From: Hyalangium minutum
GTDB lineage: Bacteria > Myxococcota > Myxococcia > Myxococcales > Myxococcaceae
Direction: 5' to 3'
Length of the DNA: 64,000 nucleotides
NCBI RefSeq assembly: GCF_000737315.1
Contig: NZ_JMCB01000022.1
Coordinates: 157,106 to 221,105 of the forward strand
Shown here: positions 1 through 64,000 of the stretch, one piece after another
Position numbering within the stretch: the stretch's first letter is position 1
Layout of the letters: every line of letters begins with the position of its first letter
Made by a program: the position numbers and the translations under genes
The notes under the pieces: model-generated
What the model was told of the DNA's origin: nothing
What the model saw: the letters and a program-made list of their open reading frames with translations, nothing else
The model's database searches: none

Positions 1-393
1 CCCCAGCTCCTCGAAGAGGTCCTCCGCTTCGAGCCCCCCGGCCACTCCAGCCTCCGTCTCGTCACCGAGGACACGGTGCTCTCCGGAGTGCACCTGCCGC
101 GCGGCTCCATCGTCCTGGTCCTGCTCGCCTCCGCCCTCAGAGACGAGCGCCACTTCCCCCAGGCCGGGCAGTTCCTCATGGAGCGCGAGCGCGCGTCCCA
201 CCTCGCCTTCGGCCACGGCATCCACTATTGCCTGGGAGCGCTGCTCGCCCGCCTGGAGGCACGCCTTGGCTTGGAGGCCCTCTTCTCCCGGCTCCAGGAC
301 TTCTCCCGCGCCAGCCCCGAGCTCCACTGGTCGCCCTCATTGATTGCCCGGGGCCCCCTCGTCCTGCCGCTTCAGCTCATCCCCCGCAGGTGA
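1..393 (+). CDS. Cytochrome P450, C-terminal part (5' end outside window)
   Basis: Frame 1 is open from base 1: EEVLR (ExxR motif), then heme-binding FGHGIHYCLG; stop at 391-393. Confidence 0.93.
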   Translation, partial: PQLLEEVLRFEPPGHSSLRLVTEDTVLSGVHLPRGSIVLVLLASALRDERHFPQAGQFLMERERASHLAFGHGIHYCLGALLARLEARLGLEALFSRLQDFSRASPELHWSPSLIARGPLVLPLQLIPRR

Positions 394-662
394 CCCACAC
401 GGTCCGAATCCGTCCCCCACTCAACACGTTGAGCCGGCGCCACCAGCCCTTGCGCCCCTCCTCTGTTCACCACCCGGCGCGCGAGTGCCCTCCAGCGGGT
501 CGGTCTAGCTCTCACTCAGTCGTACAAGACCAAAGAACCAGACATTTACATTAACTCTCTGGAACTTTAGGCTTGATTCGCCGGTTCGAAGTGCAAATAC
601 ATGGGCCCGCGAATTTTCGCCCCCGGGCCAGACAGGCGACGGGGGTCGCATGGAGGCACACA

Positions 663-2102
663 ATGGAGACGAAGGGGCTGCGCGACTTCCTCGAGATTCC
701 GTACGACGAGCTGGAGGTGATGAACCTCCGCGTCAAGGAGCAGCGCCTGCGGCGCGAGTCTCCGGACAAGCTCCGCGAGGAGCGCATCAAGTACCTCACG
801 GATGAGAAGCGCATCAAGGCGGTCACCGTGGCCTTCACGGACCTGGAGGGCCGCCTCCACATGCTGGACTACGACAAGAAGTTCCTCCTCAAGAGCTCGG
901 ACAACCTCACGTTCGACGGCTCTTCCATCCGCGGCTTCTCCGCCCAGGCCGAGAGCGACCTTCGCCTTTCGCTCGACTGGGCCTCGTTCTACTGGCTACC
1001 GGCCGACATCTTCGGCCCCGGCAAGGTGCTGATGTTCAGCGAGGTGCTCGAGCGCGACGGCACCCCGTACCACTCGGACATGCGCGGCCTGCTCAAGCGC
1101 ATCACCGATCAGATGTACGCCAAGGACGGCACCGTGTTCCACGCGGCGCCCGAAATCGAGGGCTTCCTCTTCAAGGGCCGCGACGCCGAGCGCCACTACC
1201 ACGAGACGGAGCACTTCGAGTTCATCTCCACCGGCGGCTACTACCACTCGCTGCCGGGTGACAAGCTGCGCGCCTTCATCGACAAGGCCGCCGAGGCCCA
1301 GCGCGCCATGGGCTTCCAGAACGAGAAGGATCACCCCGAGGTGGCGCCCAGCCAGTTCGAGATGAACTTCTCCTACAGCGAGGCGCTCATCGCGGCAGAT
1401 CAGATCCAGCTCTACAAGCTGCTCTGTCGCCAGGTGGCCGCGGAGATGGACCTGACGGCCAGCTTCCTGCCCAAGCCCATGACGGGCATCAACGGCAACG
1501 GCATGCACATGAACATGTCGCTGTCCAAGGGCGGCAAGAACCTGTTCTACGACAAGGGCGGCCAGGACGGCCTCAGCCAGATGGGCTGGGACTTCCTCGA
1601 CCGCATCCTCAACAACGCCAACGACATCTGCTTGGTGCTCAACTCCAGCGTGAACGCGTACCGCCGCCTGGACCCGCACTTCGAGGCGCCCAACCAGATC
1701 AAGGCCAGCCCGAACAACCGCGGCGCCATGGTCCGCATCCCGTTCGGCAACGAGCGCAGCGCGCGCATCGAGTGCCGCTCGGTGGCCCCGGACTCCAACC
1801 CGTACATGGTGCTCTTCACGCTGCTGAAGACCGGCCTGGAGGGCCCGCAGCCGCAGGAGGACGCGGAGACCAAGCGCAGCCGCACCCGCTTCCTGCCGGA
1901 CAACATCTTCGACGCCATCCGCCTCTTCAAGGGCAGCCAGTTCATCGCGCAGACGCTGGGCGAGAACGTGCAGGGCAAGTTCGCCGAGCTGAAGCAGGCC
2001 TCGGCCGAGCGCTGCCCCAAGCAGCTGGGCACCCGCGTCAAGGCCGCGGAGATCCAGTTCCACCACGAAGTGACGAACCAGTACCTCTGGAGCATCTTCT
2101 AG
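663..2102 (+). CDS. glnA: Glutamine synthetase, type I
   Basis: Motifs FDGSSIRGF, HPEVAPSQFE, PKPMTGINGNGMH, NAYRRL, EAP, NRGAMVRIP, RIECR. ATG at 663 follows a GGAGG RBS (ORF track starts earlier, at 573). Confidence 0.93.
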   Translation: METKGLRDFLEIPYDELEVMNLRVKEQRLRRESPDKLREERIKYLTDEKRIKAVTVAFTDLEGRLHMLDYDKKFLLKSSDNLTFDGSSIRGFSAQAESDLRLSLDWASFYWLPADIFGPGKVLMFSEVLERDGTPYHSDMRGLLKRITDQMYAKDGTVFHAAPEIEGFLFKGRDAERHYHETEHFEFISTGGYYHSLPGDKLRAFIDKAAEAQRAMGFQNEKDHPEVAPSQFEMNFSYSEALIAADQIQLYKLLCRQVAAEMDLTASFLPKPMTGINGNGMHMNMSLSKGGKNLFYDKGGQDGLSQMGWDFLDRILNNANDICLVLNSSVNAYRRLDPHFEAPNQIKASPNNRGAMVRIPFGNERSARIECRSVAPDSNPYMVLFTLLKTGLEGPQPQEDAETKRSRTRFLPDNIFDAIRLFKGSQFIAQTLGENVQGKFAELKQASAERCPKQLGTRVKAAEIQFHHEVTNQYLWSIF

Positions 2103-2125
2103 GCCACAGGCTGAGGCCTGACTGA

Positions 2126-2175
2126 GAGGGCCGCCACTCTCCCCGCCGCCTGGGGAGGGGGCGGCCTTCCTGCTT
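2126..2175 (+). terminator. GC-rich hairpin after glnA, probable intrinsic terminator
   Basis: GGCCGCC-ACTCTCCCC ... GGGGAGGGG-GCGGCC stem followed by TTCCTGCTTT; the U-tract is weak. Confidence 0.5.
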
Positions 2176-2224
2176 TCCGGCTGGACAGAAGCTGGGGGGT
2201 CTGGTTATCGCCTCCAGAGTTCAA

Positions 2225-2728
2225 ATGAAATCCAGCTACATGAAGAGAGTGAGCAGCAGATCGGCCATGCGGACGGCCATGGCCTCGAAGAAGCGCGCCG
2301 CACCGCTGGCGCTCGCCGAGTACCAGGACAAGATCCGCACGGCGGGGCTGCGCAGCACCGCGCCTCGGGTCGCCGTGCTTCGAGAGCTGGAGGCGGCCAC
2401 CTCGCCGCTGAGCCACGCGGACCTGGTGGACTCGCTGGGGAGCCAGGGCTACGACCGCGTCACCATCTATCGGAACCTCACGGACCTGACCGAGGCCGGG
2501 CTGGTGGTGCGCGCGGACCTGGGCGACCATGTGTGGCGCTTCGAGCTGCGGCGCGCGGGCCGGGAGCACACCGGCCACCACCCGCACTTCACCTGCACCG
2601 ACTGCGGCACCGTCTCCTGCCTGCCCGAGGCATCCGTCCGCATCAGCTCCGCCAAGGGTACTCCCAAGAGCATCTCCGCGCGCGCCGTGGAGGTGCACCT
2701 GCGCGGCCTCTGCGATCACTGCGCCTGA
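2225..2728 (+). CDS. Fur-family metal-responsive transcriptional regulator (true start may be 2267 or 2279)
   Basis: GLRSTAPRVAVL, TIYRNL wHTH helix, HPHFTCTDCG and LRGLCDHC (two CxxC zinc-site motifs). Confidence 0.9.
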   Translation: MKSSYMKRVSSRSAMRTAMASKKRAAPLALAEYQDKIRTAGLRSTAPRVAVLRELEAATSPLSHADLVDSLGSQGYDRVTIYRNLTDLTEAGLVVRADLGDHVWRFELRRAGREHTGHHPHFTCTDCGTVSCLPEASVRISSAKGTPKSISARAVEVHLRGLCDHCA

Positions 2729-2817
2729 GTCCACGCGCGCACGCTCGCGCGGCCCGGTTGTCCACCCGGTGACGGGGTGGAGTTGAGCGCGGGCTGCCTT
2801 TCTGGGAGCGTGGAGCC

Positions 2818-4077
2818 ATGCGGCGCTCACGCCTCGGTTGGGCCGGGCTCATCTCGGTCCTCCTCCATGCGGCGATCCTGGCCCTGCTCTGGGAGCAGGA
2901 GCCGGTGCGCCCCACGAGCGCCCTGCCCCCGGAGACCGAGCCCCTCATTGTCGAGGTGCTCACGCCGCCTCCCGAGCCCCCAGCAGCGCCTCCCACGCCT
3001 CCGTCTCCCCCGCCCCCGCCTCCCGCCGCACCCGCCCGGCCCGAGGCGCCCCGCCCTGTCTCTCGTCCTCCCGCGGCCTCCGAGCGCCCGGCTCCGTCCT
3101 CGCCCAAGCCCACGCCCGAGGTGGCCGCCCCGGCTGCTCCGCCCCACTCCGGACCTCCCGAGGATGCGCCGCTCGTGGAGGAGCTGAAGCGCCCATCGCT
3201 CGTGCCGCCCACGCCCTCGGGAGGCTGGAGCGTGCCCGAGACGGCGGCGGAGAAGCCCCGGGGAAGGACGCTCCTCCCAGGAGACCCGAGCCTCTCCCCC
3301 GAGGTGCTCAAGGCCGAGGAGCTGGCCCGCGTCACCGAGCGCGTGCAGACGTTCGCCGAGGATGATCTCGCCACGCTCCGGGTGGAGAACGGCCTGGTGC
3401 ACCCGTACTTCAGCCAGATCCGCACCTCGCTGGCGAAGCAGATGGAGAACGCGCCGCTCTTCGATGTGCAGGGCACGGGCAAGCGGCTCGCCGAGGAGTA
3501 CCTGCGGCAGGCCCAGAGCTTCGGCGCCACCGGCAGCACCCGCCCGGGCAAGGTCCGAGGCCCGATCGGCCGCGAGCCTCCCAAAGCCTCGGAGCGGCTC
3601 GAGTCCATCTCCCGAGGCAACGCGGCGCACGACTCGATGCGCGCCTTCCTCCAGGCGGGCGAGTCCCTGCAGCAGCTCGCCCAGCCCGCGCCGGAGCTCG
3701 TCATCGTCTTGGAGCTGCAGCAGACCCCGGACGGCCAGCTGCGCTCCGTTCAGGTGGTGGAGCGCAGCGGCAACAAGGCCTTCGACGCGTACGTGCTGGA
3801 GGCGGTGCCTCCCGCGCTGGCCAAGCTCACGCCGCCTCCCGCAGAGGCGCTCGCCCGTCACCCCGAGGTCATCCGCACCCTCTGGGCCGTGGAGGGCCGC
3901 GTCATCTATCTCCGCAGAATCTCGGAGCTGAAGGGCCAGGACGCCTGGTACATCGCGAGCGCCGCGGGCCTGGGCATGCTCGCCGGCACCTTCGAGGAGA
4001 CCACCGGCGACATGTACGTGATTGACCTTCGGAACCCGAAGTTCGACTGCCGTCCCCGGCTGCTCAAAGTCTGGTGA
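2818..4077 (+). CDS. TonB/TolA-like membrane-anchored protein with Pro-rich linker
   Basis: N-terminal TM helix with ISVLLH (TonB-type SxxxH), long Pro-rich spacer, C-terminal VVERSGNKAFDAYVLEAV resembling the TonB/TolA C-terminal domain. Confidence 0.65.
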   Translation: MRRSRLGWAGLISVLLHAAILALLWEQEPVRPTSALPPETEPLIVEVLTPPPEPPAAPPTPPSPPPPPPAAPARPEAPRPVSRPPAASERPAPSSPKPTPEVAAPAAPPHSGPPEDAPLVEELKRPSLVPPTPSGGWSVPETAAEKPRGRTLLPGDPSLSPEVLKAEELARVTERVQTFAEDDLATLRVENGLVHPYFSQIRTSLAKQMENAPLFDVQGTGKRLAEEYLRQAQSFGATGSTRPGKVRGPIGREPPKASERLESISRGNAAHDSMRAFLQAGESLQQLAQPAPELVIVLELQQTPDGQLRSVQVVERSGNKAFDAYVLEAVPPALAKLTPPPAEALARHPEVIRTLWAVEGRVIYLRRISELKGQDAWYIASAAGLGMLAGTFEETTGDMYVIDLRNPKFDCRPRLLKVW

Positions 4078-4232
4078 GCAGAGCAGCGCCCGGCTGCCTG
4101 CCTGCTCTGCCTGCCTGCTCTCCGATCAGGAATCGATGGAGGAACAACACCCGGTTGGCACAGCGGAACAGGGTCCCCACCATTTCCTCCGAAGTTCATT
4201 CACTCCGTTCATGGGGATAAGGGGATACGGGA

Positions 4233-4958
4233 ATGAAGAAGCTTATTGCGGCGCTGGCCATCTGCGTGGGTACCGCGGCCTTTGCGAACGACACGACGGC
4301 CACCGACAAGGTTCAGAAGGCCGAGCAGAAGCAGGCGGAGAAGAAGCGCGACGCCAGCCAGGTGTTCACGCAGAAACCCGGCGACTCCATCAAGGAGTCC
4401 CAACGGGATGCCGAGGAGGGCGTTGACGCGACCCAGGTGGGTCCGAAGATCGCCAAGACGGCCAAGGATGTGACGGGCATCCAGACCGAGAGCGAGGGCA
4501 CCTTCAAGACCGCCCAGGCCTTCACCCTGACGGGCAAGCTCAAGGACAAGACCCTCGAGGGCGTGACCATCGAGCGCCCGGGCCTGCCGGCCGCGGACCT
4601 GGACATCCGCGACAAGACGGCGCTGTGGCTGGACGGCAAGAAGGTGGACAAGGACGCGCTGCCTGAGGGCGCCCAGGTTCGCGCCAAGTTCCAGCTCGAG
4701 GGCCAGGACATCGTCGCGGTGGAGCTGCGTGCCACCAGCATGAAGGCCACCACCAAGAAGCCGGTCGACAAGTCGATGAAGAGCAACAGCATCAACAACG
4801 ACTCGATGATGCACGACAACACCGGTGGCTCCGGCACGGTGCGCGATGACCTCCACGAGGCGGGTCAGGACATCAAGAGCGGCGCCACCGAGATGAAGAA
4901 CGACGTGAAGGAGCAGACGAACGAGACCCGCGACGACATCAACAAGTCGCTGAAGTAG
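4233..4958 (+). CDS. Secreted hypothetical protein
   Basis: Signal peptide MKKLIAALAICVGTAAFA, strong GC3 codon bias, charged C-terminal tail, terminator downstream. Confidence 0.8.
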   Translation: MKKLIAALAICVGTAAFANDTTATDKVQKAEQKQAEKKRDASQVFTQKPGDSIKESQRDAEEGVDATQVGPKIAKTAKDVTGIQTESEGTFKTAQAFTLTGKLKDKTLEGVTIERPGLPAADLDIRDKTALWLDGKKVDKDALPEGAQVRAKFQLEGQDIVAVELRATSMKATTKKPVDKSMKSNSINNDSMMHDNTGGSGTVRDDLHEAGQDIKSGATEMKNDVKEQTNETRDDINKSLK

Positions 4959-4981
4959 TTCCACTTCGGGTTTCAAACGCT

Positions 4982-5023
4982 CGGGCCCGCTTCCCTCACT
5001 GGGGAGCGGGCCCGGGTGTTTTT
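4982..5023 (+). terminator. Rho-independent terminator
   Basis: 14-bp stem CGGGCCCGCTTCCC / GGGGAGCGGGCCCG (one G-U pair), 5-nt loop, followed by GGTGTTTTT. Confidence 0.8.
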
Positions 5024-5089
5024 GGGAAAATCCCTTCCCTCCCTGAGGTCTCACCCACCCTCACCGGCCCCACAATCCCTGCCGGAAGC

Positions 5090-5106
5090 CCGGTACGGCG
5101 TTTGCT
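5090..5106 (+). promoter_or_regulatory. Putative sigma54 (-24/-12) promoter
   Basis: CCGGTACGGCGTTTGCT has GG-N10-GC spacing (GG 5092-93, GC 5104-05) and resembles YTGGCACGNNNNTTGCW; it lies about 30 nt before the GTG at 5137, with a GAGGAGG RBS between. Confidence 0.5.
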
Positions 5107-5136
5107 CCTGATCCTCGGCCGAGGAGGCAAGAGAAC

Positions 5137-6612
5137 GTGAGACGGAGACTGGTGGCGGCGTGTGCGGTGATGGTGATGGCGGTGGCGTGGGCCTGCGGCG
5201 GCTCGAGCACAGGGGCCACGCCTCCCGAAGAGATTCGGCGCGAGACTCCTGTGCCGGACGCGGGCAACCCGCCGGGCAACCCAGACGCGGGCAACCCGGA
5301 CGCGGGCAACCCGCCGGGCAACCCAGACGCGGGCAATCCGCCGGACAATCCCGACGCAGGCAACCCGCCGGATGCAGGCACTCCGCCCCAGGCTGGGCCG
5401 GGGCCGTGGCCGAACGAGCCCGTGGTCAACTACACCCAGCGCTACAACCTGGGCCGCGTACGCTCGATGGGCGTGGATGACGCGTACAACCTCTGGCTGC
5501 TGGACGGCGAGCGCATCGGTGTGCTGCGGCCGGGCGACACCCAGCCCCGGTGGGTGAGCAACATCGGCCAGGCGCGCGACGGCTTCGGGCCGGACAAGCT
5601 GGCGCTGGGCTCCACCGTGATTTGCGGTGGCAGCGCGGGCCGCGCCTACGTGGGCTACATGGCCGACACGCTGCCCGACGCGTTCATCTACAGCCCGGAT
5701 GGGCGCTCGTTCCCCAACTACGATGATCCAGACGAGAGCCGGTTCGACCCGCTGATGTACGCGGAGTATCAGAAGGGCGACATGGACGCGGTGCGGCTCA
5801 CCGCGGACGGCACCATCGAGCTGGAGGAGCACCTGCAGCGCTCGGCGCGTCCCAACGGCCCGCAGGACGTCGGCATCCGCAACACGAACGATCACCACTT
5901 CGACGAGGACCGCTCGGTGCTCACGTGCACCAAGGTGATGCGCGGGCAGTTCAAGGGCGAGGTGTATATCGGCACCAACCACGGGGTGACGCGCATCCGG
6001 GGGCTCGTCTACAACAGCCACCGGCACCCGGTGTGGTTCCGGTATGACGTGGACGAGCGCGGCCGCGAGCGCAAGACGCAGATGGCCGGCCTCTCGTACG
6101 CGCTGGGCATCGGCCAGAACGGCGAGGTGCTCATCGGCAACGACTGGAACCTGGGCGTGGTGGTGCCGACTCCCGACCTGGCGTGGTGGGACGACACGGA
6201 CCAGACCGTGAACCCGGAGCTGCTCAACAGCTACCTGCCCGAGGTGAACAGCCTGGAGGACAAGGACTACTGGCGCGGCGTGCAGCAGACGAAGGACGGG
6301 AGCTTCTACGCGGCCAGCAAGGACTTCGGCCTGTGGAAGTTCACCATCCGCGACCGCACCGAGGCGCACGCGGTGAAGATTCCGGGCCTGCCCACGGACT
6401 CGCTGCTGTCACTGGCGGCCACGGATGACGGCTCGCTCTTCATCGGCACGTCGGGCGGCGGCCTGTGGCGGCTGGATGCGCAGCAGCAGCTCAGCCAGGT
6501 GCAGGGCGTGGCGGGCAGCACCGTGAAGGAGCTCTTCTATGACCCGACGGTGACCCCGGCGATGCTCTACGTGCTCACCGACTCGGGCCTCACGGTGATT
6601 CGCGGCCACTGA
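5137..6612 (+). CDS. Lipoprotein with repetitive linker and probable beta-propeller domain
   Basis: Lipobox AWAC-GG, PDAGN repeats, C-terminal repeats typical of sensor/WD40-like propellers (GSLFIGTSGGGLWRLD). Confidence 0.75.
   Translation: MRRRLVAACAVMVMAVAWACGGSSTGATPPEEIRRETPVPDAGNPPGNPDAGNPDAGNPPGNPDAGNPPDNPDAGNPPDAGTPPQAGPGPWPNEPVVNYTQRYNLGRVRSMGVDDAYNLWLLDGERIGVLRPGDTQPRWVSNIGQARDGFGPDKLALGSTVICGGSAGRAYVGYMADTLPDAFIYSPDGRSFPNYDDPDESRFDPLMYAEYQKGDMDAVRLTADGTIELEEHLQRSARPNGPQDVGIRNTNDHHFDEDRSVLTCTKVMRGQFKGEVYIGTNHGVTRIRGLVYNSHRHPVWFRYDVDERGRERKTQMAGLSYALGIGQNGEVLIGNDWNLGVVVPTPDLAWWDDTDQTVNPELLNSYLPEVNSLEDKDYWRGVQQTKDGSFYAASKDFGLWKFTIRDRTEAHAVKIPGLPTDSLLSLAATDDGSLFIGTSGGGLWRLDAQQQLSQVQGVAGSTVKELFYDPTVTPAMLYVLTDSGLTVIRGH
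5254..5375 (+). repeat. In-frame tandem repeat encoding PDAGN(PPGN)
   Basis: 42-bp unit at 5254-5295 repeated at 5296-5337 with 41/42 identity, followed by more degenerate copies. Confidence 0.9.
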
Positions 6613-6640
6613 GCGCGGCGCGCCCCGAGGGGTGCCCTCT

Positions 6641-8638
6641 TCACAGAGGGTGCCCCTCCTCCATATAGGCGGGCAGACCCAGCGGGAGCTGCACGGTGAA
6701 GGTGGAGCCCTCGCCGGGCTGGGATTCCACCTGGATGGAGCCGCCCATCGCATCGACGATCTGCCGGGTGATGTAGAGCCCCAGGCCCAGCCCGCCGTAG
6801 TGCCGCTCGGACACGGCGCGCTCGAACTTCCCGAAGATGCGCGCCAGGTCCGCCCGCGAGATGCCGATCCCCTGATCCTTCACCGAGAGCACGGCGGTGC
6901 CCCCCTCGCGCCAAAGCGCGAGCTCCACCGGCCTGCCGCGCCCGTATCTCACCGCGTTGGACAGCAGGTTCACCACCACCTGCTCCAGCCGCAGCGGATC
7001 CCACCGCCCCACCAACGGCGTCCCCACGCCTCGAACCCGCAGCACCGCGCCCACCCGCTGGAACTCTCCCGCGAAGTCCTCCACGAGCTGGTCCACCAGC
7101 TCCGCCAGATCCACCTCCCGAAGCTCCAGGCGCAGCTGGCCCTTGGCCAGCCGCGACACGTCCAGCAGCATGGAGATGAGGCTCGCCAGCCGGCCGATCT
7201 GCCGCTCCATGGCCTCGCAGCGTGAGGCGAGCTGCGCCCCCGCTTCACCGCCGCTCCGCGCCTCCCGCCGGAGCAGCTGCAGCTGGAGGCGCAGGCTCGT
7301 GAGCGGCGTGCGCAGCTCGTGGGCCGCCACGGTGAGGAACTCATCCCGGGCCTGCACCGCCTCCTGGGTCTCCCGGAGGAGGCGGAGGCGCTCCTCCTCC
7401 GCTTTTCGGGCCTCGGTGATGTCCGTGTGCGCGCCAATCCACTCGCGGACGCTCCCGTCCGGGGCGAGCACCGGGACGGCGCGCACGTGGAAGAGCCGGT
7501 ACTCGCCGTCATGCCCCCGCACACGCTCCTCGCCCTCGAAGGACCTCTTGCGCACCACCGCCTCGCGCCACACGGCTTTCGCGTGTTCGAGGTCCTCCGG
7601 GTGGATGACCCGCTCCCAGGCCTTCTCGGAGAAGAACTCCTCCAGACTCTGGCCCGTGAAAGCGCGCCAGCTCGGCGAGTCCCCGCGCTTGTGCCCCCAC
7701 GCATCCGCCGTCCACACCATCTGCGTGGTGGCTTCCACCAGCGAGCGGAAGCGTTGCTCGCTCAGGTAGAGCGTCTGGAGCGCCTCCCGGTACTGCGTCA
7801 TGTCGAAGAAGGAGACCACCACCATCTCTGGAGGCTTGCTGCTGGAGCGGCGCACGGGCTGGGCATTGACCGAGAGCCACACCCGCGAGCCGTCGGGCAG
7901 GTCCACGCCCATGATCACGTTCCGGACGGGCTCGCCGGTGCGCAGCGCCACCATGGCCGGATGCTCCTCGCCCGGTAAGGGTGAGCCGTCCTCGTGGATG
8001 GACCTCCACCGGGAGTCCATCGACGTGAGCCCCTTCATCTGCTCCATCGAGAGACCCAGGATCCGCTCGGCGCTGGTATTGACGGTGAGGATCTCTCCCC
8101 GCTCTCCCTGGACGACAATGCCTTCTCCGAGCGCGGCGAGGATGGCTCGATAGCGGGCCTCGCTCTCCGCCAGCTCCCGGGCCGCGGTCTCGGCTTGCTC
8201 GCGCGCGAACCGCTCCCGTGCCAGCAGCTCGTCCCGCTGCCGCTCCGCGTTCTTGCGCTGGGTGATGTCCTCCACGAAGGCATACACCCCGGTGATCCGC
8301 CCTTTGTGGCGGAGCGGGTAAAAGCGGGTCACGGTGAGCACCTGTCGGCCCGGAGTGCAGAAGTCCTCGTAGAGGAGCTCGACGCCGGTGATGGGCTGCT
8401 CCGTCCGAAGCACCTCGCGCATGCACTCGACGACCTTGTGCCGGGCGGGAATGGGCGGGATGAGCTCGGTCAACCGCTTGCCCAGGTGAGCCTCTCGGGA
8501 CAGGCCATGCATGGCCGCCAGCCGGGAGTTGATCTGCAGGTAGCGCAGCTCCGTGTCGAAGAGGGCGATGCCCAGCGGGGCTCCCTCCAGCAAGCTTTCG
8601 AACATCGCGGCGTGTGGTGAAAGCTCCGGAGGGGTCAT
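6641..8638 (-). CDS. Multi-PAS sensor histidine kinase
   Basis: Three PAS-like segments, HisKA AAHELRTPL, HATPase NLLSNAVRY / DQGIGI / GLGLGLY. Confidence 0.93.
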   Translation of the reverse strand: MTPPELSPHAAMFESLLEGAPLGIALFDTELRYLQINSRLAAMHGLSREAHLGKRLTELIPPIPARHKVVECMREVLRTEQPITGVELLYEDFCTPGRQVLTVTRFYPLRHKGRITGVYAFVEDITQRKNAERQRDELLARERFAREQAETAARELAESEARYRAILAALGEGIVVQGERGEILTVNTSAERILGLSMEQMKGLTSMDSRWRSIHEDGSPLPGEEHPAMVALRTGEPVRNVIMGVDLPDGSRVWLSVNAQPVRRSSSKPPEMVVVSFFDMTQYREALQTLYLSEQRFRSLVEATTQMVWTADAWGHKRGDSPSWRAFTGQSLEEFFSEKAWERVIHPEDLEHAKAVWREAVVRKRSFEGEERVRGHDGEYRLFHVRAVPVLAPDGSVREWIGAHTDITEARKAEEERLRLLRETQEAVQARDEFLTVAAHELRTPLTSLRLQLQLLRREARSGGEAGAQLASRCEAMERQIGRLASLISMLLDVSRLAKGQLRLELREVDLAELVDQLVEDFAGEFQRVGAVLRVRGVGTPLVGRWDPLRLEQVVVNLLSNAVRYGRGRPVELALWREGGTAVLSVKDQGIGISRADLARIFGKFERAVSERHYGGLGLGLYITRQIVDAMGGSIQVESQPGEGSTFTVQLPLGLPAYMEEGHPL

Positions 8639-8672
8639 ATGAACACGCCTGCGTCAGGACGCGACGCTCCCA

Positions 8673-8688
8673 CGGCCAGCACCTTGCA
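8673..8688 (+). promoter_or_regulatory. Possible sigma54 promoter upstream of the metallophosphoesterase
   Basis: CGGCCAGCACCTTGCA has GG-N10-GC spacing and a good TTGCA -12 box; the -24 box is weak. Confidence 0.3.
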
Positions 8689-8894
8689 AGGTATTGCCCG
8701 GCAGCTAACGAGGCGAGCCTCCCGCCAGGCCCCCTTGTCGGGCGGGTAATGGAATTTCCCGACGGTTTCCGCGCTTCTTCCAAGCGGTAGCCACGGATGC
8801 TCGTGGGGCAAGCAGGTCTGTTCCCCCACCTTCATTCCCGTGGGAGGTCTTCTCTAGAATTCGCCGCTCCCCCACCGACCTCGGAAGGAACCGA

Positions 8895-9806
8895 ATGCGC
8901 CTGCGACTCTCCCAACGCCTCGCCCGCCGCTCCGCGAGCCCCGGGCCTTTCTCCCAGCGGCGCAACCGCCTGGCCCTGGCACGGAACGAGGTGGTGGCAC
9001 GCGGCGTGGAGGATCCACTGCGGCCGGACATGCGGCTGCGCTGGCGAGACCACTTCGCGCTCAACGAGTACGAGCTGCACGTGCCCGGGCTGCACCCGAA
9101 GCACGACGGCCTGCGCGTGGCACAGCTGTCGGACATTCACGTGGGGCAGGCCACCTCGGACGTGCGCATCCGCCGCGCGGTGATGGCGGTGAACGCGTCG
9201 TCGCCGGACCTGGTGTTCCTCACGGGCGACTACGTGACGCACAGCCCGAAGCCGCTGCCGCGGGTGCGCGAGCTGCTGGCGGGGCTGCAGGGCCCCGTCT
9301 TCGTGGTGATGGGCAACCATGACCACTGGGTGAACGCGCCCTACCTGCGCGAGGGCTTCGAGCGGATGGGCTACACGGTGCTGCAGAACGAGCACCGGGT
9401 GGTGGAGGTGCGCGGCGCTCCGGCGGCGGTGCTCGGCGTGGACGATGGGCGCACCGGGCGCGACGACGTGGCGGCCACCTTCCGGGGCGCTCCCACCTCG
9501 GGCACGCGGCTGGTGCTGGCGCACACGCCTCCCACGGTGGAGAAGCTGCCGCCGCACCAGGGCCTGGTGCAGTTCTCCGGGCACACGCACGGCGGCCAGT
9601 TCTGGGTGGGCGGCCTCACCGAGGCCCTCTTCCGCCGCGCGGGCCAGCCCTACATCCGCGGGCACTACCAGGTGCAAGGCAACCAGCTCTATGTGAACCA
9701 GGGGCTCGGCTTCGGCTTTGGCGGTCCCTACCTCCGGCGCGGCACCGAGCCGGAGGTGGCCTTCTTCACCCTGCGCGCCGCGGCCACCGTCCACGCGGTG
9801 GGCTAG
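8895..9806 (+). CDS. Metallophosphoesterase (YkuE-like calcineurin-like family)
   Basis: SDIH, GD, GNHD, LAH and GHTHGGQ motifs. Confidence 0.92.
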   Translation: MRLRLSQRLARRSASPGPFSQRRNRLALARNEVVARGVEDPLRPDMRLRWRDHFALNEYELHVPGLHPKHDGLRVAQLSDIHVGQATSDVRIRRAVMAVNASSPDLVFLTGDYVTHSPKPLPRVRELLAGLQGPVFVVMGNHDHWVNAPYLREGFERMGYTVLQNEHRVVEVRGAPAAVLGVDDGRTGRDDVAATFRGAPTSGTRLVLAHTPPTVEKLPPHQGLVQFSGHTHGGQFWVGGLTEALFRRAGQPYIRGHYQVQGNQLYVNQGLGFGFGGPYLRRGTEPEVAFFTLRAAATVHAVG

Positions 9807-9825
9807 GCGCGGCGAGGCCCACGGC

Positions 9826-11001
9826 TCACTCCGCGTGGGCCTTGAACGGCTCCGGAATCGGGCTGTCCTCCCCGGCCTCGCGTGAGTCTCTTGGCAGGAG
9901 CACGGTGAAGGTGGTGCCCTCCCCCTCCAAGGAGTGCACCGTCACCTGCCCGCCATGGGCCCGGATGATCTCCTGGACAATGTAGAGCCCCAGGCCCAAC
10001 CCGCTGCGGCGCATCCTCGAAGCCGCGTCCCGGGTGCAGTGGAAGGGCTCGAAGAGCGTGGCGAGCCGCTCCGCGGGGATGGGGGTTCCCGGGTTGTGGA
10101 CCTCCAGCGCCACCAGCTCCCCGCGCAGGCAGGCCCGGACGGACACCGGCACCTCCTCGCCCCCGTGCTCCAGCGCGTTGGCCACCAGGTTGCTCACCAC
10201 CTGCGCCAGCCGATCCGCATCCCACACGCCCACCACCGGTTGCTCCTCCTCATAGAAGAGGCGCCGGTCCGGATACGCCGCCTCCAGTTCCTCTAGCACC
10301 CGCCGGCAGATGGCGGACAGGCTCGCGGGCTCCAGAGACACGGGGAAGCCGCCCGAGCTTCTCGCCCGGGTGAGATCCAGGAGATCCGAGATCATCTTCG
10401 ACATGCGGTCCGCGCTCGCCAGGATGCGCAGGCGCATCCCCTGCTGCGTGGAGGTGAGCGAGCCGTAGCGCGTCAGCGCCCTCGCGGAGAGGATGATGGC
10501 GTTGAGAGGGTTGCGCAGGTCATGCCCCAGGATGCCCATGAAGCGCTCGCGGCTCTCGGCCTCCGCCTCCATGCGCTCCCCACGGCCCTGCGTCAGCGCC
10601 AGCGCCTCCCAGGCCCGGCACTCCTCCAGCCGCGCCTCCGTCACGTCCCGGATCCAGAGCGCGAACCCATCCCCATGCCGCACCGCCATGGCGAGCCACC
10701 AGCGCTCCTGCGCGCCGAGCGGGCAGCACAGCTCGGTGATGTACGGCTCGCCCGTCTCGACCACCCTCGTGCAAGCCGCGCGCTCCAGGCCGCTCGCCAG
10801 GGCCTGTGCCCATCGGGCCGCTCCTCCCTCATGGGCCGCCGCGCGGGTCTGGGCCTCGGCGGCCGGGTTCCCCCCGGCATAATGAAAGTGGAGCACCTGT
10901 CCTGCCTCGTCACGCGAAGCCTCGAAGAGGAGACACGGCGAAGGACCTTCGGTGTGGACACTCCTCACGTGAGAACGCCCACGAACAGAAGACATCAGCA
11001 T
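9826..11001 (-). CDS. Sensor histidine kinase with degenerate PAS-like input (start uncertain)
   Basis: GHDLRNPL HisKA, NLVANALEH, GLGLGLYIV. Confidence 0.88.
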   Translation of the reverse strand: MLMSSVRGRSHVRSVHTEGPSPCLLFEASRDEAGQVLHFHYAGGNPAAEAQTRAAAHEGGAARWAQALASGLERAACTRVVETGEPYITELCCPLGAQERWWLAMAVRHGDGFALWIRDVTEARLEECRAWEALALTQGRGERMEAEAESRERFMGILGHDLRNPLNAIILSARALTRYGSLTSTQQGMRLRILASADRMSKMISDLLDLTRARSSGGFPVSLEPASLSAICRRVLEELEAAYPDRRLFYEEEQPVVGVWDADRLAQVVSNLVANALEHGGEEVPVSVRACLRGELVALEVHNPGTPIPAERLATLFEPFHCTRDAASRMRRSGLGLGLYIVQEIIRAHGGQVTVHSLEGEGTTFTVLLPRDSREAGEDSPIPEPFKAHAE

Positions 11002-11175
11002 GAAGAACTCCCCCCATGCACCGCGCCCAAATCAGGAGGCCTGACAGAGAGGGAGGGGCGGTGCGATGGGGGCAGCCTGCCACCGCCCCCGTACGACGCG
11101 ATCGCACCCAGGTTCAAGCCCCTCGGTGCTGTGCGGCGGGTAACACTCTTTCCTCCCCAAGACAGGGGAGACGAA

Positions 11176-13980
11176 TCAGTAGCGGCCCTTCAGCCCCATG
11201 ATGGGCAACACCACGGGTATCCCGATGGGCTTCTTCTCCAGTGACGCGCCAGGGAATCCCCCGCTGATGTAGTCGTAGCCCACCACCTCCTTGCTGATCG
11301 TCACGTTCAGCATGTCGAGGTACGCCTCGAGCGCGAACGTCTCGAAGGCCCACGCCTTCGCCAGCCGCACGTCGAAGCGGAAGAAGGCGGGGAGCCGGCT
11401 GACCTGGTCGCGGTCCACGGGAACCCAGCCAGGCACCTCTCTGCAGTTGTTGGGGCCTTCCGGAATGCACTGGATGCCCTCGCGCTGGGTCTGGCCTCCC
11501 AGCCCCGCCTCGGGACGACCGGTGTTGAAGTGCAGCACTCCGCCCAGCGTGATGTTGTTGGCGAACTTGTAGCTGACGACCAGGTTCAGGATGTGCGTCT
11601 GGTCGAACACGAAGGGCAGGTTCTTCGCGTCTTTACCGATGTCCTCGCCGTAGTCGTTGTAGCGCACGAAGCGCGTATAGCGCGTGCTGCGCTGCAGCGA
11701 GTACGAGAGCCAGCCGAACCAGTTGCCTCCCAGCGGGCGGCGGATCAGCACCTCCATGCCGTAGGCCATGCCGTGGCTGGAAAAATCGGGCAGGTCCGAG
11801 CCTACGTCCCCATCGTCATCGCCATCGCCGAGCGTCTCGTCCGCGAACGGCGTCAGCTCCACCGTGCGCAGCATGGGGTTGATGTAGAAGTCCACCCCGA
11901 CGTCGAAGTTTCTCGGGGCCTTCCACTCCGCGCCCACCGAGAACTGCAGCGCCTCTTGCAGCCCCTGTTCGAGCCCCGCGACGTCCACCACCGGGATGCT
12001 GATGAGCGTGGTGGGTGCCTGGTGGAAGAGCCCCGCGCCAGCCTTCAGCGTCAGGTCCTCGCGCAGCGTGTAGCGCGCGGTGAGCCGCGGCTCGATGGCC
12101 ACGTGGTTGAAGCCCCCGGACAGGTGGTAGTTGTCCAGGCGCAGGCCGGGCACCACGGTCCACCGCTCGGAGGGCTGCCACAGCAGCTCGGCCCACGCCC
12201 CCGTGAAGACACCCACGGCCCGCGGCAGATTGAGGTCCACATCCTCGTCGTCGAGCGGATCCTCCGTGGTGCGGAGCGTGATCTGGGCAAGCCGGCGGTC
12301 CAGGTCCGCTCCCCCGCGCAAGGCCAGCCTCTCGGTGAGCGGCGTCTCGTAGCCCGCGCGCACCGCCAGGGTTCCCTGCTCGATGCGGAACTCGTCGTCG
12401 TCGCTCTGGCTGTTGCTGACCACCGACAGCCGGTCCACGCCCCACGTCACCCCCGTCTCCAACTCGCCACGCCCCAGCGGCCGACGGTCCCGGAGATCCA
12501 CCCGGTGGAAGAGGATGGTCTGCAGCGTGGTGGAGCCGAACGCGTCCTGCGCCCTCGTCCCAAACGTGTCCGAGGAGCCGAACGCGAACAGGCGCAGCTT
12601 GCCGCCGCTCAGGTCCTGCTCCACGCGCGCCTGGTAGTCCCAGAAGTCCAGGACGATCTTGTCGTTCTTCCGTCCCGGCGGCGGCGGCTCCTGGAACGCG
12701 TTGGCCGCCAGCGCGATGATCCACGGCGTATAGGAGTAGCGCCCCGCGATGGAGACGTTGGTGCCCGTGGACTTGAACGGGTACTCGACGAAGACGCCCG
12801 CGTTGATGAGGTCCGCGTAGGCGCTGCCGTGCACCCGGTCCTCCTTCGGGCGGCTCAGCCGGCCGTCGATGGCCCCGCCCATCAGCCGCCCGTACTTGGG
12901 CGGCGGCGTGCCCGGGTAGAAGTCGATCGTGTCGATGAAGTCCGGGTGGAGCACCGCCGGCCCCAGGAAGAGATGGAAGAGGATGGGCACGCGGATGCCA
13001 TCCAGGTAGTAGCCCGTGGAGGACGGCTGGCTGCCGCGCACCACTGGGTACGCCACCCCGGACACCATGCTGCCCACCCCAGGCAGCAGCATCACCACGC
13101 GGAACGGATCGCCCATGGTGCCAGGCACCTCGCGCAGCTCCGCCTCGTGCAGCGTGACGCGCGACACCTCCGTGCGCTCGCGGTCTCCGCGCACCACCGT
13201 CTCGTACGGGTTGATGACCAGCGGCTCCAGCCCGTACACCACCTCGAGCGTCTCGCTGGGGCGGAGGTTCTCGATGAAGGTGCTCGGCTTGTGCCCCGGC
13301 GAAGTCACCCGCACCCGCTGCGCGGATGAGGGCCACCGGGCCTCGAAGCGCCCCTCCGCGTCCGTCTCCACCGGCATGTCCGGCGCGGCGTCCGACAGCA
13401 GCACCGCTCCCGGCAAGGGCCGGCGGTTGCCCTTCTCCCGCACCAAGCCCTTCAGCGTCACGGGACGGGGCGCTGGCGCCGTGCCTCCATCGGTGCTCTC
13501 GGCGACCTCGGACGGCGCCTCGAAGCGGTACTCGAAGCCAATCCGCACGGGCACCGGCTGGCCATCCAGTGTGGCCGGGTTGAAGCGCAGGCCCGTGGCG
13601 GCGTGCAGCGCGGCGTCATCCAGCAGCGGGTGCACCCCCGCCACCAGCGTGGCGCTCTCCACCTCGCCCGCCTCGTCCACCAAGAGTTCCAGGCGCACCG
13701 AGCCCGTCACCCGCTCCGCGACAAGCTGCGGCGGATAGGTGGCCGGTGAGTCCGCCCGCAGCGTGGGCGCCAGGAAGACTGGCTGCGCCACCCCCGCATC
13801 CTCCGCGCCCCCCGTCTCCACGGCAAAGCCAGCGTCCGTCCGGGAGACACCCACCTCCGTGGGCACGCCCGCATCCGGGGTCCCCGCGTCGGCTGGCCCC
13901 TTCCGGGCGCCCCACGCCGGCAGCGCCACCAGTGCCAGGCCCAGCGCCAGCCCTACCTGCCAGGCTCCCCTCTTCGCCAT
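11176..13980 (-). CDS. TonB-dependent receptor with N-terminal TonB C-terminal-like domain
   Basis: Signal peptide from MAKRG; TonB_C-like YPPQLVAERVTGSVRLELLVDEAG...FNPA; carboxypeptidase-regulatory-like segment; plug GDPFRVVMLLPGV; beta-barrel ending in an aromatic residue (GLKGRY). Confidence 0.88.
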   Translation of the reverse strand: MAKRGAWQVGLALGLALVALPAWGARKGPADAGTPDAGVPTEVGVSRTDAGFAVETGGAEDAGVAQPVFLAPTLRADSPATYPPQLVAERVTGSVRLELLVDEAGEVESATLVAGVHPLLDDAALHAATGLRFNPATLDGQPVPVRIGFEYRFEAPSEVAESTDGGTAPAPRPVTLKGLVREKGNRRPLPGAVLLSDAAPDMPVETDAEGRFEARWPSSAQRVRVTSPGHKPSTFIENLRPSETLEVVYGLEPLVINPYETVVRGDRERTEVSRVTLHEAELREVPGTMGDPFRVVMLLPGVGSMVSGVAYPVVRGSQPSSTGYYLDGIRVPILFHLFLGPAVLHPDFIDTIDFYPGTPPPKYGRLMGGAIDGRLSRPKEDRVHGSAYADLINAGVFVEYPFKSTGTNVSIAGRYSYTPWIIALAANAFQEPPPPGRKNDKIVLDFWDYQARVEQDLSGGKLRLFAFGSSDTFGTRAQDAFGSTTLQTILFHRVDLRDRRPLGRGELETGVTWGVDRLSVVSNSQSDDDEFRIEQGTLAVRAGYETPLTERLALRGGADLDRRLAQITLRTTEDPLDDEDVDLNLPRAVGVFTGAWAELLWQPSERWTVVPGLRLDNYHLSGGFNHVAIEPRLTARYTLREDLTLKAGAGLFHQAPTTLISIPVVDVAGLEQGLQEALQFSVGAEWKAPRNFDVGVDFYINPMLRTVELTPFADETLGDGDDDGDVGSDLPDFSSHGMAYGMEVLIRRPLGGNWFGWLSYSLQRSTRYTRFVRYNDYGEDIGKDAKNLPFVFDQTHILNLVVSYKFANNITLGGVLHFNTGRPEAGLGGQTQREGIQCIPEGPNNCREVPGWVPVDRDQVSRLPAFFRFDVRLAKAWAFETFALEAYLDMLNVTISKEVVGYDYISGGFPGASLEKKPIGIPVVLPIMGLKGRY

Positions 13981-14106
13981 GTGCCCCCGCGGCTCGCGCA
14001 TGGGCGGCATGACGCCAGGGTTTCCAAGGCGATGACAAGCCCAGACAGCACCAGAAGACGCACCCGGAGGGCGCGTCCCCAGCAACACGCCGGGTCACGA
14101 GGCGCC

Positions 14107-14472
14107 TCAGTGATCGATGATGGCGGCCGCCACCAGGTTCATCAGCTTGATCTGGGGGCGCTGCAACCGACGCAGGCTGCGCACCAGCCGCCGCATGTCC
14201 GGCGTGTTGTCCAGTTCGGACGGGACATCCTCGGCGTAGGCGGACTCGGCGTGGCGAGGGGCAATGCCCATCAGCTCGTCCGGGTTGGCCCGCAGGGCCA
14301 GAGACATCCTCAGCAGCGTCGGCACGCTGGGCAGCATCTTCCCTCGCTCCATGCGCCCATACACCTCCGGGGCCACCCCGATGCGGGCGGCGACGTCCGA
14401 CTGCGTCAGCCCCGCGCGCATCCGCGCCAGCCGCGCCGCCTCGCCGACCGTCGACGCCAACTTCTTTTCCAT
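14107..14472 (-). CDS. XRE-family helix-turn-helix regulator
   Basis: ARMRAGLTQSDVAARIGVAPEVYGRMERGKMLPSVPTLLRMSLAL; probable start MEKK at 14472 (ORF extends to 14595). Confidence 0.88.
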   Translation of the reverse strand: MEKKLASTVGEAARLARMRAGLTQSDVAARIGVAPEVYGRMERGKMLPSVPTLLRMSLALRANPDELMGIAPRHAESAYAEDVPSELDNTPDMRRLVRSLRRLQRPQIKLMNLVAAAIIDH

Positions 14473-14670
14473 CCGCCGCACTGCGGGGGGCACCGCAGAC
14501 ACTTTGTTCTTGTTGCGGCGGGCGCGTCTGCGCTCCGCCAGCGACGAACCCGTGGAACCTTTCAGGTTGGATCTCACCACACGAACCTTGCGCATGTGAC
14601 AGGCTGGACGGGAGTCACCCCACGGCGCGCTCCGCCAGCGACGGCTGTATAACCCGCCACGTCGGGAGCA

Positions 14671-14709
14671 CCTATCCCTATTTGCCAGGTCCTACCCTAT
14701 TCGGCAGGT
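14671..14709. repeat. Imperfect tandem direct repeat in the XRE/kinase divergent promoter region
   Basis: CCTATCCCTATTTGCCAGGT (14671-14690) followed by CCTACCCTATTCGGCAGGT (14691-14709). Confidence 0.6.
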
Positions 14710-14918
14710 TGGGTTGTTCGCTCCTGTGCAGCCCTAAGCCCTGGATTTTCCGATTAGACCGGCCGCCCCTGCCCTCTCATGTAGGTCCCGCCCTGGCAGG
14801 TAGGGCGACCCCCAAGCGGGCGGAGGCCCTGGGAGGTGGTGCGACCCGACCCAGGAGGTGACGGCGGCGAGAGGAGGAACCATACTCTCCAGGTCCTCCC
14901 TGCCGCAGGAGTGCCGAC

Positions 14919-16073
14919 ATGCCGTCCATGTCCCTGAAGCCGACCGGACCCGAGGTGCTACTGAGGTCCGGACGCACCTCTTATGAGTTCGTCCGTTGGC
15001 TGGGGTGGGCCCACCATGGGGAGCTGGTGCTGGCCTGCCGCCGGTTCGACGAGGCCTTCAGCGGCTTCAGCGTCATCAAGCGCCCCGTGGCTCCCGTGTC
15101 CGAAGAGGCGCGGCGGCGGCTGCTGGACGAGGGCCGGGTGGCCTCGCAGCTTCACCACCCCAACATCCTCGCGGCGCTGCAGCTCAAGGGGCCGGAGGAT
15201 GTGCCCCACCTGGTGATGGAGCACGTGACGGGGATGCGGCTGAGCGCACTGTTGGAGGCGGCTCAGCGGGCGCAGCAGCCGCTCTCGGAGGCCTCCACCT
15301 GCCACGTGGTGGCCGAGGTGGCGGACGCGCTGCACCACGCGCACTCGCTGGTGGACGAGCACGGCCGTGCGCTGGGCATCGTCCACCGCGACGTGTCCCC
15401 CCACAACATCCTGCTGGGCGAGCATGGCGAGGTGAAGCTGCTGGACTTCGGCGCGGCCTGGTCCCGGCTGTCCGGGCGCGTGAGCAGCGAGGGCCCCACC
15501 GTGCAGGGCAGCCTCGCGTATGCCGCCCCGGAGCATGCCCAGCACCTGGCGCTGGACGCGCGGGCGGACCAGTTCTCCCTGGGCATCATCCTCCTGCAGC
15601 TGCTCACCGGCCGGCACCTCTTCGAGGGCGCCGAGCGCTTCGACGCCCGCCTGCGCCGCGCCCGGGCTCCGGAGAGCGACGCCACGCGGAAGTGTGCTCA
15701 GGACCTGGCCCAGCGCATCCGCAGCTACTCCCAAGAGGATTTGGAGGCCGCCACGCGCGCCGTCCCCGAGGCCCTGCGCTCCACCGTCCTGCGGGCCCTG
15801 GCGCCGGAGCGCGCGGCGCGGTTCGCCTCGTGCGGCCACCTCGCCAAGGCGCTGCGGGAGTACCTTCGGGACACCGGGCAGTATGTGGGCCGGCACGAGG
15901 TGCTCACGGAGCTGGTGGCGCTGAGGTATGTGTCCCTGCGTGTCGAGGCGGGGGAGACGCCCGACGACGCGGTGCGCGAGCGCTCCCTGCCGGATCCAGG
16001 CCTCCGCTCGGCGCCCCGGCTCCTGGCCCATCTCCGAGCCGCGCGCTTCCGGGGCCCCCCCCGCCGCCGCTGA
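14919..16073 (+). CDS. Hanks-type Ser/Thr protein kinase, cytoplasmic
   Basis: VIKR, HPNI, HRDVSPHNILL, DFG, YAAPE, DQFSLG motifs; no TM segment. Confidence 0.93.
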   Translation: MPSMSLKPTGPEVLLRSGRTSYEFVRWLGWAHHGELVLACRRFDEAFSGFSVIKRPVAPVSEEARRRLLDEGRVASQLHHPNILAALQLKGPEDVPHLVMEHVTGMRLSALLEAAQRAQQPLSEASTCHVVAEVADALHHAHSLVDEHGRALGIVHRDVSPHNILLGEHGEVKLLDFGAAWSRLSGRVSSEGPTVQGSLAYAAPEHAQHLALDARADQFSLGIILLQLLTGRHLFEGAERFDARLRRARAPESDATRKCAQDLAQRIRSYSQEDLEAATRAVPEALRSTVLRALAPERAARFASCGHLAKALREYLRDTGQYVGRHEVLTELVALRYVSLRVEAGETPDDAVRERSLPDPGLRSAPRLLAHLRAARFRGPPRRR

Positions 16074-16180
16074 TCATCGACCAGTCAACACCACGCTGAG
16101 CAGGGAACTTCACTCGGGCCCGCCTTCGTACGAGTCTCCTGGGGGAACTCGTATTGCCTTGTCCAGGGGGTCGGTCTGCA

Positions 16181-16591
16181 ATGGCGGCGCACTTCCGTAT
16201 CCTCGTCGTGGAGGATCACAACGACAGCCGGGAGATGCTGGAGGAGTTCCTCACGGAAGAGGGCTTCACGGTCGAGACGGCGGTCAACGGGCTGCAGGCG
16301 CTGGAGCGGCTGCGGCTCGCGCCCCGGCCCGACTTGGTGCTGTTGGATTTGATGATGCCGGTGATGACGGGCTGGGACTTGATGGCGCGGGTGGCCGAGG
16401 AGCCCACGTTGTGGGGCCTGCCGGTCATCGTTGTGTCGGGCGCGGGCTCCACGCGGCCCGTCCCGCACAACGTGCTCACCTCCATCCCCAAGCCGTTGGA
16501 TCTCCACCTGCTGATGGACACCATCTCGCGCCTGCAAGACCTGCAAGACGCGCCTGCTCCCGCCTTGGCCGTGGCTGCCGCGGGCCGCTAG
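16181..16591 (+). CDS. Single-domain response regulator
   Basis: ILVVEDH, LLDLMMP, IPKP. Confidence 0.92.
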   Translation: MAAHFRILVVEDHNDSREMLEEFLTEEGFTVETAVNGLQALERLRLAPRPDLVLLDLMMPVMTGWDLMARVAEEPTLWGLPVIVVSGAGSTRPVPHNVLTSIPKPLDLHLLMDTISRLQDLQDAPAPALAVAAAGR

Positions 16592-16600
16592 CCCCGGACG

Positions 16601-19051
16601 CTACGCCGCGGGAGCGGACTGGGAGCCCGCCGCCATCCGAGGCAGCACCACGCGGAAGGTGGTCCCCTCCTCGGCGGTGGAGGACACCTCGATGTGGCCG
16701 CCGTGGCCCTTCACCACCTGCTCGACGATGTAGAGCCCCAACCCCAGCCCTCCGCCCTCGGAGGAGGCGCGGCGGAACGGATCGAACAGGTGGGGCATCG
16801 CCTCGGGGGGGATGGGGTTGCCCCCGTTGTGCACCTCGAGCACCACGCGCTCCCCGCTGTCCACGAGGTTGAAGAGCACGGGCACCTCGGACGGGCTGTA
16901 TTGGAGCGCGTTGCCGCCCAGGTTGCTCACCACCTGTGCCAGCCGGTCCGCGTCCCAGGCCCCGTCGTAGCGCCCCGGCCCCACCCGCAGGTTCAGGGTG
17001 CGCTCGGGCCAGGCCGCCTCCAGCTCCTCCACGCCCTGCCGCAGCACCGAGCGAATATCCGCCGGCGCGGGGTGGATGGGGATGCCGCCGCCCAGCCGCA
17101 GGCGGGTGAAGTCCAGCAGCTCGCCAATCATCCGCTTCATCCGGTCCACGGACTTGGCGATGCGGGCCGCGGCGCGCTGATCCCTCGCGGGGAGCGTCTC
17201 ACTGTGCAGCAGCTGGGTGACGGAGAGGTGGATGGCGTTGAGCGGGTTGCGCAGATCGTGGCTGACGATGCCGATGAGCTTCCCTCCGAACTCGGCGGCC
17301 TGGCGCGCGGCGGCCTCGGCGCGGCGCAGCGCCGTCACGTCCACGAACGCCACCACCGCCGAGGTGATATGCCCCGCCCGGTCCCGGATGGGCGCGCTGG
17401 AGTTCAAGAGGATGATGCGCTGGCCATCGGGGCGGCGGATCTCCACCTCCTCGCCCTGCACCACCTCACCGGTGAGCAGGGAGCGCGCCAGGGGCCATTC
17501 GTCCGGCTGGTAGGGCTGGCCGTCCGGGTGGAAGCCCGGGTACTCGGAGTACTCCCCCACGTGCTCGGCCTGGATGAAGGGGAGGCCGATGATGGCCTCC
17601 ACCTGCCGGTTGCCCATCACCATCCGTCCATGGGGCGCCTCGGCGAGGATGACGCCTGCCGGGAGCTGATCCAGCACCGCCGCCAGCCGCGAGCGCTCGG
17701 ACTCGATGTCCGCCAGCAGCCGCTGGCGCTCGGCCTCCGCGTTGCGGCGGTGGGTGATGTCCAGGAAGGTGGCCGCGCGCTGAACACCCTTGCCGGTCTC
17801 GTCGCGCAGGGTCGTCACGTGCGTGAGGACGGGGATGCGGCTGCCGTCCTTGCGCAGGTGGATGGCCTCGTACTCGTGGTGGGGCTTGGACTGGGCGGCA
17901 GCCACGTGCCGGACCAGCACGCCTCGCGACTCGGGGGCGACCATGTCCGCCAGCGGCCGGCCGATCAGCTCCTCGCGCGCGTAGCCGTGCATCCGCGCGA
18001 AGGCCGGGTTCACGTCCTCCAGCACGTTCGCCTCGGCGCTCGTGAGCGCCACGCCCACGCCCAGGTGGCTGAAGATCTCCTCCCACTGCTTGCGTTGCGC
18101 CTCGCTGGCGCGCAGCTGGCCCAGGGACTGCTCGACCTGCTCGCGGGCCTGCTGCGCGCTGACATGGGCCCGCGCCCGGGCAATCAGGGACGTGGCGCGC
18201 GCCGCCATGGTGCGGAACAGCAGCAGGTCCTCATCCGAGAACTCGTGGCTGGAGCGGCTGCCCATGTGCGCCACGCCGATCAGCTCCTCATCGAGGAGCA
18301 ACGGCACGACATAGGCGGCACGCAGGCCGCTCTGGCGGAGCAGCTCGCTGCGCACGCGGGGATCCTTGGCGGTGTCGCGCACGAGCACGGGCTGGCGCGT
18401 GGCGGCCACCTCGCCAGCGATCCCCTCGCCCACGCGCATGCGGAAGCCCTCCTCCAACGAGACCCCCACCGCGCTCTCCACCCGAAGTGTGTCCCCCTCC
18501 CGCAGCATGACCGCCACCGTGTCCACCACGGGTACGGTCTCCTGGAGCACCTGGAGCAGCCGGGGCAGCAGCGAGGGCAGGTCCGGGCTGCCAATGGCCG
18601 CGGCAGAGACGCGATCCAGCGCCTGGAAGGTGCGCTCTCGCGCGCGCATGTAGCGGCTGACGGCGGCACCAACGGCCTCGTCCACAGCCTCGTGGAAAAG
18701 GGTGGCGGCCTCCATCGAGTCCAGAGCACCGCCCTGAGCCTGGGCCCCCCACAGCCGCAGCACGCACTGGCGCAGCACCTGGTACTCCTTCACCACCTGC
18801 CGCAGATCGAACCCCTCGCTCTGGCGCTCCAGGGAGTGCATGTCCGGGACGAGACCCAGCGCGGCGCCGACCTCCCCGGTGCGCCCCTCTGCTACCAGGG
18901 AGGCGATGCTCTCCAGCAGCTGGGGCAGGTGGTCACGCAGCGCGAGCTGCGACAGGCGCTGGGCGGCGGGCAGCCGGCGCACCTCGGCCTCCCACTCTTG
19001 GAGAATGGTGTCGCCGTGGGTCCGGAGGAAGTTTGCCAGGGGTGAGTGCAC
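16601..19051 (-). CDS. RsbRD_N-like / GAF / PAS / PAS sensor histidine kinase
   Basis: N-terminal helical RsbRD_N-like region (ILQEWE...GFDLRQVVKEY), GAF, two PAS, SHDLRNPL, NLGGNALQY, GLGLGLY. Confidence 0.92.
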   Translation of the reverse strand: MHSPLANFLRTHGDTILQEWEAEVRRLPAAQRLSQLALRDHLPQLLESIASLVAEGRTGEVGAALGLVPDMHSLERQSEGFDLRQVVKEYQVLRQCVLRLWGAQAQGGALDSMEAATLFHEAVDEAVGAAVSRYMRARERTFQALDRVSAAAIGSPDLPSLLPRLLQVLQETVPVVDTVAVMLREGDTLRVESAVGVSLEEGFRMRVGEGIAGEVAATRQPVLVRDTAKDPRVRSELLRQSGLRAAYVVPLLLDEELIGVAHMGSRSSHEFSDEDLLLFRTMAARATSLIARARAHVSAQQAREQVEQSLGQLRASEAQRKQWEEIFSHLGVGVALTSAEANVLEDVNPAFARMHGYAREELIGRPLADMVAPESRGVLVRHVAAAQSKPHHEYEAIHLRKDGSRIPVLTHVTTLRDETGKGVQRAATFLDITHRRNAEAERQRLLADIESERSRLAAVLDQLPAGVILAEAPHGRMVMGNRQVEAIIGLPFIQAEHVGEYSEYPGFHPDGQPYQPDEWPLARSLLTGEVVQGEEVEIRRPDGQRIILLNSSAPIRDRAGHITSAVVAFVDVTALRRAEAAARQAAEFGGKLIGIVSHDLRNPLNAIHLSVTQLLHSETLPARDQRAAARIAKSVDRMKRMIGELLDFTRLRLGGGIPIHPAPADIRSVLRQGVEELEAAWPERTLNLRVGPGRYDGAWDADRLAQVVSNLGGNALQYSPSEVPVLFNLVDSGERVVLEVHNGGNPIPPEAMPHLFDPFRRASSEGGGLGLGLYIVEQVVKGHGGHIEVSSTAEEGTTFRVVLPRMAAGSQSAPAA

Positions 19052-19057
19052 GCGGGT

Positions 19058-19330
19058 TCAGGAGGGCGTTACGGGAAGTATCTCGTCCGGCCCGCGGAGC
19101 TCGAGAAGGTGGAGCAGTCCGTGGGTCCAGTCCACGGAGTACAAAACATGGAAGCCAGAAGGCAACTGACACTGTCGGGCTCCCTCTGCTTCGGCTGGAG
19201 AATCTTGCGGGCCGAGCAGCGGGCCCGAGAAAATTCCGCCCAGCTCATGCAGGACGCACTCGCGCACGGCCGCTGGGCATGCGGAGAGCACCCGCACAGC
19301 CTGGGGCGTGAGCTGGAGTCGGAAGGCCAT
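19058..19330 (-). CDS. Small RelE/ParE-fold-like protein (90 aa)
   Basis: MAFRLQLTPQAVRVLSACPAAVRECVLHEL...SGFHVLYSVDW..LLHLL parallels the RelE pattern; ends 6 nt before the histidine kinase GTG; AGGA shortly upstream. Confidence 0.6.
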   Translation of the reverse strand: MAFRLQLTPQAVRVLSACPAAVRECVLHELGGIFSGPLLGPQDSPAEAEGARQCQLPSGFHVLYSVDWTHGLLHLLELRGPDEILPVTPS

Positions 19331-19557
19331 CGGTCCTGTCCAAAATGAGCATGGCCCCAGGATCGATCAAGCGGCCCAGCGCCCTCTGAACACGAACGTC
19401 GAAGATCGAGCGGTGACCGGGCACCCGGGTGGGGCACGGAGCACCACCGCTGTAATAAACCGGACGATCGCCTCTGTACCCCTGGGGGCCCAGGCCCGCT
19501 GGATTGCTCAACTTGGACAGAGCCTGTACAGAGACTCTCCGTCCAGGGAGAGTCCGC

Positions 19558-20232
19558 ATGGCTGTCGAGCAGCTGCTCGTCGTAGAGGATGATCCGGCTT
19601 GGCGGGTGTCTCTGAGAGAGACGGCCCGCGCGGAAGGCTGCCTCGTGGAGGTGGCCCGGGACGGTGAGGAAGCGCTCTCGTACCTGAGCGACCGCGCGTG
19701 CCCCCGGCCCAACCTCGTGGTGATGGACCTCATGATGCCGCGGGTGGATGGATGGGAGCTCTATGGGCGGATGCGCGCCGATGAGGAGCTGCGCCACATC
19801 CCCGTGCTGATGATGTCGGTGGCGAACCAGCAGGTGAATCTGGGCGGCGTGGTGGGCTTCCTGCGCAAGACCGTGCCGCAGGACGTGATGCTCGGGGAGC
19901 TGCGCGAGCGCCTGCGCCGCTTCGATGTCCTGCCGCCCCCGGTCGGGACTTCGCAGCCCTACGCCTTGCGGTTCACCGAGGAGTCCGCGCTCGCGCTGGA
20001 CACGCTGCCCGGGCCCCTGCGCCAGTTGCTGCGCCAGCGCCTGTACCGCGCCGCGGAGCTGGCCGGGGGCGAGCTGCCACTGATGTCCACGTGGCTGATG
20101 GCGCTGCCCGGCACCCCGCCCTCGCTGCTGGTGACGTCGGAGGGTGTCCGCGTGGTGCTGGAGGTGGATGACGGAGCGCGCCAGCTCATCGCCTCCGTGG
20201 TCATCATCCCGCCGCACCTGCCGCGCTCCTGA
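19558..20232 (+). CDS. Response regulator with C-terminal RelE/ParE-like output domain
   Basis: Intact receiver (VVEDD, VMDLMMP, RKT); C-terminal YALRFTEESALALDTLPGPLRQLLRQRL...GVRVVLEVDD; GGAG RBS before ATG 19558. Confidence 0.8.
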   Translation: MAVEQLLVVEDDPAWRVSLRETARAEGCLVEVARDGEEALSYLSDRACPRPNLVVMDLMMPRVDGWELYGRMRADEELRHIPVLMMSVANQQVNLGGVVGFLRKTVPQDVMLGELRERLRRFDVLPPPVGTSQPYALRFTEESALALDTLPGPLRQLLRQRLYRAAELAGGELPLMSTWLMALPGTPPSLLVTSEGVRVVLEVDDGARQLIASVVIIPPHLPRS

Positions 20233-20253
20233 GGCCGCGGGCGGCTCCCGCGC

Positions 20254-23094
20254 TCATTGGATGGGCACGCGCCGCGCGGTGCCCTCACTCAAGTCCACCC
20301 GGAGCAGGCGGCCCGCACTGTCGAAGAGGAGCAGCTCGCTCCCCGAGAAGCGGGCCCGCACACGCGCCTCTCCCTCGAAGAGGAAGCGCGCCCGGGACGA
20401 ACCGGCCTTGCCGGTGAGCTTCACCTCGTGGCCCTCGGCGGCGCTCTCGATGAACAGCGTCCACGGCGGCGAGAACATCAGACCGTCCACCCTCACCACT
20501 TGGCCCGTAGCCGCGTCCAGGTTCACCATCGGCAGGCCGTCTCCCGGCCGGCGCGAGGCACGTGAGCGCAGCGTGGGTCCTCCGGGGAGCGCGTAGGTCC
20601 ACATCTGCGGATCGTCTCCCCAGGTGGCGAAGCGGAGTGACTCCGCGTCCGCCTCGAGCGCCACCACCGCGCCGCCCACTTGGGACACGCGCCAGAGCGC
20701 GCGCAGGCCGTCGGCGGCCAGCGCATCCACCGCCAGCACCGTGTCGGCCTCGGCCAGGAACCACAGGCTGCCGTCGTAGCTGGGGGCAAAGGCATCCACC
20801 TTCGCGTCGCACCAGTGCGTGGCGCGCCGGGGGCCGGGCTCGATGCGGGAGATGCGCTGGAGCTCTCCCCGAGGCGCCAGCGCCAACACCCGGTCCTCGT
20901 GCACCGAGGGTACCAGCGAGAAGGCGGGCACGTCGAAGTGCGCCGCGCAGCTGCCATCCGCGCGCACCAGCCGCACCCCCGCCTCGCCCAGCGCCAGCAG
21001 CACGCGCTGGCTCGACAGCGCCACCGCGTCATGGATGGGATAGGGACCGGCCTCGGTGGCGGAGATCCGCGCCTGCAACAGGGGCGCGTCGTGCTCGTCG
21101 GCCCAGCCGCGGCGCCGGGGATCCGCGATGGCCGGCAGGTCCGCTCGCAGCGTGCCGTCTCCCACGTCCCTCAGCAGGCGCGTGAGGAAGGCCGAGTCGA
21201 TGCGCGTGTGGTTCGCGGCCCGGTCCCTCAGCAGCGCGCGCACCGAGGGCCCCACCAGCGCCGCGCGAGGCTCCGAGCGCGGCTCGGAGGCGAGCACCTC
21301 CGAGAAGGCGAAGCGCTCCGCGGCGCGCTCCTGGCGCTCGTCCTCCAGCAGCTCCAGCGCCTGGGGCCGTGCCGCGTCGAAGGAGGCCGGGAAGGCCGAG
21401 ATGAGCCGGGCCAGGGCTCGCGCTCCGCCCACGCCTCCCACCGTGACGCCCTGCTCCAGCCAGGCGCGCGCCAGGGGACGGGCGTCCTCCAGCGGCCAGA
21501 CCACCACCGTGGCGCGCAGGTAGTCCCCAGCCTCGGCCAGCGTCTCCGCCCAGAGCAGGCGCAGCGTGCGCGCCTCGGCGGGGTGCGTGCGCTCCAGCCG
21601 CAGCACCGCGTCCGGGAAGGCCCCGCTGCGCCGGGCGATGGCCACCGCGCGCCGGAGATCCTTCGCGAGCAGCCACTGGCGCACCACCAGACCGGGTGGC
21701 AGTCCCCGCCCCTCCGCGAGCTCGGCCGCGAGCTTCAGGCGCCCGTGCTTCTCCAGGAAGGACACGGCCTCCTCGTGCGCGCCCAGCAGCTCGGTGAGGA
21801 CGAAGGCGGCCTCGTCGATGCGGCCCTCGCGCTCCAACTTCTTGAAGGCCGCGCGGTAGCGCTCCTTGAGCGCCGCGTAGATCTGCTGGCCCCCGCCGAA
21901 GACGGACGCGCCTCCGCCGCGCTGGGGTTGGATGGCGAGGCTCTCGCGCGGCCCCGGAAGTCCCAAGGCGATGCGCGCCGACTCCGACAACTTCTCATTC
22001 CCGAGCGGGATGGCGTAGCGCAGCGCCTCCTCAAGGTTACCCTGCTCGAACATGTCGAAGAGGCGCTGGACGTACTCCGCCTTGCGCTGCCCCAGCATCG
22101 GGCCCAGGGGGGTGTTCCGCAGCAGCCACTCGGAGAGGCGCGAGAAGAGCCCCGGGCCTCGTGGTGGGGGAGGCGTGGCGGGAGCTCCCGGCGACGAGCG
22201 GCCCCTGCTCGCCTCTCTCAGCCGCCCGAGCATGCGCGACAGCCACGAGGGCTTCACCTCTTGCTGGGCCTCACGGGCCTGGGCGGCCGAGCCCTTCCCC
22301 GAGGGCAGTGCGGGCCTGGCCGTGGCACCGGCTCCTCCGGAGCCCAGCGTGCGCTGGAGCCAGGACGCGAGCCGACGCAGGGCTGAGGGAGCGGTGCCAT
22401 CGGCGGAGGCCTTTCCGGCGCGGGCACTGGCGGTCTTCTGGGCCTCGGTGATGGGAGTGCCCTTCTCGCCTCGCAGCCACGCACTCAGCCGGTCCCACAG
22501 GGAGGCGCGCGCACCCATCGCCTTCGCGGCCTGAAGCCCCTGAGGCACCTCACGGCCTTCCATGCGCGCCCGCATGGCCTCGGCCTCGGGATCCGGAGGA
22601 GGAACACCTTGGAAGAGGCTGCGCGTGGGCTTCTCGACGGACTCCAGCACCTGCACGGGAGGCGGAGGCGCTCCGAGCCCCTTCACGGGAACAGGGGTCC
22701 AGCCGGAGACATCGAGCCACGCGGCCACGTCGATTCGCCGGGAGGGCTCCGCCGGGAACACCTCCGCGTGGCCCGCGAGCACCAGCACGAGCGAGCCAGG
22801 AGGCGGAGCCAAGCGCTCACGCTCCACGGCCGAGAGTGGCGCGGACAGCAGCACGCCATGCTCCAGCGTGAGGGGCAGCCCGGGAGCGGTCTCACAGTCC
22901 ACCGGCCGGGGCCGGGGCAGCCGCAGGAGGAAGCCGCCCGCCAGCGCGAAGACGGTGGTGCCCGGCGTCCACGCGGCGAGCACGCGGCTTCGGACGCCGC
23001 GCTCCCCGAGCAGCGAGGGAGCAAACCAAAAGGCGGCCGCCACCACGTGGCCGCGGTGGAGGTGCAGCCGGGGCCTGAGGGGAGACGCGCTCAC
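20254..23094 (-). CDS. bpX6-like domain protein of a MoxR-vWA-beta-propeller ternary system
   Basis: N-terminal RPRLHLHRGHVVAAAFWF recalled as bpX6-like, central alpha-solenoid, C-terminal propeller-like repeats; GTG overlaps the upstream stop (GTGA). Confidence 0.7.
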   Translation of the reverse strand: MSASPLRPRLHLHRGHVVAAAFWFAPSLLGERGVRSRVLAAWTPGTTVFALAGGFLLRLPRPRPVDCETAPGLPLTLEHGVLLSAPLSAVERERLAPPPGSLVLVLAGHAEVFPAEPSRRIDVAAWLDVSGWTPVPVKGLGAPPPPVQVLESVEKPTRSLFQGVPPPDPEAEAMRARMEGREVPQGLQAAKAMGARASLWDRLSAWLRGEKGTPITEAQKTASARAGKASADGTAPSALRRLASWLQRTLGSGGAGATARPALPSGKGSAAQAREAQQEVKPSWLSRMLGRLREASRGRSSPGAPATPPPPRGPGLFSRLSEWLLRNTPLGPMLGQRKAEYVQRLFDMFEQGNLEEALRYAIPLGNEKLSESARIALGLPGPRESLAIQPQRGGGASVFGGGQQIYAALKERYRAAFKKLEREGRIDEAAFVLTELLGAHEEAVSFLEKHGRLKLAAELAEGRGLPPGLVVRQWLLAKDLRRAVAIARRSGAFPDAVLRLERTHPAEARTLRLLWAETLAEAGDYLRATVVVWPLEDARPLARAWLEQGVTVGGVGGARALARLISAFPASFDAARPQALELLEDERQERAAERFAFSEVLASEPRSEPRAALVGPSVRALLRDRAANHTRIDSAFLTRLLRDVGDGTLRADLPAIADPRRRGWADEHDAPLLQARISATEAGPYPIHDAVALSSQRVLLALGEAGVRLVRADGSCAAHFDVPAFSLVPSVHEDRVLALAPRGELQRISRIEPGPRRATHWCDAKVDAFAPSYDGSLWFLAEADTVLAVDALAADGLRALWRVSQVGGAVVALEADAESLRFATWGDDPQMWTYALPGGPTLRSRASRRPGDGLPMVNLDAATGQVVRVDGLMFSPPWTLFIESAAEGHEVKLTGKAGSSRARFLFEGEARVRARFSGSELLLFDSAGRLLRVDLSEGTARRVPIQ

Positions 23095-24887
23095 GAGCCC
23101 ACCTCGGGTGCTGCGCGGTAGAGGGCCATGCCCTGAGTGAGGCTCCACACCAGGAGCTCTCCTTTCACCGTGAGCCACGTGAGCACGGGCAGGCCATGGC
23201 TCACGGCGGAGTGCACCACGTCATCCGAGGCACGCGCCACCACCTGGCTCTCACTGATGCCCACCAGAGAGAAGGTGCGCCGATCTTGCCCGAGCAACAC
23301 CAGCGCCGGAGCCCGGCTCTCCGTGTTGAAGGTGGCCACTCCCACCACGCGCGAGCCCACGGGTACATAGATTGGAAGGTTGCCCTTCGCGAGCAGCACC
23401 TGCCAGGTGCCAGGCTTGTGGCGCAGCGCGAGCAACCCAGCCTCGGGGTGGCCCCCCATGGCCGCATGATGGCCGAGGAACGCGTCACCATCTCCTGGCC
23501 CGAGCGGCAGGTGGCGCTGTTGGTGGTCCTCCAGGATCCCCAGCCACACGCCATCCATCGAGGAGCCCGGCTGAGGCGTCATCACGAAGACCGGCTTGCG
23601 ATTCACCTCGGCAAGGGCACTGGTCTGGCTGGACAGCAGCGCCGGGCCTTGCTGGCTGACGATGAAGAGGCGGCCCTCGCTGTCGCGCACCACGATGCGC
23701 TCGCGGCCGCCCTCGACAATCGAGGTGGCGAGCCCCGGAGCATGATTCGCCGGAGGAGCGTCCGGCAGCAGCCCCTCGTAGCCCAGATAGGGGATGCCGC
23801 GAGGCCGGTAGCCACCGGGTGCGCTCTTCACGCCACCGTGGACCCACAGGACCTTGTCGTCGCGGGTGAGCACGAGCAGCCCGCCATTGCGGCGCCAGCC
23901 AGCGGCCACCAGCCGGTGCCCATCGGGAGGCTGGAAGCGCCGGGGCTTGGGCGTGGTGGCGCGCGCCGAGTGCGGAATGGGTTGTGCGGCCACGCCCCCA
24001 TCCTGGCGGATGAAGATGAGCCGCGTGCCATCCGCGGAGAAGAAGAACGACCGGAAGCGGCCCGCGCTGCTCAGCCGCACCGGCTTCGGAGCACGCGTGC
24101 TGAACGGATCCCGAAGCAGCCGCACGCAGTCGTCCGCGGGAGGCAGCTCCAGCTCCACGGAGGTGGGAGCGCGGGCGATGCGCCGCACGGCGACCGAGAG
24201 CCGGCGGACGCTCGGGGCCACCACCTCTTCCACCTCGATGCGGGACAGCTTCGAGGCCTCGCTCAGACGGCCGAGGCGCGAGCTCCCCACGAGCCACGCG
24301 TCCTCCGGCGCCGAGCCCAGCTCCAGCGCCTCGCGCCACCGGGCCACGTGGGCATCCGTAACGGGGGCTGCGGTGCGGGCGGCGAGCCAGGTCTGGATGC
24401 TGGCGGGAGTCACAGCGTTGAAGGGCACGCGCCCGGACGAGTCCTGGAGCACGCACCAGGCGAACTCGGCACCGGCGGCCTCGGCGCGGCGCTGCAGCAC
24501 GACGAGCGTCGCGAGGTGGGCGATGCGAGGGGAGCCCAGCTGATCCGGCCCCGCGTCCAGCAGCGCCACGGTGCGCCGGGAGCCCTGAGGCTGCTTGAAG
24601 GCGGGCTTGAGGAAGGCGTGCTCGCCGAAGGCCGCGCGGCGGATGAACTCGTCGGGAGACTCCAGGGCGTAGAGCCACTCGGTGAGCAGGAGCCGCTCGT
24701 AGGGGCCACGGCGGGTGAGCCCGTCATAGCCCTGGGGCTCGCCGCCCTCCGTCTCACCGCGAGGCCGGAGCGCGCCGATTGCCGCCGCGAGCCGCGCCAC
24801 ATAGGGCCCCAGGCTGAGCGCGAGCTCCTCCGGGAAGAGAGAGAGCTGCAACGCCCACGGACGCAGCGGGGCAGGCAGTTGGCTCAC
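23091..24887 (-). CDS. Divergent vWA-like plus beta-propeller component of the ternary system
   Basis: GEPQGYDGLTRRGPYERLLLTEW and VALLDAGPDQLGSPRIAHLA (degenerate MIDAS-like); beta-rich C-terminus; GTG start overlaps the upstream stop. Confidence 0.7.
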   Translation of the reverse strand: MSQLPAPLRPWALQLSLFPEELALSLGPYVARLAAAIGALRPRGETEGGEPQGYDGLTRRGPYERLLLTEWLYALESPDEFIRRAAFGEHAFLKPAFKQPQGSRRTVALLDAGPDQLGSPRIAHLATLVVLQRRAEAAGAEFAWCVLQDSSGRVPFNAVTPASIQTWLAARTAAPVTDAHVARWREALELGSAPEDAWLVGSSRLGRLSEASKLSRIEVEEVVAPSVRRLSVAVRRIARAPTSVELELPPADDCVRLLRDPFSTRAPKPVRLSSAGRFRSFFFSADGTRLIFIRQDGGVAAQPIPHSARATTPKPRRFQPPDGHRLVAAGWRRNGGLLVLTRDDKVLWVHGGVKSAPGGYRPRGIPYLGYEGLLPDAPPANHAPGLATSIVEGGRERIVVRDSEGRLFIVSQQGPALLSSQTSALAEVNRKPVFVMTPQPGSSMDGVWLGILEDHQQRHLPLGPGDGDAFLGHHAAMGGHPEAGLLALRHKPGTWQVLLAKGNLPIYVPVGSRVVGVATFNTESRAPALVLLGQDRRTFSLVGISESQVVARASDDVVHSAVSHGLPVLTWLTVKGELLVWSLTQGMALYRAAPEVGS

Positions 24888-25339
24888 GGCGAGCCCTCCT
24901 CGGTCTTCAGCCACGAGGCCAGCGTCACACGGGCCACGGGCCGCGCGGCCCCCAGGGGGATGAGGAGCCCCGGGCGCGGGAGCACGGCGAGCGGTGTCCC
25001 CGAGGCGGCGTGAGCCACGAGCGCCCGCTCGAGCAGCGCAGGTGCCACATCGGAGGCGAGCGCGCACGGCAGCAGCAGCGAGGGCGCAGCGGCATCCTTC
25101 CCCAGGTACACGGCGCCATCCACCCAGGGCAGGGAGTCCGTCTGTCCCAGCAACACCAGCACGCCTGGGCCCGCCACCCCACTCCACGCGCCGAGCTGCT
25201 TCTCCTCGGCGGCCAGAGCCCTCCGCGCGAGCGCGAGCGCCACCGGCCCCACACCCGCGACAGCGAGTGCAGTCAACGGCTCGGACCGGGGACTCCACGT
25301 CACCGGCAGCCGCGCAGGAGCTGGAGTCAGCCCGCCCAT
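24884..25339 (-). CDS. bpX5-like domain protein
   Basis: LPVTWSPRSEPL...LPWVDGAVYLGKD..APSLLLP recalled as bpX5-like; translationally coupled on both sides. Confidence 0.65.
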   Translation of the reverse strand: MGGLTPAPARLPVTWSPRSEPLTALAVAGVGPVALALARRALAAEEKQLGAWSGVAGPGVLVLLGQTDSLPWVDGAVYLGKDAAAPSLLLPCALASDVAPALLERALVAHAASGTPLAVLPRPGLLIPLGAARPVARVTLASWLKTEEGSP

Positions 25340-26502
25340 CACGCCTGCGCCACGGCCTGGGCCGGGCCTTCAATGGCCGCGCGAATCTCCTCTCGCAGCA
25401 CCTGGAGATCCGGCGGCAGCGCCTCGGGAGCAAAGCCCGCGTCCATCTCGCGCACCACGCCCTCGAGCTTGAGCCGCCACGCCGCGTAGTCCTCTGCGGC
25501 GCCGCTCACGGGCACCTGGTTCATCACCTCGCGCCCGGCCCGAGCAATGCGCTGGGCTCGCGCCAGAGGGCCCGCGCTCGCCTCCAGCGCCGCCGCCGCG
25601 AGCGCCGGGTTCTCCGTGGCGGCCAGCAAGTCGCGCAGCACCTCGCGCGCCAGGGCCTGCCCCTCCTTGGTCGGCACCGCGTAGATGAGCGGCCACAGAT
25701 CCGCCACGCCTGGAGACTGCCGCCCTGCCAGCGCCGCCGCGGCCGCCATGAGCCGCTGCACCTTCACCGCGCGCCGGTCCGACAGCCCGATACCTGCCGC
25801 TCTCAGCATGCGCAGCGCATGCGCCAGGTGCGGGCGCACCGGAGCGAGGTCCGCCTCCTGCGCCACCCGCGCCAGCACATCCAGCGCCTCCAGCGAGGCC
25901 TTCCGTGCCTCTACCTCGCGCCAGAGCGAGGCCCCGCCCGCCAGCAGCTCCTCCAGCTGCGGATCCGGCACGGGCTCCACATAGATGCGCGCCAGGAACC
26001 GGTCCGCGAACGCCGCCAGCGACTCCTCCTCGGGCAGCGCGTTGGAGGCGCCCACACACACCCGCAGGGGCACCTTCATCCGCGTATGTCCCCGCCGGAA
26101 GGTGCGCTCATTGAGCACCCCGAGCAGCGTGTTGAGAATGGCGGTGGAGCCGAGGAACACCTCGTCCAGGAAGGCGACCTCGGCCTCGGGCAGCATGCCG
26201 GTGGTCTCCGTCTCCACGGTGCCCTCGCGCAGCTTGCGCAGATCCACCGGGCCGAAAATCTCGGAGGGCTCGGTGAAGCGGCCAAGCAAGTACTCGAAGT
26301 AGCTGCCCCCCAGGGCCCGCGCGGTGCGGCGGACGGCCTCGCTCTTGGCGGTACCGGGCGGGCCGATGACGAGCAGGTGCTCACCGGCCACGGCGGACAG
26401 CGCCACCAGCTCCACCATGGCCTCGCGCTCGACCAGGCCCCGGCCCGCGTCGGCGAGGGCATCCCGGAGCGAACCGGCAGCCTCTTCAAAAGTCAGGGAC
26501 AT
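25339..26502 (-). CDS. MoxR/RavA-family AAA+ ATPase
   Basis: Walker A GPPGTAKS, EPSEIFGP, Walker B FLDE, GASN, FADRF. Confidence 0.93.
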   Translation of the reverse strand: MSLTFEEAAGSLRDALADAGRGLVEREAMVELVALSAVAGEHLLVIGPPGTAKSEAVRRTARALGGSYFEYLLGRFTEPSEIFGPVDLRKLREGTVETETTGMLPEAEVAFLDEVFLGSTAILNTLLGVLNERTFRRGHTRMKVPLRVCVGASNALPEEESLAAFADRFLARIYVEPVPDPQLEELLAGGASLWREVEARKASLEALDVLARVAQEADLAPVRPHLAHALRMLRAAGIGLSDRRAVKVQRLMAAAAALAGRQSPGVADLWPLIYAVPTKEGQALAREVLRDLLAATENPALAAAALEASAGPLARAQRIARAGREVMNQVPVSGAAEDYAAWRLKLEGVVREMDAGFAPEALPPDLQVLREEIRAAIEGPAQAVAQA

Positions 26503-26600
26503 GGCGCGCAGTGTACGAGGCCGGACGCCCGATTCCGAACGCTGACTCAGACCGGGGGGGCGGTGGACCGGCCCCCGCCCCTGTGGGCTAGTCTTCCCGG

Positions 26601-27194
26601 GTGATGCGACGTTCAAGAGAGTTCGGGACCTTCATCGCGGTGCTCCTCTGGGCAGCGGTGGCCCAGGCAGGCGAGTGGCGCGGGTACCTCGGGCTGGGCG
26701 CCGGCATGGCGCTGGACCGCTACAGCGAGTGGGACGCCAAGGGCGCCGCCATCAACGTGTACTTCGGGGTCGAGGCTCCCATTGGCCTCTCCGTGGGCGT
26801 CTACGCCGAGGCCGCGGAGACGTGGGGCCAGAAGTTTGAGGACCTACAACAGAGCTCCTCCAGCCGGGTGCAGCTGGACTACCGGCAATACGGCCTGGAG
26901 GTGCGCTTCCGCGGGTTCCGGGAGCGGATGATCTCTCCATGGGTGTCGCTCCGGCTGGCCCGCAGCACCTCCACGCCGCAGACGCCGGACGAGTTCGGCC
27001 AGCTGGTGCGCCAGGAGTTCCAGGCCCTGGGTGGGGCGGTGCGCTTCGGGCTGGACTGGTGGCTGGGGATGAACTGGGGCATCACCGGGGCCACGTCCTG
27101 GCAGTGGTGCGACGTGCGCTACGAGAAGGAGTCCGTGCGCGAGTGCGCCAAGCCCATCAACACCCTCCTCCTGGGGCCCACTGTTCGCTTCTGA
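26601..27194 (+). CDS. Small outer-membrane beta-barrel protein
   Basis: Signal peptide ending AQA, alternating hydrophobic strands, C-terminal Phe (GPTVRF). Confidence 0.7.
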   Translation: MMRRSREFGTFIAVLLWAAVAQAGEWRGYLGLGAGMALDRYSEWDAKGAAINVYFGVEAPIGLSVGVYAEAAETWGQKFEDLQQSSSSRVQLDYRQYGLEVRFRGFRERMISPWVSLRLARSTSTPQTPDEFGQLVRQEFQALGGAVRFGLDWWLGMNWGITGATSWQWCDVRYEKESVRECAKPINTLLLGPTVRF

Positions 27195-27226
27195 CTTGCC
27201 GCGTCAGGCGCTAAGGTGATGCGCCT

Positions 27227-27940
27227 ATGAACCGCGAATATCACCGTTGGTACAGCCACCGCCTGGGCCGAGAGATGGAGCTGCTGCTCTACGGGCACGG
27301 CGGAGAGCCGGTGATTCTGCTGCCCACGAGCCGGGGCCGCTTCTACCAGAACGAGGACTTCGGGCTGGTGGGGGCCCTCGCGGATCGGATTCAGGCAGGC
27401 CGCTACCTGGTGGTGTGCCCGGACGGCATCGACGAGGAGAGCTGGCTCAACAGGTGGGCGCACCCGCATGACCGGGTGGCCCGGCACGAGGCCTATGAGG
27501 GCTACCTCCTCCACGAGGTGGTGCCGCTGGTGAGGAGCCGCAGCAGCGGTGGCCGGCTGACGCTGGGCGGCTGCAGCTTCGGCGGCTTCCATACGTTCAA
27601 CACGGGGCTGCGCCACCCGCGCGTCTTCCAGCGGCTGCTCTCCCTGAGCGGCAAGTTCGAGACGGAGCCGTTCCTCGACGGCTACCACGACGAGAAGGTG
27701 TACTTTCACTCGTGCCTGCAGTGGCTGCCGAACGTGTCGGACTGGGGCCAGCTGCACGCGCTTCAGCAGGTGGAGATGATCCTCGCCGCGGGCGAGCACG
27801 ACTTCTGCCGCGGCTCCAACGAGAACCTCTCGAAGTTGCTGTGGCAGAAGGACATCGGCAACCACCTGGCCATCTGGGGCGGCGGCATCCACGACTGGCC
27901 CACGTGGCGGGACATGATCCGGACGTACCTGCCCTGGTAA
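27227..27940 (+). CDS. Putative esterase (alpha/beta hydrolase)
   Basis: GCSFG nucleophile elbow, GEHD, C-terminal HDW. Confidence 0.88.
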   Translation: MNREYHRWYSHRLGREMELLLYGHGGEPVILLPTSRGRFYQNEDFGLVGALADRIQAGRYLVVCPDGIDEESWLNRWAHPHDRVARHEAYEGYLLHEVVPLVRSRSSGGRLTLGGCSFGGFHTFNTGLRHPRVFQRLLSLSGKFETEPFLDGYHDEKVYFHSCLQWLPNVSDWGQLHALQQVEMILAAGEHDFCRGSNENLSKLLWQKDIGNHLAIWGGGIHDWPTWRDMIRTYLPW

Positions 27941-27947
27941 CCCCCGC

Positions 27948-28568
27948 TCAGAGGTGCGTGACGTCGAAGCGGTAGTCGAAGTCGGCCGAGGTGAAGTTCT
28001 TGCATTGGGCCACGCGCATCTCTCCCTGAAGGGAGAGCACCACGCGGCCCGCGAGCCGGCCGCCCGCGTTGTGCTCCAGCTCCAGCCGGCCCTCGAGCTG
28101 CTGAGCCAGGGGCTCGCGCCGGCCCAGTGAGTAGCACACCACCGAGGCCCACGCCGTGGTCACCACCGGCGAGTGCCCAGAGCCTGCGGTAAAGGTGGCC
28201 GGAGTGGAACTGGTCGCCACCGCGACCTGCGCCTCGCCATGGATGGGCAGCGTGGCGGGCGCACTCACCGCGCTCAGCGCCGCAGGGTCCAAGTAGATGC
28301 GCAGGCAGAGGGTCTGCTCGTCATCGGCCAGCTCGGGCGTCGGATCCTTGCTGCACGTGCGGAGCACCCACGTATCCGTGCCCACCAGCTCGGTGGCGAT
28401 CTCGGCGAAGGCCTCCCCCTCCCCGCCCTCGATGTTCCCTCGGAACACAAGGTCTCCGTTGGGAGAGGTGTCCTTTTCAGAAGCGCCTGGGCTCTCCTGC
28501 CCACAGGCGGACAGGGTGAGCAGGAGGACCGCGCTACCCATGAACAGTCGAGACAGTGAAGGGCTCAT
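27948..28568 (-). CDS. Hypothetical lipoprotein
   Basis: Lipobox LSAC; no recognisable family. Confidence 0.7.
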   Translation of the reverse strand: MSPSLSRLFMGSAVLLLTLSACGQESPGASEKDTSPNGDLVFRGNIEGGEGEAFAEIATELVGTDTWVLRTCSKDPTPELADDEQTLCLRIYLDPAALSAVSAPATLPIHGEAQVAVATSSTPATFTAGSGHSPVVTTAWASVVCYSLGRREPLAQQLEGRLELEHNAGGRLAGRVVLSLQGEMRVAQCKNFTSADFDYRFDVTHL

Positions 28569-28661
28569 GCCGGCCAGGGCTGCAAGCCGGGTGCCCGGAA
28601 CTCTCCGAGGGAGGGCGCGGCGCGAACACCGGCCCCGCCTCGAATTTTCATGGGCTGCGTT

Positions 28662-30038
28662 TCAGGCTTCCAAGGGGCGCAGCGTTTCGGAGCTCAGCCG
28701 GTGGAAGCGCCACAGCAGGGCAATGGCCACGGCGATGAGGCCCGCGCACAGGCCCCACCAGATGCCGATGATGCCCTGGTTCAGCCCGAAGCCGAGCACC
28801 AGCGACAGCGGCAGACCGATGGCGTAGTGCCCCACCATGTTGGCCACGAACGTGAAGCGCGTATCTCCCGCCCCGCGCAGCACGCCCGCGCCCACGCCCT
28901 GAACGCCGTCGAACACCTGGAAGACGGCGCACACCATCAGCAAGGGCACCAGCAGGGGCACCACTTCTTCCGAGGCCCCCGCCAGCTGAGACAGCGGGCC
29001 TGGGAAGAGGGCAAACACCAACGCCGACAGGGTCATGAAGCCCGCGCCGCCCGCGAAGGCGACGAAGCCGCTCAGGCGAGCCTGGGGCGTGTTGCGAGCG
29101 CCCACCGCCCAGCCCACGCGCACGCTGCCCGCGTTGCCAATGCCCACGGCGATGGTGAAGGAGAGGCTGCCAAAGCTCAGGGCAATCTGGTGCGCGCCCA
29201 TGCTCGCCTGCCCCAGCTTGAAGGCCAGGGTGCCCGCGAGCGCAAAGACGCCGATCTCCGCCGCGAGGTGCAGGCCGATGGGCAACCCCACCCCCAGGGC
29301 CTGCCTCAGGTCCGCCCACACCGGGCGGCGCACCGGCTTCACCCCCGCTTCGCCCAGGCTGCGCAGCGCGTAGAGGATGATGCCGAGCTGGAGAAACATG
29401 CCGAGCAAGGTGGCCAGCGCCGCACCCGCTGCGCCCATGGCGGGGATGTTCCTCAGGGGCCCAAAGCCCTCGGGCAGCACGCCTCCGCCAAAGACGAGGA
29501 GGATGTCCGCGCCCAGGTTGAAGATGTTGGCGGCCACGGTGGCCACCACCAGGGGCCGGGTATGCCCGGCGGACTGCAGGTAGCCGCGCACCGTGAGGAA
29601 CGCGAGCATCGGCACCATGCTGGGCGCGCGCCAATACAGGTAGGCGCGGGTCTCGGACAGCTCCTCGCGGTTGTAGCCGAAGAAGGGCAGCACCTCGGGC
29701 ACCACCACCACCAGGGTGGCCAGCACCAGTCCGGCGAAGAGCGCCATCCACCCGCCTTGCCACAGCAGCGCGCGGGCCCGGGAGGCGTTCTTCGCTCCGA
29801 AGGCCTGAGACGACAGCGGGTCGAAACCCATCATCAGCCCCATGCCCAGGCCGCTCACGGCGAAGAAGAGGCTGTTGGCCAACCCCACCGCGGCCAGGGC
29901 CGAGGTGCCGGCACGCCCGACCACCAGGGTGTCGACCAGGCCCATGAGCGATTGGCCGCCCTGAGCGATGGCGATGGGGATGGCGAGCTTCATCAGCTCG
30001 CGGAACTCCTCGCGACGGGACTTCACGGGCGCAGACAT
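28662..30038 (-). CDS. MATE-family efflux transporter
   Basis: LAIPIAIAQ, DTLVVGR, ASMGAHQIA, GAGDTRF; about 12 TM segments. Confidence 0.93.
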   Translation of the reverse strand: MSAPVKSRREEFRELMKLAIPIAIAQGGQSLMGLVDTLVVGRAGTSALAAVGLANSLFFAVSGLGMGLMMGFDPLSSQAFGAKNASRARALLWQGGWMALFAGLVLATLVVVVPEVLPFFGYNREELSETRAYLYWRAPSMVPMLAFLTVRGYLQSAGHTRPLVVATVAANIFNLGADILLVFGGGVLPEGFGPLRNIPAMGAAGAALATLLGMFLQLGIILYALRSLGEAGVKPVRRPVWADLRQALGVGLPIGLHLAAEIGVFALAGTLAFKLGQASMGAHQIALSFGSLSFTIAVGIGNAGSVRVGWAVGARNTPQARLSGFVAFAGGAGFMTLSALVFALFPGPLSQLAGASEEVVPLLVPLLMVCAVFQVFDGVQGVGAGVLRGAGDTRFTFVANMVGHYAIGLPLSLVLGFGLNQGIIGIWWGLCAGLIAVAIALLWRFHRLSSETLRPLEA

Positions 30039-30082
30039 GGACACGCCGCCTATAGCAGGCTTCTCGCACCCTGCTGACCCGC

Positions 30083-30127
30083 AAAAAAAAAAGCGGTCGG
30101 CTCGCATCCCCCGAGGGAGCCGACCGC
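30083..30127 (-). terminator. Rho-independent terminator of the beta-propeller lipoprotein gene
   Basis: Perfect 11-bp stem GCGGTCGGCTC / GAGCCGACCGC next to an A10 run (U10 on the minus strand). Confidence 0.88.
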
Positions 30128-30157
30128 CAATCCCTCTGCAGAGGGGGGTGTTGCGGG

Positions 30158-32299
30158 TTACGGCGTGAAGAAGTCCGGCTGGAAGTACGACGTGGCCAAC
30201 GGCACCTGCAGGTTGTTGACGTGAGCCACGCGCACGCCCGCGTCGGTGATGGCGTAGACATAGTCATCGGCCATCACGCTGCGCCGAACGGCGGGCGTCC
30301 AGTACCACGACCAGTACCGGTTGTTGAAGGACCGATACACGTCCGTCATGGAAACAGCGCCCACTGGGGTGAAGCCCGTGGAGGCGTCCACGCGGAAGAC
30401 GCGCAGCTCGCTCCGGAAGCCGCTCCAGTAGTCAGACGCGTCGGGCAGGTAATCCGAGAACGGGATGGCGAGCAGCCCCTTGGCCGGGAAGTAGTTGAAG
30501 GCCTTGTGCTCGTACTGGGCCTCGCTCCAGCCATACGCGGTGCCGACCAGCTGGGTGAACGTCTCCCGCGGGTTGGCCAGGTCGGACACGTCGAACATGG
30601 ACAGCTTCAGGGCGCGCTGGCGCCAGTCCGTCTGGTTCTCCGGAATATGGGTGCCGATGGTGATGAGGTGGTTCTCATCCAGCGGGTGGATGTAGCTGGA
30701 GAAGCCCGGCACCTTGAGCTCGCCCACCTTGCGGGGGTGCTCCGGATCGCTCAGGTCGAAGGTGAAGAGCGGATCCACCTGCCGGAAGGTGACGACGTAG
30801 CCCTTGTTGCCCAGGAAGCGGGCGCTGTAGATGCGCTCGCCCTTGGCCAGCTCCTCGGTCTGCCCCAGCAGGTCCAGCCGCCCACCCTTCTCGCGGAAGG
30901 TGAAGAGGCGATTGGTGGTCTCCGTGCGGCCCCACGGGTTGTCGCCGTCCTTCTTGTACGTGGCGATGGTGGTGGCCACGCGCAGTACGCCCTGGTGCTC
31001 GTCCATGCTGAACTGGTTGAGCAGGTGTCCTTCCACCACGCCGCTGCCCACGTAGCGCGCGGTGCTCGGATCCTTCAGGTCGAACTTGTGCAGGTACGTG
31101 TAGTCCTTCTGGTTCTCCTCCGGCCACCACCACCAGTGGTTGCTGGCCAGGTAGAGGCTGTCCGTGGAGGCGTAGACCTCGCCGGGGTCCGTGATGAGGC
31201 TGGTGCGGCGCACGGTGGAATCGGCGACGGTGTTGTCCAGGCTCAGCGAGGCGACCGTGACGAAGCCCAGCTTCGCCGGCGCGTTGCTGCGGTAGAAGTC
31301 GCGGCAGTCGTAGCCCACCTCCACCCGAGTGCCGTCCGGCCGCTTGCGCCAGCCGCTCGGCAGCCACTGCTGGAGCGTCTGCTGGCGGATCAGCCGCTCG
31401 TTCTCCTCCATGATATCGTCCAGCGCGTCCTTCAGCCGGTCCTCGTCCTCCCAGAGCCCCTCGGAGTACTCGGGCCACCAGCGCACGGCCTGCGGGTAGC
31501 GGAACGAGTCATTGAGCATCAGCCGCACCGCACCCTCGGTCCGGCGCGCGTGGGCGTAGTTGCCCGGAATGAAGACCTCGTCCTCCACGTGCGGCGCCGA
31601 GAGGTTCGACACGTCCACCACCGTCACCTTGGTGGCGTTCGAGCCGTAGTAGCCGCACCCGCCGAACGGATCGCACGGCGCCACGTCCAGCAACCCGCCC
31701 GGCTTGCCGCCGCTGGAGCCACCCTGCCCCTGCAGCGCCACCTGGGAGAAGATGACGAGGCGGTTGTCCTTGAGGAACATCTCCCGGGGCCAGCCCTCCA
31801 AAGCCAGGCTCCCCACCGCGCTCAGCGACTCCGCGGGCCACGAGCTGTGCACGTAGAGCTTGCGGCCGGAGATGACGAAGATGCGGGTGCCGTCGTTCTT
31901 GATGAAGTCGGCCTCGTCCACCCCCGCCACCTGGTTGTTGGTGTCGGTGTAGTCATCCGGGCCGCGCGTCCCGCCCCCTGCGGCGTCTCCGCCCCCTCCG
32001 GGTGCTCCCGTGGTGGGGCTGGGGCTCATCGGAGGCATGGGGCCGCCGTTGTCTTCCATGGGCATGCCCACGCCGCCCCAGTACTTGCCGATCATGCGCT
32101 TCTGCCACGTCAGCTGGGAGCGCATGTCGAGGACGGCGGTGTCCTCGATGTAGGACTCCAGGTCCTCGCATTTGTCGAAGCTCGTGAGCTGCGCCTGCAT
32201 CTGCACCGGCTGGTTCTCCGGGATGCCGCCGCGCTCATTGCTGCAGCCGGCCGCCCCCACCAGCGCCAGCCCGAGTCCGCCATATCGGAACCACTTCAT
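30158..32299 (-). CDS. Beta-propeller domain lipoprotein (Beta_propel / secreted COG4880-like)
   Basis: Lipobox AAGC; TNNQVAGVDEADFIK, NQFSMDEH, GERIYSARF, FRQVDPLF, GELKVPGFSSYIHP. Confidence 0.88.
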   Translation of the reverse strand: MKWFRYGGLGLALVGAAGCSNERGGIPENQPVQMQAQLTSFDKCEDLESYIEDTAVLDMRSQLTWQKRMIGKYWGGVGMPMEDNGGPMPPMSPSPTTGAPGGGGDAAGGGTRGPDDYTDTNNQVAGVDEADFIKNDGTRIFVISGRKLYVHSSWPAESLSAVGSLALEGWPREMFLKDNRLVIFSQVALQGQGGSSGGKPGGLLDVAPCDPFGGCGYYGSNATKVTVVDVSNLSAPHVEDEVFIPGNYAHARRTEGAVRLMLNDSFRYPQAVRWWPEYSEGLWEDEDRLKDALDDIMEENERLIRQQTLQQWLPSGWRKRPDGTRVEVGYDCRDFYRSNAPAKLGFVTVASLSLDNTVADSTVRRTSLITDPGEVYASTDSLYLASNHWWWWPEENQKDYTYLHKFDLKDPSTARYVGSGVVEGHLLNQFSMDEHQGVLRVATTIATYKKDGDNPWGRTETTNRLFTFREKGGRLDLLGQTEELAKGERIYSARFLGNKGYVVTFRQVDPLFTFDLSDPEHPRKVGELKVPGFSSYIHPLDENHLITIGTHIPENQTDWRQRALKLSMFDVSDLANPRETFTQLVGTAYGWSEAQYEHKAFNYFPAKGLLAIPFSDYLPDASDYWSGFRSELRVFRVDASTGFTPVGAVSMTDVYRSFNNRYWSWYWTPAVRRSVMADDYVYAITDAGVRVAHVNNLQVPLATSYFQPDFFTP

Positions 32300-32431
32300 A
32301 AACTCCTCCGTGATGCTCCGGCCCACCGGGGTGGCCCCTCAGCCACCCGGTCGCGTGTCGCGGGGCTCTGCCAGCCACGTGCCAAGGGGTGCGCGGCAGG
32401 GATTTCAGGAGCTTGGAGGGAGTGTGGCCTC

Positions 32432-33607
32432 TCAGAAACTTGAGGACCTCACGGGGAGGGCGAGCGAAAAACCGAGAGCCCGGGGCACGAAGCGCTGGAG
32501 CTGCGCGGCCAGAACCGTGTCCACGCGCTCCAGGCGAAGCCCCATGCCCGTGGGGGCTTGGAAGGCGGCGCCTCGGCGCAGGGGGTTGGACCAGGCCACC
32601 ACCGCCTCCACGGCGGAGGGGATGCGCTGGCCCGCCAGCGTCACCCGCAGCGTGAGCCGGGCCCCCGCGCGGGCGGGCGTCAGCGTGCGGACGAAGAGGG
32701 CCTCGGGGCTCGCGTCCGAGCTGAACCCCGTCAGCGGAGGCCCATGGCGCGTGGTGAACTCCACCACGGAAAACAGTGGCACGCGCTCGGCGGCGCGGAT
32801 GGGTGCCACCCCCGGTGCGAGCCGCTCCAGCACGCGCGCCACCAGCGCATCCGGCGCCATCATCCGCCGCTCCAGCAGCGGCTCGTTGATGAGCGCCCGG
32901 GCCCGTGCATGCACATCCGTGGACTCCTCCACGCCTGCCACCAGCACCAGGGGCTTGCGGGGCATCAGCTTTTGCAGCCGGCTCGCCAGCGCCAGCCCAT
33001 CCTGGAAGGCGAAGGAGCGCGACACATCCACCACGAGCCCATCCAGCCGGGGGCCATGCGCCACGGCCAGCGCCTCGGCCTCCACGGCGTGCCGGGCATA
33101 GAGGACGTGGAAGCCCTCGTGCTCCAGCGCGCCTCCGAGGAACGCGCCCATGGAGCGGCTGCCCTCCACCAGCAGCACGCCCAGGCCCGGAGGAGGACCC
33201 TGCCGCGCATGCTCACGGGCCGCGCGCACCGCCAGCACCTTGGCCGTCAGCGCCTCGAACTCCACGGGCTTGGGCAGGAAGTCATCCGCCCCGGCGCGCG
33301 AGCACAGCATCACCTCGTGCGGGGCGCTGGCGCCGGTGAGCATGACGACAGGCACGCGGCCGGCGTTGGGGTGGGCCTTCAGGCGCCGGCAGGCCTCATC
33401 CCCCTGCATGCCCTCCATGCGCAGGTCCATCAGCACCATCGAGGGCACCCGACGCCCGAGCTCCGCCAGGCATGCCGCGCCGTTGTCGAACGGAATGGGC
33501 TCGCAGCCCAGCCGGGACAGGTGCTGACACACCATCTCGCGCACTGCCTCGGAGTCGTCGACGACGAAGACTTCGTCGCGCGTGTGAGCCGTCTCCAAAA
33601 TGGTCAC
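32432..33607 (-). CDS. Response regulator: receiver, degenerate receiver and PilZ-like domain
   Basis: VVDDS...LMDLRME...LPKP; second REC-like segment; RAAER (RxxxR) and C-terminal GMGLRL of myxobacterial PilZ-like domains. Confidence 0.82.
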   Translation of the reverse strand: MTILETAHTRDEVFVVDDSEAVREMVCQHLSRLGCEPIPFDNGAACLAELGRRVPSMVLMDLRMEGMQGDEACRRLKAHPNAGRVPVVMLTGASAPHEVMLCSRAGADDFLPKPVEFEALTAKVLAVRAAREHARQGPPPGLGVLLVEGSRSMGAFLGGALEHEGFHVLYARHAVEAEALAVAHGPRLDGLVVDVSRSFAFQDGLALASRLQKLMPRKPLVLVAGVEESTDVHARARALINEPLLERRMMAPDALVARVLERLAPGVAPIRAAERVPLFSVVEFTTRHGPPLTGFSSDASPEALFVRTLTPARAGARLTLRVTLAGQRIPSAVEAVVAWSNPLRRGAAFQAPTGMGLRLERVDTVLAAQLQRFVPRALGFSLALPVRSSSF

Positions 33608-33757
33608 CCCCCGTAATGGAACTCCTGGGAGGTAGCCCTGGCCGGGGGATCCGACCATGTAAGGGCCTCAGCGCTGTGCGTGGGCCGACGCCCCAAGCGT
33701 ACGAGGCGTAACAGGCCCTTCCGACTGAAGATCGCTTCCGGACAGTGATCGAGCCGC

Positions 33758-35575
33758 TCAGGACGGGCGGCCCGCGAGCACCTGTGTGAGCTGACGTGCG
33801 ATGGTGGCGCACTGCTCGGCGTTGTGGGCATGGAGCGCGGCACGGCCGGTGTCGAGCAAGCTGCGCACATTGCCCACAGCGGCGTTGGCCTCGGGGGTGG
33901 GGTTCTCCTTGGCGCTGTGCTGGAGCATGCGAGCCAGCTTCTCTCCGCGCTCCAGCAGCTTGCGGAACTTCTCCTCGGCCTGGACGGCGTCCTCCTGGCC
34001 CTGCTCCTTGGCGTAGCGGGCCTGCTCTCGGGAGAGCTTCTCCGCCTCGGGCACGGGCAGGCTGGTGCGAGCCTCCAGCCGCACCTCCTCGGCCAGCCCC
34101 GAGCGCAGGTCCACCGCGCGCACCGAGAGGATGCCCTCACTGGAGAGCGCGAACGTCACCTCGATTTGCGTGTCCGCGCGGTTCCCCGCCTTCAGGTTCT
34201 TCAGCACCACCTCGCCCAGCTTGTGGCTCTCGTTCTGGAACTCGCTCTCGCCCTGGTAGATGGGGATGCGCACCTCGGCCTGGCCACCGCGGCTGGGCAG
34301 GAAGATGTCTCGCGCCACCACCGGCACCCCGGTGTTCTTGGCGATGAGCCGCTTGATGCGGCCGCCCAGCCAGCCCACGCCCAGAGACTGGCCCGCCACA
34401 TCCAGCAGCAGCGCCTTGCCGGACTGGCGCACCAGCTCCTCGGCGTGCACGGCGGCGCCCAGGGCCACGGCCTCGTCCGGGTTGACGTCCTTGGACGGCA
34501 CGCGGCCGAAGAAGTCCTGCACCAGCCGCTGCACCAGCGGCACGCGCGTCATGCCGCCCACCAGCAGCACCACGTCCACCGCCCGTGGATCCATTTGCGC
34601 GTCGCGCATCACGCCCTCGCACACCGCGAGGCAGCGGCGCGACAGCGGCTCGGACAGCGTCTCGAAGAAGGAGCGCGTGAGGACCGTCTCGATGCCCGTC
34701 AGCCGCCGGTTCGGCGAGTTGTAGTCCCCCAGGGCCGCCACGGAGATGACGGCCTCTTCCTGCTCGGTGAGCAGGCGCTTGGCCGTCTCGGCCGCCACCT
34801 TGAGCCGGCGCATGGAGGAGGCATCCTTGGACACGGCCTCGCGCAGGTCCTCCTCCACCTGGGCCACCAGCCACTGGACGATGCGCTGGTCGAAGTCCTC
34901 ACCGCCCAGCGTCGAGTCGCCCCCGGTGGCCTTCACCTCGAAGACGCCGTCCTTCACCTCGAGGATGGACACGTCGAAGGTGCCGCCGCCCAGGTCAAAG
35001 ACGAGCGCGTTGCCCTGGAAGCCGCGCGACAGCCCGTAGGCGAGCGCCGCAGCGGTGGGCTCGTTCACCAACCGCAGCACCTCCAGTCCGGCGATGGAGG
35101 CCGCCTCGCGCGTGGCCGAGCGCTGGTTGTCATCGAAGTTGGCGGGCACGGTGATGACGCAGCGGCTGACCTTGCGCCCAAAGTGGGCCTCCGCATCCAG
35201 CTTCAGCTCGCCGAGGATCATCGCCGCCACCTGGGTGACGGGGAGGACCTTGCCGGCCACACGTACGCGCACATCGCCCGTGGGGCCCGGAATCAGCGGG
35301 AAGGGCACCATCTTCCGGGCCTCTTCCATCAGCTCGGGCGTGCAGCGCCGCCCCAGGAACCGCTTGGTGGCCCACACCACGCTGTCGGGGTGCTCCTCGG
35401 CCATGCGCTGGGCGGCCGAGCCCACCACCCGCTCGCCGTCGTCATTCAGCCCCACGACGGAGGGGGTGAGCCGCCCACCCGCCCGCACGGGGATGATGCG
35501 CGTCCGGCCGTTCTCCACGGTGGCCACGGCGCTGTTGGTAGTCCCTAGATCGATGCCAATGACGGGTTCTTGCAT
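33758..35575 (-). CDS. Hsp70/DnaK-family protein (paralogue)
   Basis: [41 protein letters not shown], linker LLLDV. Confidence 0.93.
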   Translation of the reverse strand: MQEPVIGIDLGTTNSAVATVENGRTRIIPVRAGGRLTPSVVGLNDDGERVVGSAAQRMAEEHPDSVVWATKRFLGRRCTPELMEEARKMVPFPLIPGPTGDVRVRVAGKVLPVTQVAAMILGELKLDAEAHFGRKVSRCVITVPANFDDNQRSATREAASIAGLEVLRLVNEPTAAALAYGLSRGFQGNALVFDLGGGTFDVSILEVKDGVFEVKATGGDSTLGGEDFDQRIVQWLVAQVEEDLREAVSKDASSMRRLKVAAETAKRLLTEQEEAVISVAALGDYNSPNRRLTGIETVLTRSFFETLSEPLSRRCLAVCEGVMRDAQMDPRAVDVVLLVGGMTRVPLVQRLVQDFFGRVPSKDVNPDEAVALGAAVHAEELVRQSGKALLLDVAGQSLGVGWLGGRIKRLIAKNTGVPVVARDIFLPSRGGQAEVRIPIYQGESEFQNESHKLGEVVLKNLKAGNRADTQIEVTFALSSEGILSVRAVDLRSGLAEEVRLEARTSLPVPEAEKLSREQARYAKEQGQEDAVQAEEKFRKLLERGEKLARMLQHSAKENPTPEANAAVGNVRSLLDTGRAALHAHNAEQCATIARQLTQVLAGRPS

Positions 35576-35725
35576 GGCGAGCACAGGCCTGATGCGGTTC
35601 CACCGTGTGAGGGCACCTCGACTCCGGGCCAGAGGCTACCTCCGTTTCCCGCGGTCCAGCCAGATAGCGGCCTCTCACCCCAGTCATTGCCGGACAGTGG
35701 GGGCCGTGCTAAGGGCGCCTCCGCC

Positions 35726-36271
35726 ATGGTGAACGTGTCCATCGCCCGCCGCTACGCCCGGGCCCTCCTTGACGTCGCCGCCGACGCCAACCGCATCGAC
35801 GCCGTCGCTGATCAGCTCACCGCCTTCGTGAAGGCCTACGAGTCCAACCCCGAGCTGTCGGACGTGCTGCTCAACCCCGCCTTCTCGCGCAGCCAGCGCA
35901 GCCATGTGGTGGAGGCGATGATCCAGCTGACGGGCAACATCGACCCCACCCTGGCCAACGCCCTGCGGCTGCTGGTGGACCGCAACCGCCTCGTCTACCT
36001 GCCGGACATCGCCCGCGTGTACCGCGACATGGCGGATGCCCGCTCCGGCCGCGTGCGTGGCCACGTCACCAGCGCCTCCAAGCTCGCCCCGGACGCCGTG
36101 GAGCAGCTGCGCAAGAGCCTCCAGCAGCTCACCCAGCGCGACGTCATCCTCGAGTCCCGCGAGGACCCCAGCCTCCTGGGTGGCGTGTCGGCGCAGGTGG
36201 GCAGCGTCCTCTTCGACGGCAGCGTCCGCACCCAGCTGGAGCAGATGCGCCGCGCCCTCAAGCAGCAGTAG
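35726..36271 (+). CDS. atpH: ATP synthase F1 delta subunit
   Basis: SIARRYARAL, LLVDRNRL, DPSLLGGVSAQVGSVLFDGSV. Confidence 0.93.
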   Translation: MVNVSIARRYARALLDVAADANRIDAVADQLTAFVKAYESNPELSDVLLNPAFSRSQRSHVVEAMIQLTGNIDPTLANALRLLVDRNRLVYLPDIARVYRDMADARSGRVRGHVTSASKLAPDAVEQLRKSLQQLTQRDVILESREDPSLLGGVSAQVGSVLFDGSVRTQLEQMRRALKQQ

Positions 36272-36442
36272 CCGCGGTACCCGTCGGCGCGGGGAGGAAA
36301 TTTCCCGCGCCAGCACCCTACGCGGCAGGTTCTGTTGGCCTCTGGTCAGCCCGCAAGCCCCGCATTTCCTGTACGCCGTGAGACAGGGTATACTGCGCCA
36401 CATTGTGCGGACCGAAGTCCGCGACTCTTGGCCGACCTGCTC

Positions 36443-37918
36443 ATGGCGCAGCCCGCTCTTCCGCTCAACACCCTCGGCGCACTGCCCCTGGCGGTGCCGG
36501 AAGAGGCCCGCCCATTGCTTCAAACCCTGCTCAACGCACCAGGTTGGGCGCTGGGCTTTCTGGACCGGGAGCTGCGCCTGCGCTGGGCCAATGACACGCT
36601 GGCCGAGCTGACAGCGCATCCCCCCTCGTACCAGCTCGGCCGCCCTGTGGCGGAGCTCTGGCCGGGGCTGGCGCCCGCGCTGCTGCCGCTCTGTGCGCGC
36701 GCGCTGGCTGGAGAGGCCATTCCGGGCGAGCGGGTGGCGGTGGTGTCGGACCCGTCCCCTCAGGGGGAGAAGCTCCACCTGAGGCTCACCCTGCTGCCCG
36801 CGGTCTCCGGCGGCACCCTGGCCGGGCTCACCCTGCTGCTGCAGGACGAGACGGCCCAGGTGCGGGAAGAGGAGCTGCTGCGCGAGTCCGAGTCCCGGCT
36901 GAAGGCCCTGCTGGACCTGTCTTGCGACGGGTACCTGCTGCTGACCAAGGGCACGGTGGTGGAGGCCAGCCGCGGCAGTGCCTCGCTCTTCGGGTACACC
37001 CTGGAGGGGCTCGTGGGCCAGCCGCTCAGCCGGTTTCTGGCCCCCGAGTCCCGCAAGACGGCCCAGGACTACCAAGGGTCGGAGCTGCCGTACGAGCTGA
37101 CCGTGCTGCGCCCGGGTGGCCAGCGCGTCCCCATCCAGGTGCTGGGGCGCGAAGTTCCCTTCCACGGCAAGACGGCGTTCCTGGTGGCCCTGTGGGACCT
37201 CACGGGCAAGAAGGCCGCCGAGGAGGCCGCCACGCGCGCCGAGTACCTGCGCGAGCAGCTGCTGGGCGTGGTGGGGCATGACCTGCGCACCCCGCTGAAC
37301 ACCCTGCAGCTGGGCATCTCGGTGCTCCAGATGGATGGGAAGCTGGAGGAGCGCCAGGCCCGCCAGCTCACCATCATGGGCCGCGCGTCCCGGCGCATGG
37401 AGCGGATGATCCATGACTTGCTGGACTTCACCCGGGCCCGGCTGGCGGGAGGCATCCCGGTGACTCCCGCGCCCATGGTCATGGGAGCGGTCGTCGAGCG
37501 CGTGGTGGAGGAGTACCGGCTGGCCCACCCCGAGCACCCCATCGTCCCCTCCGCCGAGGGCGACCTGGCGGGCCACTGGGATGAGGCGCGGCTGGCGCAG
37601 CTGCTGGACAACCTGCTGCAGAACGCCCTGCGGCACGGCTTCCAGGACATCCCCATTCAACTGAGCGTGAAGGGCGAGCCGTCCGGAGTGCTGTTGACGG
37701 TGCTGAACAAGGGCCCCCTGCTGCCTCCCGAGGAGCGCGAGGCCATCTTCGAGCCGTTCCGCCGGGGCAAGCGTCCGGCCGGCGAGGGCCTGGGGCTGGG
37801 GCTCTACATCGCCAAGCAGATCGCCGAGTCCCACGGAGGGCGCATCACCGTGGAGTCCAGCCTGGAGCAAGGCACCAGCTTCAAGGTCTGGCTGCCCCGG
37901 CGGCCCTCCTCCCGCTGA
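36443..37918 (+). CDS. PAS-PAS sensor histidine kinase
   Basis: Two PAS-like segments, GHDLRTPL, NLLQNALRH, GLGLGLY; TATACT -10-like box at 36389-36394. Confidence 0.9.
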   Translation: MAQPALPLNTLGALPLAVPEEARPLLQTLLNAPGWALGFLDRELRLRWANDTLAELTAHPPSYQLGRPVAELWPGLAPALLPLCARALAGEAIPGERVAVVSDPSPQGEKLHLRLTLLPAVSGGTLAGLTLLLQDETAQVREEELLRESESRLKALLDLSCDGYLLLTKGTVVEASRGSASLFGYTLEGLVGQPLSRFLAPESRKTAQDYQGSELPYELTVLRPGGQRVPIQVLGREVPFHGKTAFLVALWDLTGKKAAEEAATRAEYLREQLLGVVGHDLRTPLNTLQLGISVLQMDGKLEERQARQLTIMGRASRRMERMIHDLLDFTRARLAGGIPVTPAPMVMGAVVERVVEEYRLAHPEHPIVPSAEGDLAGHWDEARLAQLLDNLLQNALRHGFQDIPIQLSVKGEPSGVLLTVLNKGPLLPPEEREAIFEPFRRGKRPAGEGLGLGLYIAKQIAESHGGRITVESSLEQGTSFKVWLPRRPSSR

Positions 37919-38104
37919 ACCCGTCCTGAGGGCGGTTTCCGGCCGGAATGAGGTGGGGAATGGGGCGCTAACCGGGCCGATGAGCCCTCTGGAGCCCTCA
38001 GCTGACCGATCGCGTTGCGGTGCTGGGGAGCGCGTGGTAAGGGGGGCCCGCTTTGGCTTCTGGGTGGCCCTGGAGCCACCCCACTTCAGAGGACTGAAGA
38101 GTTC

Positions 38105-39652
<1,548 letters not shown>

Positions 39653-39678
39653 GCACCGAGGCTCCCGCCTGAAGCGAA

Positions 39679-39720
39679 CGAGGCCCCGCTCCCTCCCTGG
39701 GACGCGGGGCTTCGTGCTTT
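39679..39720 (+). terminator. Intrinsic terminator after atpA
   Basis: Stem CGAGGCCCCGC / GCGGGGCTTCG followed by TGCTTT. Confidence 0.65.
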
Positions 39721-39745
39721 GGGCGTCCATGCTTTGGGGAGCGGG

Positions 39746-40246
39746 CTACTTCGAGGGCGGTGGAGTCTTCTGGGGCTCCCACTTGCGGGTGGACTCGCCG
39801 ATGGCCTCCTCGGGCCACTCCATGCCGCTGGGGACGACGATGGCGCCAGCCTCGGCGGCGGGCTTGTCTGGCAGCGCGGCGGGCTCGAGCACACCGGGCG
39901 AGAAGGAGACGAACTGCGCCTCGTACTCGTAGATGCGCCCTGCGGCACCCTTGCGCTCCACGGGGCGCGAGAGGATGACCGCGTCCGCGCCCGACTGGCA
40001 CACCGTGTCGCGCAGCAGCGCCTTGCGGCCCTTCGCCCCCTGCCACTCGTTGCCGGTGAGGCTCAGCAGGCCGATGACTTCGTACTCCTGCGGCGGCTCG
40101 CGCTGCTCGTAGACCTCGAACTGGCAGTCGGCGGGCTTGGGCGGGCGCTCGGCGAAGAGGCGCATGTCATGGAGCTGACCCGAGGTGGCACACGCTCCAG
40201 ACAGCGCGGCCGCGGCGGCGAGGGACAGGATTCGGGTGGGGCGCAT
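39746..40246 (-). CDS. Hypothetical lipoprotein
   Basis: MRPTRILSLAAAAALSGAC lipobox; GADAVIL motif resembling YbjQ/DUF4156-like small domains. Confidence 0.7.
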   Translation of the reverse strand: MRPTRILSLAAAAALSGACATSGQLHDMRLFAERPPKPADCQFEVYEQREPPQEYEVIGLLSLTGNEWQGAKGRKALLRDTVCQSGADAVILSRPVERKGAAGRIYEYEAQFVSFSPGVLEPAALPDKPAAEAGAIVVPSGMEWPEEAIGESTRKWEPQKTPPPSK

Positions 40247-40322
40247 GGGCTCCTCTCGGTCTGTGGCGTTCAACGACAGCCAGGACCGCCCATATCGCCC
40301 CAGGTGTGACTTGGGCCCGTGC

Positions 40323-41186
40323 TCAGCCGCGCAGCCGGGGGAGAATGCCCCGCAGGCTCCGGTCCACGCCGCCGCGAGGCCCCAGCTGCTCCATGGCCTT
40401 CACCTCGTACGGGAGCGAGTTGTCGCGCGCGACGAACTGCACGTGCGCCCCGAGCGCCGCCGGCAGCGCGAGGTCCAGCTCATAGATGTCGCCGGCCACC
40501 AGTGTGGCCTCGGGGCTCGTGCCCGTCCGCTTCCAGATGTCGCTCAGCGCCTCGTAGTACCGGCCGCGCCGCAGGTAGACGGGGCGCGGCAGCAGGCCCT
40601 GGGCGAAGGAGATGGACTCGGGCAGGGCAGCGAAGCGCGCATCCGAGGGCTGAGGCTCCTCGATGAGGTACTTGCGCGCATCGCCCTTCACCTGGAGCCG
40701 CTCGCGGCCCTTGGGCGCCAGCTTGTCGAGCTTGGCATCCACCAAGTCCGTGTGCGCGTTGGTCACCACCCAGATGGGCAACCCCGTGGCGAGCAGCGCC
40801 TCGAGGACTTCCTTCGCCTCGGGCTTGAAGGCCATGCCGGTCAGCTTGTAGGCCTCCCGGTAGAGCGTCTGGAGGGCCTCGTGGCGCTCGGCCTCGACGG
40901 GGAACGCGTTGTAGCGTCCCATGAGCTGACGGGCCACGCAGTTGGACAGCAGGTACGGATCCGCCGTGGCCGGTGCCACGGTGCGGCCTCCCACGTCCCA
41001 ACCGAACGCGTGCGCGCCAGCGAGCACCGCAGCCTCCTCGTCGCGCCATACAGCTTCGAGGGTGGACGGATCCTTTCCGAGCATCTCCGCCAAGTGGCTC
41101 TTGAAGTGGCGAACGAAGGGTGCGCCCTCCGCCGCGACATCGGTGAAGGTTCCGTCGAAGTCCAGCACCACGCACCCAATGGCCAT
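40323..41186 (-). CDS. HAD-superfamily hydrolase
   Basis: Motif I DFDGT, motif II VTN, motif IV GDIYELD; GGAGAGG RBS. Confidence 0.88.
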   Translation of the reverse strand: MAIGCVVLDFDGTFTDVAAEGAPFVRHFKSHLAEMLGKDPSTLEAVWRDEEAAVLAGAHAFGWDVGGRTVAPATADPYLLSNCVARQLMGRYNAFPVEAERHEALQTLYREAYKLTGMAFKPEAKEVLEALLATGLPIWVVTNAHTDLVDAKLDKLAPKGRERLQVKGDARKYLIEEPQPSDARFAALPESISFAQGLLPRPVYLRRGRYYEALSDIWKRTGTSPEATLVAGDIYELDLALPAALGAHVQFVARDNSLPYEVKAMEQLGPRGGVDRSLRGILPRLRG

Positions 41187-41424
41187 GCCTCTCCTGCGCT
41201 CCTCCAAAAAGGGGACGAACCGGATACCACGTCCCACCCTCTGGAGCGAAGTGGGCGAGGAGACGCGGTTGGTTGGAAGAGGCAGGGGCGACGCGCTGCG
41301 GCACGAAGCTTCGGCCGCCAAACCCTCTAAGGATGTGGCAGAGCGCCGCCGCTGCTCGCCTTGAGGCCCACCCCTGGAAGGCCGCTAGCGTTGGGACTCC
41401 AACAATTCGGCAGCGGAGGCCGGC

Positions 41425-42306
41425 ATGGAGGCAGCCCGAAGCGCAGCGGAGTGGCGACGCAAGCCGTGGCTGCCGTGGGCGCTTCTGGCGGGGGTGGGGG
41501 TGGCGGCGGCAGGAGGGGGGCTGATGGCCTCCCAGTCGGTCTCAGCGCTGCTGGAGCGCAATGCCCAGCTGGAGCAGCAGGCGCTGGAATCCGAGGCACG
41601 GGTGGAAGAGCTGCAGCTGCTGCGCGCGAGCATGGAGCGCCGGCTGAAAGTGCTGGAGCAGTCCCAGACGGGCACCACGGCTCAGCATGAGAGCGAGTCG
41701 AAGAAGGCGCGTGAGGCAGACGCACAGTTCGCCCGGCGCGAGGCGGCCCGGCAGACACTGGAGAAGAAGCTGAAGGCGGAGCTGGCGCAAGGCGACGTGT
41801 GGCTCGATGCGTCCCGCCCCGAGTCCCTGCGCGTGGAGCTCTCCGAGCGGCTCCTCTTCGAGCCCGGCCAGTCCGCACTGCTGCCCAAGGGCCAGGAGGT
41901 GCTCACGCGTGTGGGCACGGTGCTGGCCTCCGTGGGAGGCCATGCGGTGCAGGTGTCCTCGCACACGGACGAGATGCCCTCCGCTCCGGGTGGCGAGACC
42001 ACCGAAACGAGCTGGGAGCTGTCCTCCAGGAGAGCCACCACGGTGGTCCGCGCGCTGCTCGGGGCGCCCGTGAGCATGGCGCCGGAGCGGCTGAGCGCCA
42101 CGGGTCAGGCCTCGTTCCGGCCCGAGGTGCCGATGGACTCGCCGCAGAACCGGCTGCGCAACCGGCGCGTGGAGTTGGAGCTGACGCCCATGCCCGTGCC
42201 CCCGGCGTCGCTGCTCGCGGTGCTCGAGCCCACGCCGCCCCCCCTCGTCACCGCGAAGGCGCAGCCCGACCCAGCCAAGTCCGGCAAGCGCTCCGGCCGG
42301 CGCTGA
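41425..42306 (+). CDS. OmpA/MotB-like peptidoglycan-binding membrane protein
   Basis: TM helix, coiled coil, LLFEPG, SHTD, WELSSRRA, NRRVE. Confidence 0.85.
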   Translation: MEAARSAAEWRRKPWLPWALLAGVGVAAAGGGLMASQSVSALLERNAQLEQQALESEARVEELQLLRASMERRLKVLEQSQTGTTAQHESESKKAREADAQFARREAARQTLEKKLKAELAQGDVWLDASRPESLRVELSERLLFEPGQSALLPKGQEVLTRVGTVLASVGGHAVQVSSHTDEMPSAPGGETTETSWELSSRRATTVVRALLGAPVSMAPERLSATGQASFRPEVPMDSPQNRLRNRRVELELTPMPVPPASLLAVLEPTPPPLVTAKAQPDPAKSGKRSGRR

Positions 42307-42316
42307 GCTCAGCAAC

Positions 42317-42697
42317 TCAACGGTCCCCCTCCCCGCCACAAACCCGGAGCACCTCCTCCCACTGCATTCGCGAGCACCGCTCGAGGAACTGTGCGCTGGC
42401 CTCTTCCTTGTCCCGGAGGGTGGCTGCTTTTTCGGAGGCACTCTGGAGTGCTGCATCGAAGCGCTGACGGGCCTCGCTGGCCAGCCTCCGCACGTCCACG
42501 GGGCTGGCAAGGTAGGCCGCAGCCAACCCTCCCGGCCGGGTGAGCTCCTCATAGGCGCTGCGCAGCCGGCCAAATCCCTGAGGGTCCTGGTGAGGCGGGT
42601 GACGCGCCAGCGCCGCGAAATAAGCGCGCTTGATGGTGGCGACATCCAGGGTGGGCTGGAGGCCCAACACGACGAAGGGATCTTCTGAAGTCTTCAT
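42317..42697 (-). CDS. Non-canonical J-domain protein (HPP instead of HPD)
   Basis: DPFVVLGL...TIKRAY...HPPHQDPQGFGRLRSAYEEL; ATG overlaps the upstream stop (TGATG). Confidence 0.8.
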   Translation of the reverse strand: MKTSEDPFVVLGLQPTLDVATIKRAYFAALARHPPHQDPQGFGRLRSAYEELTRPGGLAAAYLASPVDVRRLASEARQRFDAALQSASEKAATLRDKEEASAQFLERCSRMQWEEVLRVCGGEGDR

Positions 42698-44664
42698 CAG
42701 GAGGTTCCCTCTCCCGTGGGAGGCTTCACCAGGGACAACTTCCTGGAGCGCTTGCGCTGAACTGGCGTCTTCGACGACTCCTTGTTCTTCGAGGCCTTGG
42801 GCTTGCGCGGGCGAACCCGATGCATGCGTGCCAGCATCTGCGCGTGCTTCACGGCAGGAGAGGACACGGCGGGGGGCTGCCCCGAAAAAGCCTGGAGGAA
42901 GGCTTCCAGCAGGGGCAGCAGATGTTTCAAAGGAGCCCCCTTGCGCTCGCAGGCCACCACCGCCTCGGCGAGCGCCTGCACATCCTTCGAGCGCTGCTCC
43001 AGCCAGCGGGCCCGGGTACGCCGGGAGAGTTCCTCCCTCCCGGTCCCATCCATCGCCAGCAAGACGTCCAGGTAGGCCGCATCACTGCCGCGGGCATCCA
43101 GATAGCGCGTGGCGGCGTCCCACGCCTCCGCGTCCGAGGAGGCCTGAATCACCGCCTCGTTCAAGAACTCCACCTGGTAGGGCAACATCCGAGGAGCAAA
43201 CCGGCGCCAGATGCGAAGTCCCTCGGGTGACAGCTCCATGAGGGCCTCGGCTTGCTGGAGCATCCCTCCCATCTCCAGCAATCTCTCCGCAGCCTCCACG
43301 CTGTGCGCGCCTCGCAGCAGGCGCTCCAGTTGCTGCTTCACCTTCGTGTCACGCGTCCGGTCCAGCAAGATCACCACCGCGTGGCTCAACAAGTACTTGA
43401 GCTCCTCGTCGGCAGCCTCCCAGCAGGCATCGACCCAGGACTCCACCAGCTCGCGCTTGAACGTGGCGGCCACGCACTCCGTCAACGCAACGCGCTCGGA
43501 GTGTTCGGCCGCCGCCAGCCAGGACAACAAGGCCGGCAGCTGCGCCCGAAGCAGCCGGCTCAGCCCCTCCTGAAGCCAGCCTGGGGCCAGGGCCGCCTCG
43601 GGGTCGCGCTCGTCCCACAGGAGCACGGCCCGAGCCCACAGCGCGGCATTAGGCTCCAAGAGCAACAGCGCCTCACACAGACGCAAGGCCCGGGGCAAGG
43701 CGGCATCGGAGAAGCGCACCCCGGACACGGCCTGCACCACCCAGTGCCGGGTGTCTGGTGGAAACGCCGCAGCTTGAGCCAGCGCACACCAGGGCTCGGC
43801 TTCTTCCTCGCGTGAGATTCCATCGGGCGGAAGCCCTCCCGTCACCACCCTCAGGGCCTGCAGCGCCAGGGAGGCGATGGCCGGCGAGTCCCTCACCTCT
43901 CCCGCGGCCCGCGCCAACAGCAAGGCAGGCTCCCGCAACCCCTCCACCCTCTGTGCCGCCTCCACCCGGAGCCACAGCTCGCGCGCGGCCAGCTGCGCGG
44001 CCAGCTCCCACACCGCCCGGCCCATCGAGTCAGGAACCTCTCGTGCCCATATCTGCACGCGGTTGGCGAACACGGAGTAGGGTTCCCTCGCATACAGCGC
44101 CAGAACAGCCCCTTCCACGGCCTCAGCCGTGCGAGGCCGCATCAGATGGGCATGCGGCCGTGCGGGCTCGACACCCAAGCGCGGATCCACGGCAGGCAGA
44201 CACGCGAGGAGGGGCGCTACGGACTCGGCAGCGGGGTCCCCCTCCGTGGAGAGCCATGCTTCCACGGCTCCGGCCAGCTCGGGCGCGCGCGACTGGCCCT
44301 CTGCGGCCAGGGGCTGCCACAGCCTGCGAGCCCGCGCCCACTCGCGGGCACGGCTTGCGGCCCACATCAGCGGCCAGTAGGTGGCCCGAGCCTCTTCGGG
44401 CTCCACGCCATGCTCCACGAGTCCTGGCTCCACATCCGCTCGCGCGGCCAGCGTCCCGAGCATCCCCCAGGCACCACGACGGTGCTGCTCACGCACGGCT
44501 CCCCGAAACAGCTCGGCCGCACGGGGAAGCAGGCCGTCCCGGAGCGGCCTGGGCAGCCGGAGCAACACGGGCAAGGCGCCCTCCAGGTCTCCTCGCTCCA
44601 GATACTTCCGCGCGTCCTCGTGCCACCGGCGATGCTGGCGCTCTTCGCGGTCGTGCCGGGCCAT
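42697..44664 (-). CDS. Hypothetical 655-aa helical protein with basic C-terminal tail
   Basis: ATG 1 nt after the Hsp70 stop; Ala/Leu-rich, probably alpha-solenoid; no family recognised. Confidence 0.7.
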   Translation of the reverse strand: MARHDREERQHRRWHEDARKYLERGDLEGALPVLLRLPRPLRDGLLPRAAELFRGAVREQHRRGAWGMLGTLAARADVEPGLVEHGVEPEEARATYWPLMWAASRAREWARARRLWQPLAAEGQSRAPELAGAVEAWLSTEGDPAAESVAPLLACLPAVDPRLGVEPARPHAHLMRPRTAEAVEGAVLALYAREPYSVFANRVQIWAREVPDSMGRAVWELAAQLAARELWLRVEAAQRVEGLREPALLLARAAGEVRDSPAIASLALQALRVVTGGLPPDGISREEEAEPWCALAQAAAFPPDTRHWVVQAVSGVRFSDAALPRALRLCEALLLLEPNAALWARAVLLWDERDPEAALAPGWLQEGLSRLLRAQLPALLSWLAAAEHSERVALTECVAATFKRELVESWVDACWEAADEELKYLLSHAVVILLDRTRDTKVKQQLERLLRGAHSVEAAERLLEMGGMLQQAEALMELSPEGLRIWRRFAPRMLPYQVEFLNEAVIQASSDAEAWDAATRYLDARGSDAAYLDVLLAMDGTGREELSRRTRARWLEQRSKDVQALAEAVVACERKGAPLKHLLPLLEAFLQAFSGQPPAVSSPAVKHAQMLARMHRVRPRKPKASKNKESSKTPVQRKRSRKLSLVKPPTGEGTS

Positions 44665-44665
44665 C

Positions 44666-46345
44666 TCAGGGCTCCAGATGCTGCGGCTCGTGCTCGAGGA
44701 AGAAGTCCAACAAGGCCTCTTCGGCACGCTCCCGTGCCAGGCCCTCGCTCTGTGCGTACCGCTCCAGCAGGAGCTGAAGCGCGGCGCGTGGCGCAGGCGC
44801 GAGCTGCTCGAGCAACGCCCGCCCCTTGCGCACCACGGCGCTCTGCTCCGCCGCTGGAACCTGGGCGCCCTTGCCTGCGTCAGCGACCGACAACGCCACG
44901 GTCTTCGCATTGGCCGTGCCAGGCTGGCTGACGAAGACCTTCACCACGCCATTGAGGTCATACGAGAACTCCACCCTCACCGGAGACTCCGCGGGCTGCC
45001 GCTCGAGCGGAAAGTCAAAGCTTCCCACCCGCGTGTTCTCCGAGACCCGAGGGGACTCGCCCTGGAAGACATCGACCTGAATCCGCTCCTGTTCGGGTAA
45101 CAAGGTGTAGAATTCCTGGACTCTCACCGCGGGCATCACCGTGTTGCGGCGAATGACCGGGGCAAAGGTGTCCGGCTCAGCCCGCAGCTCGTCGCCCTCA
45201 CCGAAGACGCGGACCCCCAGGCTGTGGGAGGCCACATCCACGAGGATGCGGTCCACCGGCTCACCTGTCAGAAGCCCTGCTTGGATGGCGGCGCCCAGCC
45301 CCACCGCCAGATCTGGATCCACCTCCTCGTGGATGTCGGCGCCGAATGCGTCCTCGAGAAGCTCCCGCACCCGGGGAATCCGGGTCGAGCCCCCCACCAG
45401 GCAGATCCGCGACAAGGCTTGCCCCTCAAGCGAGGCCTCCCGAACCACCTGTCGAGCCAGCGTCACGGTGGACTCGAGCAGCGGCTCGATGAGCGCCTCG
45501 AACGTGCGCCGCCGCACCTCCAGCTCCAAGTGGATGGGCCTTCCTTGAGCATGGGTGAGAAACTCCTCGCGCACGTGCACCGCGATGTCCTGCGACAGGC
45601 GGATCTTCGTCTCCTCGGCCAGCCGGCGGAGCCTCGCCATGGCGCGCACGTCCTCGCGAGGATCCACTCCCTGATGGCGCTTGAGCTCCTCCAGGAAGAG
45701 CTGAAGCAGCTTGTCGTCGAAGTCGTCACCGCCCAGGCGGGTATTGCCTGCGGTGGCGCGCACCTCGCGCACCCCTTGGAAGACCTCCAGCACCGAGACA
45801 TCAAAGGTGCCGCCGCCGAGATCATAGATGAGGAGGATCTCCGGCTCGTCACGGCCCGCGGCCTCGGGAGGCAAGAGCCTGTCATAGACGAGCGAGGCGC
45901 TGGTCGGCTCGTTGAGCAGCCGCAGCACCTGGAGCCCCGCGCGCTCACCCGCTTCCAAGGTCGCCCGGCGTTGAGCGTCATCGAAATAGGCAGGAACGGT
46001 GATGACGACATCCCTCACGGGATGGCCGGTGGCCTTCTCCGCGCCCTGCTTGAGCGCGGAGAGGATGTCGGCGGAGATCTGCTCCGGAGCCAGCTCCTGG
46101 CCAGCCAAGGAGTAGCGGTGGGCAGCCATCCCCATCTTGCGCTTCACCGAACGGACACACCGCTCAGGCCATTGCAGCTCGAGGTTGCGGGCCTCACGCC
46201 CCACCACGACCCGCTCATCCATATAGAGCACCACCGAGGGCACAATAGGGCTGCCATCAATGGGCAAGGCCACGGGGCGGCCCTCGACAAGGTGGGCGAT
46301 GACCGAGTTGGTGGTGCCAAGATCGATTCCAAAGGCATGGCTCAT
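44666..46345 (-). CDS. Hsp70-family protein (559 aa, short C-terminus)
   Basis: [39 protein letters not shown]; ATGA overlap with the GrpE-like gene. Confidence 0.93.
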
Positions 46346-46902
46346 GGACGGTTCCTCACGGTGATGGCTTCGCCCTCTCGAAGAAGGGCTCCGCCCCGAA
46401 GGACGGCGGCCCGGACGACGCGCGCAATGGAGCCCTCGGCGAGCCCCGGACGAGGCTCCGTGCCCACGACGCGGAACAGGCGTCCGTCGGGCAGCTGACC
46501 GAGGGGCGCCACGCGGGTCATCCCCGCGTGCGAGAGGGAGCGCTCGAGCCGGGCGACGACCCCCTTGAGCCCGGGCGCCAGCGCTGGGTCCGCCAGACGA
46601 ATGGCTTCCTCCAGCAGATCCAGCGCATCCAACAGCTCGCTCCACTCGGGAGCTACCTGCGAGGGAGCACCAGGAGGCGCGCTCAGGGAGGACAGCAGGG
46701 CACTGCGCAGGTCGGCGAACCCCCCTTCCAGCTTGCGCTCCAGTTCCTCGAGCTGAAGCCCCCACCGGGCCTGAGCACGAGCAGACTTCTGGACCGCCTC
46801 TGCCAAAGGCGCAGCCCAGGCGGGAGGCGTCCCCGTCGAGTCCGTTTCTTGAGGAAGTTCAGGCACTTGCGGACGTGCCTTCCAAAGACGGCGAAGCCAC
46901 AT
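46342..46902 (-). CDS. GrpE-like nucleotide exchange factor
   Basis: Helical segment (LLDALDLLE..A) followed by GQLPDGRLFRVVG...RVVRAAVLRGGALLREGE, matching the GrpE beta-domain pattern. Confidence 0.8.
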   Translation of the reverse strand: MWLRRLWKARPQVPELPQETDSTGTPPAWAAPLAEAVQKSARAQARWGLQLEELERKLEGGFADLRSALLSSLSAPPGAPSQVAPEWSELLDALDLLEEAIRLADPALAPGLKGVVARLERSLSHAGMTRVAPLGQLPDGRLFRVVGTEPRPGLAEGSIARVVRAAVLRGGALLREGEAITVRNRP

Positions 46903-47130
46903 AAGCGTTCTCAGCCCTACGACGGGTCCTCACTCAAGGTAACCCATGAAGTAGGGCGCTGCACGCACAACCTGTGACGACCTGACAGATAGGTTGCGGG
47001 AGAACCAGGCTTGGCGCCCCCTGACTGGCAGGCTCTGGCCCTCCTGTCCGACAAGCAGACGGGTGGGAACGGGCTGCGCCGGGCAGGCGCATCTCCCAAG
47101 AACGGTGGCTGGGAACGCGCGGCTTTCTGC

Positions 47131-48378
47131 TCAGGCGCCCAACGGCTTCACATCATCGGCGCGGGCGATGCGGCGCAGGTCCGGGAACAGCCACGCCCAC
47201 AGCAGCACCACGGCACAGGTCCCCACGCCCCCCAGCACCACTGCGGGCACCACGCCGAGCCACTCGGCGGTGAGGCCGGACTCGAACTCGCCCAGCTCGT
47301 TGGAGGCGCCGATGAACACCATGTTCACCGCGCTCACGCGTCCGCGCATCTCCGGAGGCGTGGCGAGCTGCACCAGCGTCTGCCGGATGACCACGCTCAC
47401 CATGTCCGACGCGCCCAGCACCACCAGGGCCACGAGCGACAGCACCAGGTGGCTCGACACCCCAAACACGATGGTGGCCAGGCCAAAGATGGCCACGCAC
47501 ACCAGCATCACCACCCCGGCGTTGCGCCGCAGTGGGAACATGGCCATGGACACCGCGATGAGGGCCGCTCCCACTGCCGGGGCGCTGCGCAGCAGGCCCA
47601 GGCCCCAGGGCCCGGTGTGGAGGATCTCTTTGGCGTAGATGGGCAGCAGGGCTGTGGCGCCGCCGAGCAGCATCGCGAAGAGATCCAGCGAGATGGCGCC
47701 CAGCACCACCTTCTGCCGCCACACGTAGCGGATGCCACCGAGCAGCCGCTGCCACGAGGTGGCCGCCCGATCCATGCGCCCCGTGCGCACCTCCATGAGC
47801 GCGAGCATCGTCGCGGCCACGGCCATCATCGCGGCACAGATGAGGTACACGCCGCTCGCGTGCACGGCGCTGTAGAGCAGGCCGCCCACGGCGGGGCCTG
47901 CGATGGTGCCCACCTGGAACACCGTCGAGTTCACCGCCACGGCCTGAGACAGGTGCTGGGCGGGCACCAAGTGGGACACGAGCGACTGGCCCGCGGGCCC
48001 CGCGAAGGCGCGCGCGGTGCCAATCAGTACCAGCACGATGTAGAGCGGCCACGTCTCCTTCGTGCCTGTCCACGCCATGCCGAACAGCAGCAGCGCGCAC
48101 ACCACCATGGTGACGTAGCAGCTCAGGAGCACGTTGCGCCGGTCGTGCCGATCCGCCGTGTCTCCCGTGACGAGCGACAGCACCACGGCAGGAAGGAACT
48201 GTGCGAGTCCCACATACCCCAGATCGAGTGGGCGCTGGGTGAGGCTATAGACGTGCCACCCCACCGCCACGGACTGCATCTGCACCCCGAGCGTCATGAA
48301 GAGGCGGGCGGCCTGGTACAGACGGAAGTCGAGGTGGGCGAAGGCGGAGCGGGCAGATCCCGCGGTCGCACTGTCCAT
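47131..48378 (-). CDS. MFS transporter (DHA3 / MFS_3-like)
   Basis: About 12 TM segments, GDTADRHDRR, TPPEMRGRV. Confidence 0.92.
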   Translation of the reverse strand: MDSATAGSARSAFAHLDFRLYQAARLFMTLGVQMQSVAVGWHVYSLTQRPLDLGYVGLAQFLPAVVLSLVTGDTADRHDRRNVLLSCYVTMVVCALLLFGMAWTGTKETWPLYIVLVLIGTARAFAGPAGQSLVSHLVPAQHLSQAVAVNSTVFQVGTIAGPAVGGLLYSAVHASGVYLICAAMMAVAATMLALMEVRTGRMDRAATSWQRLLGGIRYVWRQKVVLGAISLDLFAMLLGGATALLPIYAKEILHTGPWGLGLLRSAPAVGAALIAVSMAMFPLRRNAGVVMLVCVAIFGLATIVFGVSSHLVLSLVALVVLGASDMVSVVIRQTLVQLATPPEMRGRVSAVNMVFIGASNELGEFESGLTAEWLGVVPAVVLGGVGTCAVVLLWAWLFPDLRRIARADDVKPLGA

Positions 48379-48528
48379 GCAGTGGACATACCCGCCTGGG
48401 GCGCGCACTACCAGCACCGCCCCAGGCTTGCTTGCTCGGCCGGATCTGCGGTTTAAATAAATCCCAGCAGGCACCGTCCATGCGCACCGGCCGAGGCCGT
48501 GGCGGCCCCCCTGCTCAGGAGTTGGACC

Positions 48529-49383
48529 GTGTCGTCCATCCGCAATCTGCTGTGTGCCGCGCTGGCCACTGCCGTGCTGTTCTCGGCCCCGAGCGCGGAG
48601 GCCCGTTTCGGTAAGCGCTCCAGCTCGAGCGACTCCTCCGAGAAGAAGTCCCACGACGACAACGACGACGCCCCGCGCCGCAGCCGTCACCGCAAGTCCT
48701 CGGGCTGGGCGTTCCTGGCGGATGTCGTTCTGACGCTCCTCGTCGAAACGCGCCCGGTGGTCTACGCGTCGACGCCGCCCCCTCCTCCTCAGCCGCCGCC
48801 GCAGCAGCAGGTCCAGGTGGAGGCCCCTCCCGTCGTGACGCGATCCCGGCCCGCCCGGCCGGAGCCCACCACCAGCGTGCGGCTGGGCGTGGACGGCGCG
48901 GCCATGAACACCGTGGGCGGGCTGAGCGCCTTCCTGGGTGTCGAGGGCGTGCGCGCGGGCTTCGATGCGCGAGCGATCGGGCTCCTGATGCCCACGGATG
49001 ATGGGACGCAGGGCACGGACAACATCACGCTGATGAACCTTCACCTCACCTATGCGCTGGTCGCCACGGAGAGGGCCCGGCTGCGCATCGAGGGCGGCAT
49101 CAGCACCGCGCACGCGCCGGACATGACGGCGCTGGGCCCCAGCATCGCCCTGTCGCTCGACGCGGGCCTGGTGGGAAACCTGGACCTGGAGCTGCGCGCG
49201 CAGGCCACCCCATACCCCTACCGTCAGCTCGATGCGCAGGCGGGGCTGGCGCTCCACCTCAACGCGCTGGTGCTGCGCGGCGGGTGGCGCGGGCTCTACC
49301 TGAACGACATGGGCTGGGTGGACGACGTCGTGCACGAGGACGCCTTCGGCGGTCCATTCGTCGGCCTCGGCTTCGCGTTCTAA
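48529..49383 (+). CDS. Secreted protein with small C-terminal beta-barrel, paralogue 1
   Basis: GTG after a CAGGAG RBS; signal peptide ending AEA, then RFGKRS; C-terminus GFAF. Confidence 0.75.
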   Translation: MSSIRNLLCAALATAVLFSAPSAEARFGKRSSSSDSSEKKSHDDNDDAPRRSRHRKSSGWAFLADVVLTLLVETRPVVYASTPPPPPQPPPQQQVQVEAPPVVTRSRPARPEPTTSVRLGVDGAAMNTVGGLSAFLGVEGVRAGFDARAIGLLMPTDDGTQGTDNITLMNLHLTYALVATERARLRIEGGISTAHAPDMTALGPSIALSLDAGLVGNLDLELRAQATPYPYRQLDAQAGLALHLNALVLRGGWRGLYLNDMGWVDDVVHEDAFGGPFVGLGFAF

Positions 49384-49467
49384 ATGGAGCAGTGAATATT
49401 GAGGGGCCGCCTCCCGTCATGCGCCTACGCGCGCGATGTCAGGCGCATCCCCGTCAGGAGGCCGTCC

Positions 49468-50382
49468 GTGTCCTCTCTCCGCAACGTGCTGGTGGCCGCG
49501 GCTGTCATCGGGTTGAGCTTCTCTTCCTCCGAGGCGGAGGCGCGCTTCGGCAAACGCTCCAGCTCGACGGAAGAGAAGAAGTCCAAGGTCCACGACGCCA
49601 CCGCCGTGGGCGAAGAGTCCTCGTCCTCGGACAGCGACGACGATGACGCCGGGGGAAGTACCTCCTACTCCCCTCCTCCTCGCCGGTCGGAGCCGGGCAA
49701 TGCGGTCGGCGCCTTCTTCACCCTCCTCGAGATCCTCGCGGATACGCCGTCTCCCCAGACATATGAGACGTATGAGGTGACTTCGACGCGTGTGCCCGCG
49801 ACCGTCAGTGAGCTCCCCGAGACCGCTTCGACGAGCACTGTGGCCGCAACCCCTTCGGAGAAGCTCGGCTCCAACGTCCGGCTGGGCGTAGATGCCGCCT
49901 CCGTGGGAGGTGGCACAGGCATCTCGCTGTTCCTGGCCTTCGAGGGCGAGCGCATGGGCATGGATGTGCGCGGCACCGAGCTGACCCTGCCTACGGATGA
50001 TGGGACAGCCGGGAGCGACAGCATCAAGCTGGCGAACCTGCACCTGACCTACGCGGTGGTCGCCCGCGAGAACCTGCGCGTGCGCATCGAGGGCGGGCTC
50101 AGCGGCGCCCAGGCGCCGGACCTGTCCGTCGCGGCTCCCAGCTTCGCGGTCTCCCTCGAGGGCTGCTTGCTGCCCATGGTGGATGTGGAGCTGCGCGCGC
50201 AGGCCACGCCGTTCCCCTATCAGCAGCTCGACGCCCAGGCCGCGCTCGCCCTGCGCCTCCAGGCGCTCGTGGTGCGTGGCGGGTGGCGCGCGCTCTACCT
50301 GAACGACAACGGCATGGTGGAGGGCGAGGCGCACTCGGACGCCTTCGGTGGCCCGTTCCTCGGCGCTGGCTTCACGTTCTGA
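49468..50382 (+). CDS. Secreted protein with small C-terminal beta-barrel, paralogue 2
   Basis: Same AEA-RFGKRS start, LPTDDG loop, C-terminus GFTF. Confidence 0.75.
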   Translation: MSSLRNVLVAAAVIGLSFSSSEAEARFGKRSSSTEEKKSKVHDATAVGEESSSSDSDDDDAGGSTSYSPPPRRSEPGNAVGAFFTLLEILADTPSPQTYETYEVTSTRVPATVSELPETASTSTVAATPSEKLGSNVRLGVDAASVGGGTGISLFLAFEGERMGMDVRGTELTLPTDDGTAGSDSIKLANLHLTYAVVARENLRVRIEGGLSGAQAPDLSVAAPSFAVSLEGCLLPMVDVELRAQATPFPYQQLDAQAALALRLQALVVRGGWRALYLNDNGMVEGEAHSDAFGGPFLGAGFTF

Positions 50383-50459
50383 TCCGCTGCTGAATTTTCG
50401 AGGCAAGCAGCCGTCCAAGCCTGCATCGAGCCGCAAGGCTGACGCCCAGGAGTTGGACC

Positions 50460-51371
50460 GTGTTTGCTCCCAAGAACCTGCTGTGTGCCGCGCTCGCCGC
50501 GAGCCTGTTCTTCTCCGCCTCCAACGCTGAGGCCCGCTTCGGCAAGCGTTCCAACTCCAGTGACTCCGAGCAGCAGAAGGAAGAGAAGAAGAAGGACAAG
50601 GAGGAGCGCCGCGAGTCACCCGCTCCCCGAGTCCATGACGCCTCGGCGGTGAACTCGAGCAGCACCCATGGTGCCTCGCCCGTGGGCAGCAGCCGCCCGC
50701 CGCCTCCTCCGCCGCCGCGTGTCGTCGTCGTCGAGCCCGCTCACGAGCCGGACTACTACGCGCCCCCTCCGCCGAGCTACTACGTCACTCCCGTCCCGAA
50801 CTACGTCGCTCCCGCCCCGAGCGTGGAGGTCCACTCACCGCGCAAGGACACCCTCTACAGCCCACTGCGCCTGGGCCTGGAGGCAGGGTCTGCGGGCGGT
50901 GGCGCGCAGATGAACCTGTCCCTCGCCATTGAGGGCGAGCAGCTGGGCTTGGAGGGCCGCCTCACGGGGCTCGCGCTGCCCACGGATGATGGCTCGGGAG
51001 GCTCGGACTCCATCACCGTGGCCGGCGTGCACCTCACCTACGCCCTCGTCGCGCAGGACCGCCTGCGCTGGCGCGTGGAGGCCGGCTTCACCTCGGCGCA
51101 CGCCCCGGACCTGATCGTCTACGGTCCCAGCCTCGGCACCTCGTTCGAGGCGCGGCTCGGAGGCCCCCTGGACTTCGAGCTGCGTCTCCAGGGCACGCCC
51201 TTCCCGTACCGGCAGGCGGACGCGCAGGCGGCGCTGGCCCTCAAGCTCAACCCATGGGTCCTCCGCGCCGGGTGGCGCACGCTCCTGCTGGACGACGCGG
51301 GCCTGGTGGACGGCGAGGTCCACCGGGACGTCTTCACCGGCCCGTTTGTCGGCGCGGGCCTCATCTTCTAA
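50460..51371 (+). CDS. Secreted protein with small C-terminal beta-barrel, paralogue 3
   Basis: Same AEA-RFGKRS start, LPTDDG loop, C-terminus GLIF. Confidence 0.75.
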   Translation: MFAPKNLLCAALAASLFFSASNAEARFGKRSNSSDSEQQKEEKKKDKEERRESPAPRVHDASAVNSSSTHGASPVGSSRPPPPPPPRVVVVEPAHEPDYYAPPPPSYYVTPVPNYVAPAPSVEVHSPRKDTLYSPLRLGLEAGSAGGGAQMNLSLAIEGEQLGLEGRLTGLALPTDDGSGGSDSITVAGVHLTYALVAQDRLRWRVEAGFTSAHAPDLIVYGPSLGTSFEARLGGPLDFELRLQGTPFPYRQADAQAALALKLNPWVLRAGWRTLLLDDAGLVDGEVHRDVFTGPFVGAGLIF

Positions 51372-51384
51372 CCGGGGCCGGGCG

Positions 51385-52059
51385 TCACTCCTCCGGGGAG
51401 GCGGACATCTCGATCCCCGCGTCCGGCATGGACATGCCCCCCACGGAGGTCTTCTTGCCGCGCCGCTTCGGCGGAGGCGCCAGCTTCGGCTGCATTCCGA
51501 AGAGCCGCTCATAGGTCTCCGGCGTATTGATGTTGACCAGCACGCCCGGATCCTTCACGGACACCCTGCGCAGCTTCACACCGTGCAGCGCCGCATCCAG
51601 CTGCGTCGCGTTCGAGCCCAGCAGCTGCTCGGCCGCCGCGCGTGACAGCACCACCGGGAAGCCCGGAGCTGCCTCGAACTCGGGCCGCAGCCCCTCGTCT
51701 TGCTCACCCATCGCCTTGAGCAGCGACTTGAGCGTCGAGGCACGCACCGCCGGCATGTCCACCGGGTGCAGCAACACCACGTCCGCGCCCTCCTCCAGCG
51801 CCGCCGCCAGCCCCGCCTTGATGGAGGACATGGGGCTCTCCTGCCAATGCAGGCTGTCCACCAGCATCAGGCTCGGGTGCTGCTCTCTCACCGCCTCGCC
51901 GTCCTTGCCGATGACTGCCATCACCGCGCAGCCCGCCTTGCCGAAGGTGGACGCGAGCGACTGAAGGAAGCTCCTGCCGCCCTCGTGTTCGATGAGCGCC
52001 TTGGGGTGGGCCATTCTCCGGGCCTCGCCCGCAGCGAGGATGATCGCCACTGCCTTCAT
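51385..52059 (-). CDS. MocA/MobA-like nucleotidyltransferase (NTP_transf_3)
   Basis: IILAAGEARRMAHPKAL, PVDMP, NINTPE. Confidence 0.88.
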   Translation of the reverse strand: MKAVAIILAAGEARRMAHPKALIEHEGGRSFLQSLASTFGKAGCAVMAVIGKDGEAVREQHPSLMLVDSLHWQESPMSSIKAGLAAALEEGADVVLLHPVDMPAVRASTLKSLLKAMGEQDEGLRPEFEAAPGFPVVLSRAAAEQLLGSNATQLDAALHGVKLRRVSVKDPGVLVNINTPETYERLFGMQPKLAPPPKRRGKKTSVGGMSMPDAGIEMSASPEE

Positions 52060-52276
52060 AACCACGCCTCCTCACGGCCCACGCAGGATCGCGGGGCTAC
52101 GGGCATGAGGCTGGTACCTGTCCGTGAGAATGCAGCCCACCCCAGAGTGTGACCCGTTGGGCAGGCGTCATTCCTGCCCGGCCGTTGTTCGAAAGCAGGT
52201 AGGCCCGGGTCGGTGTCCCGTCGACGGGCCAGCAGATGGCAGCCCCGGCGATCCATCCCCACACCCCGCTCCACGC

Positions 52277-52612
52277 TCAGTGCAACCAGCGCGCACTGCC
52301 AGCGGACACCGCCACGGCCTCGATCGGCAGCTCCGGCTCCCCGGTCATTCCTTCCTCCCCGGCGAGCGCCTTGGCAGTCAAAACTTCAGCAATGGGGAGC
52401 AGCGGGAGCCGTGCCGCAACGCGGCAAAGTTCCGCCTCCGTCACCTCGCCGATCAGCTCTCCGCGGGATTCCTCCACCACGGGCAGTACCGCCAGCCCGT
52501 AGCGCTGCATCACCTGGAGCGCGGCCAACACCGTATCGCTCGGAAACAAGGTGATCGCACGAGAGATGAGGGACTCATTCCGGATGATGCACTTGGCCAC
52601 GCCAACCTCCAC
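52277..52612 (-). CDS. Small CBS-domain protein
   Basis: TLFPSDTVLAALQVMQRYGLAVLPVVE...LIGEVTEAEL. Confidence 0.7.
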   Translation of the reverse strand: MEVGVAKCIIRNESLISRAITLFPSDTVLAALQVMQRYGLAVLPVVEESRGELIGEVTEAELCRVAARLPLLPIAEVLTAKALAGEEGMTGEPELPIEAVAVSAGSARWLH

Positions 52613-52774
52613 ACAGGACTGCCGCCCACGTTCCGGGGAAACCCTTAGGCAAGCCGCGTGCCGATCGATGTGGGTGTATCAACTACCGTGGGGACACAAC
52701 ATCCGACAAGTTTCGAGGATAATGAGAAACAAGCTGATCCACTTCGAAAGATTCCGGACCGGAGCCGCACCACC

Positions 52775-54772
52775 ATGTCCGTCAAACTCACGCCGCCGAC
52801 TCCGGGTTCGCCCAGACGAACCCCCCAAGAGACGCCCGCCGCATCGACCCAGAAGTCCGACGCCTCCAATCCCCTGGCCAGGCTGGGCCAGGGCCTGCAG
52901 CGGGTAGCGCAGCAGGTCGACAAGAACCTCCACCAAGTCGTCGACACGTTCGAGGCCCGCCTCCCCGGAGTGACGGGGCAGGCCGGCGCGGCGACCAAGT
53001 CGTGGGAGGGCATCACCCTCACCGGCAAGCCGCTGCAAATCCCGCTCGACAAGCTGCTGGACGTGGACCTGAGCAAGGTCCGCAAGCTGCTCGAGCGCGT
53101 GGTGCCGCAGAAGATCCGCGACGACGAGGCCAAGAAGTTCACCGGGCAGACGCAGGACTTCCGGGACACGCTGGGCAAGGTGCGCTCGCTGGGCACGGAG
53201 CTGGACATGCTCAAGCCCAACTCGCCTCGGTACAACGAGGTGAAGCAGGCGCTGTCCAAGGCCGAGGGAGACCTGCAGGCGAAGTACGGCTACACGCGAG
53301 CCACCGCGCCGAAGCCGGGCGCCATGTGGGTGGATCCGCAGTTCATGGCCAAGGACGTGCCGAACGGCCAGGTGTCCGCCTCGAAGCTGGCCACGGGCAC
53401 GCCGGTGACGAAGCCGCCCGAGCCGCTGGACTTCCTCTTCGGCGGCAAGCCGGACGGGGCGAAGCAGGCACAGGCGTACCAGGCCTCGGTGGCCGCGAAG
53501 CGCGCCGAGCTGGGCATGCCCATCCAGGACGGCAAGCCGATCGGCGTGCACATGAGCCTGGAGGGCGGCGGCGGCAAGGGCAAGCGCTACGCGGCGATGC
53601 TCTCCGAGATGCGCCAGCTGGGCGTAGTGCCCACGAGCCTCACGGGCACGTCGGCGGGCTCCATCGCGGCGTCGTTCGCGGCCACGGGGGCCTCGCCCGA
53701 GCAGATCGACGCCATCGCCAAGGATCCGCGGCTGCAGAAGCTGTACGACGTGGACCTGGACTTCAAGGACGGCGGGCTCCTCAATGGGCAGGCCGCGTAT
53801 GACCTCTTCGACTCGAAGCTGCGCGAGCTGACTGGCATCAAGGACCGGCCTGTCACCTTCGCGGACCTGAAGGTGCCGCTGCAGCTGGTGGCGGCCAAGG
53901 CCTACGACAGCGCCTCCCCCAACGGCTTCCCCACCACGAAGGACCGGCTCTTCGTCTTCAGCCAGGAGACGACGCCGGACACGCCGGTGGCGCTGGCGAT
54001 GCGCGCCTCCATGGCCATCCCGGGCGTCTTCGAGCCCGTGCAGATGGTGGACCCCACCACGGGCCGCAGCATGCACCTGACGGACGGTGGCTCGCTGGAC
54101 AACCTCCCGATGGGCTACGCGAAGAACAACCTGCCGCAGATCGGCGCGGCGCTGCTGAGCCCGGACTCGAACCACCCGACCAACGCGGTGGGCACCGCCA
54201 AGCCGCTGCCCACGGGCCAACTGGACGCCACCAACGTGCTGTGGAACGCCGTCAACGGCTACACGTTCCTCAAGGACAACGCCACGGGCGCGGCGGACTT
54301 CCGGGACCGGACGGCTCCGGGGGCCAACCAGTTCATGATCAGCCTGCCCACGTGGAACCTGGACAACCCCAAGCAGCAGGACAGCACTCTGGGCTTCGGG
54401 TACGACGCCAAGGTGGACCCCATCCTGGACGGGCAGACGCGCGAGGTGACGCGCAACTTCCTGCGCAACTTCCTGGATGACATGCGCGTGCCGGGCTCGC
54501 GCGGCACCAACGTCACCACCGACGTGCCGAAGAACCTGCGCTTCCAGGAGCAGGTGACGGTGAACGGGCAGAACTACCAGGTCAGCTACAAGGGCGGGGA
54601 CAACCTGCTGGCGCTCAACACCTCGACGGGCAAGACGTCCGAGCTGAAGGTGGGCCAGAAGAAGATCGAAGCCATGTACCTGGACCACCTGGCGTTCGGG
54701 GACCTGAAGGCGCAGCTCGCCCACTCGATCACCAACCCCAAGAGCGTGAAGCCAGACTGGCTCCCGTTCTAG
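52775..54772 (+). CDS. Patatin-like phospholipase with long N-terminal extension
   Basis: GGGGKG oxyanion motif, GTSAG nucleophile, DGG catalytic motif. Confidence 0.9.
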   Translation: MSVKLTPPTPGSPRRTPQETPAASTQKSDASNPLARLGQGLQRVAQQVDKNLHQVVDTFEARLPGVTGQAGAATKSWEGITLTGKPLQIPLDKLLDVDLSKVRKLLERVVPQKIRDDEAKKFTGQTQDFRDTLGKVRSLGTELDMLKPNSPRYNEVKQALSKAEGDLQAKYGYTRATAPKPGAMWVDPQFMAKDVPNGQVSASKLATGTPVTKPPEPLDFLFGGKPDGAKQAQAYQASVAAKRAELGMPIQDGKPIGVHMSLEGGGGKGKRYAAMLSEMRQLGVVPTSLTGTSAGSIAASFAATGASPEQIDAIAKDPRLQKLYDVDLDFKDGGLLNGQAAYDLFDSKLRELTGIKDRPVTFADLKVPLQLVAAKAYDSASPNGFPTTKDRLFVFSQETTPDTPVALAMRASMAIPGVFEPVQMVDPTTGRSMHLTDGGSLDNLPMGYAKNNLPQIGAALLSPDSNHPTNAVGTAKPLPTGQLDATNVLWNAVNGYTFLKDNATGAADFRDRTAPGANQFMISLPTWNLDNPKQQDSTLGFGYDAKVDPILDGQTREVTRNFLRNFLDDMRVPGSRGTNVTTDVPKNLRFQEQVTVNGQNYQVSYKGGDNLLALNTSTGKTSELKVGQKKIEAMYLDHLAFGDLKAQLAHSITNPKSVKPDWLPF

Positions 54773-54799
54773 CGGCGCGGTTCAACTGGGAAGAGGCGC

Positions 54800-55699
54800 G
54801 TGTCGGATTCCTTCTATCAGCAGCGGCTTCCGCAGCCGGCGAAGCGCTCGTGGATGCCGTGGCTGATCACCGTGCTGGTGGTGCTGCTGGCACTGGGAGC
54901 GGTGGGATACAGCTATGGCCTCTCCCGCACCGCCCAGACTCGGGCCGACGCGGCGGAGGCCGAGGGCCTCAAGGCCCACGAGCGCGCCAAGGCGGCGGAG
55001 CTGGCCCAGCGGGAGCTGGAGGCCAAGCTGGCGGCGATCGACTCGGAGAAGTCGCAGCTGTCCACCCAGCTCACCCAGCTCTCCACCGAGCGCGATCAGC
55101 TCTCGCAGGCGGTGCAAGAGAAGGACGCGGAGCTGGCCCGCATCAAGGCCACGTTCCAGGACCTGGAGGAGAAGATGAAGGCGGAGATCGCCGACGGCGA
55201 GATCCGTCTGTCGCAAGGCGAGGGCCGCATCCAGGTGGACCTGGTGGACAAGATCCTCTTCGACTCGGGCGAGGCCACCCTCACCGAGCGCGGCGCCAGC
55301 GTGCTCACGCGGCTGGGCGCGGTGCTCGCGGGGGTGGAGGGCCGCAGCATCCAGGTGTCGGGACACACGGATGACAGCCCTCCTTCTCAGCGGCTCGCCG
55401 CCACGTTCCCCACCAACTGGGAGCTGTCCGTGGCGCGCGCGGTGAACGTGGTGCGCTTCCTTCAGGAGAAGGCGAAACTCCCGGCGCGCCGGCTCGTGGC
55501 CTCGGGCTATGGCGAGACGCACCCAGTGGCCAGCAATGCCACGCCCAAGGGCCGTGCGCGCAACCGCCGCATCGAGATCCTTCTCATCCCCGATCTGGCC
55601 GCCGCCAAGACGGAGCTCACCGAGGCTGCTGCGAAACCGGCGCCGGGAGCCACGGACGTGCAGCCCACCAAGGCAGCGGTGAAGCCCGGCTCTCATTGA
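54800..55699 (+). CDS. OmpA/MotB-like peptidoglycan-binding membrane protein
   Basis: TM helix, coiled coil, ILFDSG, GHTD, NWELSVARA, NRRIE. Confidence 0.88.
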   Translation: MSDSFYQQRLPQPAKRSWMPWLITVLVVLLALGAVGYSYGLSRTAQTRADAAEAEGLKAHERAKAAELAQRELEAKLAAIDSEKSQLSTQLTQLSTERDQLSQAVQEKDAELARIKATFQDLEEKMKAEIADGEIRLSQGEGRIQVDLVDKILFDSGEATLTERGASVLTRLGAVLAGVEGRSIQVSGHTDDSPPSQRLAATFPTNWELSVARAVNVVRFLQEKAKLPARRLVASGYGETHPVASNATPKGRARNRRIEILLIPDLAAAKTELTEAAAKPAPGATDVQPTKAAVKPGSH

Positions 55700-55732
55700 G
55701 CTCGCGCCTCACCGCCCGCCTGGGCCACCGGA

Positions 55733-56263
55733 CTACTCCTTCTTCATTCCCTCGAGCATCTTGCGGAAGGTCTTCTCCGCGCCCGCCACTGTCTTCTCCG
55801 GACCGGTGAGCTTGAAGAAGACCGCGCCGCTTGGGCCCTCGACGATGGCGCCGATGAGCCGGAAGCTGGGCTTGGGCGTGGCCGGGCCCATCATCGGACC
55901 GCCACCCGCGTAGGTGCCCTTCACGTCCACCGTCGTCACCGGGAAGCCCGCGACCGTCTCCTTCTTCGTCTTCGCATCCTTCTCCACGGAGGTGCCATCC
56001 GCCTTCTGGAACTGGCTCACCCACCGCTTCACGTTGGCGTCCACGCCGCCGCCCTGGCCCTCGCCAAAGTAGAAGACGGCCAGCTCCGCGCCCTCCGTGT
56101 CACCCTTGGCCGCGGGGATGCTGTAGGTCGCCACGCGCATGGGGCGCTCGCCCTGCGCTGTCCACTCAGTGGGAGCCGTCCACTTCAAACCACCCGCCCC
56201 CTCGGCGCGGGCTACACCCGCCACCGCGAGGCTCAACATCACGACAGTGAGCATTCGGTTCAT
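55733..56263 (-). CDS. Secreted hypothetical protein
   Basis: Signal peptide ending ARA; MRVATY, GGGVDANVKRW, FFKLTGP. Confidence 0.75.
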   Translation of the reverse strand: MNRMLTVVMLSLAVAGVARAEGAGGLKWTAPTEWTAQGERPMRVATYSIPAAKGDTEGAELAVFYFGEGQGGGVDANVKRWVSQFQKADGTSVEKDAKTKKETVAGFPVTTVDVKGTYAGGGPMMGPATPKPSFRLIGAIVEGPSGAVFFKLTGPEKTVAGAEKTFRKMLEGMKKE

Positions 56264-56333
56264 ACCGTCAGCGTAACCGAAGCCCTCGTGCCGTGCTCGG
56301 CTGCCAGTACACGGCAGGCGGCCGAGCGAACAT

Positions 56334-57371
56334 TCAGCCCGCTGCGGGAATGGGCTCGCGCCGCAGCTTGCGCCAGCGGTAGGGGCACTCGCGCAGGTGC
56401 AGCACGGAGTCCAGCCGGGCATGGCCCGCGAACATCCCGTCCTGCATCGCCTCGCAGTAGAGCTCCACTGGCTTCACGAAGCGCGCGTTCCACGGCCCCC
56501 GGTCGATGGTGAGCACGTACATGTACCCGTCCGCCACGCCGAACGCGTCGTAGCACTCGATGAGCGGATCCTGCAGCGCCTGCAGGCTGGGCCACACCGA
56601 ACCCACCGGCGGCCCCGCCAGCGGCTGTGTGTCCAGCATCCCCACCAGCTTCCCACCCGGGAATTCGGGCAGCGGATCCACCGCGAAGGAGAGCCGGTCC
56701 CCCTCGCGGGCCATCAGCATGTCCGCCTCGCCGAACGCGTGGAACTTGAACTCGGCCAGCGTGTTGCCGATGCGGCGCATCAGCGCGTCATTGGTCTCGC
56801 TGCGCACGAAGTAGCCGCCGCGCCGCAAGCGCCCCCGCGCATTGCGGTAGTGCACCGCCGCGCGGTAGCTCACCTGGTAGAAGTTGAAGCCCGCCAGCCC
56901 CGCGAGCCCCTGGGGACGCATCTCGCGCAGCGAGGACATCAGCACCTGCACCCACGCGGTGCCCCGGTGCAGCTCGGGCTCCAGCGGCGCGGGCAGCACC
57001 TTCGAGAGCTCGGCCGGATCCACCGCGTAGTTCAGTGAGAGCGCCTCCACCCACACCGTCTGCACCTGGGTGAGCCAGGGCACAGAGGGACACTCCTCCA
57101 TGTCCTCGCTGGAGGGGCTCATGTCCTGGGCGCGCTCGAGCGTGGCGTAGGTCTCCCGCAGCGCCGCGTGCCCGAGCGGGGTCGCCATGTAGAAGCCATC
57201 CTCCTCCACCAGCATCCCCCGCTTGCCCAGCGCGCGCAGGGCCGCCGCCACCGCCACGCGAGGCATCTCCGCGCGCTGCAACCGGTCGAGAATCGTCTCC
57301 TCCTCGACCCCGAGCGGTTCCATCGCAAGGGTCACCATCACGGCCAGCTCGGGGGGAGTAAGCCGAATCAT
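56334..57371 (-). CDS. Winged-HTH-like domain fused to a DUF2071/YqjF-like domain
   Basis: N-terminal AVAAALRALGKRGMLVEEDGFYMATPLG; C-terminal LNYAVDPAEL..LP..LEP, NFYQVSYR, GGYFVRSE. Confidence 0.65.
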   Translation of the reverse strand: MIRLTPPELAVMVTLAMEPLGVEEETILDRLQRAEMPRVAVAAALRALGKRGMLVEEDGFYMATPLGHAALRETYATLERAQDMSPSSEDMEECPSVPWLTQVQTVWVEALSLNYAVDPAELSKVLPAPLEPELHRGTAWVQVLMSSLREMRPQGLAGLAGFNFYQVSYRAAVHYRNARGRLRRGGYFVRSETNDALMRRIGNTLAEFKFHAFGEADMLMAREGDRLSFAVDPLPEFPGGKLVGMLDTQPLAGPPVGSVWPSLQALQDPLIECYDAFGVADGYMYVLTIDRGPWNARFVKPVELYCEAMQDGMFAGHARLDSVLHLRECPYRWRKLRREPIPAAG

Positions 57372-57982
57372 ACGAGTCGCGCCTGAACACCGCCGGTTGC
57401 CAGGCGCTTGCGCCGGGCGCGGTGCAGCAAGAGTCCACCGGTGAGCTGGGTGATGAACCACATCCCCCCGAGCACCCCAAAGCCCACCTCGGGCATGCGT
57501 GCCAGGCCCAGCGCGGCCAGCGCGTAGATGACCGCGGCCGCGTACCAGGCCCGCCCCATGAGCGCGCCCATGACGGAGAAGGACATGGCGATGAGGATGC
57601 ACCCCACCGACGGCATGAAGAGCAGGTCCAGCCCCATCATCCAGTTGGCCAGCGCCACCAGCACCATGCCCCCCATGCACGTGGTCCAGATGGACCACAC
57701 CTGCCGCTCGATGAAAGAGCGCACTCCGGCTGCCTCTTTCCGCTGCAGCCAGAAGATGGTCACCAGGTTGAGGGGGATGACGAGGGCCCAGAGCAGGATG
57801 AAGGGGCCCGGCGTGCGGTAACCCTGTTGAAACAGCAGGTGCGTACCGAGAAAGCCTCCGCCGTTGGTGAAGGCGTGGAGGATCCAGATGACACCCCAGT
57901 TCTGGAGCGCCGTGTCATCTCGGGCCTGGGTGACGACGCGACGCAGGAGCTGCAAAGCCTCGGCGGCCTCTTCTCGGTTCAT
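57368..57982 (-). CDS. Integral membrane protein (about 6 TM segments)
   Basis: Hydrophobic helices; stop overlaps the next start (ATGA). Confidence 0.72.
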   Translation of the reverse strand: MNREEAAEALQLLRRVVTQARDDTALQNWGVIWILHAFTNGGGFLGTHLLFQQGYRTPGPFILLWALVIPLNLVTIFWLQRKEAAGVRSFIERQVWSIWTTCMGGMVLVALANWMMGLDLLFMPSVGCILIAMSFSVMGALMGRAWYAAAVIYALAALGLARMPEVGFGVLGGMWFITQLTGGLLLHRARRKRLATGGVQARLV

Positions 57983-58132
57983 TCGCGGCTGGGAGCCTAC
58001 TCGAAGGAGAAAGCAGGTACGTTACCCTGGATGTGACTCAGTGCGTCACTTTGCAAGGCTTCCGGAACCCTCTGGCACGTGCTACCACCCCCGGCCGCTG
58101 CTGTAGTCCCACCTTGGAGGGGGTTACCCAAC

Positions 58133-60994
58133 ATGAAGAAGCTGTTGCTCGTCGGGGCATTGACCCTGGGTGCTGCTTCCTGCGCCCCAGATATCAAGCA
58201 GGATGAGGCGCCGGATGTCGTGCTCGCGGACTTCAATCCGGCCGGCTCGCCTGTGGTTGTTCCCACACCGAATGACCTGGCCATTGATTCGACCACCGGG
58301 TTGGTCAACGCGCCCATTGACCCCAGTGCTCCCGCAGCGCAGCAGGAGTTCACCCGGGACTACCTGAATACGCTCAACGGCTTCCCCACCTCGGTGACGG
58401 CGTTCACGAAGATCGCCGACCTGGACAAGACCACCGTCAACACCAACTCGGTGCGGTTCATCGACTTGCTGGCGGGCACGGCCATTGCCACGCCGGCCGT
58501 CACGCCGACGATTGCCTATGACGAGGACACGGACCAGCTCATCGTCGCTCCGCCGCCCTCGGGCTGGCCGAAGGGTGGCCGCTATGCCATCGCGCTCGTG
58601 GGTGGCGCCAACGGCCTGAAGGGCGTGGGCGGCAAGCAGGTGGTGGGCTCGTCGGTGTGGTCGCTCGCGTCGCTGGAGAAGTCGCTCGTCACCTGCGAGG
58701 ACCTGACGGCTTCGAACTGTCTGGCCAGCACGGACCTCATTCCCTCCACCAAGACGGACCCGTCCGAGCGCATCAAGGACCAGGCGGCTACCGCGCTGCG
58801 CCTGGAGCAGCTGCGCCGCTCGTACAAGCCGCTGCTGGACGCGCTGGTGGCGCAGGGCGTGAACCGCTCGGACATCGTGCTGCTGTGGACCTTCCGCATC
58901 ATGAACATGCCGGAGGCCACGTTCGACCCGGCCGCCAGCATCATCCCCTTCCCCAACAACATCCTGCTGGCGCGGAACGCGGACGGCACCACGCACCTGA
59001 ACCTGCCCATCCCGCCGACTGCCCCGCAGTCGCAGAAGGATCTGCTCAACGGGCTGAACACGCTGGACGGGTTCTCCACCACCGCGCCCATCGTCTCGGA
59101 GAACAGCGACACGCGCGGCCCCATCGACACGGGTAGCCGCCTGGACGCGAGCAGCGTGGCGGCGGGCACCAAGTTCATCAAGCTGGGCACCGGCGGCACG
59201 GCCCCGAGCGTGACGGCGTGCCTGAACTGCGCCTCCAGCAAGAACGCTGACGGCAGCACGCCGAACAACGCGCAGCAGCTCCAGTTCGTGCCGCAGCTTC
59301 CGCTGGACGAGAAGTCCACCTACGCGGCGGTGATGACCACGGCCCTGAAGGACGAGCGCGGCCGGCAGGTGGCGCCGTCGGGGCCCTTCGCGCTGATGCG
59401 CCTGAGCAGCCCGCTGGTGGTGGACGGCAAGAGCCAGGTGTCGGGCGTGTCGGACGCCAACGCCGCTGCGCTCGAGCCGCTGCGCGCCGGCTTCAAGTCC
59501 ATGTTTGACGTGCTGGCTCAGGCGGGCATCCCGCGCTCGAAGATTTCGCTGGCGTGGGCCTTCACCACGCAGAGCACGGTGTCCACGCTGCAGAAGCTGT
59601 ACGCGCTGCCCACGCAGTATGGGGCCGCGGGCCTGCCCAACGCGCCGCTCTACCTGCTGGACGTCACCACCCAGGTGAAGGCTCAAATGGGTGCGCTGCC
59701 CAAGGACCACATCGGCAAGATCTTCCAGGGAACGGCCATCGTGCCCTTCGTGCTGACGGACCCGCGCGGCGTCTTTGACCCCACCAAGCCCAAGTTCGAG
59801 CGCGCGACTTTCCTGCTGGCGCTGCCCAGCACGGCCGCGCCCGCGAACGGTTACCCCGTCACCATCTTCAGCCACGGCCTCCGGAGCCATAAAGGCACGG
59901 TCCTCCCCCTCTTCGATGCCCTGGCCACGGGTGGCCACGCCACCATCGCCATGGACACCGTGTTCCACGGTGACCGCAGCACCTGCGCCGGCATCACCGC
60001 GGCCGCTGGACTGGTTGATGGGTCCAACAACCCCATCGACACGCCGGACAAGGCCTGCAACACGGGCTCGACGTGCGATGTGACGCCGACCAGCCCGACC
60101 TTTGGCCGGTGCATGCCAGTGGCCCCCACGACCTGCAACCCGACGGTGGCCACCGGTGAGGGAATCTGTGCCGCAGCAGCCCTGGGCCACTGCGTGCCCA
60201 CCAGCACCACCGACCCGACGGTGGGCGCCTGCGAGGGTGGCTTCAAGTCCAACAGCGGGACGCCGTACATCTCCGGTTGGAACATGCTCAACCTGACCAA
60301 CCTCTTCGCCACGCGCGACAACTTCCGTCAGCACACGGTCGAGCACGCTCAGTTGGAGCGCGTGCTCACGGCCACGAGCACCACCAGCCTCAACGCCCAG
60401 CTCGAGGCGCAGAGCGCCGGCAAGCTCGATGGCACGAAGATCCACTACGTGGGCCAGAGCCTCGGCGGCATCCTGGGGCCCCTGTACACCTCCGCGTCTC
60501 CGGTGGTGAAGAACGCGGTGTTCAACGTGCCGGCGGGCGACCTGACGGGCGTGCTGTTCAACTCGCCGGCCTTTGCCCAGGCGAAGGCTGGCTTCATCGC
60601 GGCGCTGGGCGCGCAAGGGCTCACCCCGGGCACGCCGGGCTTCGATCAGTTCCTGGTGCTGGGGAAGACCATCCTCGACCCGGCGGATCCCATCAACTAC
60701 GTCTACGCCGTGGAGAACGGCCCCGCGTCTCCCGCGACAGGCCGCGAGGCGCTGATTCAGTACATCGAGAAGGACCAGGTCTCCCCCAACGCGCAGACCG
60801 AGGCGCTCATCGCCGCGGCCAACCGCACCGGAGCGCCGAAGACGGTGAACGTCTCCAAGTTCACGCCCACCGAGGCCGAGCTGCCGCTGGATAAGCGCCA
60901 CGCGTTCCTGCTCGACTTCCAAGGCAACCCCACGATCACGGGCCAGGCACAGGGCCAGGTGGTCCAGTTCCTCGGCACCGGGGCGCTCCCGTAA
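58133..60994 (+). CDS. Large lipoprotein lipase (Pla-1/cef, VolA-like) with Ig-like N-terminus
   Basis: Lipobox AASC; PFPNN and LNTLDGFST motifs; IFSHG; GQSLG nucleophile; candidate Asp (EKDQ) and His (RHAF). Confidence 0.82.
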   Translation: MKKLLLVGALTLGAASCAPDIKQDEAPDVVLADFNPAGSPVVVPTPNDLAIDSTTGLVNAPIDPSAPAAQQEFTRDYLNTLNGFPTSVTAFTKIADLDKTTVNTNSVRFIDLLAGTAIATPAVTPTIAYDEDTDQLIVAPPPSGWPKGGRYAIALVGGANGLKGVGGKQVVGSSVWSLASLEKSLVTCEDLTASNCLASTDLIPSTKTDPSERIKDQAATALRLEQLRRSYKPLLDALVAQGVNRSDIVLLWTFRIMNMPEATFDPAASIIPFPNNILLARNADGTTHLNLPIPPTAPQSQKDLLNGLNTLDGFSTTAPIVSENSDTRGPIDTGSRLDASSVAAGTKFIKLGTGGTAPSVTACLNCASSKNADGSTPNNAQQLQFVPQLPLDEKSTYAAVMTTALKDERGRQVAPSGPFALMRLSSPLVVDGKSQVSGVSDANAAALEPLRAGFKSMFDVLAQAGIPRSKISLAWAFTTQSTVSTLQKLYALPTQYGAAGLPNAPLYLLDVTTQVKAQMGALPKDHIGKIFQGTAIVPFVLTDPRGVFDPTKPKFERATFLLALPSTAAPANGYPVTIFSHGLRSHKGTVLPLFDALATGGHATIAMDTVFHGDRSTCAGITAAAGLVDGSNNPIDTPDKACNTGSTCDVTPTSPTFGRCMPVAPTTCNPTVATGEGICAAAALGHCVPTSTTDPTVGACEGGFKSNSGTPYISGWNMLNLTNLFATRDNFRQHTVEHAQLERVLTATSTTSLNAQLEAQSAGKLDGTKIHYVGQSLGGILGPLYTSASPVVKNAVFNVPAGDLTGVLFNSPAFAQAKAGFIAALGAQGLTPGTPGFDQFLVLGKTILDPADPINYVYAVENGPASPATGREALIQYIEKDQVSPNAQTEALIAAANRTGAPKTVNVSKFTPTEAELPLDKRHAFLLDFQGNPTITGQAQGQVVQFLGTGALP

Positions 60995-61021
60995 CCCTCA
61001 GCGAGAGAGGACACGTACTCC

Positions 61022-62218
61022 ATGATGAAAAAGACACTCTCTGTCGTAACCCTGCTCGCCGCTGGCCTCAGCCACGCCGCGGGCTTCTCCTTCGACACCC
61101 ACAGCGGCCGGGCCACCGGCATGTCGTACGCGACCACTGCGGTCACGGACGACTCCACCGCCATCGCCTTCAACGTCTCCAACATCCTGAGCGTGGAGAA
61201 GCTCGACATCGCGGTGGGTGACGTCACCACGCTGCCCAAGCTGTCCTTCACCCCTGAGGGCGGCACCAAGCAGAACATGGGCACCACGGTGGTGCCACCG
61301 CCCCACCTGTTCGGCGTCTACCGCATCAACGACTCGATGGCCGCCGGCGTGGGCGTCTACGTGCCCTACGCCGCAGGCTCCAACTGGAAGGATGACTTCC
61401 CGTTCCGCACGCGGGGCTACTACGCCAAGCTGGCCACGTACTACGTGAGCCCCTCGTTCGCGTACCAGCCGCACAAGAACTTCCGGCTCGGCGTCGGGTT
61501 GAATGTCGTCCGCGGCACGGTGGAGATCACCCGGAAGATCAACTTCATCGACAGCGAGGGCACCATCAACCTGGGCGGTGGCGGCTGGGCTCTCGGCTAC
61601 AACGCGGGCATCAACATCACCCTCCTGGAGAACCTGCTGGACGTCGGCGCCACGTTCCGCAGCCCCACGAAGATCACCTTCAAGGGTCAGGGCGACTTCC
61701 AGGACATCCCCCCGGCGTTCCAGACCACGCTGGTGGACCAGGACCTGAAGTCGACGATCACCCTGCCTGGCACGGCGAACCTGGGCGTGGGCTTCACGCC
61801 CATCGAGGGCCTGACGCTCGCGTTCGACGCACAACTGGTGCTCTGGTCGACCTTCGAGGAGTTCGGCATCGAGTTCGAGAACCCGGCGCTGACGAACATC
61901 GCGGCGAAGAACTGGAAGGACACCTGGAACTTCCGCGTGGGCGCGGAGTACGCCGTGACGAAGAACGTGCTGGTGCGGGTGGGTGCTGCGTATGACCCGA
62001 TTCCCAGCCCCGAGGACACGCTCACGCCGGAGCTGCCGGATTCCAACCGGTACAAGGCCTCGGCGGGCCTCGGCTTCAAGTTCGATCCGATCCGGGCGGA
62101 CCTGGGCTACCAGTTCGTCGTCCTGAAGGACACGAAGAGCACGGCGGTGGGCTACGAGGGCACCTACAACGGCAAGGGCCACGTGCTCGGGCTCACGCTC
62201 GGTTACTCGATGAAGTAA
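61022..62218 (+). CDS. FadL/OmpP1-family long-chain fatty-acid outer-membrane transporter
   Basis: Mature N-terminus AGFSF (FadL AGF hatch), GRATGMSYA, TPELPDSNR, beta-barrel pattern. Confidence 0.9.
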   Translation: MMKKTLSVVTLLAAGLSHAAGFSFDTHSGRATGMSYATTAVTDDSTAIAFNVSNILSVEKLDIAVGDVTTLPKLSFTPEGGTKQNMGTTVVPPPHLFGVYRINDSMAAGVGVYVPYAAGSNWKDDFPFRTRGYYAKLATYYVSPSFAYQPHKNFRLGVGLNVVRGTVEITRKINFIDSEGTINLGGGGWALGYNAGINITLLENLLDVGATFRSPTKITFKGQGDFQDIPPAFQTTLVDQDLKSTITLPGTANLGVGFTPIEGLTLAFDAQLVLWSTFEEFGIEFENPALTNIAAKNWKDTWNFRVGAEYAVTKNVLVRVGAAYDPIPSPEDTLTPELPDSNRYKASAGLGFKFDPIRADLGYQFVVLKDTKSTAVGYEGTYNGKGHVLGLTLGYSMK

Positions 62219-62245
62219 CGAAGCATCGACTGTTGAAGTGAGTTC

Positions 62246-62286
62246 AAGCCCGGGTTCCTCCTCGCGAGGACCCGGGCTTTCTCTTT
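62246..62286 (+). terminator. Rho-independent terminator after the FadL-like gene
   Basis: AAGCCCGGGT-TCCTC / GAGG-ACCCGGGCTT stem followed by TCTCTTT. Confidence 0.85.
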
Positions 62287-62312
62287 GGCATCTATAGGTA
62301 GAAAGGGAGTTC

Positions 62313-63839
62313 CTACCGATTGAGCCGATAGACGTACACATGCCGTACCGGCCTGCTCGGCGGGCTCTCTTCGGCCTCGTCCCAGGCGACGATAGGCACT
62401 CCGTCGGGACTGAGGTGAAGAGAAGGATGTGCTGCTCCTGTTGCTCCTGGGTTGGCACTCAATGGGCCGCCCACAGGCACCCATTGCCCATCCGCCCAAT
62501 GATGAACGTAGATGTTGGTGGTGTTCCCATCCTTACCGGTCCAAGCCACGATGGGGTCTCCTGAGGCATCCGCTGCCAAAACCGGATCATCTATCCCTGA
62601 AATGGCAGGATTTGCGTTGATGCCCTCTCCGAGGGGCTCCCACGCAGTCCCCGACCAACGCCTTACGTACAGGTTGCGTGAAGTTCCTCCCTCATCGTCT
62701 TCCAGCCATGCCACCATCGGAGCTCCAGTTGGGCCCACCTGGAGGCTCGGTTTCCTTACGCCTGTGGTACCGGGTTTCGCGCTCAGGGCACCACCGATCG
62801 GGCTCCATCCTCCTGTCGAGACGCGGCCGACATACAAATCAGAATAGGTACCATTGGACTCGCTCCAGGCGGCGATGGGCTGAGCAGCGCTTCCAAAACT
62901 AACAACCGCGTCTAGGACGCTGGTTTGTGATTCCGTACGTGCTTGGAGCTTTCCACTCAACGCCCAGTCCGTACCGGTCCACAGCCCAAAGTAAGCATCA
63001 CTGGTTGGAGGAGGAAATGATGCATAGCCATCATGCTGTGCCCAGATCACCATGGGGTTTCCTGCCCCATCCAATTGAAGGCTTGGCTTGCTTGCAACTG
63101 CAGCAGCTATAAGGCCATTGCTCAGGCGGCCTGTCTCCTGCCACTGACCTTCCCAGCGTGAGATGTACACAAAGGCTCCACCCACGGAGTACCAAGCCAC
63201 CACAGGACGATCAGTGCTATCCACAGCAAGCGCGGGGGGACCTGCAAATACAATGGTCCAAGAACCAGACACAGCGTCGCCTACTCCTTGCCAACTGGTG
63301 CCATTCCAGCGCTGGACGAAGACGTGCGCTTCACTGAATGACTGTCTCGTGGGTGGCCTCTCCAGCCAGGCCACGACTGGGTTCCCACGCGAGTCCAGCG
63401 TGAGCGCAGGGGACTCGGCCGGGCTAGAGACAGCACTGCCCTCATCAGCAAAGTGGCTCAGCGAACCTCCCATGGGAAGCCAAGCTGGGTATTTCCAGTT
63501 CCATGTCCCTGAATCAGCGACGGCATTTCCGGCTCGGTCCCTCAAAGCACTCAGGTTGACTGAAAATTCGTTGGGGGCGTTGGGCTGAGAGCTCGGAGTG
63601 ATGGTCAGTTCTGTGCCACCTGAAGAGAGTGACAGGGTCTTGGCCAGCTCGATGGGTGAACCGCTGGTCTGTAGCAAGAGATGCACCTGCGAGTCCGTCA
63701 CAACCGCTGGGTCGATAGACTCTGAAAACGTCACCCCAATCGGCTCGTGCACGGAGACCTGTTGGGCACCAGGGCTGGGTTGACGCAGCAGCACCTGTGG
63801 CGGAGTCCTGTCCACGACCACTTCTCGTGCTTCGCTCAT
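62313..63839 (-). CDS. Ig-like (Big_5) plus beta-propeller-repeat protein, probably 5'-truncated; low GC
   Basis: DRTPPQV...IGVTFSESID Ig-like domain; repeated P.L.LD..G.P.VAW.E units; no signal peptide; in-frame TGA at 63909-63911. Confidence 0.7.
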   Translation of the reverse strand: MSEAREVVVDRTPPQVLLRQPSPGAQQVSVHEPIGVTFSESIDPAVVTDSQVHLLLQTSGSPIELAKTLSLSSGGTELTITPSSQPNAPNEFSVNLSALRDRAGNAVADSGTWNWKYPAWLPMGGSLSHFADEGSAVSSPAESPALTLDSRGNPVVAWLERPPTRQSFSEAHVFVQRWNGTSWQGVGDAVSGSWTIVFAGPPALAVDSTDRPVVAWYSVGGAFVYISRWEGQWQETGRLSNGLIAAAVASKPSLQLDGAGNPMVIWAQHDGYASFPPPTSDAYFGLWTGTDWALSGKLQARTESQTSVLDAVVSFGSAAQPIAAWSESNGTYSDLYVGRVSTGGWSPIGGALSAKPGTTGVRKPSLQVGPTGAPMVAWLEDDEGGTSRNLYVRRWSGTAWEPLGEGINANPAISGIDDPVLAADASGDPIVAWTGKDGNTTNIYVHHWADGQWVPVGGPLSANPGATGAAHPSLHLSPDGVPIVAWDEAEESPPSRPVRHVYVYRLNR

Positions 63840-64000
63840 GAAGGTCTGCGCACCTCGGCGTGCTTTCGCCTTCAGTGCATAAGTGCCCTCTGGTTTCGTG
63901 GTAAGAGTTCACCGGCTCAAGCAGCCAGAGCAGCCGGAGCGGTCTCGAAGCTCGGGAGTAGCGAGGGAGGCTGGAGGCCGTGGCGGTGCGCCGCCAAGGC

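Follow-up and report, generated by a model that had tools for sequence, protein, structure and literature searches.

The gene under study lies in a window of Hyalangium minutum DNA, the whole stretch of 64,000 nucleotides that was analysed, which has a G+C content of about 70% and its nearest named relatives in Hyalangium and other Myxococcaceae/Archangiaceae. It encodes a response regulator whose receiver is followed by an output domain predicted to adopt the fold of the RelE/ParE toxins, and it stands head to head with a small gene, here called small90, whose product has a weak resemblance to RelE. The features of the locus are given below in window coordinates, with the strand in parentheses.

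16154 to 16591 (+): single-domain receiver protein (REC145), convergent with the kinase; PF00072 at 67.7 bits; syntenic.
16601 to 19051 (−): probable cognate histidine kinase (RsbRD_N-GAF-PAS-PAS-HisKA-HATPase_c, by Pfam); syntenic in nearly all loci.
19058 to 19330 (−): small90, a RelE-like small protein of 90 residues; conserved, with profile and hhalign matches to RelE and dN/dS as evidence.
19331 to 19557 (no strand): shared divergent control region of small90 and the regulator, 227 bp; a spacer without a conserved open reading frame.
19558 to 20232 (+): response regulator gene (receiver plus predicted RelE-fold output domain), 224 residues plus stop; from translation, orthologues and GC3.
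19558 to 19917 (+): receiver, residues 1 to 120, phospho-acceptor D57; PF00072 at 61.2 bits and conserved residues.
19918 to 19959 (+): proline-rich linker, residues 121 to 134; lowest conservation (0.46) and lowest pLDDT (block mean, 65).
19960 to 20205 (+): output domain of predicted RelE/ParE-superfamily fold, residues 135 to 216 (beta-alpha-alpha-beta4), with a tail to residue 224; from AlphaFold2 (AF2), Foldseek and dN/dS.
20038 to 20163 (+): most conserved block of the output domain, residues 161 to 202, with invariant residues; candidate partner-binding surface.

On the left flank, genes for a TonB-dependent receptor and an Xre-type helix-turn-helix (HTH) protein lie on the reverse strand, followed by those for a Ser/Thr kinase and REC145 on the forward strand. 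The middle of the locus is made up of the GAF-PAS histidine kinase and small90 genes on the reverse strand and then the regulator gene on the forward strand. small90 is therefore divergent from the regulator, 227 bp upstream of it, and the small90 stop codon lies 6 nt before the start of the kinase gene, which is downstream of small90 on the same strand and 0.5 kb from the regulator. The right flank encodes a convergent MoxR-vWA-beta-propeller ternary system (bpX6, a protein of about 599 residues, bpX5, and bpMoxR). The initial annotation had placed the regulator 21 nt from this operon, which is the distance from the end of the regulator to the stop codon of bpX6 (20254); the two genes are convergent and therefore not co-transcribed. 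It had also found no antitoxin-like open reading frame adjacent to the regulator. In line with this, the only open reading frame in the spacer, 19308 to 19592 (+), has no conserved counterpart and a low GC3 of 0.61, and it was rejected as an antitoxin. The RelE-like small90 was absent from that annotation, and its presence beside the regulator changes the picture of the locus. No further paralogues of either RelE-like module were found within the window. An operator-like element, ACAGAGnnTGTACAGAG, at 19517 to 19533 upstream of the regulator recurs in no relatives beyond the three closest and for that reason was considered uninformative.

About 30 genomes, from the genera Hyalangium, Stigmatella, Pyxidicoccus, Myxococcus, Corallococcus, and Citreicoccus, share the order REC145, kinase, small90, regulator, and wherever a locus extends far enough upstream, small90 is divergent from the regulator. 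The regulator is vertically inherited as a single-copy gene, with conserved synteny across the Myxococcaceae/Archangiaceae and a distribution that is not patchy. Several Myxococcus species carry an extra dCache-HAMP kinase gene between the GAF-PAS kinase and small90, and the small90/regulator pair is therefore the most stable unit of the block. The MoxR operon adjoins the regulator in most genomes (Hyalangium, Pyxidicoccus, Myxococcus, and Corallococcus). In Stigmatella, which also has the regulator, small90, and the kinase, unrelated genes (DUF4215 and others) replace the operon; the operon is therefore regarded as a neighbor and not as a part of the system. The most divergent orthologue (P0122, locus L036) has a single-domain receiver gene as its divergent neighbor and is followed by a gene for a membrane protein; small90 was not seen beside it within its 2.2-kb contig. 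In Myxococcus sp. CA023, the regulator is reduced to a 144-nt remnant while small90 is intact, and in the Myxococcus strain MxC21-1, the regulator is split into fragments. This loss and this split argue against an addictive toxin-antitoxin tie between the regulator and small90. As for the usual marks of a type II toxin-antitoxin module, neither a co-transcribed antitoxin nor a patchy, mobile distribution was found.

The open reading frame at 19558 to 20232 (+) is a real gene, and its coordinates and frame are as first proposed, with an ATG at 19558, a TGA at 20230 to 20232, and a translation of 224 residues. An in-frame TTG at 19504, which would add 18 residues, was ruled out as the start because the 66 aligned orthologues share the start M(A/P)V and a Shine-Dalgarno-like GGGAGAG lies just 5' of the ATG. 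The gene as a whole has a GC3 of 0.91, and its C-terminal part one of 0.96, values typical of real genes in the window. About 73 full-length orthologues, 49 to 92% identical, were found in Hyalangium, Stigmatella, Pyxidicoccus, Myxococcus, and Corallococcus, under the database names "response regulator," "CheY-like," "transcription factor," and "OmpR family." The last two labels are unsupported, there being no match to Trans_reg_C, GerE, or another HTH model; no DNA-binding output domain of the winged-helix or HTH type was detected in the regulator with Pfam or NCBIfam.

The sole Pfam match in the regulator is PF00072, over residues 7 to 111, scoring 61.2 bits (cut-off, 30.2). Among 67 orthologues, D11 and D57 do not vary, and D12, S87, and K104 are each at least 90% conserved. 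These residues bear out the description of the receiver as intact, and their conservation indicates a conventional receiver that can be phosphorylated rather than a pseudo-receiver. The AF2 model of the full-length protein has a pLDDT of 87.6 and a pTM of 0.81, the latter hinting that the two modeled domains pack against each other. A Foldseek search with this model matched only receivers (CheY, Rcp1, DivK, and similar proteins), and the C-terminal domain was therefore modeled alone.

The C-terminal stretch had been placed from about 19960, and indeed its first residue, Y135, falls at nucleotide 19960. Residues 126 to 224, approximately, have no family match in Pfam, NCBIfam, or PADLOC, and scanning 34 orthologues one by one against Pfam gave no match to the output domain either; even at E values of up to 1 to 10, no RelE/ParE-type match to the domain was obtained in Pfam or NCBIfam. 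Searches of the PDB sequences with phmmer and with a 34-sequence profile returned nothing relevant to the domain. The output domain was seen only in fusion with the receiver, both in a word-indexed set of 5.8 billion proteins and in 1.84 billion representatives searched exhaustively with phmmer, among which its family amounts to two clusters at 50% identity. Neither of these two protein searches revealed a free-standing or otherwise fused copy, the only matches being receiver-fused orthologues and fragments; two other candidate homologues (P0123 and P0125) were rejected as chance matches due to repeats or low complexity. Since only receiver-fused orthologues were returned, the output domain is, as judged by these searches, a narrow lineage-specific family.

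Modeled alone, the output domain of about 90 residues gave an AF2 model with a pLDDT of 89.5 and a pTM of 0.80, and the five models agree (pLDDT of 86.6 to 89.5), although the fold rests on a shallow alignment of 34 to 67 sequences, all at least 49% identical. The predicted elements are strand 136-139, helices 141-147 and 152-169, and strands 180-183, 189-194, 197-204, and 209-216, and the full-length and isolated-domain runs yield the same secondary structure. The beta-alpha-alpha-beta-beta-beta spacing noted by the initial annotation is thus reproduced by the prediction, except that four strands follow the helices, one more than had been claimed. In a Foldseek search of the PDB with the domain model, the best match was Thermus thermophilus RelE (2khe; E value, 2.6e-4; TM scores, 0.67/0.73), followed by Mycobacterium tuberculosis RelE2 and RelE1 and by Escherichia coli RelE in its free, RelB-bound, and ribosome-bound forms. 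Further matches included Pyrococcus horikoshii and Methanocaldococcus jannaschii RelE, YoeB, HigB2, PfiT, and HP0892. About 34 consecutive top PDB matches belong to the RelE superfamily, with TM scores of up to 0.79 (3g5o_B; 0.66/0.79), and in the viral structure library BFVD, the second-ranked match is a "cytotoxic translational repressor." A structural comparison of residues 135 to 224, approximately, had been proposed as a check on the assignment; in the predicted model, it came out positive, and the assignment of a RelE/ParE-superfamily fold to the output domain stands as supported. The likeness to E. coli RelE holds in part, being above chance in predicted structure by Foldseek but not in sequence, where hhalign aligned the first strand and the two helices in the register proposed earlier without significance (E value, 0.079; probability, 0.7%; not above chance).

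A sequence-level link to RelE was seen in the neighboring gene. Homologues of small90 form 118 clusters, all myxobacterial, with 59% identity in Stigmatella and 41% in Myxococcus fulvus HW-1, and its dN/dS is 0.10 to 0.22. A 58-sequence profile of small90 searched against the PDB gave E. coli RelE as its top four matches (E values, 0.0064 to 0.0095; residues 1 to 77) and P. horikoshii RelE as its fifth, hhalign against E. coli RelE gave an E value of 4.2e-5 with a probability of 70%, and three UniRef clusters of small90 bear the name "Type II toxin-antitoxin system RelE/ParE family toxin." Because small90 has no Pfam match, we rate its RelE-like character at the sequence level as weak. K52, K54, R81, and Y87 of RelE are missing from small90; in the HMMER alignment, the lysines are aligned with Ala/Val and R61 with H/R/Q, and the C terminus is a proline-rich tail. 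Alignments of small90 with the output domain by BLASTP and hhalign were in register and not significant, for which reason common ancestry of the two is not claimed.

Conservation of the output domain matches that of the receiver (mean column identities of 0.73 and 0.70, respectively), and its dN/dS of 0.21 to 0.50 against three close relatives indicates purifying selection. Its invariant residues are mostly hydrophobic (L168, P174, S177, W179, L180, A182, L183, P188, L190, and L210), and the conserved positions cluster in residues 161 to 202, with the consensus HLxRAAELxGTELPxxSTWLMALPGxPPSLLVTVEGVRVVLE. This block spans the end of helix 2, a loop, the extra strand that is absent from RelE, and the next two strands. 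Its pLDDT is locally lower (71 to 82) despite its high conservation, a pattern often seen at binding surfaces, so that the block may be one.

E. coli RelE relies on the catalytic residues K52, K54, R61, R81, and Y87. Four of these five positions have no equivalent in the output domain, the positions having been mapped by secondary-structure register and not by superposition. The strand matching K52/K54 reads SLLVTS, and the only R61-like arginine is R198, present in 78% of the orthologues. Equivalents of R81 and Y87 had not been evident on first reading, and there is no room for them, since the protein stops 8 residues after its last strand. Histidines at positions 156 and 161 are common in other genera; since the window protein has Gln and Arg there, the alignment indicates that neither histidine can be an essential catalytic residue. 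The domain is also acidic, with a mean net charge of −1.9 (range, −4.8 to +2.2) and a pI of 6.2 over 67 orthologues, compared with +6.5 and 9.7 for RelE, and the sheet residues predicted to face outward include E195, E202, and D204.

Collectively, the sequence and the predicted model favor a catalytically dead RelE fold used as an interaction module over a phosphorylation-gated inhibitor of translation or gyrase, because of the four missing catalytic positions, the acidic charge, and the conserved hydrophobic insert, and because the gene is inherited vertically in synteny and has been lost or broken in two Myxococcus strains. The balance of probability leans, if only slightly, toward a regulator that acts through protein interaction under the control of phosphorylation, with a degenerate RelE fold as its basis, and not toward an active toxin. 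The GAF-PAS kinase at 16601 to 19051 would phosphorylate D57, and the resulting change in the receiver would alter the presentation of the RelE-fold domain, with the loop-plus-strand block of residues 161 to 202 as the putative contact surface. The signal would then be relayed through contact with another protein and would involve neither DNA binding nor RNA cleavage. As for the partner, a guess from gene adjacency puts small90 (19058 to 19330) and the kinase module first. The same kinase probably serves REC145 too, which is likely to be its second phospho-acceptor. A precedent for such an arrangement is RssB, a receiver joined to an inactive PP2C-like domain, which acts as the ClpXP adaptor for RpoS. 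The regulator would resemble it in being a response regulator with a catalytically dead enzyme fold for protein binding, and RssB ranks near the top of the NCBIfam receiver matches of the regulator, albeit far below its cut-off. In contrast to RssB, the output fold is an unrelated one, and a role as protease adaptor has no support here.

A more specific proposal is that the output domain and small90 compete for a shared partner, such as an antitoxin-like protein, the kinase, or the ribosome, with phosphorylation picking which of the two binds. It is modeled on PhyR, a receiver fused to a degenerate sigma-like domain that is used as a decoy, with NepR as its partner; a summary of PhyR and NepR is given in PMC4551977. 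In both regulators, a receiver would be joined to a domain that is a degenerate version of some other kind of protein, and the locus parallels the alphaproteobacterial set of PhyR, NepR, kinase, and single-domain receiver in that genes for a single-domain receiver, a PAS kinase, and a small protein accompany the regulator gene. In favor of such competition, two predicted RelE-fold proteins are encoded head to head and kept together across genera. The differences are that the fold is another one, that small90 resembles the output domain rather than a known binder, and that the switch itself is our proposal. In addition, no third partner was identified and no sequence relation was detected between the two RelE-like modules, small90 was not seen on the short contig that carries the divergent orthologue, and CA023 has kept small90 while losing the regulator. 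We therefore regard competition of this kind as unlikely. Its physiological extension, in which phosphorylation exposes the RelE-like domain to compete or pair with small90 for a common target, so that translation or growth of social myxobacteria would be held back in response to the signal, appears similarly doubtful.

We consider it quite unlikely that the regulator is a phosphorylation-gated toxin, that is, an active translation inhibitor (an mRNA interferase or a non-cleaving blocker of the A site) or a ParE-like gyrase poison, with the receiver acting as an internal antitoxin whose release or engagement follows phosphorylation of D57. The nearest structural matches of the domain are RelE toxins, and the gene adjoins a conflict-type MoxR system; the lack of a separate antitoxin gene would be explained by a cis-inhibitory receiver, the pTM of the full-length model suggests packing of the receiver against the domain, and the R61 equivalent R198 is widespread. 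The active sites of the RelE superfamily vary widely, those of RelE, YoeB, HigB, and YafQ being different from one another, and we know of no defined catalytic residues in ParE. For these reasons, the absence of the E. coli RelE residues does not prove inactivity, and an active gated toxin retains a small share of the probability. Against it stand the missing equivalents of K52, K54, R81, and Y87, an acidic and not basic domain with exposed E195, E202, and D204, conserved positions that are hydrophobic, and the lack of matches to any toxin model of Pfam, NCBIfam, or PADLOC, along with vertical, single-copy, syntenic and not patchy inheritance. Compared with the RelE interferases (E. coli RelE, 4fxe/4v7j; T. 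thermophilus, 2khe; M. tuberculosis RelE1/RelE2, 9g12/3g5o; and P. horikoshii aRelE, 1wmi), the output domain shares the predicted fold and topology (TM scores, 0.55 to 0.79), and small90 is similar at the level of sequence profiles. Unlike them, the output domain is fused to a receiver, is vertically inherited within one bacterial family, and has no RelB-type antitoxin; it has no C-terminal helix bearing R81/Y87, and an added strand and a conserved loop separate its helix 2 from its sheet. Closer to home is the solitary MazF of Myxococcus xanthus, a toxin homologue without a cognate antitoxin gene that is reported to act in development, according to a passage of the 2009 toxin-antitoxin census that cites it (PMC2701414). 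It is likewise an antitoxin-less chromosomal toxin fold wired into host regulation in a myxobacterium. Unlike the regulator, this MazF belongs to another toxin superfamily, keeps its nuclease activity, and has no receiver fusion.

That the RelE-like fold is an artefact of prediction, or a dimerization or structural appendage that converged on a small alpha/beta fold without RelE ancestry, appears improbable. No significant sequence-profile link to the RelE/ParE families was obtained, the Foldseek E values are modest (2.6e-4 at best), and the extra strand is foreign to RelE; these observations are countered by the agreement of the five AF2 models and of the full-length run, by the unbroken series of top PDB matches from one superfamily, and by the RelE-type protein returned from an independent viral library. 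An accessory role, in which the regulator gates or senses the neighboring MoxR-vWA-beta-propeller ternary system, is very unlikely, since the 21-nt convergent adjacency to bpX6 kept in Hyalangium, Pyxidicoccus, Myxococcus, and Corallococcus is set against a Stigmatella block that lacks the operon, a divergent orthologue followed by a membrane protein gene, and convergent transcription, and since synteny extends to either side of the entire block, in which case the adjacency may be no more than a trace of shared ancestry.

The statement that no characterized fusion of a receiver with a RelE output domain is known agrees with our full-text literature searches, which found none and also returned nothing for "bpMoxR." The 2009 census contains no mention of "receiver" or "CheY" (PMC2701414), and an eLife paper of 2020 on MoxR conflict systems describes receiver domains only sporadically, as effector-linked domains. 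Because the names of the orthologues are uninformative and the literature searched holds no receiver-RelE fusion, we classify the protein as a response regulator with an undescribed output domain.

Response regulators are usually regarded as transcription factors or enzymes, and a conserved family with a RelE-type toxin fold as its output would add a new class. Were the domain active after all, it would be the first toxin known to us under direct control of histidine-aspartate phosphotransfer. Under the preferred reading, in which a degenerate RelE fold serves an interaction regulator, signaling appears to have taken over a toxin fold. If true, the family would clearly exemplify the recruitment of a toxin-antitoxin fold to core signaling in place of a life as a selfish module. 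Among the hosts of the family is Myxococcus xanthus, a genetically tractable species, where, with small90 and a dedicated kinase, it would offer a compact system in which to follow such re-use of a fold.

The small RelE-like gene (window 19058-19330, minus strand; 90 aa), which lies divergent from the response regulator gene (19558-20232, plus strand; 224 aa), has a GC3 of 0.72, well under the 0.91-0.93 of its neighbours. Its protein is well conserved despite this low GC3. In several Myxococcus species, an extra histidine kinase gene is inserted between the small gene and the gene for the GAF-PAS histidine kinase, the probable cognate kinase of the regulator:

L002, 7052-9358: extra dCache-HAMP histidine kinase, with equivalents in the relatives' loci L008, L011-L013, L023 and L032.

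With this insertion, the small gene does not share a transcript with the GAF-PAS kinase gene in those Myxococcus loci. The distance from the small gene to the regulator is about 1.5 kb in L008 and L023.

Further upstream (window 11176-16073), a Ser/Thr protein kinase gene is divergent from genes for a TonB-dependent receptor and an Xre-type HTH protein; the latter gave weak matches to MqsA-antitoxin and to PADLOC HTH/RmrA/CapH-like entries. Stigmatella, Hyalangium, Pyxidicoccus and some Myxococcus keep this entire block in synteny with the two-component genes. On the other side, convergent to the regulator, lies a MoxR-vWA-beta-propeller ternary ("bp") system (20254-26616, minus strand), comprising:

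20254-23178, minus strand: bpX6.
About 23091-24890, minus strand: unassigned protein of ~599 aa, between bpX6 and bpX5.
24884-25342, minus strand: bpX5.
25339-26616, minus strand: bpMoxR.

The mechanically called 780-aa ORF (23091-25433) is over-extended; relatives carry a 597-aa protein and a separate 153-aa bpX5.

A motif, ACAGAGCCTGTACAGAG, consisting of two copies of ACAGAG 11 bp apart, was found at window 19517-19533, 25 nt 5' of the regulator start codon. It is unchanged in the three closest relatives and is not present in more distant loci. The most divergent regulator orthologue, P0122, retains 51% identity in the output domain. Its neighbourhood differs, with a divergent single-domain receiver and a multi-pass membrane protein downstream; neither the small RelE-like gene nor the MoxR operon is on its 2.2-kb contig (L036).

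Degraded copies of the regulator were found in two Myxococcus strains. In Myxococcus sp. CA023 (L032, 7100-8300), the regulator is cut down to an output-domain remnant of ~144 nt and its receiver part is replaced by unrelated sequence; the adjoining small RelE-like gene is intact. For the orthologue in Myxococcus sp. MxC21-1, the annotation gives two separate pieces, 92 and 68 aa long (P0133 and P0137; QEG98_39210/39215), indicating a broken gene; the second piece is most of the predicted RelE-fold domain, standing alone.

Follow-up and report, generated by a model that had tools for sequence, protein, structure and literature searches.

Introduction

Hsp70s encoded beside a dedicated partner are not new; hscB-hscA next to iscU and the E. 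coli hscC locus are precedents. IscU, a small enzyme scaffold whose LPPVK site is invariant, shares an operon with the Hsp70 (HscA) and the minimal J protein (HscB) that act on it. In eukaryotes, the TPR-J co-chaperones DNAJC3/p58IPK and DNAJC7/TPR2 carry a helical-repeat module followed by a J domain, and TPR proteins dock on the C-terminus of Hsp70. The E. coli hscC locus encodes Sel1-repeat proteins together with J proteins, and ATGA-coupled pairs lie upstream of each J gene. The peptides bound by HscC are mostly positively charged, and a membrane-localised function has been suggested for HscC/DjlB/DjlC in a review of the E. coli systems (PMC8215388). In Myxococcus xanthus, the specialised Hsp70 paralogues CsdK1 and CsdK2 target a single small partner, CdbS, and influence how the chromosome is organised under stress (PMC10313047). 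Here we describe a four-gene operon of Hyalangium minutum, located in a 64,000-nt stretch of contig NZ_JMCB01000022.1 (the window), which resembles each of these systems in part.

Four coupled genes are inherited as a unit

The module occupies the minus strand. It is opened by a GrpE-like gene (46342..46902, 186 aa), which is followed by an Hsp70 gene (44666..46345, 559 aa), a DUF6109 gene (42697..44664, 655 aa) and, last, a J-like gene (42317..42697, 126 aa). The TGA of the GrpE-like gene overlaps the ATG of the Hsp70 gene at CCATGAGCC (ATGA). The Hsp70 gene ends in ...GAGCCCTGA, and a 1-nt gap (G) separates it from the ATG of the DUF6109 gene, whose stop codon in turn has one base in common with the start of the J-like gene at TCCTGATGAAG (TGATG). 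The reading frames and junctions given in an earlier note on this DNA are thereby confirmed; all four genes are real and translationally coupled.

That note had called for a neighbourhood search and had held that loss of the 655-aa gene from the operon would speak against a dedicated system. The identical four-gene order, with junctions of at most 19 nt, was found in 22 of 22 related loci examined (Archangiaceae, Anaeromyxobacteraceae and Polyangia MAGs), and the DUF6109 gene is kept between the Hsp70 and J genes in every one of them. Because the same order recurs in each related locus, the association goes far beyond chance. Members of the Hsp70 subfamily (499 clusters, E < 1e-100) have DUF6109 as their neighbour in every case checked. 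The distribution of the module within the phylum is patchy, and its flanks are unrelated between loci, except in four close Hyalangium-type relatives with stable synteny. These observations support the four genes as one co-inherited unit.

The NCBI product name, 'DUF6109 family natural product biosynthesis protein', which is also used by UniRef, would make the 655-aa protein an accessory of natural-product biosynthesis. A type I PKS cluster is indeed located 1.5–5 kb downstream in Archangium minus and A. violaceum Cb vi76. However, among 18 loci checked, a PKS less than 10 kb away was confined to 2 distinct genomes, and none lies within the 64-kb window; the constant neighbours of DUF6109 are the Hsp70, GrpE-like and J proteins and not biosynthetic enzymes. 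A biosynthetic role is thus extremely improbable, and the name most likely arose from a cluster boundary that had been drawn too wide.

The Hsp70 is specialised and retains a GrpE-signature loop

The Hsp70 matches PF00012 with 405 bits, and the match reaches about position 497 of the 599 in the profile. With the NCBIfam DnaK model it reaches 428 bits, short of the cut-off of 648, and the HscA cut-off is also missed. Its identity is 78–84% within Archangiaceae, 62–67% to Polyangia/Anaeromyxobacteraceae and 34–36% to E. coli DnaK, HscA and HscC. In the alignment, the ATPase motifs and the R-N-T J-interface segment (10 residues) are intact, and the indels comprise a lobe-I deletion, a +9-aa L1,2 insertion in the substrate-binding domain and a short lid. 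The short Hsp70 pointed out in the earlier note is therefore real, and its lid is truncated. A second Hsp70 gene is located 9 kb from the module within the window.

The architecture resembles that of HscC: the length is similar (559 aa versus 550–580 aa), and the deletion of the DnaK 76–101 segment, the L1,2 loop insertion and the shortened lid are shared (PMC8215388). Like HscC with DjlB/DjlC, a specialised, weakly expressed Hsp70 with its own J proteins, the module Hsp70 is specialised, probably weakly expressed and accompanied by its own J protein, and the ATGA coupling recalls the pairs of the hscC locus. However, the identity to HscC is 34% only, no closer than to DnaK or HscA. DjlB and DjlC are J proteins of 475–483 aa, whereas the J protein here is soluble, has 126 aa and carries a PPHxD loop. 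HscC is thought not to use GrpE; the module Hsp70 keeps the GrpE-signature loop despite its HscC-like architecture, which fits the presence of its own GrpE-type exchange factor in the module. The same feature sets it apart from HscA, which has neither a nucleotide-exchange factor nor the GrpE loop (PMC8215388), and no isc genes were found near the module in the window.

With the DnaK-DnaJ-GrpE system the module shares all three functional classes, and its Hsp70 conserves the ATPase motifs, interdomain linker, J-interface arginine and GrpE-signature loop of DnaK. In contrast to that system, the module has an obligatory fourth gene within its order, the Hsp70 has a truncated lid and falls below the DnaK equivalog thresholds, and the J protein is devoid of the G/F, zinc-finger and client-binding domains of DnaJ as well as of the HPD tripeptide. 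As judged from its sequence, the Hsp70 is not a housekeeping DnaK.

Could the operon nevertheless be a redundant back-up DnaK system in which DUF6109 is an unrelated passenger? Myxobacteria carry many Hsp70s, with 15 paralogues in M. xanthus (PMC8265645), and the second Hsp70 gene of the window would suit such redundancy. However, across classes of the phylum DUF6109 is still found between the Hsp70 and J genes even though it has diverged to 28% identity; a passenger would have lost this place. The sub-threshold Hsp70 and the reduced J protein also argue against this explanation, and the non-DnaK-type Hsp70s of M. xanthus gave no rescue of an E. coli dnaK mutant (PMC8265645). We regard it as very unlikely.

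A 10-residue motif near the Hsp70 C-terminus (residues 541–550; 44696..44725, minus strand) is followed by a short acidic/variable tail. Among 116 subfamily members, the column conservation of this motif is 0.7–0.9, as high as in the ATPase domain, and the lid around it is conserved at about 0.5. The motif, which is acidic/hydrophobic, and the acidic tail form a candidate docking site for the repeat protein encoded by the next gene, similar to the docking of TPR proteins in eukaryotes.

The GrpE-like and J-like proteins

The GrpE-like protein misses the Pfam GrpE gathering cut-off (23.2 bits, E=5.9e-5; cut-off 25.8), and its orthologues in loci L015 and L017 match PF01025 at a confident level. 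When a profile of 10 orthologues was compared with the PDB, the only match was GrpE (4ANI, E=0.004, 139 residues). The dN/dS of the gene is 0.15–0.26.

The J-like protein scores 18.6 bits against Pfam DnaJ, missing the gathering cut-off of 27.8. Its AlphaFold2 model (pLDDT 88.6) comprises a J domain (residues 1–65), a long C-terminal helix (69–110) and a short helix (113–120). In a Foldseek search of the PDB, at least the top 40 matches are all J domains (target TM 0.6–0.73, rmsd 2–3 Å), and they include the DnaJ J domain bound to DnaK (5nro_B). The canonical HPD is replaced by an HPPHQD loop (residues 33–38; 42584..42601, minus strand), in which Pro34, Pro35 and Asp38 are invariant and His33 and His36 are conserved at 90% or more (22–26 orthologues); distant loci have HPPHxD, TPPHRD or HAPHSD. 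The predicted structure shows that the small protein has a J fold with a family-invariant PPHxD variant of the catalytic loop. Of the three Hsp70-machine parts claimed in the earlier note, the GrpE-like protein, the Hsp70 and the J fold were all found, but the J domain reads HPPHQD and not HPD. Because the canonical HPD is missing, stimulation of the Hsp70 ATPase by this protein is an assumption.

DUF6109 is an alpha-solenoid with a disordered basic tail

The 655-aa protein matches PF19604 with 1306 bits, and a set of 1.84 billion proteins contains 157 representative clusters of the family, almost all of them full length. Its AlphaFold2 model (mean pLDDT 85.1) is all-alpha and contains 34 helices. 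Foldseek returned only generic TPR/HAT/Sel1 solenoids (E about 1e-4, TM ≤0.25), and the Pfam TPR and Sel1 models do not match the sequence. The invariant residues of the alignment are Trp, Leu, Arg, Glu, Gly, Pro and Ala, with no invariant His, Cys or Asp. Catalytic residues are not conserved, and domains of effector, enzymatic or membrane type were not found. Profile comparison revealed no relationship to YbeR (DUF1266) or DjlC. The protein is thus predicted to be an alpha-solenoid of TPR/Sel1-like type, cytoplasmic and non-enzymatic, whose basic tail is disordered. A literature search for DUF6109 yielded no papers, and the impression of the earlier note that the arrangement is uncharacterised appears true for the module.

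The Lys/Arg-rich C-terminal tail noted earlier was borne out. It spans about residues 615–655 (42700..42822, minus strand), includes ...HRVRPRKPKASKNKESSKTPVQRKRSRKLSLVKPP... and ends in ...RKRSRKLSLVKPPTGEGTS; residues 623–655 are predicted to be disordered (pLDDT < 50). A K/R-rich tract occurs in 86% of 138 full-length homologues. The C-terminal ends of distant members match the β-clamp-binding consensus (QLSLPL, QLSLF) or resemble the SSB tip. At the position of this QLxL(x)[FL] motif the window protein has KLSLV, a degenerate form, and the motif is absent from most Archangiaceae copies.

The 655-aa protein is a plausible client of the chaperones, and a targeting scaffold fits the data equally well. 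If it were the single dedicated client of the triad, which we consider possible but rather doubtful, the C-terminal helices of the J protein would bind DUF6109 and pass the basic tail, or a motif within it, to the Hsp70, which would then control the folding, the oligomeric state or the release from a partner of the solenoid. HscB/HscA acting on IscU, where the partner would likewise be bound by the C-terminal helical part of the J protein, and auxilin/Hsc70, which act on the clathrin solenoid at its tail, are parallels. Strict co-inheritance, translational coupling and the nearly universal disordered Lys/Arg tail are consistent with such a client, and the hscB-hscA-iscU operon is a bacterial precedent. 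The basic tail also matches the charge preference of HscC (PMC8215388), and CsdK1/2 of M. xanthus, PilZ-DnaK paralogues, serve CdbS as their one client (PMC10313047), although they belong to another Hsp70 lineage, borrow general co-chaperones (DnaJ1, GrpS) and have neither DUF6109 nor a dedicated operon. On the other hand, being chaperoned as a sole function explains nothing, since a solenoid needs a further binding partner. The tail motif varies between copies, whereas LPPVK of IscU is invariant, and a 655-aa solenoid with a variable tail differs from IscU. Equimolar coupling of the four genes suits a complex equally.

Codon usage, selection and the upstream leader

The GC3 of the four module genes is 0.73, 0.82, 0.82 and 0.76, compared with a mean of 0.889 (sd 0.030, minimum 0.828) for the 39 other window genes, and the excess of A/T-ending codons that had been seen by eye is correct. 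The dN/dS of 0.06–0.26 across all four genes indicates purifying selection. The dS of the module genes exceeds that of the flanks, as expected from weak codon bias. Low GC3 and raised dS thus indicate, at the level of sequence, a probably weakly expressed, vertically inherited accessory system.

The 228-nt intergenic leader (46903..47130, minus strand) lies upstream of the module and downstream of a same-strand MFS gene. It contains no match to a sigma-70 consensus promoter, CIRCE, HAIR or sigma-54 site and, in contrast to housekeeping DnaK-DnaJ-GrpE systems, no clear sigma-32 consensus; weak sigma-32-like sites with 3 mismatches occur upstream in two other loci only, and the window has none. 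No Rfam family matched the leader. Its CCTACT...GGTTAC stretch is also present in the Hyalangium-type loci L002, L004 and L010.

The earlier note had offered, as an example, a stress or anti-phage effector gated by the chaperones and set free upon titration of the Hsp70. In such a scheme DUF6109, as a toxic or anti-phage protein, would be kept inactive by the triad until phage or stress drew the Hsp70 away. The compact self-contained operon, its patchy distribution and its below-average GC3 would suit this proposal; one locus (L018) has a PIN/PhD pair close by, along with an AAA_14 gene, and host DnaJ is reportedly involved when bNACHT25 senses phage (PMC12169576). However, the four module proteins gave no match in PADLOC, and the neighbours gave only generic MotB/OmpA and patatin matches. 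The flanks are housekeeping or metabolic, vary between genera and are not the defence islands that the note had suggested looking for, and the module was not found in the phage and plasmid collections searched. Furthermore, the non-enzymatic solenoid has no effector domain or invariant catalytic-type residues, its dN/dS of about 0.25 gives no sign of diversification, and synteny is stable in the four related genomes. A defence function is thus very unlikely.

A proposed role for the module

The dedicated chaperone triad proposed earlier is supported by the four-gene co-inheritance and the non-housekeeping Hsp70. We are confident that the operon encodes a dedicated four-part chaperone module, serving neither defence nor biosynthesis, whereas the specific assignment of DUF6109 as a scaffold or adaptor is tentative. 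Our evenly balanced confidence in the overall explanation, a self-contained specialised Hsp70 machine inherited as a four-gene unit with the solenoid as obligate partner and the mechanism below, is set between these two levels.

DUF6109 and the J protein may together constitute a split 'helical-repeat plus J' co-chaperone. The order of solenoid and then J protein, with a 1-nt overlap of their genes, mirrors the fused TPR-J co-chaperones, although those proteins have no sequence homology to the module and no fused DUF6109-J protein occurs among the 157 representatives. The solenoid would pick or hold a target, and the basic tail would localise the machine. The J domain would recruit the ATP-state Hsp70 and set off hydrolysis, upon which the Hsp70 would clamp a basic disordered segment, either in the Lys/Arg tail of DUF6109 itself or in a protein that DUF6109 holds, and the GrpE-like factor would reset the cycle. 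The outcome would be the remodelling or release of a specific assembly rather than general folding.

Organization and conservation of the four-gene module

The module occupies 42317-46902 of the window. Open reading frame calls place a GrpE-like gene (186 aa, 46342-46902), an Hsp70 gene (559 aa, 44666-46345), the DUF6109 gene (655 aa, 42697-44664) and a J-like gene (126 aa, 42317-42697) in succession on the minus strand. The GrpE-like and Hsp70 genes are joined by an ATGA overlap (CCATGAGCC), the Hsp70 and DUF6109 genes are separated by a 1-nt gap (CCCTGAGATGG), and the DUF6109 and J-like genes overlap by 1 nt (TCCTGATGAAG). These reading frames and junction sequences are exactly those that the earlier note had described.

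The order GrpE-like, Hsp70, DUF6109, J-like, for which a neighbourhood search had been proposed, recurs at every locus as far as the contigs reach. The comparison comprised 13 genome loci, which were found with an alignment-based scan (a scan with a single-protein query found none), and 9 further distinct contigs, with the Archangium minus locus counted once. The junctions across these loci are at most 19 nt and are usually 4-nt overlaps. The order is also kept in two MAGs, one from Polyangia and one from Anaeromyxobacteraceae, and in metagenomic contigs; DUF6109 retains 28-34% identity in these, and its three companions are less diverged over this range (Hsp70 62-67%, J protein 44-55%, GrpE-like protein 47-52%). 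One member is labelled Candidatus Binatia.

A word-indexed search of 5.8 billion proteins returned 49 clusters of DUF6109, of which the named ones all belong to Archangiaceae, and 157 clusters, nearly all full length (600-750 aa), came from an exhaustive profile comparison with 1.84 billion representatives. The Hsp70 subfamily comprises 499 clusters at E < 1e-100, and DUF6109 adjoins the Hsp70 in all three subfamily members that were sampled at 61-69% identity. No Myxococcus or Corallococcus protein was present among the DUF6109 matches or the best 120 Hsp70 matches, and only two GrpE homologues have been reported in M. xanthus (PMC10313047), which together suggest that the module is probably absent from both genera. 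The flanks are unrelated between genera, and synteny with the flanks of the window was observed only in Hyalangium versicolor (L010), two close metagenomic relatives (L024 and L025) and one Logan contig. The module is chromosomal, accessory and widespread in Myxococcota.

Selection, codon use and the leader region

All four genes are under purifying selection. In the comparison of the window with two relatives, dN/dS is 0.06-0.13 for the Hsp70, 0.10-0.16 for the J protein, 0.15-0.26 for the GrpE-like protein and 0.24-0.27 for DUF6109, and the flanking genes range from 0.03 to 0.29. The module is a co-inherited, translationally coupled unit. The dS values of the module genes (0.51-0.88) exceed those of the flanks (0.27-0.36).

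The by-eye remark that module codons end in A or T more often than usual holds when GC3 is computed: the four genes have values of 0.73, 0.82, 0.82 and 0.76, compared with a mean of 0.889 (sd 0.030, minimum 0.828) for the 39 other genes in the window. Horizontal transfer as the source of the low GC3 is not favoured, because H. versicolor and both metagenomic relatives share the synteny of the locus and dS lies above that of the flanks. With synteny conserved and dS raised, the most fitting account of the low GC3 is an operon with low expression and hence weak codon bias rather than recent transfer.

A motif scan revealed no sigma-70 consensus promoter in the 228-nt leader and no excess of terminators. 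CIRCE, HAIR and sigma-54 matches were likewise absent from the leader, and an Rfam search found no element in it; weak sigma-32-like matches with 3 mismatches occur in two other loci. A CCTACT(N5-7)GGTTAC-like stretch is common to the window (46903-47000) and three other Hyalangium-type loci (L002, L004 and L010), 40-60 nt upstream of the grpE-like gene. The Archangium loci have their own conserved leader, which differs from the Hyalangium type (TTCTGTTTTGTATGGAGCGCCGGTCGGAAACG...).

The Hsp70 combines HscC-like architecture with a GrpE-signature loop

The Hsp70 matches Pfam PF00012 with 405 bits and retains the features of the superfamily: all ATPase motifs are present, as is the segment that corresponds to the J-domain contact of DnaK, and the alignment to DnaK structures takes in the phosphate-binding motifs, the hydrophobic linker ILVDV and the beta domain. 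The protein falls below the NCBIfam cut-offs for DnaK (NF001413, 428 bits versus 648; TIGR02350, 418 versus 822) and for HscA (TIGR01991, 358 versus 708). It had been described as short, which is borne out by its 559 residues and by a profile match that stops at about position 497 of 599, indicating a short lid; the lid consists of only about 70 residues, and the full helical lid of DnaK is absent. Its identity to the E. coli proteins is 34% for HscC, 34% for DnaK and 36% for HscA, and only 35% to the second Hsp70 of the window, which places it in a separate lineage.

HscC proteins are characterized by a length of 550-580 aa, a deletion of the region equivalent to DnaK 76-101, an insertion of 4-8 aa in L1,2 and a shortened helix B (PMC8215388). 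The module Hsp70 shares this architecture: the lobe-I segment (DnaK 76-101) is missing, the lid is short, and the L1,2 insertion in the substrate-binding domain amounts to +9 aa, versus +4 in E. coli HscC in the same alignment. Unlike HscC and HscA, the protein keeps the GrpE-signature loop at DnaK length, which fits a module that encodes its own putative exchange factor.

Residues 541-550 (window 44696-44725) form a 10-residue motif that is near-invariant in the subfamily, conserved to the level of the ATPase core and followed by an acidic C-terminal tail. The helical-repeat partner, or its basic tail, may dock at this motif.

The M. xanthus protein SglK is DnaK-type and complements E. coli dnaK (PMC8265645). 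Since the module Hsp70 lies below the DnaK thresholds, and the DUF6109 and best 120 Hsp70 matches include no Myxococcus protein, identity of the operon with SglK/GrpS was rejected.

The GrpE-like and J-like proteins

The GrpE-like protein of the window scores 23.2 bits against Pfam PF01025, below the cut-off of 25.8, and its orthologues at two other loci (L015 and L017) give confident matches to this family. A profile built from 10 orthologues has a single PDB match, GrpE 4ANI (E=0.004).

The J-like protein similarly scores 18.6 bits against Pfam DnaJ, below the gathering cut-off of 27.8. Its AlphaFold2 model (pLDDT 88.6) contains the four J-domain helices at residues 7-10, 19-32, 39-53 and 57-64; beyond them come two more helices, one of 42 residues and one short. 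At least 40 top PDB matches in Foldseek are all J domains, with a TM (target) of up to 0.73, and include DnaJ bound to DnaK. The loop between helices II and III reads HPPHQD and does not contain the canonical His-Pro-Asp (HPD). P34, P35 and D38 do not vary, H33 and H36 hardly do, and the PPHxD consensus is conserved in more than 25 orthologues; the loops of distant members read HPPHxD, TPPHRD and HAPHSD. On the basis of this loop conservation and of the distant variants, the family rule is PPHxD instead of HPD, and H36-x-D38 may be a functional stand-in for HPD.

DUF6109 is a predicted helical solenoid

DUF6109 (PF19604) is matched by Pfam over residues 1-650 of 655 with 1306.6 bits (cut-off 25). 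Its AlphaFold2 model (mean pLDDT 85) comprises 34 helices, with predicted disorder in the loop at 160-171 and in the tail at 623-655. The Foldseek check suggested in the earlier note yielded a helical solenoid and no specific homologue: the neighbours are generic TPR, HAT and Sel1 solenoids (E about 1e-4, TM at most 0.25), including Prp6, Ski3, Ctr9, APC subunits, IFT-A, TTC7 and OGT, and neither the PDB nor the BFVD search returned a specific structural homologue. Pfam TPR or Sel1 repeats were not detected at E <=0.1. Invariant positions are occupied by W, L, R, E, G, P and A and never by His, Cys or Asp, and we read the protein as a scaffold for interactions that has no enzymatic role.

The NCBI name of DUF6109 is 'natural product biosynthesis protein'. 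Archangium minus and A. violaceum have a PKS cluster beside the module, from which the name most likely stems; a PKS lies within 10 kb of the module in 2 distinct genomes only, and none was found in the 64-kb window. A biosynthetic role was rejected, as PKS adjacency is limited to these 2 genomes and there are no steady core-biosynthetic neighbours. The name is corrected here, being without support from the genomic evidence. Our literature search found no paper mentioning DUF6109, consistent with the earlier statement that no characterisation was known.

The DUF6109 tail carries clamp- and SSB-like motifs in distant homologues

Of 138 full-length DUF6109 homologues, 86% have a tract rich in Lys and Arg. 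Among 97 representatives that are at most 50% identical to each other, 21 contain QxxLF, QLxL[LF] or QLxLx[LF] in the last 40 residues, compared with a mean of 0.28 and a maximum of 4 in 1000 shuffles of the tails; in the DUF6109 bodies (61,435 residues) these patterns were counted 9 times. The motifs (for example QLSLPL, QLSLF, QLDLF and QLGLPL) follow the disordered Lys/Arg tract at a distance of 4-16 residues from the C-terminus and are carried by many of the distant homologues. They coincide with the published consensus for beta-clamp binding, which is QL[S/D]LF, QxxLF or QLxLxL in a flexible terminus; QLSLPL is the motif of Hda, and QLSLF is that of PolC (PMC12309361). A further 11 of the 97 representatives end in [ILFV]P[FL]-COOH (chance 0.07), as in QDDIPF and QDEIPF. 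The C-terminal tip of SSB is DDDIPF, and the DDIPF/DEIPF-COOH tails, which form a separate subgroup, resemble it. Such tails were noted among the DUF6109 homologues P0237-P0353 and at L022:1165-3042 and L023:1480-3387, and members with either tail type sit in the same four-gene module.

These tails admit the reading, which we regard as improbable, that ancestral DUF6109 anchored an Hsp70 machine of its own at the replisome or at hubs bound to DNA. In that case the module would be a chaperone for protein remodelling that is directed to the clamp or to SSB, doing in dedicated form what DnaK, DnaJ and GrpE do when lambda and plasmids replicate. In the window copy the corresponding residues (within 42700-42760) are KLSLV, a sequence which deviates from the clamp consensus at positions 1 and 5 and does not match it, and a match is kept in just 4 of 41 Archangiaceae clusters. 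As the motif is largely lost there, targeting in this organism may have changed. With its leucine-rich core and basic flanks, the tail motif could equally be a handle for the Hsp70, to judge from its composition; HscC is reported to bind chiefly positively charged peptides (PMC8215388).

Genomic neighbourhood and the defence hypothesis

The G+C content of the window is 66-74% except in the last few kb, where it falls from about 0.68 to 0.60-0.62 (61000-64000, the right end). The tRNA scan found no tRNA gene in the 64 kb, and the nearest relatives of the window proteins are from Hyalangium and related Archangiaceae. The neighbours of the module are ordinary. They include a small lipoprotein-like ORF, a HAD hydrolase, a MobA-like transferase and, upstream of the module on the same strand, an MFS transporter gene. 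The second Hsp70 (625 aa, PF00012 520 bits; 33758-35635, minus strand) is divergent from the adjoining atpH. It may be the counterpart of one of the atypical Hsp70s that PMC8265645 examined in M. xanthus. Within the plus-strand region 35549-39652, a PAS-PAS-HisKA-HATPase histidine kinase gene (36272-37918) separates atpH (delta) from atpA (alpha), and such a split of the atp cluster is unusual.

Three tandem paralogues of about 300 aa (294, 327 and 303 aa) are located at 48499-51371 on the plus strand. They have signal-peptide-like N-termini and a common EARFGKRS motif, are of low complexity in the middle and are conserved over the C-terminal half; the one that was searched had no Pfam or PADLOC match, and H. 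versicolor carries two copies at the syntenic site. A patatin-like phospholipase gene (707 aa) is followed directly by a MotB/OmpA-like gene (52649-55699, plus strand). A second, coiled-coil OmpA/MotB-like gene (41425-42306, plus strand) converges on the J gene and ends 10 nt away. Both MotB/OmpA-like proteins give generic ZorB (MotB) matches in PADLOC, and no other Zorya component was found among the proteins tested.

The earlier note had given a chaperone-gated stress or anti-phage effector as an example and had suggested a check of association with defence islands. The searches all argue against a defence role: PADLOC returned no match for the four module proteins and only generic MotB/OmpA and patatin/phospholipase matches for ten neighbours, PHROGs gave only an Hsp70 family match, the phage and plasmid collections hold no copy of the module, and the flanks are variable and non-defence. 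The island association was therefore not borne out, and an anti-phage defence system was rejected.

Relation to known Hsp70 systems

Three kinds of prokaryotic Hsp70 are distinguished in reviews: DnaK, HscA and HscC (PMC8215388). The closest known systems are HscC/DjlB/DjlC and HscA/HscB/IscU. The module Hsp70 resembles HscC in the lobe-I deletion, the L1,2 insertion and the short lid. HscC, however, has no GrpE loop, no GrpE partner and J partners of the DjlB/DjlC type, whereas the module has the loop, a GrpE-like gene in the operon and a 126-aa soluble J protein. It differs from HscA in thresholds and in context, with no isc genes in the neighbourhood, and from DnaK in its sub-threshold equivalog scores and truncated lid. 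J proteins in general have HPD, and that of the module does not. The readings as a defence system, a toxin, a biosynthesis factor or a back-up DnaK were each contradicted by specific tests.

The hscC locus of E. coli, too, encodes Sel1-repeat proteins and has ATGA-coupled gene pairs. In K-12 (L019, 676000-690000), the order is ybeQ(Sel1)-ybeR(DUF1266)-djlB-ybeT(Sel1)-ybeU(DUF1266)-djlC-hscC, and each DUF1266 gene overlaps its J gene via ATGA. This pairing of a helical protein with a J protein recalls DUF6109 and its J protein, but no homology was detected: homology of DUF6109 to YbeR (DUF1266) or DjlC was rejected with an hhalign probability of <1%.

The solenoid and the J protein would together form a co-chaperone split into a repeat part and a J part, which would direct the Hsp70 to a particular target. 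In the alternative reading, the solenoid itself may be the client that is remodelled, as the earlier note had supposed of the 655-aa protein. The module as a whole looks like a dedicated Hsp70 system, a further self-contained kind beside DnaK, HscA and HscC, which combines HscC-like architecture, its own putative GrpE-type exchange factor, a PPHxD J domain and a constant large helical-repeat partner. It offers a natural test of how negotiable the HPD rule is, and bacteria would have in it a counterpart of the split TPR-J co-chaperones or of systems with the client in the operon. If the clamp- and SSB-like tails are functional, it would be a dedicated chaperone linked to DNA replication or repair. 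For the myxobacteria, the module provides a tractable way into why these organisms retain many Hsp70 paralogues.
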